Part shown: positions 1-64,000 of the stretch, piece by piece
Position numbering within the stretch: position 1 is the stretch's first letter
Layout: the number at the start of each line of letters is the position of its first letter
Assembly (NCBI GenBank): GCA_002269645.1
Contig: NIVC01002295.1
Coordinates: 62,001-126,000, forward strand
Direction of reading: 5' to 3'
Length of the DNA: 64,000 nucleotides
Source of the DNA: Macrostomum lignano
Lineage: Eukaryota
The notes under the pieces: model-generated
Seen by the model: only the letters and a program-made list of their open reading frames with translations
Told to the model about the DNA's origin: nothing
Databases searched by the model: none
Translations under genes and position numbers: made by a program

Positions 1-59
1 TCAATGGCATCCTGCAGTCCGTTGAATGTTGACAGCGATTGTATCTGACAGACTTTGGG

Positions 60-493
60 GATGCGTGAAAGGCAGTCCGCTACTACATTTGATTTGCCTT
101 TCACATAGTTGAGAGTGAAGTTGTAATCTTGTAGCGCTAGAATCCACTTCTGAAGTCGTTTTGAAATTGGCTGCTTGTCACTGAATAGACTCTTGAGTGG
201 CTGGTGATCAGTGAAGACGTGGAACTGTTGATAAGAAGCGTAGAGGAACACGTGTAGCTTCTTTATTGCCCAATAGATGGCGTATGCTTCGCGTTCGAAT
301 CGGTGGATAGCGTTGTTCAATTGAGCTTAACGTCTTAGAGATGTAGGCAACCGGGCGTTGGTGGTTGCTGTCGTCTAGCTGTGAGAGTACTGCTCCAATG
401 GCGGTATCCGAGGCATCAGTGTGAAGGAAGTACGGTTTTCGCGGATTTGGATGAACCAGTAGTATATCCGTAGAGAGAAGTTGTTTCAGCTTT
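60..493 (-). pseudogene. pol: RNase H domain of pol (one apparent 1-nt insertion near 300)
   Basis: Manual translation: FSTDILLVHPNPRKPYFLHTDASDTAIGAVLSQLDDSNHQRPVAYISKTLSSIEQRY, then after a frameshift EREAYAIYWAIKKLHVFLY..FHVFTDHQPLKSL..KRLQKWILALQDYNFTLNYVKGKSNVVADCLSR. Confidence 0.9.
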
Positions 494-1435
494 TCAAAGG
501 CTGTTTGCGGCGTTTGTCCAGACGAATTTGTTGGGTTTTGAAGTGTTTTTGATAATACTCAGAAGTGGTTGTACTACTCGTGAGTAGCCAGCAATGTGCG
601 TTCGGTAGAAATTTGCAAGTCCAAGGAAAGATTGTAGTTGTTTTACCGTTTGAGGCACAGGGAAGGTCTTGATTTTCTCGATGAGGCTGGGTGCGGGTCT
701 AATGCCTTGAGCAGAAACCACAAATCCAAGATATTGTACCTCTGTTTTAGCAAAGATGCATTTTCGTAGTGAAATTCGCAATCCATGATGTCGTAACTTT
801 TGGAAGAAGCGTTCGATTTCTTTGAGCATGCCGGTGAAGTCTTCGGCGATGAGCATGACGTCATCCAAGTAGGCAATCTGATTTGGAGAGTCAGCTGTTA
901 ACAATGCTACAAGACGGCACATTAAGCTAGGACTGGACTTGAGTCCTTGAGGTAGTCGATTGAATTCCCAAAGTAGGCCGTTGGGTGCAATGAACGCAGT
1001 GTATTTTGTGCTTTCTGGATCGATCCGAACTTGGTAGAAAGCATCTGCTAGGTCACAGAGTGTGTACAGTTTAGCGTTTTTCAATCGATGTAGCAAATCC
1101 GGAATCTTAGGAGGTCGGATGCTAGGAGCACGAATTAGCTTGTTCAGTTTTCGGTAATCCGTCACGAGTCTTAGTTGTCGGCGACCTTGAGCGTCGAGCG
1201 TCTTCTTTTCCACGAGAAGACATGGACTTGAGTATTCAGATTCACTCGGACTGATGATTCCTTTTGACGGAAGTTTTCGATAGTTCGTCAAACCGTTCTT
1301 GTAGTCATGAGCGATTGGATAGGGTCTGGACGTGACTGGCTCAGAGTGTGGGTGTAGATGCAGGTGAGCCGTGTATTGGGTAGAGCAACCCATGTCGGTT
1401 GGCAGTAGTGCCAAGACGTCACGGTACTTGTTCAT
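494..1435 (-). CDS. pol: Reverse transcriptase domain of pol (fragment between frameshifts)
   Basis: ORF 494..1435 contains SPCLLVEKK, LRLVTDYRKLN, DLADAFYQV, FNRLPQGLKSSP, AYLDDVML, KCIFAKTEVQYLGF and LQSFLGLANFYR. Confidence 0.95.
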   Translation of the reverse strand: MNKYRDVLALLPTDMGCSTQYTAHLHLHPHSEPVTSRPYPIAHDYKNGLTNYRKLPSKGIISPSESEYSSPCLLVEKKTLDAQGRRQLRLVTDYRKLNKLIRAPSIRPPKIPDLLHRLKNAKLYTLCDLADAFYQVRIDPESTKYTAFIAPNGLLWEFNRLPQGLKSSPSLMCRLVALLTADSPNQIAYLDDVMLIAEDFTGMLKEIERFFQKLRHHGLRISLRKCIFAKTEVQYLGFVVSAQGIRPAPSLIEKIKTFPVPQTVKQLQSFLGLANFYRTHIAGYSRVVQPLLSIIKNTSKPNKFVWTNAANSL

Positions 1436-1785
1436 TAGAGTAACTAATTGTTCACTCTGCTCGTTGAGAGGTGCTGGTTGGCTTGCTTGAGTTGAGTACG
1501 AATCATGTCAGTCGTTGGTGTTCTTGCTGCAGCGTGCGTAGATTGTTGATTTGAGCTGCTGGTCGTACGATGTTGTAGTCAGACATGTTAGCCAGATTTC
1601 CAATGACTTGTTGAGGATGCAAGGTTTGCGTTGTCAGCGACGGTTGGCAATTTCCACAGTGATAGTTTGTCCGTCCGGGTTGACAGAAACAAGGCAAGTT
1701 GGTATCATCAACTGGTGTTTCTGGATCGTGTGGTCCTTAGGGACGAACAGGACAGGAATCGTTGGCTCATGTCGAGAAGAGAGTT

Positions 1786-2263
1786 TCAGCGTGACTTGGT
1801 GGCGTTGTCTGTGGTGGTAACTCTAGCTTGTTTTGCATCACCGCAGAGGTTTCTTGCAACTGTTGGATGGAGTTGAGCATCGTGCAAATTGCTCATTGCC
1901 AGCTTAGCTGTCGCTTTCGAGTAGTCGAATTGTAGTGGTATTCCCAGTGACTTAAAGGTTTCTACTCCTAAGAGCAAATCATAGTCAGCGTCGGGGTGTC
2001 GAGCACAAAGGCCGATATCTTGTGGTTGCGTCCATCGATTTCGAGATCAAAAGTGCCTTTTTGTTGAGGTTTAGTTGTTGTCCTCCTGCACAAATGGCGT
2101 TCATGTTGGTGTCTTGTAGTGGTACTCGAAGCTTCTTTGGCGAATGCCGGTGAGATGCAGGAGATCGAGGCGCCGCTGTCAATGAGGGCGGTGCATCTGT
2201 GTCGAGTATGCGGTGCGTTGCGGCACACAGTTGATCATAGTTGGCTGTTGTTAGATGCTTCAA
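1786..2263 (-). pseudogene. pol: Retropepsin aspartic protease of pol (frameshifted)
   Basis: ORF 1968..2228 has RCTALIDSGASISCIS. The C-terminal motif (D)MLLGVETFKSLG continues in ORF 1786..1977. Confidence 0.85.
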
Positions 2264-2398
2264 AACAAAGGCGTATGAGTAGTTTGCTGGCCATTTTGGA
2301 ACTTTGGTTCTGGCGGTGGTCTCCGTGGTGGCGGAAGGGTGGCGCGAAGTTCAATCGTTTCGATGGGTGCCGAAGTGTTGGCGCTTGTCTCGGTGGTA

Positions 2399-5176
2399 TC
2401 AGTTGCTGTTGTTGGGTAGTCGTTTCGTGATTCCACTCGAGTTGGAGTTCGTTGTTGCCGCAGCACTTGTATAGTGTGCGTTCTGCCGTAACGGATGGTG
2501 CTGGCGACCGCAGAGTCGGCCAAGATTGCACACGAAGATAATAACGGCAATGTAGACGATTACAGCTGCTGTTAAGACGAACTTTTCTTGATAGTTTGCG
2601 ACTAGTCGATCCCAGTTGAATATCGACGAAGACCATAGATTGAAGAGAGCTAGTTTTGAGTCCAGGAATGCACTGTCAGCATGTGCTGTTCTGTGTCGTG
2701 TTCGATTCGGAAGTTTGAAAACTGTAATCAGAAAATCGCGAGTTTGCATGAACTGGTGCATTAGGTCGGTCACCGTTATTGGGCTACGAAGTGAAGTATA
2801 ATTGATATCTCCCATAGGTTTGAAGATGCTCTCGGAGACGGAAGTTTGCAAATCGGACAACCGATAGTTTTCATCGGATCTGACATTAGCGGTTGTGGGT
2901 TCAAATCTCGAAAAATTTAGTGTGGTCTTGAATAGCATCGATTGTTTAGGCAGGTAGTAGTATGGGAAGGCGTCGCATGAGATTAGAGCTGGAGTAGCTG
3001 TGGAGACAATACGAGTCGTTGTATCCAAAAATCCAAGAACAGTATAGTTTTGTAGGCGGAATTCCAGTGGGGGCGCGTGAAGCATTGGTTCGTCTTGTAC
3101 TTTGGTTGGACAAAGCGAACTGATGTAGGGTTTGCACTGGTAGACGAAGAGGTATCCAGCAATGGATCTAGCTCGCAAGAAAGGATCATTTAATAAGAGT
3201 CGAGCAGCGAGCGTTGGTTGTGTGTAGTATAACTGTCGATTGTACTTGAGATTAGTTGCGTACATCATGCATTGTGTAGTTGCAGCTGCCTCTGTACTTG
3301 GAGAAGGTCTTTTCGAGCTTTACTAGCAGCTCCTTGTAGTTGTCCAGCAAGAAGTTCAGCGGATGCGAACGTTGATGAAAGTTGCGCAGTAGAGTTGCCT
3401 GAAGGGGCTGCGATGGTTTTGTCATCTGTGCTTCGCTTGTTGCGTGGTAGTAGTAGGAGATCCGGTTGACTACCTTGTGGTTCGTGATGTGGAACTGCTA
3501 GATTCGTATGAATAGAAGCCAGTTGTGGATTGTTGTTGTCGCTGGTGAGTTGTGTGAAGGTTGAGGTTGCAGACTTTGCTGGTGCACTGGTTGTGCTGCT
3601 AGAGGTTGAGGTTGTTGGCGGTAAAGTGGTGGTGGTACGAGGTTGTGTCGTCACTTTTGTTGTCGTCGTAGTTGGACTGCTGTCGTTGTTGCTGCTGAGG
3701 TTGTAGCAGTTGTGGTTGTTGAAGTTGTCGGTGTTACGGTTGTGGTAGGTATTGTTGTCGTTGAGCTGGTGGTGTTGTCATTGTAGTCGGTGGTGTTGTT
3801 GTTGTAGTCGGTGTGTTGTCGTTGTAGTCGTGGGTGTTGTCGTTGTAGTCGGTGGTGTTGTCGTTGTCAAAATTGTAGTTGTTGGTGTTGATTTTGTAGT
3901 AGTTAGTATCGTAGTTGTTGGCGTCATTGTTGTAGAAGTGCTTGACGTCGGTGGATGATCAGGTCGTTCTTGTCGTAAAGGTTGCGGCGGTAGGAATTGT
4001 CGTGACTGTGTTGTCGTAGTGAAGGATGTTGAGTCGTCGATTGCTGAACTGGTAATATAGTTGGTGGCGTTGGTAGTATGGCTGGTGGTGAACGACGTTT
4101 TTGTCTCGAAGAAGTGGTTTCTTCGCTAATTTGAGGTTTTGGAGTAGCTTCTTCTAATGGGCTTCGTAAGGTGGCGAGAAATTCTGCTTCTTTGTTGTCG
4201 AGGATGTCTACGTATAGACCTTGCGTTGAAAGGTACAACGTCTTACGGACGCCAGTGCAGGTGAGAGTGTGAGTCGACGGCACTGGGTTGAAGGTTAGTC
4301 CCAATGTTTGGTCATTAGTTAAGAACAAGCCGGAGTTTAAGTTACCTTCAAGAGTACGAAATGGTTTTAAAGGACAATCAGCGAGCGGTGGAGGTGTCCA
4401 AATAAGATTTAGATGTCTTGGTCCTTTCACGTCAATTTGGTAGATTGCTTCAGTTTCCAAAGGATCCAGGGGGATGTTAGTATCGGCAAAGGTAGGTTGA
4501 AAGCTCGCATTTCTTGTGCAGTTGTTTTAATTGTACAAAATTTGTCGGCGAGTTTGCAGTTGTCATTGGGAAGGACAAAGATTCCATTTTTTGATCTGCT
4601 GTTGAGTAGGCTGGGATTCCGGTAATCACTGTTGTTACTATTTGTTCTGAATGGGAACAGGAGTGCAACGCATAGCATTTTGCGTGTTGAATGTCGATTG
4701 CAGGCGTTGGATAGACTGAGTTGACGCAGTCTTTAACACTAATGATCCATCAGGCGATAGCTTTGTTCGTGCCCAGTTTTCACAATCAGCTTGAGTGACT
4801 GGTTGCGGTTCCAACTCTACCAGGGCGGATGTCCAGGTTCTTATCACCGCCTTATCACATCTAATAGTGATTTTTTCGCGGAAACAGACAGTCATAACCA
4901 GGGAACTGGTTTCTACGTTCGTTGTGTAAAGTTCCAGTTTCAACGGGAGTGTCGGCGTTGTTTGGTGTTTGAGCTGTTCGCAACGGATCTCATGTGGTAT
5001 CGTGAAAATTCGTGGGATCTGGTTGTACGGACAGACCATTGGTGTGTCAATGAAGCCCTCGTGAGATTGTCTCTCAATCGATGGTGGGGTTGACGTCGTT
5101 ACCGGCGTAGCGTTGGCTAGTGCGAAGAGTGAAGTTGCTAGGCACAGGAGAAAAAGTGTCAGTAGTGATCGGCGAA
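2399..5176 (-). pseudogene. env: Env-like class III (herpes gB / chuvirus GP / rhabdovirus G-like) fusion glycoprotein, split across several frames by indels
   Basis: Signal-like segment RRSLLTLFLLCLATSLFALANA (~5110-5176). Cys-patterned ectodomain (VCPYNQIPRIFTIPHEIRC; VCFREKITIRCDKAVIRTW..QPVTQADCENW). Furin-type sites RQKRR and RNKR. gB-like helix AGQLQ..(C)MMYATNLKYNRQLYYTQPTLAARLLL..RARSIAGYLFVYQC. Sequons NST, NYT, NFS, NYT, NRT. C-terminal TM FVLTAAVIVYIAVIIFVCNL (~2520-2582). Confidence 0.75.
3590..3960 (-). repeat. Thr/Pro/Ser-rich mucin-like coding repeat inside the env-like gene
   Basis: Plus strand is (gtt/gtc/gtg/gta)-rich, giving ACN codons on the minus strand (TTTQPRTTTTLPPTTSTSSSTT and similar). 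Confidence 0.8.
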
Positions 5177-7019
5177 TTCCGACGGAAGCTTTCACGGTTT
5201 TCTCGCGGTTGTTGTTGCTGGTCGGTGGAGTGTAGGTGTCAGTCATTCTTTCAACCGTACAAAGGCGGATAGAGTTGATAGTCGCAGAAGCAGTAGTCGG
5301 TTTTTTGAGTAAGGATTTCAGCTGCTTAGCGTCTCCAGAGTAGCGAATTTCGTTTCCAAAAGTCGGTGGGCGTTCATCAACTGTAGCAATGTGCATCAGT
5401 TGGGCAGACTCGGGAGCGTCGTGAGTCGTCCATCCAATCTGCGGCTGTTGATTCCATCCTGGGTGGGACGTTTCAGGGTCCTGAGCAGTGATGGCGCGTA
5501 TCGGTGGATATTGTTGTTGCGCAAATCTCGGAGGTTGTCGTTGATTGTTGGCGCCGTTGTATCGAGGCGGATAGCGTTGCTGAGGCCGGTTTCCATAGTC
5601 TTGACGGGGTGGAAATCGTGATTGTTGTGTTGCCGGTGGACCGTAGCCTTGTGTACGTTGGGCTCGTAGTCGGCACTGGTTAATAGAGTGTCCTGGTTTT
5701 CGGCAATAGTTACAGGTCAATCGTGGCGGTCCCTGCTGGTAACGATTTCGCGGGGCATCAGAGCCGTATTGGGCTGTGTTCCTTCGATCACTTGAGTTAG
5801 GTCGGAAGGGACGAGGTTGTTGGTCATTCCTTCGACGACAGTCGGTGGCATAGTGTCCAGGTCGACCGCAATGAAAACAAGTGGGCTTCTGTTGCATATT
5901 AGCGATAGGTGGCTTGGTTTGTGTTTGCAGGGAGGCAACCACCTGCTGATTGGCTTCCTTCGTCGTTTTTTCTAAGGTAGTTAGACGCTCTGTGAGAGCT
6001 TTCAAGTCAGTGCCATCAGAGTCCATGGTGGAGTCGCGGATTTGTTCGGCGCGGATGGCCTTGTTGATTAGCGTACTTTCCGTGGTGATATTTTGCTTCA
6101 AGAGTTCTCGTTTGATGTAGGGTAGAGCATTATTGATAGTCGTAGCCATCAGGGTAGCAAGGAAGTCTCGGTTGCGCTGGTCGATGACAGCTTGGTTCGC
6201 GGGTGGTGTTTCCGGACCGGCACCTTCCGGAAATTCTTCCGGTATTTCCGGCATAGCTGACCTGAGCTTTCGACGAATATCGGTGAAATAAGACAGGAAC
6301 GGTTCGCCGTACTGTTGTTTCCGGGTTGTTGCATTATGCAGCGTTAGAGCCGAGCCAATGGTTACTTCCCGAAGGCGTTGAGACAGTGCCTCAATGGTGG
6401 CTGGATAAGAGGCTTGGACTGCGGCAGAGAGGCGACTATATTCGAGTTTAAGAAGGTCATTCAGTAGTCGCGGGAAGAGCCGAATCTTTGCGTTCTCCGA
6501 TAGTCCAAAGGAGCGTGTGATCAAGTCGAACTCTTCAGTGAAGGAACGGAAGTCATGCATTTGGTCGATTCCTTTCAGGGATTGACGAATTTCAGCAAGA
6601 GCAGTAGCTGAGACGGGATGGTTTGATTGCAATTGCAGACTGCGGTTCATAACATCAGTAAGTTCACGGACAGCATTTGTCGCTGCAGCATCAACATGGG
6701 GAGCGCCGTCCTGATCAGCCATATCTAGAGTAGATTCTTCAGCAATATCGTTTGGGGCTTGTTGAACTGTTTCGTCCGCGTCTGTTAGGATGGAACTGGG
6801 TGCTGGTGAGTGTGCACGGTTGTGTTCAAAATGATCCGCGAGAGGGTTATTAAACTCAACGTTATTTGGTATAAACAGGTTAGGTACTGGTGAACTATTT
6901 CGTGGGAGCTGTTCACCTATTTGGCGGTCAGAAGTTTCTAAATTTTGTTCAGGGGGTCTGTTAATATTTGAGCTTTGAAAAACTGGTCCGGAACGTAAAT
7001 CTCGGACAGGTGTGGTCAT
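4638..7019 (-). CDS. gag: Gag fused in frame to the Env-like N-terminus (likely ATG at 7019, MTTPVRDLRS)
   Basis: Single ORF 4638..7046. Capsid-like helical region (FRSFTEEFDLITRSFGLSENAKIRLF..RKQQYGEPFLSYFTDIRRKL), knuckles CFHCGRPGHYATDC (~5838-5879) and CNYCRKPGHSINQC (~5673-5714), a Q/R/P-rich linker, then a hydrophobic signal and Cys-rich ectodomain with no intervening stop. Confidence 0.9.
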   Translation of the reverse strand: MTTPVRDLRSGPVFQSSNINRPPEQNLETSDRQIGEQLPRNSSPVPNLFIPNNVEFNNPLADHFEHNRAHSPAPSSILTDADETVQQAPNDIAEESTLDMADQDGAPHVDAAATNAVRELTDVMNRSLQLQSNHPVSATALAEIRQSLKGIDQMHDFRSFTEEFDLITRSFGLSENAKIRLFPRLLNDLLKLEYSRLSAAVQASYPATIEALSQRLREVTIGSALTLHNATTRKQQYGEPFLSYFTDIRRKLRSAMPEIPEEFPEGAGPETPPANQAVIDQRNRDFLATLMATTINNALPYIKRELLKQNITTESTLINKAIRAEQIRDSTMDSDGTDLKALTERLTTLEKTTKEANQQVVASLQTQTKPPIANMQQKPTCFHCGRPGHYATDCRRRNDQQPRPFRPNSSDRRNTAQYGSDAPRNRYQQGPPRLTCNYCRKPGHSINQCRLRAQRTQGYGPPATQQSRFPPRQDYGNRPQQRYPPRYNGANNQRQPPRFAQQQYPPIRAITAQDPETSHPGWNQQPQIGWTTHDAPESAQLMHIATVDERPPTFGNEIRYSGDAKQLKSLLKKPTTASATINSIRLCTVERMTDTYTPPTSNNNREKTVKASVGIRRSLLTLFLLCLATSLFALANATPVTTSTPPSIERQSHEGFIDTPMVCPYNQIPRIFTIPHEIRCEQLKHQTTPTLPLKLELYTTNVETSSLVMTVCFREKITIRCDKAVIRTWTSALVELEPQPVTQADCENWARTKLSPDGSLVLKTASTQSIQRLQSTFNTQNAMRCTPVPIQNK

Positions 7020-10000
7020 TAACAAGAATTCAATCAATAATTTCAAGGCAACAATAGCACAAAAGTGTAACTAATAGCAAAGTAGAGTGTCAAATTCAAA
7101 GTGAGCAAACGGCAATGGCTTTCAGGGTTGCGGTTGGCGGACTGGCTGGGAAAGGGAGAAAAGGAGAGACTGTGTAATTTTTTAACTGTGATCTGCGACG
7201 AGCTTTGAAAATCGAAGTAATTTTGAATTGAACGGCCTTTTGATCGGTTCTGAAACTTTGAATTTTGAAATTTTGAACTCGGAAATCTTGAATTGAACTG
7301 CCGTTTGATCGGTTCTGAAACTTTGAAACTGAATTTGATAAAGGAGCTCCTGAATGTTGAACTAGACGGACATCAGTGGTGGCCAATAAAATCGAATTTG
7401 TATCATTGAAATCGGCAGTTTTCTTTTTCTTGAAGTCGGCAGTTTATTCTTTTGAAGTCGGCAGTTTTCTTCTGAGAATTTGTTCTGGCTTTTTGAATTT
7501 CGAATTTGAATTTTGAACTATCTGACGAGTTTCAGCTAGGGGGGTTGATTTCATAATTTTAAGCAAGCGTAGAGTAATGTTTTTGTAGTTTTGTAAATTT
7601 GCTATTTTTTAATTTTTGAAAATTTTATTATTTTTATTGATCGGACTGATCATTTTGCAAATTTTAACATGATAAGAGCACTACGGATTATACGAAATAA
7701 ACTATTAGCAATGGCATTGTTTTTGTATTTTCAAGTTTTATTATTTTTTGCGATCTAATGATCATTCTTGAGCTTTGTCATAAGCGAAGGGGATATGGGG
7801 TTACCAAAAAGCTCGCGCCACTGGCAGTATGGGGGAAAAATTGAGGTTATTTTGGTCTTAATCCATCATGCGAAACGGGAGGGGGCTAGGGACAGATCCC
7901 AGGGGAAGTCGGTTGTCAGAGAGTGCGGAAAAAACATCGCTGGGCCGGTGATGAAGTGGCATGATAAGGCTGGCCTGGACAGTTTGATGAGGAAAAAGAT
8001 TTTTTCGTGGGAAACGAAGTTGATTGATGGCTTTAATCAAGAAAGGGGATCTCTCTGGAGGGTCAAGTAGGCACGCAAAGTCTGATGTGGGCAGTTTGTT
8101 TAAGATTAATATTTATTGGAGGGAACTGGAGTTGATTAAACACGCAAGAAATTCCCAGCATCCCGAATGATCCATAGAAGGCAACTGCCAGAATCAGCAA
8201 TCCGAAAAAAAACTTGGGTCGATGAGGATTTGATGGATGGGGCTCGTGGGGTTTGCAAACAGTGAGTTTGGAGTGTTTAATCAAGAAAAGTAATGGTGGG
8301 CTAGGCAAGCGGTCTACGAAAATAGGAAAAGTTTTCCGGATGAAGCACGCAGGTTCGGCAAACAGTTGGTTGGGGCTTTAATCAAGGAAAATGATGAATG
8401 GTCAGGCAAGCAGCCTGTCTGATAAGCGAAAAAGTTTTCTGACAGCAAGAAATTGGTGGCTCCAGAGTTTGATTAATATTTGCTGTAGTGACTTCGTTTG
8501 AATAGCTCGTCAGGTTTTTTGCGTTTTCGTTCTTTCTTTCGGGCGCTTAACGGCGCAGAGAATCTGAGATAAGCCAGTTTTCTAGATGTGGCCACACACT
8601 GGGAAAAACCGAGGAGGAAAAACGAATGGCGCAGTCGCTTTGGAGAGTCTCATACTTGTATGAGGAAGTCCAGAGCAAACGTTGCTATTCTGTGGAAAAG
8701 CAATGAAGAAAGAGGCGTCCAACATTAAATAAACTTGAACAATTGATGATGCCGCGGTCTTTTGAAAAATCGAAGCTTTGAAGCTTTAACAATTGAGGAT
8801 CCGAATAACTGAATTGAATTTCTGCATTGAAGCTCTGAGGCTTGAGAATAAGAACTCGATATCAGACGTTCGACGACGTTTCTTGAATTGAAGTGAAATT
8901 GAAATTGTTCCGGAACGATAATTTATCCCGGGTAGCATTTTGACGTCAATTTGCGGTTGCGTTGACGTCGCAAAAATTACCTTCGCAAATCTATTCACCC
9001 CAGCCCGTCTTCGTTGATATTGTAGTTTATTTTTGCATAATTAGATGCCAGAGTCAATATGCATTTATATTCATCATTTTGCTAGCTCAATTATACCTGT
9101 AAAATAGCAAAGAAGTAACGTAAAATATTCGTTGAAAGTAGGTTGAAAAATCAACGTCAAACTTTAGTCATTATGGAACCCAAAATTTGACGTTTCTATG
9201 CTGCATTACTATATAATAACGTAGATTGAATGATTTTTATAACACTGAAAAAAGTAAGGGAAAAAGTAAGGCTCGTTTTTTTACAGTTTTATTTTGTTAA
9301 TACGTATCGTTAAAATCGTATATTTTTGAATAATTTGCTGCATGCTCAATCATGCCGATCAATGGGGGTTGTTTTTCACTAAGCTGTGTCAGGCAGCTAG
9401 GTATATGAAACTTCACGGTGATACAACACATCTTTCTGTTTGACTGAATTTTATTTTACATCTATATTTTGGCGGCCTTAAATATACCATAAGAAGTTTG
9501 ATGTTAGAAGGAGATAAATGCAATAGCAAAGCATAGCTAATGCAATGGTCTAGCTACTAATGATAATTAGCTAATTTAATTATAGAATCTTTTATTAAAG
9601 TTTCTAATTTTCCGTATACTACTTTACCTTATCTCATTTCTTATTCAGTACTGTATGTGATTTTTTATTCATAGGAATTATAAAGTAATATATTGGGCTA
9701 TATAGGCCCCTAAAATACTGCACTGATTAAAATTTACAAGTGATTAGAGTTAGGCATAATTCCTATCAGAATAATTATTGCATGGAAATTGAATTCTTAC
9801 CTATCAGACAACAAAGAACTGCTTGATTTTGGTGTCAATCTTAGGCCTAGCCTGGGATGTACAAAACTTATTAGTTAAACCAGTTTATTAAATAAACCAG
9901 TATCAACCTAATGAGTCTAAATTGATATTCTGTTCTAATTTTTGCTGGCACTAGAATTCAAAACTGCATCCAAGGTCTAATTTCAGGATGCCATTTTTTA

Positions 10001-10029
10001 ACCCAAAATAAAAGGAAAAAACAAGATAT

Positions 10030-10260
10030 AATATCCTATATACTAAAAATGGTCTGTCTGTGTCTATCTATCTATCTATCTATCTATCTATGTGATCGAT
10101 TAGAGAAAAAATGGCTGGACCGATTTTGTTCAAACTTGCACTGTTCGATCAGAAATTTTCCCGTGACTTCATATCTAAATTTCCACTTTAGGATGCAATT
10201 TGAAAGGTCAAGATTTACTAGCATCTCTAAAAAACATTAGGCATACTTGATATGAAGTTA
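10030..10260 (+). mobile_element. Possible non-autonomous Helitron/DINE-like 5' fragment nested in the CACTA element
   Basis: cctatatactaaaaatggtctgtctg followed by (ctat)n and ggctggaccgatttt resembles the 5' end-microsatellite-core layout of invertebrate non-autonomous rolling-circle elements; no 3' hairpin identified. Confidence 0.35.
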
Positions 10261-10444
10261 CTATTTTTTGTCTTGGTTTGATAAATATTTAGTGGGCCAC
10301 CTATCATGAGTTTTTAATATATACAAAGCATACTGTCTATCCATTATTTATATATGTAGCTATTTCATGTTAGCATTTTATATAATATTTAGAGTTTCTT
10401 GGTTAACTGATTGAAATCTTTAATAACTTGTACGAGTACTACCA

Positions 10445-10790
10445 GGGGGCCATAGCCCAGAGGTAGCGCAGCTGCTCTGGTGGGCCAGTGACCTAGGCTC
10501 AATTCCAAGTGTAGTCACATTAATTTGTGGCTGAATTGGAATCTTGGCTTGGCTCTGCTTGTGCAATTAATGGCCTTGAGAGCCAAACCCCCAAGGCGCA
10601 GTGAAGTGTACATGCCTAACGATAAAATAAAGTTAGGGTGGCTGTACACTCCTGTGAGAGTGTGTGCCTGCATATGTATCCGCGCGTTTGTATGCCTGCT
10701 CAGGGGAGCCGGCGGAATGGGCAATAATGCCTCTCACTGGTTGTGTGCTTATGTCGCTTAAAGTGCGCCAGGGTGTACAAATATATAAAG
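10445..10790 (+). mobile_element. tRNA-derived SINE-like insertion in the CACTA element (3' end approximate)
   Basis: GGGGCCA start, A-box-like TAGCCCAGAGG (10453-10463), B-box-like GGCTCAATTCC (10496-10506), followed by a unique GC-richer body in AT-rich context. Confidence 0.5.
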
Positions 10791-10851
10791 TTTAACAACA
10801 CTTTTTTAAATAAATTGTATACATATACTGCCTAAATGCTGCCTATTTCAG

Positions 10852-12852
10852 ATGGCCACTTGGGTGAAGAAAAAGAGAACAGGAGAGAGGTTGCTACTAA
10901 ATGCCATTAGGGATACCAGTTCCAGCTCTCATGACGAGGAAGAGGGCATTTGTATGAAAAAATCATCATTGCCCATTGGAGCAGGTTGTTCTAAATGGAC
11001 ATTGGGTAGTCAACCTGAGGAAGGAGATAATCATCAGGAGGATAGTAATAACAATTCGCCATCTGAATCCGTCTCCTCCGATTCAGAGACTGACGACTAT
11101 GACGACCATGAATCTGATGTAGATCTGAGTGAGGCTTTGAAAGAATGGGCAATATCCGACAACATCCCACAGGCCTCTTTGCGACGTCTTCTGGCTGTTC
11201 TGCGCAAGAAAGACCCATCCCTTCCTATTGACCCAAGAACGCTGCTTGACTCTCCCCAGGTTGTATTAGGAGTTAAACACGTTGATCCAGGTAGCTACTA
11301 TCATTTTGGGCTCCTGAATGGGATTAAAAGGCTACTTGACGATGTGGGCTTTGAGAATAATGTCAACTTGAACCTGTTTTTAAACATCGATGGTGTACCA
11401 CTTTTTTCATCGACTGTGGACGGCTTTTGGGTGATTCTAGCCGCATTTCGTGAAATTCGGAATTCTGTCTTTGTCGTTGGAATCTACCACGGCAGGGCAA
11501 AGCCTCAGAGTGCCGAGGATCTTCTCACGGATACTATTGAAGAGTTAAAGACGCTGGAGCAAAATGATTTGGAGATTCGACCCGGTGTGAAAATTCTCCT
11601 TGCGTGTGTTTGCTGCGACACACCCGCACGCGCTTTTGTCAAGAATGTCAAAGGCCACTCTGGCTATTATGGTTGTGACCGTTGCATTGCGAAAGGTATA
11701 TACATTTGTAACCGTGTTGCTTTCTCTGAGAATGGTACTCTCCGAAGTGACGCCACCTTTCGCGACAGAACTCAACCGGAGCATCACCACGGACCGAGCC
11801 CCTTTGAATCCTTGTCTATTGACATGGTGGCTCAGTTTCCACACGACATGTTGCACCTTATCTGCAAAGGAGTGACACTGAAGCTGCTGGAAGTATTAAG
11901 CAATGGTCCAAATAAGTACAGGCTCGGCCAGAATGAGAAAAGGTACTTTGATCAGCTTATAAAAGAGACCTGCAAGGTTCTTCCTTGTGACTTTGTTCGA
12001 AAGGTGAGCCCTATTCGCCACCTTCACAAATGGAAGGCGACTGAATTGCGACTTTTTACAGTGTACATCATTCCGTTCGTCATCCCCAAGGTTGTACGTG
12101 ATTCAAAGCTACAAACTATATTCATGACGTATTTCATCGCTATCTACATCATGTGCTGCGAAAGGAAACAATACCAAGGAGCGCAGAGCGTTGAATACAT
12201 TCGCCGCCTTGTGTCATATATGCACGATCTCCTTCGCGAGGCTCTCGGAAATGCATTTTTCACATACAATATTCACAACCTTCAGCACCTAGTTGATGAC
12301 TTCAACCGGTTTGGTCCAATAGACACATTTAGCAACTTTAAGTTTGAGAACTTCTTGAGATTCATCAAGAAGAAGATTCGATCGCCCAGTCAACCACTGA
12401 ATCAGATTGTCAAGCGAATACATGAGAGTGGACAGTTTCTTGGGCAGCGTCCTGTATCCCTATTGGGAATAAAGTCCCTGACACCCTTGCAACCCATCAT
12501 TCGTGATGAGGGTGTAGCTTACCGGCGACTCGTACTGAATGATGTCAACACCATCCTGAAGAGGAAATCTCCGGATTCATTCGTCTTAACCTCTGATCGC
12601 AAAGTCTTCAAAGTTTCTCATTTTGTGAAGGAGGGCGACGATATCAGGGCCATTGGCCGGCTCTTTTGTAGCCACGACAACTACTTTCTATTGCCGTTGC
12701 TGTCCATGGATTTAGACATTTTCAAAGTGTCTGAATTGTCGCGCTCGGTTTCTGTCATACCTGTTAAACATATCATGTGCAAAATGTTCCTCTTTCCAGA
12801 CGACGGTGGCCACCAGTTGGCCATACCACTTGCTCATACTTTCCGTCAGTGA
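10852..12852 (+). CDS. CACTA/EnSpm DDE transposase, 666 aa, uninterrupted
   Basis: Motifs NIDGVPLF, CCDTPARAFVK.VKGHSGYYGCDRC, HDMLHLICKGV, WKATELR, YNIHNLQHLVDD..RFGPIDTFSNFKFEN. The ATG directly follows a cag, so an upstream exon is possible. Confidence 0.93.
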   Translation: MATWVKKKRTGERLLLNAIRDTSSSSHDEEEGICMKKSSLPIGAGCSKWTLGSQPEEGDNHQEDSNNNSPSESVSSDSETDDYDDHESDVDLSEALKEWAISDNIPQASLRRLLAVLRKKDPSLPIDPRTLLDSPQVVLGVKHVDPGSYYHFGLLNGIKRLLDDVGFENNVNLNLFLNIDGVPLFSSTVDGFWVILAAFREIRNSVFVVGIYHGRAKPQSAEDLLTDTIEELKTLEQNDLEIRPGVKILLACVCCDTPARAFVKNVKGHSGYYGCDRCIAKGIYICNRVAFSENGTLRSDATFRDRTQPEHHHGPSPFESLSIDMVAQFPHDMLHLICKGVTLKLLEVLSNGPNKYRLGQNEKRYFDQLIKETCKVLPCDFVRKVSPIRHLHKWKATELRLFTVYIIPFVIPKVVRDSKLQTIFMTYFIAIYIMCCERKQYQGAQSVEYIRRLVSYMHDLLREALGNAFFTYNIHNLQHLVDDFNRFGPIDTFSNFKFENFLRFIKKKIRSPSQPLNQIVKRIHESGQFLGQRPVSLLGIKSLTPLQPIIRDEGVAYRRLVLNDVNTILKRKSPDSFVLTSDRKVFKVSHFVKEGDDIRAIGRLFCSHDNYFLLPLLSMDLDIFKVSELSRSVSVIPVKHIMCKMFLFPDDGGHQLAIPLAHTFRQ

Positions 12853-13568
12853 GACAGAGCTTACTTTTTAACATACTGCAAAGGTTTGATGTGTCTGCAT
12901 TCAGAAGCAAATGCTATTCTTTAAACTTTAATCATGATACTTTTCTTTAGCTGTTATAATTTTGTACGTAAATTTATTTTAAGGTTCTAATAATATGTTA
13001 TTTTCTTTAATTACGAGCTAGATTCTGTTTCAAAATATTCTACTCATGTTTGAACTTGCAACTTATAGGCTTTTCTGTAAGCGTGTGGCAGCCTTGGACG
13101 TAGATCAACCAGTCGATGCAAAAAATTGAAGCATAGCAGATTGTTTAGAATCTTCAGTGTATACATATAACAGTAGTAATAGCAAAATTATTAATAATAA
13201 TAACAATTTCTTAGCATCAAACCGTCCAGGCCTGACAAGCGTAGCCAATTAAACATACTACTACTGTAATTTCGCCTCCTCAAAGTATAATTAATAAAAA
13301 TACTCGTCGCAGTATAATATGGCCGTATTTTTGGCAACTTATTTGGTACTAAAATACATCAAAGCTGCTCTGTTCATCAATTCTGTAGAAATCTGAAAAT
13401 ACAAGTATTGCAATAGTAGATCCATGAATCTGTAAATGTTATAGAAAAGAGCTGTAATAAAATCAGCGTAGATAAGATTATTTAATTTACTGCAGTTTTA
13501 TATACTAATAGAACATTACAACCTTTTTTCATGCATTTGAAGCTCTGAAACACCTCCAGTGTATCACA

Positions 13569-15414
13569 ATGAACACTGCAAAGTATCACCTAGTAAGCTT
13601 CGACGATGGCGCTCAAATTGTGCTGGACAGTTGGCTGTTCCAGGATGAAGATGGCAATGTCTTCTGCCTCCTCCCCAAGACAACCAAAGCTACTCAATGT
13701 CTGCGCAACAAAACTGAACCACACCCATCCTGGAGGGAATTCAAGGTGTCGGAACAGCTCATGTCTAGTGGTACGTTTTTAATGCCCTCTTCATGTCGAA
13801 CAGTGCTAGTAATATAGTATAATAGTATTTATAATTTAGATATATTCAATTTAGATATAATGGTGAATCTATTGGGTAGAGTCAATGTTGCCGTCATTTT
13901 TGCCATGCTGTACTCCTTGAGCTCCCCGCAGCTCTCGACATCGAGTTGAACGCCCTGTGGAAGTCCACAACACACACAGACAAAGGTCGATTGTAGTATG
14001 GGAAACCATACACACTGAAGGCTGGCACGACTCAACCTAAAAGCGCATGTATTTTTCGTAAATATGATTGCAGATTTTGCCTTACCCTTTCAGATAATCT
14101 GAACTTTCTCACTTATCGGCTGAAGCGATTGGAAGAAAAGAATAGTTTGAGTGAGACAGAAGTTGAGAGGAAACGACAAAGGCCGGCAGTAGAGAGGCTG
14201 GTTGATGGCTTTAGGACATCGTCGATTCCTGCTTCATCTTCCACTAGATCCAAAAAGACATCGAATATGCCACCGTCGTCTTCGGCTTCGGTTGTCGTAT
14301 CTGAGCTTGCGTCACCACCTCCGCCTCCAGTTTTTCAACTATCGCCTTCACCACCTCAAGCATCAGTTACCGTACACGATACATTCGAGAGCCAATCTGT
14401 GCTGGAATCTGCTACACAGGATCCTGACTTGAGGAGAAAGAATGAAACTGCCAGTTGCAACCGTCACTGCTGTCACATGGAGAGTATGTTGCCTTTTAAT
14501 TTGATTTCATCTGACTTTACTCTGACAGTTTCAGTTTTTTGTATTGTATTGCGCTCGCGTGATACATGTCTCTACTCTGTTCTAGTGGTTATTTTACTAC
14601 CTATTTGTAAATTCATGCCAGTGTAAACATATGCATGCGCTTGTATTGTTACTGCAGAGTGGCTGGCGAAGCTCTTTACCGAAATGAAGGAAATGAAGGA
14701 AGAGATCCGAGCGTTAAGGTGTGGCAATACTACTGATGGCAATGGGATGTTGCACCAGTTGCCCATGAGCAGTGTAAACGGGCTCCTGTCCTTCGCCGAT
14801 GAGATAGCCACATGTACGGAAAAGAAGTCTGTCTTGGTGAGAGAAAATTTATAGTTTTCTTACGTATGATCAGCTTCCTTTTTATCTACGAGCTCGTATG
14901 TACTTATTATTTAGTTGCTTATTTTCACATGTATTCCTGTACCTTTGCCGTATTCGTGCTACCTGCACGTATCGATCACTAGTCCTACCAGTAGCTTGCA
15001 AAAATCTGAATTTTAGATTCACTACCTGTCCGGCTTCGCTGATGATGGCGTCAGTATCAGCCGAGTGACGACCACTCTGTTGAAGAAAATTGCCCTGCCA
15101 TCTGTGTTAAGTATGTTTACAACAACTGGCCGGCAGGATTCACGCATATTTCCCATCGGGCTTACTGCGGCCATAGAAAGTGAGTATGTTCGAACATGTG
15201 AAATCAACCTCTGTATGTATAGTCGCTCATTGTGACGCATGAAATACTAATTGGCTCATCACTTTGTTTCACAGGAGTCATTCATAATAACAAGCGATTG
15301 AGATCTCGTTCACGAGGCGTTGGAGCGCAACATTTTGTGGCCGAGTCCTTGAAGCATATCAAACTCAAGGAGAAGAAGCGCGTAGAGACTGCGGATGACG
15401 TGAGGGAAACTTAG
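13569..15414 (+). CDS. CACTA accessory (ORF2/TnpA-position) protein, 5 exons, ~357 aa
   Basis: Exons 13569-13770, 14094-14483, 14658-14836, 15017-15179, 15275-15414, all GT-AG and summing to 1074 nt (divisible by 3). N-terminal YHLVSFDD..IVLDSW..C..P..P.PSW domain, S/P-rich linker, coiled-coil (KLFTEMKEMKEEIRAL), and a C-terminal helical domain resembling DUF4806-type proteins. Confidence 0.75.
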
Positions 15415-15630
15415 ACTTCGCTGTTGCTCTTCCTTCATTTTGGCTTCCTTCATCTCTCATGATGCCAGCTCATGCTGGAGAACTATAGTAGCTTGAATAT
15501 TTTGTAAAGTTCAATCATGCAGCTGCTATCATACCTTTCATAAATCCATCAATTTTGACCATCTTACGAGCGTACATGGATATCATGTAACTGTATTGAA
15601 AATGGAGCTTGAAAACTGGTTCTATGACTA

Positions 15631-16498
15631 GGCCGTATGAATAAACTGAGCAAATTCTCAAACTCAAGCAAATGCTCAGGTCAATAAGAATAAGTTGAGC
15701 TTTTGCTCATGAGTAAATGCTCGTGAGCATTTACTCCGACTCATGAGAAAATTCTCAGCTGCAGAGCAATTACTCCAGTCAGTAAGAATAAAAACATGGC
15801 CATGGACAAAAGATCGGAGCAATTGCTCACAAAATGTTGAGACAGCTACCAGGTACCTAGCTGACTCAACTGGCAAGCAACTGCAGTTGAATGGCGGAAT
15901 TTATGCCTGAAATCGCTCCTGCAAGGCGCAAGCTCTACCTTGAAAGGCTTTCGTCTGATGTCCTTCGAGATTGCGAGTATCAGTCTTGCCTTCATATTGG
16001 CCAGCTTTTTGTTTATTTTTTTTGAATCCGTGCTCTTGCCACTAAGCTCCAACTCGCTCTGGATAGATAGCAATGCTGCCTTTTTCTTCTCCGCGATACC
16101 AGGCGTCTTTGCTTTGTCAGCAAGACACGGATGGCGTATTACGATATTCACAAACTGCTCGTCGCTGGCATCATCAGTATCCATTTCAGATCAGTGCTTG
16201 CTAAGCTGTGTTTGCTATGCTGAGCTATGCGGCTATGCAACACTATACTTAGCTTCGATCGTTAGTGAGTGCTGCCGCTTCTCTTGCTGCTGCTGCAGAT
16301 CTGCCTGTCTATGGCTTTAAGCAGCCAGGCTGCTGCTCAAGCGGTTGAGCAATTACTCTGAGTCTGTGTTTTTTGTTTATTCATACTGAATTGTTGCATT
16401 TGCTCTGACTCTGAGTATTTACTCAGCCTCGAGAAAATGCTCCAGCTCAGAGTGCGAGCATTTGCTCAAGAGCATTTGCTGATTTTATTCATACGGCC
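15631..16498 (-). mobile_element. Non-autonomous PIF/Harbinger-like element (868 bp) nested in the CACTA element
   Basis: 15-bp TIR GGCCGTATGAATAAA at 15631-15645 and its reverse complement at 16484-16498; TA on both flanks; subterminal GAGCA/TGCTC repeats; internal MADF-like ORF. Confidence 0.7.
15846..16184 (-). CDS. MADF/Myb-SANT-like DNA-binding protein, 112 aa (possibly truncated or spliced)
   Basis: FVNIVIRHPCLADK..EKKKAALLSIQSEL..DSKKINKKLANMKARL matches the trihelix MADF pattern of Harbinger second ORFs. Confidence 0.65.
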   Translation of the reverse strand: MDTDDASDEQFVNIVIRHPCLADKAKTPGIAEKKKAALLSIQSELELSGKSTDSKKINKKLANMKARLILAISKDIRRKPFKVELAPCRSDFRHKFRHSTAVACQLSQLGTW

Positions 16499-18470
16499 TA
16501 TTGATTTTGCATTGCCGAGTTCTAAGAAATAAATTATAAAATGGGTAACTTTAAGCATAAATAAAAAATTTAGACTTTAGTTGTGTAAATAATAAAAAAG
16601 CAACCATTAGATTTGAACGCATTTAGCCAGAGTCCGTAGGTATAGCGTTACCTGCGCCAAAAAAATTTCCAGAATGTGAGCACGTCTTCAAGTGTTCTCT
16701 ATGAACAACATGCAGCTATAGCTACACACAATCATTTAAATTTATTACGCTTGTGTTGCTTCCTTTTTGTTCAATAAAACCAAATATTGTTTTGAACTGT
16801 CGTTCGTGCATTGTTCCACATGTCTACTGTTCTATTGTTTTTCACTGCACTGTTTTGTACTATTTTACACAATGATACTATCACTCATTTCCACTTCGAT
16901 TGTTTCCAATAGCTAATATTCTAATATAGTATTCCATACTTCTAGTATTGCAAATTTCTACTCCGTAGCTTTTTATTATTGCTCTACTTTCTATTATTTT
17001 ACAGGCTACTAGCTCTGTTGCTATGCTCGTAATTGTCGTCATCCTTGGATTTGTTCCATGCCACTGTTTTCTACATTAACTATATTCTGTTTTGTTTGTA
17101 CTAACTTTTTGGCGCTATTTTCCGTTCTCCATCTTTTAATCTAATTTATTTACCGTTCCTTTTCATGAATTTTCATTTGCTAATATAAGAATATACTTGT
17201 AAATTACAATTTGTACCCGGTATATCAAGTGTGGTTAGTGTGCATTACTTATATCCACACACATAATTCAATAAGGTTGACTTCAGAATGCAGAGATAAC
17301 TTTCAATCATAAAGCTAGTAACATTTATTTTCTTAAAAGACATCATAAAAGTCATTTTGTACATTGAAAAAGCCATTTTTATACGGTAAAATTTGAGTAA
17401 ATTTTTTACGTCAAAGCAACGTCACAAATCTAGGTCAAAATTACGTAAAAAATATCGACAGAATTGACGTCATCTCGACGTCATAGTTTGACCGATTTTC
17501 AACGTCATTTTGACGTCGCGCAACGTCACTTTGCTACCCGGGTATTGACTTTCATGGATCCTTTGAATCTGAAAAAAAAAACTTGAATCAGGTCTCAGTG
17601 CACTGGACAAAAACTTAGAACCGATTTGAATTCTGAATTTGAATTTGAGAGCTCGTGATTTTCGATTCATTCTTCGAATATGTATTATTGACAGTCTCGA
17701 ATGCTCAAAGGGGAGGGGGGGGAAGCCAGTCCAACCGTTCACACCCATCAGCCACGCCTATAGCTGTCTACCCCATGCAGGGCATAGCGGCTATTGTGGT
17801 GAAACGCATCGGAGGAAAAGTACGGTCAGGGAACCAGTGAAATATTTTAAAATATATGTTATTGTTCTTCTTCTGGTCTCTCACTTCTATGGCTCTTGTT
17901 CTACTTCAAATATCAATGTGAGAGCCAAATAACTGAGGCGGCGGATTCAACTGACTTTTCCTGATGATGCAAACACTTGATGGTAACTTACAGACCGTTG
18001 TATTTGATGGTCACAATCTCGAGATGTTTTCTCACAAAATATAATGTCTAAGGTGGAATTCCAAATAAGAAGCTCGTTCGATTTAAGTCACAAGGTGTTT
18101 CTAGTTGTTCGGGTGAACCGAAGGTTCAGTCTATTGTGAAACGTGGATTGAGTGTTGGTTTGGCTTTAGTAAGTCGACTTATAAGTTTTGGTGTTTGGGT
18201 TGAGACCCTAACTGTGTCAATCAAAATAGTCAAACGAGGTAAGCTAGGAGAATGGCGAAGGAGAGGCAAGGGCGAGGAGAGGCGGAGCGAGCAAAAGGCG
18301 AGCTTCTTGCTTGGTTAACATGAGCTTTTATAGTACTTTTCAGTCTTGATCGCATTGGATGGTACATAACTGCTTTTCATTGGTTGAGGTTGGGGTCGTG
18401 TCCTCAGCTTTTGCTATTTGGAGCGCATTCATTGGTTAAAATACATTCAATCTGGATGGGAGCTTTCTAG

Positions 18471-21400
18471 AGCCAAAATGTATCACTTCACATCGGCATC
18501 GCCGGCCCGCCGAACAGCTTCGTGTTCTTGACTGGCATCGATGCCAGCGTGAATCTGATCCGCAGCGGCCAGGACATCCTTGAGGACACCGTGACGGGCA
18601 AGCTGAAGGGCAGCGTTCGCGCCTTCAAGAGCTGGATTCGCTGGTCTCGGGTGTTCACCACAGGCAGCGTGCTGAAGGTGAGGCGCGCCTTGCTCAATAA
18701 ACTTTAATCTACCTATAGGTAATAACTGTGTTAAACCTGACGGCTGATTTCCATTTTTAGACGTTGAATCTGCATCTGTTAACTGACGGATTTTTTGAAT
18801 TGGGTATTGCTAAAGCATCAGATTATATATTTTGTGACGGAATACGTAATCTAATATGAATAAATTTCTAAATTACTTGTTAAACTACTTGTTTTAGAAA
18901 GGTACCAGAGACCCATTTTCGAACGGAGGCGTCTGTTCGATGAAGGATCTCCGATGATGTCTCTTTCGATAAACCGAGCCCATGCGCCTGAAGGTCCACC
19001 ACCTGCTCAGCCTGAGAAATCGCAGAAGAGGACTTACTTTCCCGAGACCATGCTCTGGACTATGGTGGAGACTGAGTGAGCCTACTGTACTTGGCTTTGT
19101 GTGCGGTGATCCTACTCAAACTCGAACTCTGTTATCCTACTCAAACTCAAACTCTGTGATCCTACTCAAACTCGAACTCTGTGATCCGATACTCAAACTC
19201 GAACTCTGTGATCCTACTCAAACTCGAACTCTGTGATCCTATACTCAAACTCGAACTCTGTGATCCTACTCAAACTCAATCTCCATCAATGCAGTGCCTC
19301 AGGCCGGGCCAGCGAATCTCTGCAACTGCCAGACACCATCACGAGCTGGGATTTGACGGCGTTCGGCATCTCCAGCCGGCACGCCATCCAGACGGTGCAG
19401 CGCCCCTTCCAGGTGACGAGCTTCAAGAGATTCTTCGCCCAGCTGACGCTGCCGCACTCGTTGATCCGCGGCGAGTCGCTGCTTCTCCGGGTGCTGCTGT
19501 TCAACTTCGACTCCTCCAATCGGCTGACCATCAACGCCACCCTGTTGATCGACTCGAAGGCCTTCGAACTGACGGCGCTGACGGCCGCTGGACAGCCCGC
19601 TGAGCACGCGATTGTCAATGTGGAGTCAAACGGCGTCGGATTGGCGGTTTTCGGCCTGCGACCGAAACTGGTCTCCGAGGCGGCTGCGGTCACCGTGCGG
19701 GCCAGGTGAGCGGGGTTGAGACTAGAGATGTGAATAGATTAATGAGAAAAGCGGATAGACTGATTAAAGATGTGTGGTAGATGTGTGGTAGATGTGTGGT
19801 AGATGTGTGGTAGATGTGTGGTAGATGTGTGGTAGATGTGTGGTAGATGTGTGGTAGATGTGTGGTAGATGTGTGGTAGATGTGTGGTAGATGTGTGGTA
19901 GATGTGTGGTAGATGTGTGGTAGATGTGTGGTAGATGTGTGGTAGATGTGTGGTAGATGTGTGGTAGATGTGTGGTAGATGTGTGGTAGATGTGTGGTAG
20001 ATGTGTGGTAGATGTGTGGTAGATGTGTGGTAGATGTGTGGTAGATGTGTGGTAGATGATGTGTGCCGCATCAAAGCGCATACACATAGAGTTCGCCGCA
20101 TCCCTCAACCTGGCAGAGCCACCTGGCCAGACGGTCGCGCCGAGGTTGACGAGGTGACGCGTACGCTGCCGGTGCTTCCGGAGGGCCGCACGGTGAGGCG
20201 GGCTGTCACTGCCCTGCTGAGCCTGCGGGGCGATCCAACCGGTAGCAATTCGTCCGCCGAGACGGTTCAAAGCGCCGAGATGGTGGAAATTTACTGGCCG
20301 GAGGCGGTCCAGGCGGACGGGTCGATCCTGGTGCCCGGCTCCCAGCTCCTGTCCGTGTCGGTGGTCGGCGACGTCCTCGGCCCGGCCATGGACGGCATCG
20401 GCGGGCTGGTGCGGACTCCGCGCGGCTGCGGCGAGCAGAACATGGTGGACTTCGCTCCCGCGGTCTTCATCTATCGGTACCTCCGTTCGGCGGGCAGCGA
20501 CAGCTCCGCCACGGCCCGCCTGCGCCAGAAGGCCCTGGACGCCATGCGCACCGGCTACCAGAGGGAGCTGACCTACCGACGGGACGACGGCTCCTACAGC
20601 GCTTTCGGCAAGGCCGACGCAGCCGGCAGCGTCTGGCTGACTGCCTTCGTGCTCAGCGTGTACGCCCAGGCGGCCGAGTTCATCGCGGTGGACCCAGCTG
20701 CGGTGACGGGCAACTCGATCATGTTCCTGCTGAGCCGCCAGGACCCGTCTGGCCGCTTCACCGAGCCCGAGGGCGCTCGGGTGCTGGACACCAGCCTGCA
20801 AGGTGAAGCCGGCAAAGCCTCTCTTGGAATGTCGGCCTTCATCTGCTCCGCACTGATAGACGTTCGAGACGCTGTGGAATTGCTGCCGGCCCTGCGGACG
20901 CCTGAGTGGCCGCTGCTGCCCGTGTCCACCGCGCTGCGCCGCTGCGTCGACCTCTTTAAGCTGGAGTTCAAACAGCGGCTGGCCGATTTTGACACGCGCG
21001 ACATGGCGCTGGCCGCCTACTTCTTATGGCGCGCCCAACTGGCTGGCGAAGGAGGAGACGCGACGAAGAGCCTGGCGAAGCGCGTCTGGGAGGCCTTCAA
21101 TGCCCGCGCCGAGAGTGACCACTCGGCGAGACTGTACTTCTGGAAGGTGAGCTTGCCAGGCGGGAACTCCTCTGGACAGTTTTGTAGGCATTTTGCAGCG
21201 GTCAGTTGGATCTTTCAAACGCTGCAAGTTGAGCAGAGTTGGTTGCCAGGTTAGTGTTCAATTGACTAATCCCGATGAAAGCGTTGTCACCGTGACAATA
21301 GTCGCTAAAAGGTCATTGCAAACAACTCACTGGTGACTCTAAGGACTTCTGGGCGGCTCATGCGACTGTTTAAAAACTCAGACGACTGCAATACGATTGT

Positions 21401-23143
21401 TGAGTCACGAGCGTATCACGTGAGTTGTAGAATCCCAAAACTCGCGAAAAAGTCCTCCTAGAGTAGAGATAGAGTTTTTACAAAAGCGAAATTCGATTTT
21501 ATTGAGTAGTTACTACATGTAAAGTCAGTGACGCAGATGCCCTTTAGACGCAACGCAGTGGCTCTACAGCGACTCTGGCAAGCCTCAGATACGATCAATC
21601 GTAGAAACACCACTAGTTGAGAATTTCACTGCTTTTTGTCGGAATAATAGACGTTCCCTGTTTCTGCAAACCTTGCGTCCTTCATACGCTCGTATAGAGT
21701 TAAAAATATGCATGAATTTCATATCCTTTTATACTCTAGTGGTGCTTGTGCTTAGAGTAGCTATAATAACACTTGTTTCCATTTAAATTTCATTCGTGTT
21801 GCGTCACGGATTCTCAGGGTTCAGTGGAGGTCACCGCCTACGGCGTCCTCACCGCCCTGCTGGCCGAGTCGAGCAGCGAAGCCGCGGCGGCCAAGGCGGC
21901 TTTGCCGGCCCTGCAATGGCTGGTCAGCAAGCAGACGGACCAGGGCGGCTTCCACGACACGCAGAGCACCGTGGTCGGCATCCGCGCCATCGCCGCCTTC
22001 GCCACGGCCACTGGGGCCTCCGGACCGACTCGGGCCCGAATTGAAATCTTCGCCAAAGCCGCCGCCGTCGCCGCCACCAATTCCAGCACCGTGGTCAACA
22101 TCGAACCCGACGATCGTCGCGTTGTTCGCCGCCGTCTGCTTGGCCGCGGCGACGCCGCCGCTGAATTCTCCTCTGTCACCGTCCGCGCCGAGGGCACCGG
22201 CATCGCCTTGGCGACCGCGGCCTGGCAGTTCAACCTGCGCGATCCGGAGCGCCGCAGCCTCGTTGCCGACTGGACGGAGAGCTCCGGCCTCGGCCTCCGT
22301 CTGGCCGCCCCGCCGAAGGTGCCACCAGGAGCGGCCTTCGCATTCAGCGTGTGCGCCCGCGCCTCCGGCACGCAGGGCATGTACATCCTGACCATCAGCT
22401 CCCCTAGCGGCTACTCGCCGGAGGAGTTCACCAGAGCTGGTGCTGTGCCCGGCCTGCAGCTGGTTGAGGCGGGACCGCTGCAGATTGTCTTCTACTTTGA
22501 CCGGGTGGGTTGGCTTGCAGTCAGATGAAGAATCGAGCTTATGACTGCTTGCCAGATGAGAGAGGGAAGGAGAAGGAAGAGGGAAGAGACTTGAAAGGAG
22601 ATGAGAGAGAAGAAGAATCTTTGAATTTGAATTGTTACATTCCATATGCCAGTATTCTCATTGTGCCGAATTTTTCGGTTGCAGCTAATGGCAAAGAAGG
22701 AAGTTTGCGTCCAGTCGGCCTGGAGGCGGGACGTCCCGGTGCTGGATGTCCAGCCGCAGAAGATTACGCTGCAAAAGTACTATAATCCAGGTTAGTATGC
22801 TTAATAATTGTTGCTTTTGTAGTATTACGCTTTTGGATGTACATATTTACATACAAGTGTGTAGTTTATGCGTGTGTGTTTGCGTGCAACCTTCAACTAC
22901 ACTGAACTACTTAATGAAAGCGATATTTTTTACTTAAGACGATTTTTTATCGCCGAATTCCTATATTTCTACTTTCAGTGGCTAATTTGTCTATCCAAAA
23001 ACTTGTCACCTTCAAATATCCCGAACCTGACTAATTCAGAGCTGGTCAACACGGTGTTCTACTTGGACCCGGCTTTGCAGTCGGTTGGCCGGTGCCAGGC
23101 CTGTCCAGACTGTCCGGGATGTTCGCCGCCGCCGTCGCCATGA
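18471..23143 (+). CDS. Thioester-containing protein (alpha-2-macroglobulin/TEP/CD109 family), 3' eight exons; N-terminal exons not found in the window
   Basis: Exons 18471-18677, 18761-18803, 18898-19075, 19295-19705, 20090-21146, 21818-22504, 22685-22790, 23040-23143 (GT-AG, phases compatible). Motifs SFVFLTGIDASV, RTYFPETMLW, LPDTITSW, LPVLPEG, PRGCGEQNM (20424-20438), GYQRELTYRRDDGSYSAFG, VWLTAFV, VEVTAYG, GGFHDTQST, KYYNP, terminal CQACPDCPGC. Confidence 0.92.
19108..19278. repeat. ~25-bp minisatellite in TEP intron
   Basis: About 7 copies of gatcctactcaaactcgaactctgt. Confidence 0.9.
19770..20057. repeat. 11-bp tandem repeat in TEP intron
   Basis: About 26 near-perfect copies of tagatgtgtgg. 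Confidence 0.95.
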
Positions 23144-23525
23144 ACCAAAGCGTCCCGGACAATATAACCTAGCATAACGAATAGGCTCACTTTTTGTTTT
23201 AATCAATAGGAGTAACAATATTTGGTAGTGTATGAAATCCAGATTCCATCTCAAATTTGAGCGGATATCTCGGACTTAAGCGTCGCAAAATACAGGCTTT
23301 TTTCTTCCAAAAACTTCTAAACAGCAAATCGACCGTCTCTCCTTACCAATATTCATGTGTAGTCTAAAGCATTAAATGGGTTAAATATTCTACATGTAAT
23401 CAGTTATACGATTTAGGCAGTTCAAGCACCGTAAGTGCGAGCTACAAATGCAATTGTATAGCCAGACTAGATGATCAAAATTGTAAAACCTAAAATTATA
23501 TATGCTAATCATCAGCGGCAGTCTG

Positions 23526-24316
23526 ACATTTGACTATCAGTGACATTTGACTGCCAGTGACACTTGACTGCCAGTGACATTTGACTGCCAGTGACATTTG
23601 ACTGCCGTGACATTTGACTGCCAGTGACATTTGACTGCCAGTGACATTTGACTGCCAGTGACATTGGACTGCCGTGAAATTTGACTGTCTGTGACATTTG
23701 ACTGCCAGTGACATTTGATTGTCTGTGACATTTGACTACCAGTGACATTTGACTGCCAGTGACATTTAACTGCCGTGACATTTGACTGCCAGTGACATTT
23801 GACTGCCAGTGACATTTGATTGTCTGTGACATTTGACTGCCGTGACATTTGATTGTCTGTGACATTTGACTGCCAGTGACATTTGACTGCCAGTGACATT
23901 TGACTGCCAGTGACATTGGACTGCCCTGAAATTTGACTGTCTGTGACATTTGACTGCCAGTGACATTTGATTGTCTGTGACATTTGACTACCAGTGACAT
24001 TTGACTGCCAGTGACATTTGACTGCCGTGACATTTGACTGCCAGTGACATTTGACTGCCAGTGACATTTGATTGTCTGTGACATTTGACTGCCAGTGACA
24101 TTTGATTGTCTGTGACATTTGACTGCCGTGACATTTGACTGCCAGTGACATTTGACTGCCAGTGACATTTGACTGCCAGTGACATTGGACTGCCATGAAA
24201 TTTGACTGTCTGTGACATTTGACTGCCAGTGACATTTGATTGTCTGTGACATTTGACTACCAGTGACATTTGACTGCCGTGACATTTGACTGCCAGTGAC
24301 ATTTGACTGCCAGTGA
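23526..24316. repeat. 17-bp minisatellite array
   Basis: tgacatttgactgccag with 16-bp and ttgtctg variants. Confidence 0.95.
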
Positions 24317-26589
24317 TTGGGAACGCATCTTACGAGAGTGCAATGAATACAATATCTTTGCGATCTACTTTTATATTTAAATTTAATAGACATAATTTGC
24401 GCTTCTTACGTTTACAGTCCTGGTGTTTCAGTTTTACGAGACACGTGTATTTTACAGTGTACATGTACCAGGAATGTGTATGTACGCTCGTACAGTATTC
24501 AGAAGTCTGCAAGACTGCAACACTCTTTTAAAACAAAATATAACATAAAAAGTAGGTGAAGTGCATGATTTTACAACTACACTGTACATATAATGTGAAA
24601 AAATTATCAGCAGCCTTCCTCGACCAAAAATAAAAAACTTCCAAAAGTTGACTGAATAAAAACTACTAACTGATGGGCTCGCCCTCTTAACCCTTTGAGA
24701 TAGGAGTCTTAATCAATACCTGTATACCAATGACCGCGAGAGACCAACAGGCTGCAATTAAATGTGTATGGTTAGTTAATTTAGATTATCTAATCTACCG
24801 TCACTCACGCGGTCGCCAAATTAACCAGCTCTATCGAAATCTGGCTTCTGACTAGAATGGTTCTGAACTTACATGCCAGATAGTGTTAGCTTTCCATCTC
24901 AGAGTCATAGCCGATAACAAAAGACGCTGCGTGTAATGTTACTGCATTTCATGCAGGTACAGAGAAGAGTTTTTCGATCAGAGCTAGGTGTGTCTCTCTT
25001 GGAGATTCTCTTATATGCACTGCTGAATGGACATTTGAATTTCCAGAAAGTAAATAAATGTGTATAAGTATTTTCACACTTAGGCTAAAATCTGTTAACT
25101 CGTCAACAGATAGCACTGATGTATATTCTACCTACGATGTACATGTAATTATTCATTTTTGCCCACTTTGCTAACTAATTGGAATGCACTAAAGTAGATG
25201 TCTGAAAGACGATTTGCATGATTTTCATACTGATAGACTGGGAAATTACTTAGAGTAAAAGAGAAGGAGATTAAAACTCGACTAGGTCCGTAGTCTAAGA
25301 TTCAGATAGACAAGTGTGGTCCTCATCATTAATTGTAGATCAAAGCCTTATTTGATTACATTAATTAAGTTCTAAGGTGCTATCAAAATTATACAATGAT
25401 TTTTATGAGGAAGTAAATATCCTGGGAAAACAAAGACTAACCATCTAAACTTTCCGCATGCCGTCTTTACTTGTATTAGTTGTATACAGACTGTTTTGAG
25501 TTGTTCAGTATTTCTGATTTAAAAGCCGTTTCTTTCGCGCTAAAACAACTGCAACTTATATTTTTAATTCAAAAACAAAACAACTAATAATTTTTAAACT
25601 TTTTATTAAAAAAAGTTTTTACGTAAAACTAAAACTTGCTTTAAAGCAGTTGTAAAAGTTTTGTGATATCTTAAGTTAATTTTTTTGATAATTTTTGTTG
25701 GAAATGTCTGACAAAAAGGAAAAAATGAGAAGACTGAGTATTTAACTATAACTTGGTTACTGACTAACTGACTTACTATTATGCATGCGCAAAAAATTGT
25801 TGACATAACAGCTAAATCACACCAAAATTTTGTACATTTGTTTTCTAGTACATATAGGTCCCTATTAATATTATGCAACATTTGCTCGCTATTAGTGCAC
25901 AAACAGATAGTGTTAGTGTTAGCCACTTGTGTGGCTTTTAATTTGGACTAGCAAGCAAGACGAAGAGCCTGTAGCGTACTTTAATAACTTTCTCGAAATT
26001 TCGTTAGATTTCTAAAGTCAAAAAGATTTATATTTCCAGAAACTTCTTTGAGTTAGCAGCTAATCTATAACATACGCATATAAATAGTAAATAATTATTT
26101 ATTACTTAACTGTTAATATTCTACTCGTATTTGCGTAACGTATATAATTAAAGGGTTATTTCGCTTTGTTAAAATTAGCTAAATCTTTCTAGAAATTTCC
26201 GGAAGACAATAACAAAGCTATAAATACACGGCGGCGGCAGTGAAACAAATCACTCACTCTCCCCTTGTTTTCTCTTCGATCTGATTTCCGTTGATAAACA
26301 ACTAAACGAACCACCGCCTTGCTCTTATTCAATAATCAATTAAAGAAAATTCTACAAGCCATGGCATTGAAAATCAATAAAGAATCTTTTTCGTCTAAAT
26401 CAGATGAAAGTATAAAATAAGAATGAAATAAAGCTTTAATAACTCATTTTCTACCTTCCTAGGCCCTACACATCATATGTTTGATTTGAATTGAGTTAGC
26501 TTTGCATTTTCCAATATGTTTTTTATCTAGATTGTAGGGCCTAGCCTAGGGCTAGGCTACGTATCATTTTATTGAGAATACAATGTTTG

Positions 26590-27255
26590 CTTGCGGGAAG
26601 TTTTCTTGTGGAATTTTGCTTGCTGAACTTTGCTTGCCATCTGTCAAATTTTGCTTGCCAAAGTTTGCTTGCAGAATTTTGCCTGCCAAACTTTGCTTGC
26701 TGAACTTTGCTTGCCAAACTTTGCATGCCAAACTTTTCTTGCAGGAAATTTGCTTGCCAAAATTTGCTTGCAGGAACTTTGCCAAACTTTGGGTATCTAA
26801 GCATTGGGTATATTATTATGAGTCATGATATATAGCAATTTACAGATTAGTGGTACATTATAATTTATATTTATTTGCTAAAAATCTATTCTATATATTT
26901 TGTTGCCTAAATCATTCAATGTGTGTATTGTTCAAAATTATATCCAATTTTTGTTGAAAATATATTCCTAATAAAAAACTAAATTTTTCCATTTTTATGT
27001 TAGGCATTAGGGCTTTTCAAATCTACCTGACTAGTAACTACCATATCTTCATACAAAATCATAATTCTATAAGCAAACAAAGTTTCTAAGCCTTTGCTTG
27101 CTTTTGCTTTTACATTCGCTTAAGCAGACTTTGGCAAGCAAAGTTTGGCAAGCAAAGTTTAGCAAGCAAAGTTTGGCATTGGCAAGCAAAATTCCATAGC
27201 CTAAGCAAAAGTCCCTCAAGCAAACTTTAGTAAGCAAACTTCTTGTAAGCAAATT
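26590..27255. repeat. Two inverted arrays of a ttgcttgccaaa motif (foldback-like)
   Basis: ttgcttgccaaa-type copies at ~26590-26790; tttggcaagcaa-type copies at ~27125-27255. Confidence 0.6.
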
Positions 27256-29774
27256 TCATGGACTCCATTTTATTATACTCATCTAGCTGGTATAAAATAT
27301 TAGGCCCAACAAATTTTGAAGATTTGTGATAATATAATTTAAATATGCTTATTGCCAGCAAATTGCAATCTAGCAATACTAGCACTAGGTTTTTTTAAAG
27401 TTGGAAATCTAATTGCTAGCTGGTCTTTGGGGCTCAAAATCCAATTGCCAATGGCTATTTTTGGTTGCCCATTGGCAACTAGACCTAGCCAAATTCTTGA
27501 AGATAGAATTGGATATTTCCAAGGCTGCATTTAAAAAGTAGAAATTTGTTCTCTCAACTCTAAGATTGCTATCTATGCTATAAACAATAACAAACTAATA
27601 ATTCTATCATATCAATTCATATTGCACTTTTGTTATACTTACAAAATTATTTCTTAAAATTGGCAACTGCCCTAAAGAAAATGAAATTACTAGACTGGCC
27701 TTTAAGGCCAAAAATCCAGTTGTTAATGAGATTTTCAAGGGACCAAAAAACCTTGTATGGCCCAAAAAACCCATTGCTGGTGGCCAGAGATTGTTAGGCT
27801 AGAAACAATCTCTAAGCTCCCTTTTGAAGGAACTCCTATGTTGCTTTTGTTGTATGTGCAATTGTGGCAACTCAAATTTGGTGGTCTTCACCAAGCAGCT
27901 TGGCTATTGCTTTAACTTTCTCCTAGTTGGTGCTAGTAGCTAGTTGTCCATTGTGGATATCATCTTCAAGGCTTACCTTGCCACATATGAATTTGTTATA
28001 ATGTCATTTAATGGTACACAGAGAAGGATAAGTTATGGGGTATATAGATTTGATCTCTTCTCCAATTGCTATTGGCTATAGCCCTTTCGGAGTGAAAAAT
28101 TAATGAGGGCTCAGTATTCTTGCTTGTCTATTTTGCTAAAAATCGAAGGAGTGCTTAGAGTTTGTAGAGAAAGGATACAGTTAAAAGACATAAAAAGTAA
28201 AAATTTTACCCTATATATTTCATATAAAAGTACTTTACAATGTTAAAAACATATTTATAAAAAAACTTTTGAAATTACTGAATGACAAAACTTTTTGAAC
28301 TACCCTCAAAGGCCTATCAAACAACAATGCAACAATAAAGGGCCTATCAACTTAAGGCTAAAATGAAGCCTAAGTGACCTATACACACAAATGATACCTA
28401 ATTCTACTCACAGTGATGCCAAAAAGCTGGGTTTGGCAAAAAAGGTGACAAAAATCAAACTTGGGATATGGGAGAACAAGCAAGGGGATAATTGAGAATA
28501 TTATATCAACTTAAGCTCATAAAGTAGAGTCCGAGTGATCTTTGCATTTGCCAGAAAGTGATTATATTATATTATATTATATAATATTATGTTATATTAT
28601 ATTTATATTACTATATTACTATTTACTGTCTTAGCTCATATTACTGCATAATATGTTTGAATGTCACAATTGATACAAGGTGATGAGTACAATTTTGGCT
28701 GGATCTGTTTGGAATGGATTATTCTGGCAGTAAATGTGTGTGTCATCTATTCTGCTCTAGCTGCTCTTAGTCTTAATGGAGCAGGTATAGTGACCTTGTA
28801 TTAGCATGTATTAGCGCCGTGATAGGAGACTAAAAACAGGAAATCCAATGCTGTTAGTATTGTCATAGTCCTCTTTGTGTTAAATGTGAGTTGTGATCTT
28901 TTGACCATTCTATGCAGTGCAATTGAAGTGCAGCAGAGTCATGTGGCTAGGTAGCATAAGCAGCGCATTATCCCAGTGACCATTGCAAGACTGAGTGCTG
29001 CATCAAGATTGCTCTTTTACAATGCTAGAGGCAAACACGCAATGCAGATGCCAGCTATTATTAATTATATATAAATATATTACAAAATAAGGCTTAGGTT
29101 AAAGGTTTTTTAAATAAAATATATTTTCATTTGCAATAAGAATAAATAAGAAAAAATATTATAAGGCTGTATAATTAGATAATAAAAACAACTCAATAAA
29201 TTAATCTCAAAACTTTCTACTTGTTATTAGCTTAGTTTCATATATAATTACCAGACCAATTATTTTTCAAGTATGTTAAAATGATAATAATAAACAGCAT
29301 AAATAGCAATCTTTGTCTCAATGGCAAAGTGAAGCCTTGCTTAGTTAACTAAAAAAGCTATAAGCTAAAGAGTTAGTTGCAAATGAAAAATGCTATTTGT
29401 ATGCCAACTGATAAAGCAAGTATAAGCAATGTGTCAAGTTCTCAGATAGGCATAGCAAATAATTACAGTCTTTTCAGTTTGACATTGTGCATAGCACACC
29501 TAGTAATGCTTGCAAGGTACTAAGCTCCTTGAAGTAGTGCCTTGTTTAGAAAGTGGACTCTAGCTCTAGCAGTAGTAGCACCTATTTAAACACTACCAGG
29601 GCCTGCACTGTCTTGCCTAGCAGTTTCTGAGTCCTTAACCAGGGTCTTGATTGCCAGTCTCAAGAACTTTAGGAACTATTTGGAGACAATTCAAGATTTT
29701 CAAACTAGCAAAAATACCTAGTGAAATCTGAATTTGTAAAACTAACAAATTGATTTTTGGTTAACCAAGTAAGG

Positions 29775-30124
29775 CCATACATGTGCAACCTTGGGAATCA
29801 ACCGGCCATTTCTATTGGCATCATACACATGTAAGTCGCTATTGGCTGTGTGTAGTCACCATGCTTGGGCGCAACCTTGAGATTCACTCAGCCGTTTCTA
29901 TTGGCAACGCACACACATAAGTTGCTATTGGACGGAATAGTAGTCACGTGACTGCTTTCAGCCAATAGCGACTTACATGTATGTGTTGCCAATAGAAACG
30001 GCCGGGTGATTCCCAAAGTTGCGCATGTATGGTAGTCACGTGACTACTATTCTATCCAATAGCAACTTACATATGTGTTGCCAATAGAAATGGCTGGATG
30101 AATCCCTAGGTTGTGCCCAAGCAT
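29775..30124. promoter_or_regulatory. Inverted-repeat module with 8 CCAAT/ATTGG boxes and two GTCACGTGAC motifs ~420 bp upstream of the PARP ATG
   Basis: Arms A (29775-29849) and B (29861-29952) are followed by reverse complements A' (29959-30032) and B' (30034-30124). Regulatory function is inferred only. Confidence 0.45.
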
Positions 30125-30547
30125 CGCTCTTTCACTCTGCTGCAAGGTGAACCTTAGGTGAAGGAGCCTACTAGATTTGGCACTTCTATGCAATCATAAA
30201 TATACAGACTAGAAAAAATCTGTTTTATAAGCATCAGACCAGCAGCTAACTGATAAAAATCTCTGAATAAAAAACTTTGCTTATCTGAAAATGCACAGTG
30301 GATGGAAAGCCAGATCATTTGACTTGTAGCTGAATATTTGCTGTTTTTTGATCAAGCCCCATTAGCAGAATTAATTAGTTTGTAAAAAGAAATATGCTAC
30401 AATCCTTCTAGTGAGAATGAAAATAATTTTTTATCTTTTAGATGAAATTATTTTGCCACATTTCAGAAGCAAACCTATCAAACAAAAGGAACTTGACAAA
30501 ATAAAAACTAGTTTAAAAAGAGTTCTTTGGTGGAATTTAAGCCAGCA

Positions 30548-51616
<21,069 letters not shown>

Positions 51617-52754
51617 CTTGTAGCAACCTCCATAGCTATACACTGCCGATATGTATCGTAGTACACTTGTTTAAGGAACTTTTTTCTCTTTTTTCTTGCT
51701 GAATGGTTAGCTTCATTGGTACTATTTGGTTTTCAATAATCTTGTGCGAAATAAAATACTTTTATTGAAGTTCTCCAATAATTTTGCATCGAACGGTGTT
51801 ATACCTCTGTTTTGTTCATTCTTTGATATTTAATTATACCGATTTTATTACCTTATTCTCACTAAATCGCTGAGTTTCCTGTTTCAAATCTGATTTAAAA
51901 AACCAAAGCTTTTTCTGTCATTAACCGCTATTTAATTTAGTTTACAATCATTTGAGCCGACCTGAACTGAAAGTAAAACCCGCTTGTGCCTGTTTATAAT
52001 TTCATTTCAGGATATCCTCTTGTTGCTGGTCCCACACTGAGTTGTTACCATGTTATTGTTCGTTAAAATAATTATTAGTGTCGGTGTCGCGTCACAATTT
52101 TCACTAAAATTGATTAAACAATCAAATATTAATTCTAGGAAGTACGAGCTCATTTCCGTATGTTGCTATGTTACTAGTATAGTAGCTCGAACATTATTGA
52201 CCTTTTTGAATGCTAGATACTTTGTTTTACAATTTCTAAGTTAAATTCTTATTACCTGTCTATAGGCCCCTTTTCAAATTATTGTTCCGTTCTGAACTTT
52301 TTATTAGTAGACAGAAATCATGACTTTGCCTTACATACTACTCAACTTTTGTGTTGTTGTTTTCATTGTTTTAAATTATTTGATAGTGAAATTCAACTGC
52401 ACTTGATTAAAAAAGCTGAAATTTTCCAAAAATTTCTGCTTCTCTTTTTATAGTGCCTCTAAAACTTGCACTTTATTCTCCCCATTTAATCATCTGTGGC
52501 TCCCGGCACTACTGCACTATGTACAGATATAAATTATACCATAAGTAGTATGTAGTGTGCTGTCCCGCGTTTTCTAAATCCATCCGATTGATTTCCACAT
52601 TTTTTTCAATAGCGAATGACGGTGTCTGGTTTTGCTGATTTTTCCTTTATGTTCTTTTTTTCCATTTCTAAAATAATTTGTCATCTTTGCCTGCTGAATT
52701 GGCTGTTAGTGTGATAATATAAATATCTATGACTACAAGTAAATATATCTATGA

Positions 52755-53440
52755 TGGATTGCTCATCTATCCTATCATTAGTTAATGAATAGATTGGATT
52801 GCTAATCTATCCTATCATTAGTTAATGAATAGATTGGATTGCTAATCTATCCTATCATTAGTTAATGAATCGAATGGATTGCTAATCTATCCTATCATTA
52901 GTTAATGAATCGAATGGATTGCTAATCTATCCTATCATTAGTTAATGAATAGATTGGATTGCTAATCTATCCTATCATTAGTTAATGAATAGATTGGATT
53001 GCTAATCTATCTTATCATTAGTTAATGAATAGATTGGATTGCTAATCTATCCTATCATTAGTTAATGAATAGATTGGATTGCTAATCTATCCTATCATTA
53101 GTTAATGAATAGATTGGATTGCTAATCTATCCTATCATTAGTTAATGAATAGATTGGATTGCTAATCTATCCTATCATTAGTTAGTGAATCGAATGGATT
53201 GCTAATCTATCCTATCATTAGTTAATGAATCGAATGGATTGCTAATCTATCCTATCATTAGTTAATGAATGGATCGGATTGCTAATCTATCCTATCATTA
53301 GTTAATGAATAGATTGGATTGCTAATCTATCTTATCATTAGTTAATGAATAGATTGGATTGCTAATCTATCTTATCATTAGTTAATGAATCGAATGGATT
53401 GCTAGTCTATCCTATAATTAGTTTATTAATGAATAGATTG
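52755..53440. repeat. 40-bp minisatellite
   Basis: ggattgctaatctatcctatcattagttaatgaatagatt units. Confidence 0.95.
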
Positions 53441-54049
53441 GATTTCTAAGCTATCAAGCTAATAGTATAGCAGTTTTTACTTAATTCTGTTTTTCTGTGT
53501 TCTAGTGTGTTGCGAGTGCACCTCGTTAAAAACCAAATAAACGCTGATCTGCTATGTCTTGTTTTGCAAACTTTTTAACTTAGTCCTAATAATAAATAAA
53601 AGTCGATAGCGATTTTGCAAAGTTTCTTAATAATTTTGCTAAGAAAAGTTTACAGAGCTTTCAGGGGTAAGAGGAGATCTGATAGTCAAGTTTGGATTAA
53701 TTAGCAGAAAAATTTGCATTCAGCCTGGGCCAATTCAATTGGCAGCAATGGCTCGTAGTGGGGGGGGGGGCTGGTTCAATTCCAAAGGGGGTTACAGTAC
53801 AGTGAACCCAATTCAGCACTGCAAACGGTCAGGAGCTGCCTGCATGGCTCTATGTAAACTAAGATTCTCTTGCGCTAATCTGCCTACATAATTTTTCTGC
53901 TTCTGCTGATCGCCGCTTGCTGTCAATTCTGAGATCGATATAAATTCGCTGCGTGAGTCAGCCTTTTGTCTGCTTGTGCATTTTAGCTGCTGTATGCATG
54001 TCCCCTGCTGCGGTGCCTGGGGGTCTGCAGCTGCTCACTCCTATTTAGT

Positions 54050-54104
54050 GTCAGTCTGTGTCCATCCCTTTTTGGCATTCTTCTATAGTGTCTGTCTGTC
54101 TGTC

Positions 54105-54167
<63 letters not shown>

Positions 54168-54227
54168 TAAGTGTCTGTCTGTCTGTCTTAGTGTCTGTCT
54201 GTCTGTCTTAGTGTCTGTCTGTCTGTC

Positions 54228-54268
<41 letters not shown>

Positions 54269-54281
54269 ATGTATGTATGTA

Positions 54282-54314
<33 letters not shown>

Positions 54315-54345
54315 TTCTGTCTGTCTATTTGCTTGTCTATCTGTT

Positions 54346-54384
<39 letters not shown>

Positions 54385-54399
54385 GTCTGTCTGTCTGTC

Positions 54400-54436
<37 letters not shown>

Positions 54437-54495
54437 ATGTATGTATGTATGTCTGTATGTATGTCTGTCTGTCTGTATGTATGTCTGTCTGTCAG
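54050..54495. repeat. (TCTG)n/(TATG)n microsatellite
   Basis: Direct reading of the sequence. Confidence 0.95.
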
Positions 54496-55319
54496 TATAT
54501 TTCCCCGTCTCCCTACCCAATTTTTAAATCCATGATGACTCCCTGGATATGTTATGCATAGCTTTCCACATGGACTATGCATGCAAGCTACTTGTAGGTA
54601 AATACTGCAACTCACTGACCGCAAATTGGCAATCTATTCCATAGTATAGCGAGGTCCAAACTGCATTCCCGATTCCCATTCACCGAACCTATCATTCCAT
54701 TTACAGACGATGCTGTGTGCCACCAAGCATAGACTTAGTCTGTACAGCTTTTCTAGATTGGCTTAGCAACTGGCATTTCAGTCCGTAGCTGCGTAGAAAC
54801 GGGATTAGAAAAAAATTTAATATTTTTATTTTTACATAGCCAATTCTCTTTGTTAGTTATAGCCACGATGGCGCAGCATCGGCTAAAGCGGACTACTTCT
54901 GCACTCTTGCATTGCTTAGCTGGATTTCAGTGGCTTGTGCCACGCCGCCTTGTGCCTATGCATAGTGGTGCATGCGGAAACACTCGGTTGCGAGTGTTAC
55001 GGTTAGCAATCAGTGTTTACATGTAGTTGTGCATGTAAGTCTGATTATAACCACTGATAAGCGTGCAGAGGTGTGTTGTGTATAACTTATTACCTTGGAC
55101 AATATCGAAATGAGCGCATTGAGCACTGAAGACTGCAGAGTACCGATTTTGCAACTGTAATTTACTGCTGGAGATATGAGATAAACTCGCCTATTTTAGT
55201 TTTTAACACTGTCTTAGATTACTGCGAAATTTCCCAAATAAGCCCGAAATTCCTCCTGAATCACCTCCAGAGTCCCCGGATCCAACAGTCCCATGATCCC
55301 CAAAAGCCTCCAGAAGTTC

Positions 55320-55760
55320 CATGACCCCCAATGCCCTCCAGAGTCCCATGAGCCCCGAAATTCCCGAGAGTCTCATGAGCCCCAAAAATCCCCCGGAGTC
55401 CCATGAGCCCCGAAATTCCCGAGAGTCCCATGAGCCCCGAAATTCCCGAGAGTCTCATGAGCCCCGAAATTCCCGAGAGTCCCATGAGCCCCGAAATTCC
55501 CGAGAGTCTCATGAGCCCCGAAATTCCCGAGAGTCCCATGAGCCCCGAAATTCCCGAGAGTCCCATGAGCCCCGAAATTCCCGAGAGTCCCATGAGCCCC
55601 GAAATTCCCGAGAGTCCCATGAGCCCCCAAATTCCGGAGAGTCCCATAAGCCCCAAAAATCCTCCGGAGTCCCATGAGCCCCCAAATTCCCGAGAGTCCC
55701 ATAAGCCCCAAAAATCAATCGGAGTCCAACGACCCAAAAAATCCCCTGGCAATCCTTGAC
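55320..55760. repeat. 27-bp minisatellite
   Basis: catgagccccgaaattcccgagagtc(c/t) units. Confidence 0.92.
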
Positions 55761-57737
55761 TCTTGCGGACTAAAAGTCCTCTAGTATAACTAATTCTCCT
55801 GAGCTATGCATTTAAACAAAAAATAAGTCAAATCCTGAAATTCCCCTCAACATACAAGCTAAAGACAAGCTCCGCCCACGAAGAAGGCTGATCAAAAAGA
55901 GAACCCGTCTTCTAATCGCCAACCCGCTCTCGACCCGAATCTCGACTGGCATCGCCTAAGTCCTCCCCCCTTCCCATGCAGATCCCGCAGTTCGTTTACC
56001 GCCGCGCGGTGGGGAAGTTATTGGTTGTTCAGCCAACCCGCCTGGCCTAGCCAGTTTAGGGAAATCAGAAAATTGGAGAGAGAGTTTCTTTCGTCCCATT
56101 TTCAGCCGCAAGTCCCGCATATGCGTGCCATGGGGGGAGGGTAGCTGGCACCACATGTTCGTATGCCCCGGCGCAACAGGCTTGGGATTTGGCATCGCCC
56201 ACCTAAGGGGCCCTGGGACGGTCTCCGGCTAAACCAGCTTCCATCTATCCTTCTATACTTTCATCTCCCATATCAGTCGGAACAACTGCAGGGGGATCTA
56301 CGAAGCCATTCGACTGAAAAGTTTCAGTCTCCCCTACATCGCTATTCGCTCTGTGTCTCTCTGGCTCCCACTGGGTCTCCGCCCACCCCACCATTCCTCT
56401 ATACCAATTATACCTTTCCTGGCATGGCCATGGCCAACGGCCCCGCCCTATCTTATAGGCTGCAGAATTTTTCCAAGCGTTGCGGGGCACAGACGGAACC
56501 TAACCCTGGACCTAACACCGACAACACTCAACCAAGAGGATAGAAGTCGCATATCCGAACCCGTAGATTACAATCTTCATTATACTCTTATAACTAACGT
56601 ACACAACTCGTTTCAACTGTTATATTTCTTATCCTTAATAATAACGCTAAAAATCCTTAGGCTTCGTCTAGTCTCAGGTCTTGCCGAGAAGGGAGTTAGA
56701 AGCTACTATACTCGTACAACATGGACGGGCCCAGCACTTGGGCTGAGGTGAGTAACCTACCTCCCACTGTTGTTTTTGTGTATGTAGAAATTTATAAAAT
56801 CAGGAGACAATTCCAGACAGATCCTATCCTATCAATATCTAGGTGGCCATTTTTGAGCATATTTTCCTAGTAAAAAACTGATTCCCTACTTTCAGTTCAG
56901 TAGTAAGAAATAATGCGTTAGCTATTTTCAAAAAGAAAGGCAGTTGGAATGACTACTTATTAGACGTAAACAGCTTGTTATTAGTGCAGACGTAATGTAC
57001 ACTAGCCAGCGCCACTTAAATGTACATGGTAGCTTTAGGCGGGAACATCGAGGAAGGCAATAGAAATGGTGGAAAAACAAACATGGTCGGAGGCTTAAGA
57101 AGGCTTAAGCCAGAGAATTGGTATGTCTTAAAATACTTTAAACAGCTTCGATCTACTCAAATTTCAACTGAGCTGAAAGTAGCTTGCGCAAATGTGCAAA
57201 GCTATTTGACTTAGTTAGCTGGACTTAGAATTAACTGAAACTATTAAATGGTGTAATTAATTCTTTAATTCCTGGCATAGCCTAGCCATTAGTCTAGACT
57301 GTCATTTAATTTTTATTTAATTGGTCAGGCCATTAAATAGTTTTTATTGCAAATGAGGTAGACCAAAGCTGATTAGCTACTAGGCAGAGAGGGGTCACAA
57401 TGTACAGTGGCTAGTCCGTATAGAGAGTACAAATCAAGCTGTGCCATGCCTAAAATTAACTATTCAAATTAGGGGGTTGGGTAGTTCGGGCGCAGATAAG
57501 AAAGGAGGGGGAAAGAGCCAAGATCGACGAGCCAATCAGAAACCTGCTAGAGGGAAGGGAGAGAGATACGCTCGTATAAAACCAGATTGAACTTGATAGA
57601 CACAGAGAAAGCACAGAGATGAACTGAAGAGATGAGTCAAATGACAAAGAAAGTCGCGAAAAAGTACTATTATTCAATATTTTTAAGCGTACTGAAAATA
57701 ACGCATAGGCCAAGCCAATCCACTGTTTTCTGTCTGC

Positions 57738-59471
57738 CAGTGGCGCGTCCAAGGGGGGGGGGGGGCTGGGCCCAGCCCCCCCCCCCCCAATTAGGCCACG
57801 GCCCTGTGGCCCCCCACTTTCAGTTTTTTCACTTTGGATTTTCCAAAAAAATAGTTTTAAAAACCCTTTTTTTCTTTTTTACAATTTTAATTTTAGAAAC
57901 AATACTTTATATACGAGCACTTGTAAGCTGTTGAAACCTGCGGATCTTGAACCGTGGAATTCAAATTCATTCTCCGGAATTATTTTCGCACGTATTATAA
58001 AATTTGAAGTCATACTCAAACAAAAACTTGTTAATAGTTAGGATGGAGATGAACATAAAATGGAGTAAATTCGTGTAAAATTAAGATTTGAGGCAAGCAT
58101 TGATCTCGTTGGCTGGAGTGCAGTGCAGAATATCAGGCAATGTCGATCTGAAACATGTATTGGAAAAGTCAGGAAAACTCTAATCTCTGCCTCTGCCTCT
58201 CTCTACATGTACATCCCTCGGATCCTTTGAAACTTCTATCTTCGCTTCTGTTTCCTCTCTTCTCTTTCATCTTTCGTCTCTCCTGTCATCTCTTCTTTCC
58301 TCTTTCCTCTCTCCTCTATCCCTCTTCTTTTGTCTCTTCCCCTACCTCTCTTCTCTCACGTCTTTTCTTCCATCCCTCCTTTCTCTTCTTTCATCTCTGC
58401 TCTCTTATCTCTTCACATTTCTCTTTTTTCTCGCCTCTCTCTTCTCTCATCTCATCTCTTCCCTGTTCGTTCCTCTCTCCTCTCTCCTCACTATTTTCTC
58501 TCTGCTCTCCTCTCTCCTCTCTCCCCTCTACTCTCGTCTCTTCCCTTTCCTCTCTTTTCTCTCTTCTCTTCTCTCTCGTCTCTCATTTTTCTTCTTTTAT
58601 CTCTGCTTGCTCTCTTATCTCTTCTCATTTCTATCTGCTCTCTACTCTCTCCTCTCTCCCCTCTTCTCACTCCTCACTCTCCCCTCTCTAAAATCTTCCC
58701 TCCTCTTCTCTCTCTCCTATCTTCTTTCTACTTCTCTGCTCTCATTTCTCATCTCTCCTATCATCTCTATTCTCTCACCTCTCTTGTCTCGATCTTCTCT
58801 CCTATCTATCTCCTCTCTCCCTCATCTCTAATCTGTACTATCCTTTTTAACATCTCTCCTCTCTTCTCTCTGCTTGCTTATCTCCACCCTATAATCTCTC
58901 CTTTCTCCACTCTCATCTCTCTACTCTCTTCTATCTACTCTCTACTTTATCCTATCTACTCTCTCCTCTCTCATCTCATCTCTCTCATCTCTCATCTCTC
59001 CCTCTTCTCACCTCTACTCTCTCCTCCCATTTCTCCTTCCCTACTCTCTCCCCTTCTTCTCTGCCCTCTCCTCTCACTTCTCCTCTCCTCTCACAGTAAA
59101 AATATATACTGTGCAGAGATTAGCCAATAATTAAATGAACCAACATAGTTTTTTGATGAGAATCTGCCAGGAAAAGTAAATTATAAAGTTAAATGAATTT
59201 GTGTTTAGCTTTCTATTCAAAAATTTTCCAATTGCAAATCCTAAAAAGTGTTCTTAAGCAAAAAACATTTAGAATGTTAGTTAAATCAACTTAGCTATTG
59301 CATTCATTTTTTGCGAGATCTTTTTTGGATGTCATTTTTACTTTTGGGTAAAAATTAGCTTTTACAATAATTACGAGTAAAAAATTCAATTCAAGATGTT
59401 GGCATTGCCCCTTCAGTTTTTACTGGGCCCTAACTGCCCCCCCCATCCTGAAACCTCTGGACGCGCCCCTG
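57738..59471. mobile_element. Non-autonomous hAT-like element (~1.73 kb) with CT-rich low-complexity interior
   Basis: Termini CAGTGGCGCGTCCA (57738) and the reverse complement of CAGGGGCGCGTCCA (ending 59471) match 13/14. G/C-run subterminal motifs. No clean 8-bp TSD (left ctgtctgc, right ctgagtgtctgc). Confidence 0.6.
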
Positions 59472-60084
59472 CTGAGTGTCTGCATCTAACAAAGAATCGT
59501 TTGCAAATCTTCAACTTTATAAAGTTTGATTTTTTATGGTTTGCTTCATTTTTACAAAGCTAAGAACGAAACAAAAAATGGAAACATTTAGTCTTGTTTT
59601 TTTTCTGCCTTTGTGTTTTAATTTTTAAATTGGTTTGGAACAACATTAACACATTTAAACAAACAGTTTTCTACTGTGGCGATAGAATTTAATTTTTTTC
59701 AAATTTCATATCTAAGTACTAAGAGTCCTTACATTTTTGCAACGGTTAACAGCCTTAAAAAGTTTCGATCTGAAGGTACTGATTTTTATTTCCTAAATCT
59801 GTCAGTCAGCTAAAAGTTTGCATCTGGAGACGATGATTCAGCATGAATTATTTTCGTATCCAAGGGCGCAGCCGTCACACCCTGCCTTCGTCACGAATTG
59901 ATCCAGGCGCAAAAGCTTTGACCTTGGCGCATTCGAATCTTGACATCACATGCGACTGCGAGCTCTGGCAGTGCGTCACCGGCGAAATTTTTCGGTTGCT
60001 ATCTGGTTTCGATGGCATATGGTGATTGAAATTCCTGAAGCTATGCACGTGGGCAAACAACTACAAGCGTAGATATTTCTAGCC

Positions 60085-60640
60085 GGTTGCTATGGTACAC
60101 AACCGTGTAAACAAGTTGCCGGTTGCTATGATACACAACCCTGAAAACAAGTACCAGTTGCTATGGAACACAACCGAGTAAACAAGTGCCGGTTGCTATG
60201 GTAAACAACCGTGAAAACAAGTACCAGTTGCTATGGTACACAACCGTGTAAACAAGTTGCCGGTTGCTATGATACACAACCCTGAAAACAAGTACCAGTT
60301 GCTATGGAACACAACCGAGTAAACAAGTGCCGGTTGCTATGGTAAACAACCCTGAAAACAAGTACCATTTTCTATGGTACACAACCGTGAAAAAAGTACC
60401 GGTTGCTATGGTACACAACTGTCACGACTTTCCTAGTCATTTCTTAGTTCACCTTCACTTGTCTCTGTTTACTCTGTTTTCTCTCTCTCTCTGTCGTGAA
60501 GACAAGTACCGGTTGCTATGGTACACAACCGTGAAAACAAGTGCCGGTTGCTATTGCTATGGTAAACAATCCTGAAAACAAGTGCCGGTTGCTATGGTAC
60601 ACAACCGTGTAAACAAGTGCTATCCCGTTGCTATGCTGCC
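60085..60640. repeat. ~35-bp minisatellite upstream of the SAM exon
   Basis: ggttgctatggtacacaaccgtgaaaacaagtacc units. Confidence 0.9.
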
Positions 60641-60643
60641 AAG

Positions 60644-61328
60644 CATCCATGCACTTTCCCCATGAACCAGATCGACTCCATCCTGGCCTCAATCGATCCC
60701 AACCGAGCTTCCTGGATTTCCCAGCTGGAGGCGGCGGCGGCGGTGGCGGCGACAGGGTCGGCAGGCGACGGTCGCCTGCTGCTCGGCCTGGACGACTGGG
60801 CGGCGCTCAACCGGCTGGAAGAGGAAATCCTGGCGGGGCTGCTGGCGCACGGGTTCGACTGCGCCGGTTTCATTGTGAGTCCGAGATGCGCTGCAAATAC
60901 CCTCGTTGCTATGGGGCAGGCTGACAATGAAAAATATTCCTGAAACCCCGTTGCTATGCTGATTCAGGGCACCTGTTAAAGGGAATCCGTATCCAAGGGG
61001 AACCCCTTTGCTATGCTGATTCAGGGCACCTGTTAAAGGGAACCCGTATCCAAGGGAGTTGTAATGCTGATCAAGGGAACATTTTCAAGGGAATCCGTAT
61101 ATCCAACGGAAACCTCCGTTTTTATACTAGTGAAAAGCAGTGAGGCCGTATCCAGAGGAAATCCCCGTTGCTAAGCAGATAAGTTTTAAAAGTGCTCGCC
61201 CTCCTCTCTCCCTCTCCAGAACGGTGTCCTGAGCGACGCCGACCTGCAAGAGCTGGGCGTCCGGTCGGGCATGCAGCGGCGGCGGATCCTCGCCGCTGTC
61301 CAGGAGCTGCCCAATTGCGCTATGGAAG
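60644..61328 (+). CDS. ANKS1A/B-like SAM-domain protein, two exons (60644-60874, 61220-61328); gene continues beyond the window
   Basis: Spliced translation NQIDSILASID..DDWAALNRLEEEILAGLLAHGFDCAGFI|NGVLSDADLQELGVRSGMQRRRILAAVQELP. This resembles, from memory, the ANKS1 pre-SAM motif (EEIDKIMSSID) and first SAM domain (NGFD..F...V....DL.EIG....HR..IL.A...LP). Confidence 0.7.
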
Positions 61329-61927
61329 GTGAGCTGGGCTAAGACAGAGGGCAACAACAGGATGCGGGGATAATGATGAAGCGGAAGTTGATGATAGCCT
61401 CGGGTAGATAAAACGGCGCAGCCCCCTACTTTTCTTACCCTGTACGGAGCGGGGCCGCCAATGATTGACGCATCGGGCCTGGCGCATCTTTTTACAGCAT
61501 TTTTACAGCACCTCTACAGGCGCGTTTCGCCCAGCCATCCCCAGAAACCCCCCCCCCCTGTCTTTTTCCTCTCCTCTCGTATCGACGTTAACCTGCGGTT
61601 TTACAATCGCCCTCGTTTTTTGGGCTTCTTGCCGAGCTTCCCAGATGCAGGCAGGGATTCTGGACGATCCAATTAATCTTCAAGGCATATCCGTATGCAC
61701 CCAGAACTGCTGAAAGGGCTTGAAAGTTTTGAGCTCGTTACTGTCTGGCACCGTCTGGTTATATACTTGTAGGTGTAGCATAAAAGATGGACTTTTGTCA
61801 TGAAAAATGATATCTTCTGGTGATCTGAAATGACCTTCACTCGATTTTGAAATTTGGTCCGTGAATATAAATTCTTCAGATCGAATATGGTATTCCTGAG
61901 TTTGAAATTAACATATCTCTTATCAAA

Positions 61928-62055
61928 AGTGGCGTCTCTCAGATCAAAGTGGCGTCTCTCAGATCAAAGTGGCGTCGCTCAGATCAAAGTGGCGTCGCTC
62001 AGATCAAAGTGGCATCTCTCAGATCAAAGTGGCTTCTCTCAGATGAACGTGGCAT
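61928..62055. repeat. 20-bp tandem repeat immediately before the LTR
   Basis: agatcaaagtggcgtctctc, about 6 copies. Confidence 0.9.
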
Positions 62056-62064
62056 CTTTCATAC

Positions 62065-62273
62065 TGTAGGGTTGCGTTTGGTTTGGGCCGTAGGGGTGGG
62101 GGTGCTCTATTAGTATATGTACTTGCATCTCGCTTTCTTCTCTGTACATGCCCACCACCCCAGTTGGGTGAGTCACTTTAATCGATCTATCATCGCTGAC
62201 TATTTAATCGCTCGTAAATTATCGTGCATCAAAATATACTGCGTAAACTTACTCTAAATTCTCGGCTCTTACA
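62065..62273 (+). repeat. 5' LTR (209 bp)
   Basis: Begins TGTA and ends TACA, 1 nt before the PBS. The start is inferred from the inverted terminal tetramer; the 3' LTR is not in the window. Confidence 0.7.
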
Positions 62274-62274
62274 T

Positions 62275-62285
62275 TGGTGGCAGCG
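62275..62285 (+). promoter_or_regulatory. Primer-binding site, tRNA-Leu-like
   Basis: TGGTGGCAGCG immediately after the LTR end; complementary to the ..CGCTGCCACCA 3' end of eukaryotic tRNA-Leu. Confidence 0.75.
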
Positions 62286-62307
62286 AGAACCCAGTGCAAG
62301 TGCACTC

Positions 62308-63129
62308 ATGGCCCAGAACACCCTTCTACCGCCAAAGTTCAGTGGAACAGATGGCACTGACGTGAGAAAGTGGCTGCGCATCTTTGAGGAATTCGCCAAC
62401 GATGCGAAATGGGACGACGCGACCTCAGCGTCGAAGGTGAAGCTGCTGCTCACGGGAGAAGCCCAACTTGTCGTCTGGGACCTGGCCGAGACAAGACAAA
62501 AGAGTTTTAAAAGTATAAAGGAGGACCTCACAAAGTTTTATGGAGGCGAAGCCCACAGCTTTAAGGCCATGAGCGACTTCTACGCAAGGAAACGTGGAGA
62601 TGCCGAGACACTGCGTGAGCTCTGCTTTAACCTGAAGCTGCTACACCAGAAAGCCAGACCGGACGACTCAAGTGCTCAGCGAGACCGAGATGTGCGCTTC
62701 AAGCTTCTGCAGCTGCTCAAGGCCGACATTCGTGACAACCTGCTTAAGGCAGAGGACGCAGAGACCTGCAGCCTGGAGACTCTGCTGCAGCGGGCGGCTC
62801 GGCTGGAGGAGCTGGCTGGGCGACAGTCGGTGGCGGCAGTCGCAGCCGTCAGCGCTACATCATCGGCAGAACCAAGCGAGGACCGCCTGGACCGACTGGA
62901 GAAACGCATGGAGGAGCTCATCGCAAGGGTCAGCGTACAGTCGGGTACCGACACTCGGCGTCGCCGTCAACAGCGAGGAGGCGGCTGCTTCAACTGCGGC
63001 CAGCTCGGACACCGTGCAGCGCAATGTCAGCAGCGAGAGAAACAGCTGGGTCCGATCATCTGCCACAAGTGCTCTGGGCGGGGGCACAAGGCCTCTGTCT
63101 GCCCATCGAAGGCTCCGGGAAACTTTTAA
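62308..63129 (+). CDS. gag: Gag, 273 aa
   Basis: ATG at 62308. PPKFSG..DVRKWLRIFEEFA..WDD..KVKLLLTGEAQ capsid start; knuckles CFNCGQLGHRAAQC and CHKCSGRGHKASVC; ends PGNF*. Confidence 0.92.
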   Translation: MAQNTLLPPKFSGTDGTDVRKWLRIFEEFANDAKWDDATSASKVKLLLTGEAQLVVWDLAETRQKSFKSIKEDLTKFYGGEAHSFKAMSDFYARKRGDAETLRELCFNLKLLHQKARPDDSSAQRDRDVRFKLLQLLKADIRDNLLKAEDAETCSLETLLQRAARLEELAGRQSVAAVAAVSATSSAEPSEDRLDRLEKRMEELIARVSVQSGTDTRRRRQQRGGGCFNCGQLGHRAAQCQQREKQLGPIICHKCSGRGHKASVCPSKAPGNF

Positions 63130-63165
63130 GGGTTGGTGCAACGGGTGCGGGACCCACACCAACCC
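63117..63165 (+). promoter_or_regulatory. -1 programmed ribosomal frameshift signal
   Basis: Slippery heptamer G GGA AAC (63117-63123), 6-nt spacer, and a perfect 9-bp stem GGGTTGGTG (63130-63138) / CACCAACCC (63157-63165). Confidence 0.8.
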
Positions 63166-64000
63166 CAAGGAGCAATCCCGTGCTTCATGCTATTTTTATA
63201 CCTGGAGAGGCAAACGGCAAGCGGTGCCGCTGGCTGCTGGACACCGGAGCGCCGACCTCGCTGATCAGCGACGTTGCTTTGAGAGAGCTGGACGGTCGCT
63301 GCGAGCTGAAGCCGGCAGATGTCAGGCCTGTGTCCGTGGACGGCTCCGTTCTCGAGCTGTTAGGAAGCGTGAGCATTACGGTGCGACTCAGTCATCAGCT
63401 GCGCAGACAAATGGACGTGCTGGTGGTCAGAGGGATTCGCCCAAACTTCATCCTGGGGATGGATTTCGTGAGCAAGGCGGCCAGATCGCAGTTCAGCATC
63501 GACCAGGGTGCCAAGACAGTCGCATTCGATGGTGAGGCGGTTCCGTTCAGTGACTGCGATTCCAAGCAAGATGGCCCGCTGTCTTGTTGCTTGGTACCCA
63601 CAGTGATCATCGCCAGAGTTCAGGGCGCCGTCGTGGTACCGCCAAGGTCAGTTAAAGTGGTGGACGTGACGACCGAGACCAAGCAGGCACATGGCATCTT
63701 CGAGCCGTCACAGGAGTTCATCGATAGAATCGGAGTGCTGCCCGGCCGCGTGTTCGCGGTGTCTTCAGAGAGCGGCAAGATTCCGGTTCAGGTGTGCAAC
63801 CTCAGCTGCAGCCCGGTCACGCTGTTCTCCAACCAGAGCATCGGCACCTTCGAGAGCGCGGAGGTTATCAACGAGGACGAGGACGTGCACGAGTGGCGAG
63901 GCCCCGCAGACCAGTTCAACATCAATCCGGAGCTGCCGGAGGAGGACAGCAACCGTTTAGCAATGCTGCTGAGGGCATTTGCCGACGTGGTCTCAGTCCA
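63120..64000 (+). CDS. pol: Pol N-terminus (protease and linker) in the -1 frame, open to the window edge; absent from the supplied ORF track
   Basis: Manual translation KLLRVGATG..NGKRCRWLLDTGAPTSLIS..LLGSVSITV..PNFILGMDF..INPELPEEDSNRLAMLLRAFADV. Confidence 0.9.

Follow-up and report, generated by a model that had tools for sequence, protein, structure and literature searches.

The stretch analysed here (the window: 64,000 nucleotides of the Macrostomum lignano contig NIVC01002295.1, assembly GCA_002269645.1, positions 62,001 to 126,000 of the forward strand) carries on its minus strand an LTR retroelement which is very probably a recently amplified member of Ty3/gypsy (Metaviridae) of the GAG-ENV-POL type. 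Its Gag-Env-PR-RT-RH-IN polyprotein would cross the ER membrane twice, and Pol would be packaged via the tail of Env. The preliminary description had taken this layout to be undescribed, which does not hold, as the main text of Chary & Hayashi (eLife 2026, PMC13524379) already reports that nematodes, bryozoans and flatworms, among them M. lignano, have GAG-ENV-POL Ty3/gypsy elements whose env is of gB type. Since the gene order has been published, the window does not hold a new system, and the element is a new family of a described kind.

On the minus strand, Gag with two CCHC knuckles, a hydrophobic segment, a Cys-rich ectodomain, a TM helix, protease, RT and RNase H follow one another (Table 1), and the integrase lies 3' of RNase H outside the window, at L009:7591-9000. 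The order Gag-Env-PR-RT-RNase H, as originally proposed, is borne out by the stop-to-stop frame at 4638-7070 (-), whose 810 aa run from Gag through the hydrophobic segment into the start of the Cys-rich ectodomain, and by the knuckles, the TM helix, the DSG motif of the protease, the RT and the RNase H. Past about 4640 the env coding sequence of the window copy is present as fragments, which reach to the TM helix. The length of about 2.7 kb first given for the part from the signal segment to the TM helix is correct, and about 650 nt of env encode a Thr/Pro-rich mucin-like repeat and not folded ectodomain. The 5' LTR and the 3' LTR (L009:4213-4865, outside the window) are identical at 653/653 positions without gaps, and the same 4 bases border both LTRs as a target duplication of 4 bp. 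The primer-binding site matched host tRNA-Glu genes in all three tested, which were located by a looser tRNA pattern search; the first tRNA pattern match to this site was rejected, as it is not a tRNA gene. The DNA transposon nested in the leader has a 680-aa transposase-like frame at 10810-12852 (+) and a copy of about 100% identity on contig C83, and the sister retroelements are without this insertion. Four of the eight sisters examined have an extra 2.1 kb or so in the leader at about 7780-7829.

Table 1. Features of the retroelement and of the transposon nested in it (window coordinates unless stated otherwise).
Feature	Position	Strand	Remarks
5' LTR, TG...CA, 653 bp	17838..18490	-	compared with the 3' LTR
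Primer-binding site, 14 nt	17823..17836	-	complement of the host tRNA-Glu 3' end
5' leader, long	7020..8926 + 17542-17822	-	broken by the nested transposon
Nested 8.6-kb DNA transposon	8927..17541		foreign to the retroelement; inverted termini
Gag region of the polyprotein	5184..7019	-	CCHC knuckles starting at 5879 and 5714
Hydrophobic segment, putative signal or signal-anchor	5097..5183	-	in the Gag frame; same position in P0001
Env N-terminal half, predicted class III fusion and PH-like domains	4107..5096	-	frame-broken
First furin-type site, R-x-K-R	4095..4106	-	
Thr/Pro-rich mucin-like insert	3445..4094	-	
Second furin-type site, R-x-K-R	3433..3444	-	
Env C-terminal half	2594..3432	-	long central helix from about 3369, and crown domain
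Env transmembrane helix, putative stop-transfer	2491..2593	-	
Env-to-protease linker	2190..2490	-	P[ST]AP position about 2375, unreadable in the window copy
Aspartic protease	1790..2189	-	in pieces in the window copy; DSG motif 2189-2166
Reverse transcriptase, Ty3/gypsy type	494..1507	-	Pfam RVT_1, E 3e-25
RNase H, two pieces	3..558	-	integrase, 317-aa ORF and 3' LTR beyond the window in L009
Accessory ORF, 317 aa, AT-rich	outside the window in L009		between integrase and 3' LTR

The order PR-RT-RH-IN within Pol is that of Ty3/gypsy (Metaviridae), and among solved RTs the RT is closest to that of Ty3 (E 2e-42), ahead of foamy virus (4e-33) and MLV (4e-26). The TG...CA LTRs, the short target duplication, the tRNA primer site and a purine tract agree with membership of Ty3/gypsy, and the env, which is of gB type with a signal or TM segment on one side and a TM on the other, lies between gag and pol. 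Belpaoviridae of the Atlas, Cer and Anakin types were rejected on the two knuckles and on the position of env 5' of the protease, and Pao-type Pfam matches were absent. The 317-aa ORF was found in the window family only and gave no match in Pfam or PDB; a poxviral/Ulp1-type cysteine protease was considered for it and rejected, its Atlas values of 0.81-0.83 being at chance level.

A viral fusogen had been suspected at the internal position, and profile, Pfam and Foldseek matches indeed show the predicted Env to be a class III fusogen of the gB/nyamivirus type. The env profile, made from 19 segments (18 from the genome, G000, and P0005), matches EBV gB collinearly with E 1.4e-13. Pfam Monjiviricetes_fusion is matched by 15 of the 19 aligned members, the row of the window family itself excepted, and neither the env pieces of the window copy nor the env of sister L026 gave a Pfam match when searched singly. 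The env model based on the alignment is confident at residues 1-304 and 592-753 with disorder between (mean pLDDT 58.8), and its Foldseek matches include HSV gB (E 1.6e-14) and Midway nyavirus G (E 6.9e-21), the latter being the best match to a viral fold; the TM-scores are low, 0.26-0.27 by query. A fold predicted without an alignment had a pLDDT of 33 and was discarded. The top rows of the Atlas matches to env are class III fusogens throughout, and with scores of 0.87-0.88 they are therefore taken as leads only. The C-terminal half of Env is homologous to domains III-IV of herpesvirus gB.

Both R-x-K-R sites bordering the mucin-like insert are present in all 11 copies scored (another copy yielded no row), and the distance between them varies from 209 to 244 aa by copy. 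According to the EBV gB profile match the insert is placed directly before the domain III helix, the position of the furin loop in several gBs. Of the 19 env rows in the alignment, three have the mucin-like loop, namely those of the window family, L028 and L036, and most of the other rows have one basic site at the equivalent position; in L028 and L036 the upstream furin-type site is reduced to R-x-x-R. The three loop-bearing rows cluster together with an SH-aLRT of 99 in a quick env tree that gave long-branch warnings, and this clustering suggests that the loop was gained once.

Purifying selection maintains env. The pN/pS among copies, calculated from distinct single-base codon variants against one reference with codons near gaps excluded, is 0.14 for the env N-half, 0.08 for the env C-half and 0.40 for the mucin insert, and it is 0.12 for linker plus protease, 0.27 for Gag, 0.03 for RT, 0.09 for IN and 0.31 for the 3' ORF. 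Both halves of the ectodomain, including the one with the fusion domain, are near the level of the integrase. From the sequence, an infectious retroelement as suggested in the preliminary description is plausible. The env could also be a retained, non-infectious passenger that is used inside the cell for membrane anchoring or vesicle export, which would make the element a retrotransposon and not a virus. This we consider unlikely: close copies are confined to one organism throughout their 20 holders, as such an intracellular role would allow, whereas the selection on both ectodomain halves and the retention of the furin-type sites in every copy scored argue against it.

The family is built on one continuous Gag-Env-PR-RT-RH-IN frame. 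In the M. lignano protein PAA86625.1 (P0001), the closest relative that has a name, a single chain of 2,852 aa comprises Gag, env, PR, RT, RH and IN. In G000 the P0001 sister family has stop-free frames of 2859-2866 aa at four places, and those of more remote families measure about 2,460-2,540 aa. Within the window family, five of eight sisters have one uninterrupted frame of 962-2086 aa that leads from within env into protease or RT, and four of nine copies can be read from the start of Gag past the signal segment. Copies at 96-98% identity are numerous, yet all nine that were examined carry breaks in the frame, which lie at differing places. A full HMMER protein search gave six relatives; word-index protein searches gave no match, a negative of low weight. 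None of the 20 holders of close copies has a record typed as RNA; three presumed-RNA runs cover the element, a coverage that is not counted as a sign of expression.

The single frame might be incidental, with Gag, Env and Pol expressed separately by splicing or recoding, a reading to which we give still less credit than to an intracellular passenger. Most LTR elements make Gag in excess, and a 1:1:1 polyprotein would give no such excess. Depth falls at 7297-7904 in two presumed-RNA runs and not in the DNA run, a weak indication as it is taken from contigs, and some splicing of the leader is therefore possible. Canonical splice joints from gag to pol or from leader to env were absent from the four runs, which is again weak since contigs drop rare forms, and the sole long joint, 613-4921, has non-canonical ends and occurs in one run only. 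Separate expression is also difficult to reconcile with a frame that is unbroken across both env junctions in sister families which are 22-46% identical in env. Expression as one polyprotein is the preferred reading.

The env is consistently at this position in sister copies, a point which the preliminary description had proposed to test. At least 16 places in G000 match a 3.5-kb query from the gag end to the protease at 96-100% (40 of 206 candidates scored), and the env N-half lies upstream of the family protease at 21 of 22 places, the 22nd of which retains the TM end of env. The length of the element in the family is 14.7-16.9 kb. In three of the eight sisters fetched with flanks the LTRs are simple pairs, 99.85-100% identical and with 4-bp duplications, which sets the length of these elements at 14.8-16.9 kb, and the remaining sisters ran past the contig or the fetched stretch, or were in tandem; this LTR identity indicates a very recent spread of the family. 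The window copy itself has about 27 small indels from about 4640 onward, each of them against at least six of the eight sisters, and 18 of these sit between 2510 and 1260. Single-base indels make up 309 of the 356 coding-region gaps in the eight pairwise comparisons of the window copy with its sisters. Comparison with reads, which the preliminary description had suggested, found all 30 bins of the tested stretch covered by short-read contigs from four studies, and these contigs disagree with the window at the indel places, at or near full depth. The single-base indels of the window copy are either assembly errors or private decay. These indels and the transposon nested in the leader could recall a nested insertion or an assembly chimera that put an unrelated membrane-protein gene inside gag-pol, but we reject this as next to impossible because the same junctions recur at at least 16 places and in at least six divergent families, contigs in three runs span env into the protease side or run along env, a check for LTRs or a target duplication belonging to env itself found none, and env is homologous to class III fusogens of viruses rather than to host membrane proteins.

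The linker that joins the env TM to the protease is roughly 110 aa long and contains P[ST]AP in nine of 11 locus stretches, as the sole such motif in each, against a chance expectation of about 0.03 per linker; the 11 stretches are not independent and represent about seven families, six of which carry the motif. The motif extends across families 22-46% identical in env; the proteins P0001 and P0008 have it too, as does P0005 close to its end, and L030, L034, P0004 and P0006 lack it. Six of seven further sisters have a readable P[ST]AP, and in the window copy and L003 it is unreadable. PTAP motifs are described as binding ESCRT-I during viral budding (PMC2958808). Three related rows also have PPxY in the linker. 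Gag itself has a PPxY match, and the P[ST]AP of the tail may therefore be dispensable.

In the mechanism that we favour, Gag would remain cytosolic and the internal hydrophobic segment would thread the ectodomain into the ER lumen, with signal peptidase probably cutting this segment and so parting Gag from Env. The second TM would halt transfer, leaving protease, RT and integrase attached to the Env tail in the cytosol, and Pol would be packaged via its tether to Env and not via a fusion to Gag. The structural polyproteins of flaviviruses and alphaviruses have a comparable membrane topology. P[ST]AP in the tail may recruit Tsg101/ESCRT-I and lead to budding, furin would cleave the mucin-like loop at one or both ends, and the viral protease would then liberate RT and IN. 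The enveloped particle would travel between cells, from the soma to the germ line or to stem cells.

The elements described in PMC13524379 are similar to the window family in their Ty3/gypsy Pol, internal class III env between a signal or TM segment and a TM, flanking LTRs and multiple copies. The paper's table has 9 flatworm and 10 bryozoan elements, and its text gives the errantiviruses of Nematoda, Bryozoa and Platyhelminthes as having HSV/gB-type ENV only and cites Sacco et al. 2022 (J Gen Virol 103:1739) for the flipped env/pol order in nematodes. Within the literature searched, the order 'gag-env-pol' is stated in PMC13524379 only. Its bryozoan C2b rows have a motif spacing like that of the window env N-half, as judged by eye on unaligned rows. 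The entry Platyhelminthes_Rhabditophora_Mlig_errantivirus_2 in the same paper has 864-bp LTRs, a span of about 10.6 kb and another primer site, whereas the window family has 653-bp LTRs, a length of 14.7-16.9 kb and a tRNA-Glu primer, and the two are therefore not the same; the size of Mlig_errantivirus_2 appears better suited to a mucin-less family. The main text of PMC13524379 makes no mention of mucin, polyprotein, late domain, ESCRT, PTAP/PSAP or budding, and its figures and repository may show inserts. The NERVs, nematode endogenous retroviruses treated by Sacco et al. 2022, are also reported to have the flipped env/pol order, in another host phylum.

The M. lignano proteins PAA86625.1 and PAA87129.1 (P0001 and P0008; 2,852 and 2,859 aa) share with the window family the single-chain order, the mucin insert and the downstream furin site, and their tail motif is PSAP. 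P0001 belongs to a sister family, with identities to the window family of 40% in env-N, 34% in Gag-envN and 69% in RT, and unlike the window family it has a minimal R-x-x-R as its upstream site. Both proteins are annotated as hypothetical or as RNA-directed DNA polymerase. Herpesvirus gB and nyamivirus/monjivirus G are homologues of the window-family env in sequence and fold, from which this env differs by a shorter core, its place in a retroelement polyprotein and the mucin-like loop of more than 200 aa. The NERVs reportedly have a continuous gag-env-pro-pol ORF, a nyamivirus-like env and accessory ORFs. Atlas virus, a nematode BEL/Pao element, is described as making one polyprotein of about 2,800 aa that includes Env (bioRxiv 10.64898/2026.03.22.711591), but unlike the window family it has the order Gag-Pol-Env, a class II phlebovirus-like env and three zinc knuckles, and belongs to Belpaoviridae. 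Among the papers listed in the literature searches, with figures (for the insert) and most subscription journals outside their scope, none connected a mucin-like insert or a late domain with Gag-Env-Pol elements, and we found no earlier description of the 209-244-aa Thr-rich insert between furin-type sites or of P[ST]AP in the linker from the Env TM to the protease.

It is tempting to suggest, tentatively and with rather less than even confidence, that assembly of the flatworm Gag-Env-Pol elements is unlike that of retroviruses, in that the enzymes would be carried as a tail of Env with an ESCRT-binding late motif situated there, and that a clade of three families has moreover acquired a fast-evolving mucin loop of more than 200 aa at the furin site of its class III fusogen. 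If this is true, the loop would be freed by double furin cleavage or kept as a glycan shield, and an invertebrate retroelement would have an extracellular life and be under host-recognition pressure. The tail motif and the furin-flanked loop predict Env-tethered Pol, Tsg101 binding and a released or retained glycopeptide, and the very young family would make it testable how a single Gag-Env-Pol chain builds a particle.

The retroelement copy carries an accessory ORF in its 3' continuation, which encodes 317 aa and is complete and free of stops in 11 of the 31 matches listed, among which it is restricted to the window's family. Its pN/pS is 0.31. An ORF of about 270 aa with Cys/His-rich stretches, located within the optional leader segment, has a pN/pS of 0.47, from few variants. 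Neither product had a match in Pfam, nor the accessory one in PDB. The Atlas resemblance of the accessory ORF to Ulp1/poxviral cysteine-protease folds is at chance level.

Features of the window and of the retroelement family (unprefixed coordinates, window; L009, locus stretch with the window copy and its 3' continuation; L019, stretch with a further copy)
Feature	Position	Strand	Remark
Accessory ORF, 317 aa	L009:6350-7300	-	Directly 3' of integrase, outside window
Tandem and near-tandem short repeats	7240-7560		Leader, directly upstream of Gag start
Optional leader segment, ~2.1 kb	L019:4822-5652	-	Equivalent to window about 7780-7829
DNA transposon, 8.6 kb	8927-17541		Short inverted termini; nested in retroelement leader
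Host gene fragments	20034-22528	+	GCGEQN-type thioester motif
Ankyrin-repeat protein exons	34921-46927	+	Introns packed with minisatellites
Second, ordinary LTR retroelement, start only	62218-64000	+	

The optional segment is present in 4 of 8 sister copies and is missing from the window copy. Coverage falls at 7297-7904 in two runs that we guess to be RNA, which is possibly to be read as a leader intron. The nested transposon contains a transposase-like frame of 680 aa (10810-12852) with a weak match to DUF4218, and it is found elsewhere as one copy of about 100% identity (contig C83 of the searched genome) and several of 95-98%; shorter non-autonomous relatives are numerous.

Among the other features of the window, the host gene fragments presumably belong to an alpha-2-macroglobulin/TEP/CD109-like gene, and the ankyrin-repeat exons end in a WGR/PARP-like stretch, both judged by eye. 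The Gag of the second retroelement has 303 aa and two zinc knuckles.

Three relatives at the protein level (P0002, P0005 and P0006) derive from assemblies, metagenomic or other. The label of P0002 assigns it to a bacterial MAG, yet its Gag-signal-env layout makes it probable that this is animal DNA in the bin. P0006 resembles, by eye, bryozoan env rows that have been published (Chary & Hayashi, eLife 2026, PMC13524379).

At least six further Gag-Env-Pol families are present on many contigs of the searched genome, with env 22-46% identical to that of the window family and, in several of them, open frames of 2,460-2,870 aa. The window family also occurs as a tandem pair on one contig (L024-L025 on C172), with a 4.3-kb repeat, including LTR and 3' region, common to both. 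The Gag-Env-Pol radiation in this genome far exceeds what the published element table records for Macrostomum, which is one element (PMC13524379).

Follow-up and report, generated by a model that had tools for sequence, protein, structure and literature searches.

The window, by which we mean the whole stretch of 64,000 nt that was analysed (Macrostomum lignano contig NIVC01002295.1, positions 62,001 to 126,000 of the forward strand), contains on its minus strand a copy of an LTR retroelement in which an envelope-like gene is placed between gag and pol. The following features were located, with positions counted from the first letter of the window unless otherwise indicated:

17838..18490, minus strand: 5' LTR (TG...CA, about 655 nt), matching the 3' LTR at 100% identity
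17824..17836, minus strand: primer-binding-site-like sequence, starting with TGG directly after the LTR
8927..17541, no strand assigned: nested foreign DNA of about 8.6 kb in the leader of the window copy
10810-12852, plus strand: intact-looking transposase-like ORF of 680 aa with a weak DUF4218 match, nested in the leader
5169..7019, minus strand: Gag, with its ATG at 7019, a capsid region, two CCHC knuckles and a long linker with a basic end
5879-5838 and 5714-5673, minus strand: CCHC zinc knuckles of Gag
5109..5168, minus strand: internal signal-sequence-like segment SLLTLFLLCLATSLFALANA, with a basic n-region, a hydrophobic core and small residues at -3/-1
2582..5108, minus strand: gB-type (class III) fusogen ectodomain, with several frame changes in the window copy
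3433..4106, minus strand: Thr/Ser-rich mucin-like insert between the furin-like sites RQKR (4106-4095) and RNKR (3444-3433)
2522..2581, minus strand: TM2, the C-terminal anchor FVLTAAVIVYIAVIIFVCNL, with basic residues coming after it
2225..2521, minus strand: predicted cytosolic tail and spacer of about 100-130 aa, in which a conserved WP motif lies ahead of the protease; out of frame in the window copy
1789..2224, minus strand: aspartic protease (PR), LIDSGA at 2186-2169
497..1507, minus strand: reverse transcriptase (RT), YLDD at 871
3..558, minus strand: Ty3/gypsy-type RNase H (RH)
G000:C2295, about 57200-62000, outside the window and downstream of RNase H: integrase (IN), a 318-aa accessory ORF and the 3' LTR, which sits past the left end of the window on the adjoining contig stretch

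By its sequence, this element is a recently spread Ty3/gypsy LTR retroelement of the Metaviridae. Pfam matches follow the order PR-RT-RH-IN with RT and RNase H of the gypsy type, and the best solved relative of its RT is the Ty3 RT (E 2e-42). An assignment to the Belpaoviridae, with BEL/Pao-type Pol and Env after Pol, was rejected, since the Pol domains are gypsy-type and Env lies ahead of PR. In five out of five separate copies checked, the LTR pair is 98.6-100% identical within the copy and a 4-bp target-site duplication is present. Given its identical LTRs and the target duplications, the window copy moved recently. One pattern search with the primer-binding-site-like sequence returned no tRNA match. 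The leader of the window copy, besides its nested DNA, also carries a deletion, and the rest of the window is filled by many minisatellite and microsatellite arrays with units of 8-52 nt (19680-59100).

Two accessory ORFs accompany the family. A Phe-rich ORF of 318 aa between the integrase and the 3' LTR (L041:5349-6302, minus strand) is full length in 11 copies, with 94-100% identity, among 31 matches, and within the genome only near copies of this ORF itself were found. It has no Pfam match and no homologue among 755 candidates, and its Atlas neighbours (0.83-0.87) are hypothetical proteins of large DNA viruses and clan CE proteases (Peptidase_C48, C57), which we regard as a lead only. In the leader ahead of gag lies a Cys/His-rich ORF of 269 aa (L047:5041-5847, plus strand), whole in 3 of 5 leaders checked; it has no Pfam match and is absent from the window copy. 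Accessory ORFs are common, according to the accessible part of PMC5408684.

The genome holds at least 23 copies of the window family at 95% identity or above, all 23 of which are described here, with copies lacking an anchor motif left out of each frame count. The preliminary description held that the frame from Env to PR could not be resolved; across these copies it is resolved, as 12 of 22 lead from TM2 to PR in a single frame without a stop. The second knuckle is joined to the signal segment by an open frame in 18 of 21 copies, and the signal segment to the first Cys in 19 of 21. A conserved stop between Gag and Env, set beforehand as evidence against a joined chain, was not found, nor was any conserved stop or frameshift at either junction. 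The window copy itself is broken between TM2 and LIDSGA, as had been suspected, and also at several places in Env, and these breaks are not a feature of the family. Neighbouring 131-aa stretches in Env, PR and RT are open in 10/22, 12/22, 11/22, 11/20 and 12/20 copies, so the rate of breaks between TM2 and PR is that of the surrounding coding stretches. The 23 gaps that break the frame are spread over 16 sites, of which 13 are private and one is common to 5 copies; every departure is a shortening, and 15 of these gaps are deletions located in runs of equal bases (44% of the bases belong to such runs). No slippery heptamer in the canonical phase was found between TM2 and PR, and a search for a 2A-like motif was also negative. 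The breaks hence look like assembly error or decay rather than a programmed frameshift. None of the 23 copies is open from Gag through RNase H; natural copies do contain an open frame of 2086 aa from Gag into RT and others, of 1753 and 1513 aa, that begin in Env and reach into RNase H.

Uninterrupted frames are found in related families. Searching the genome with Env gave 145 matches, with identity down to 22%, of which 16 lie within open frames of at least 2450 aa. Among 20 fetched relatives of other families, nine are open throughout Gag-Env-PR-RT-IN in a single frame (2458-2866 aa), and the other 11 have the same order in partial frames. The nine sequence types that were compared correspond to about five independent lineages, as they are related in pairs, and the Env of the compared types is 23-43% identical to that of the window family. 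Env is evidently under purifying selection: in the sole unsaturated pair (in the other two of three pairs dN/dS is saturated in most regions) dN/dS is 0.09 for the ectodomain, 0.14 for TM2 and 0.15 for the tail, with 0.69 for the signal segment. In another pair the signal segment is 15% identical; it changes fast, yet its character is kept. The Env tree agrees with the PR-RT tree in the 8 shared rows, and the WP motif ahead of the protease is present in 10 of 11 rows. As regards an infectious endogenous retrovirus, which would form enveloped particles and enter cells by means of Env, the sequences offer only this purifying selection and the intact frames of relatives. At G000:C4009, C272 and C4067, Env matches end early and RT starts only about 400-600 nt further on, which suggests internally deleted derivatives of a related family without TM2 and protease. 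Two tandem copies 14.3 kb apart, apparently with one shared LTR, were observed at G000:C172:385000-422000 (L022, L045, L028).

Thirteen library proteins were also examined, three of which belong to families of the same genome. A knuckle, the segment, Env and a TM are present in P0016, P0026 and P0078, with PR too in two of them; P0010 and P0043 stop within Env, P0006, P0018 and P0076 are without Gag, and P0007 and P0049, with Gag ahead of Env, have no segment at a Kyte-Doolittle (KD) value of 1.6 or above ahead of Env. P0007, which comprises Gag and the start of Env, is labelled as a protein of a bacterial metagenome-assembled genome and is probably animal DNA in a bacterial bin. P0005 and P0011 were rejected as evidence of splicing, as they look like joined gene predictions from the same families.

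The identity of the glycoprotein became apparent from profiles. In single-sequence searches Pfam returned nothing for the whole ectodomain and only a match of E 8e-4 for its C-terminal part, the PDB gave no relevant match to Env, a search for longer homologues retrieved none of 1037 candidates, and the best Atlas neighbour of Env (0.83) is a lead only. A 24-row profile gave a match that covers positions 7-467, and 17 of the 24 rows match Pfam Monjiviricetes_fusion. Because this profile could have drifted through its library rows, a profile was also built from the nine types of this genome alone, and it retrieves Epstein-Barr virus gB with E 3e-15. In an unbroken natural copy the ectodomain comprises 868 aa with 14 Cys, and ten Cys are invariant in the Env comparison. 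An AlphaFold model of the ectodomain of a sister family (pLDDT 70.5, pTM 0.49) matches herpesvirus gB and the nyamivirus, borna- and chu-like glycoproteins with TM-scores of 0.2-0.4, the top viral fold match being the nyamivirus glycoprotein; in this model the domains match and their arrangement is unsure. These results demonstrate that the Env of the window element is a gB-type (class III) fusogen. A furin-like site is present near residue 310-360 in each type, later in the two types with an insert. The window family has two such sites, which enclose a Thr/Ser-rich insert whose length differs among copies; the insert occurs only in this family and its closest sister, the ectodomains of which measure 805-869 aa versus 577-628 aa in the others. 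N-glycosylation sequons are not enriched, with 5 seen against about 8.5 expected.

The two hydrophobic segments that the preliminary description had placed around the glycoprotein are present on the minus strand at 5168-5109 and 2581-2522, within 8 nt of the positions first given, and SLLTLFLLCLATSLFALANA is in one frame with Gag, in a single 810-aa open frame of the window copy. Signal and TM calls rest here on hydropathy and charge scans. Within the 2069-aa frame of a natural copy, the only 19-mers with a mean Kyte-Doolittle value above 1.3 are the two segments (2.11 for the first and 2.73 for TM2, with 1.21 for the next-best 19-mer). The value of TM2 was reached in 1 of 1000 shuffles and that of the first segment in 56 of 1000, which by itself is within chance; the first segment hence needs outside support, and this is supplied by conservation. 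In 8 of 9 sequence types no 19-mer is more hydrophobic than these two; in the ninth an integrase segment ranks slightly above the first segment, and none of the nine has a third segment above KD 1.35 inside the ectodomain. The basic residues noted ahead of the first segment proved to be general, with 3-5 K+R ahead and 0-1 after in all nine types, and the K+R count is higher after TM2 than ahead of it in eight. This charge bias fits an N-in/C-out orientation for the first segment and N-out/C-in for TM2.

The ER lumen is where a class III fusogen with many disulphides has to fold, and the cytosol is where Gag and Pol have to meet RNA. Since one frame contains two segments of fitting polarity, an in-out-in threading of the Gag-Env-Pol chain is the simplest reading of the sequence, and we regard it as probable. 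According to this reading, Gag would be made in the cytosol, and the basic-hydrophobic segment would act as an internal signal sequence that has the ectodomain translocated into the lumen of the ER. Signal peptidase would cut after this segment, leaving Gag briefly anchored in the membrane by the stub, comparable to hepatitis C virus core-E1. TM2 would then stop transfer, such that the tail together with PR, RT-RH and IN comes out on the cytosolic side, with Pol held at the membrane by the Env tail. Furin would cut the ectodomain loop, and the protease of the element would free capsid, nucleocapsid and Pol, with Env keeping a short tail. Equal amounts of particle parts would be made from one mRNA and budding would occur into the ER, the likely purpose being that every part of the particle is gathered at a single membrane, to bud there into the secretory pathway and spread from cell to cell. 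Two points are awkward for this scheme, namely signal recognition after 500-660 cytosolic residues and a 1:1 ratio of Gag to Pol. The comparison of copies and families demonstrates a single frame, the domain order, the identity of the fusogen and two segments with fitting charge bias; the threaded topology proposed at the outset gains support from that frame, from there being exactly two segments and from their charges, and the path of the chain through the membrane is what we infer from them.

The alternative that retains most ground accepts the continuous frame and has mostly separate products arise from processed RNAs, either a gag-pol RNA from which env has been spliced out or a subgenomic RNA for env and pol; in the latter case translation would start at a Met just ahead of the segment, which would then be an ordinary N-terminal signal peptide. 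Such RNAs would ease the Gag:Pol ratio problem, and Cer1, a single-frame gypsy element, splices an accessory mRNA from its genomic RNA, as given in the accessible part of PMC10309623. A Met is indeed present 8-53 residues ahead of the first segment in 7 of 9 types (27 in the window family), but its position is not conserved, and in the other two types no Met occurs within the preceding 60 aa, hence in these two the segment must be internal. A simple consensus scan, which is a weak test, found no donor/acceptor in the window family and no phase-matched pair in 9/9 types. Processed RNAs are further opposed by the fact that no stop has arisen at either of the two junctions in families whose Env identity is 23-43%, and an env-pol RNA would still need TM2 to bring Pol back to the cytosol. 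We consider this alternative unlikely.

Quite improbable, in our estimation, is a variant in which threading holds but the first segment stays uncut as a signal anchor, giving an Env with two anchors and leaving Gag to be freed solely by the element's protease from the cytosolic side. The ectodomain of gB has as a rule a free N-terminus, which counts against such an anchor. In 7 of 9 types the first segment has small residues at -3/-1, and the hydrophobic cores are short and fast-evolving, as in signal peptides. Because the remaining two types are without a strict -3/-1 site, the segment may there go without cleavage and stay in the membrane, and the accessible part of PMC13524379 describes gB-type ectodomains that have on their flanks either a signal peptide plus a TM or two TM domains. 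As to a programmed frameshift or stop between Env and Pol, or an Env that is a decaying passenger, ten copies, the window copy included, lack an open frame from TM2 to PR, and one gap site is common to 5 copies, but the ordinary break rate, the nature of the gaps, the selection on Env, the agreement of the trees and above all the nine fully open relatives, which largely refute it, leave this explanation with hardly any probability.

Returning to the threaded chain, a wider reading can tentatively be put forward, which we hold to be possible though rather doubtful as a whole: that all GAG-ENV-POL elements use a flavivirus-like assembly, hitherto undescribed among retroelements, with Gag, Env and Pol at 1:1:1 from one RNA and budding into the ER, that the stub replaces the matrix lipid anchor in anchoring Gag, that Pol is kept at the same membrane by the Env tail up to the point where the protease acts, and that the furin-excisable, length-variable mucin insert shields the fusogen of the window family. 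Irrespective of this, the element shows that a retrotransposon polyprotein can take in an envelope gene and retain it across very divergent families, without any splice or frameshift being evident from the DNA. If threading is true, it would be a second way of solving retroviral assembly, reached convergently with flaviviruses, and one amenable to sharp, small-scale topology tests.

Among known systems, herpesvirus gB and the nyami/chu/borna-type G (class III, Pfam PF24664) are related to the window-type Env by matches of profile and fold that span most of the ectodomain, at about 10-15% identity, and they are stand-alone glycoproteins with an N-terminal signal peptide. In Flaviviridae and alphaviruses the non-structural enzymes come after the envelope in the same chain. 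Hepatitis C virus core ends in the signal peptide of the envelope and is anchored thereby until cleavage, as described in the accessible part of PMC5402940. The likeness to hepatitis C virus and alphaviruses is one of analogy only, since these are RNA viruses with class II fusogens and no homology is expected. Nematode endogenous retroviruses (NERVs) form a clade defined by monophyly with the nematode NERVs and by a nematode host. They reportedly (Sacco et al. 2022) have a continuous gag-env-pro-pol frame, a nyamivirus-like Env and accessory ORFs. Env and Pol stand in flipped order in NERVs (Sacco et al. 2022, doi 10.1099/jgv.0.001739), as cited in PMC13524379, and the window family resembles them in this flipped order and in the nyamivirus glycoprotein being the top viral fold match of the sister-family model. 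Atlas virus (Belpaoviridae, from Ancylostoma ceylanicum) likewise has one retroelement polyprotein that includes Env, a single 2828-aa chain with internal TM segments, judging from the available part of PMC9094657; unlike the window family, its order is Gag-Pol-Env, its fusogen is class II and phlebovirus-like, and its chain needs no return to the cytosol for Pol.

The closest counterparts are the GAG-ENV-POL errantiviruses with HSV/gB-type Env in Nematoda, Bryozoa and Platyhelminthes (Chary and Hayashi, PMC13524379), and hence the arrangement, initially called unusual for a retroelement, is not unprecedented. As in the operational definition of these elements, the window family has an env-like gene between gag and pol, an Env of the HSV/gB type and an ectodomain flanked by a signal peptide/TM and a C-terminal TM, the last according to hydropathy and charge scans only. 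Ty3/gypsy Pol, LTRs, several near-identical copies and an ectodomain that lies between a signal peptide and a TM or between two TMs are, on the accessible text, common to both. Of five short motifs of the window family searched in the supplements of PMC13524379, one gave a match, which is unrelated. That article, in its accessible part, does not discuss a single polyprotein or its topology, though its Figure 5A may already depict the latter, and the literature searched, with subscription papers mostly outside reach, yielded no paper on the topology of Gag-Env-Pol polyproteins in which threading is stated or tested. The known gene order limits the surprise: on the accessible account the window family is a further case of the published GAG-ENV-POL order, its own additions being two accessory ORFs and a Thr-rich insert that is enclosed by two furin-like sites.
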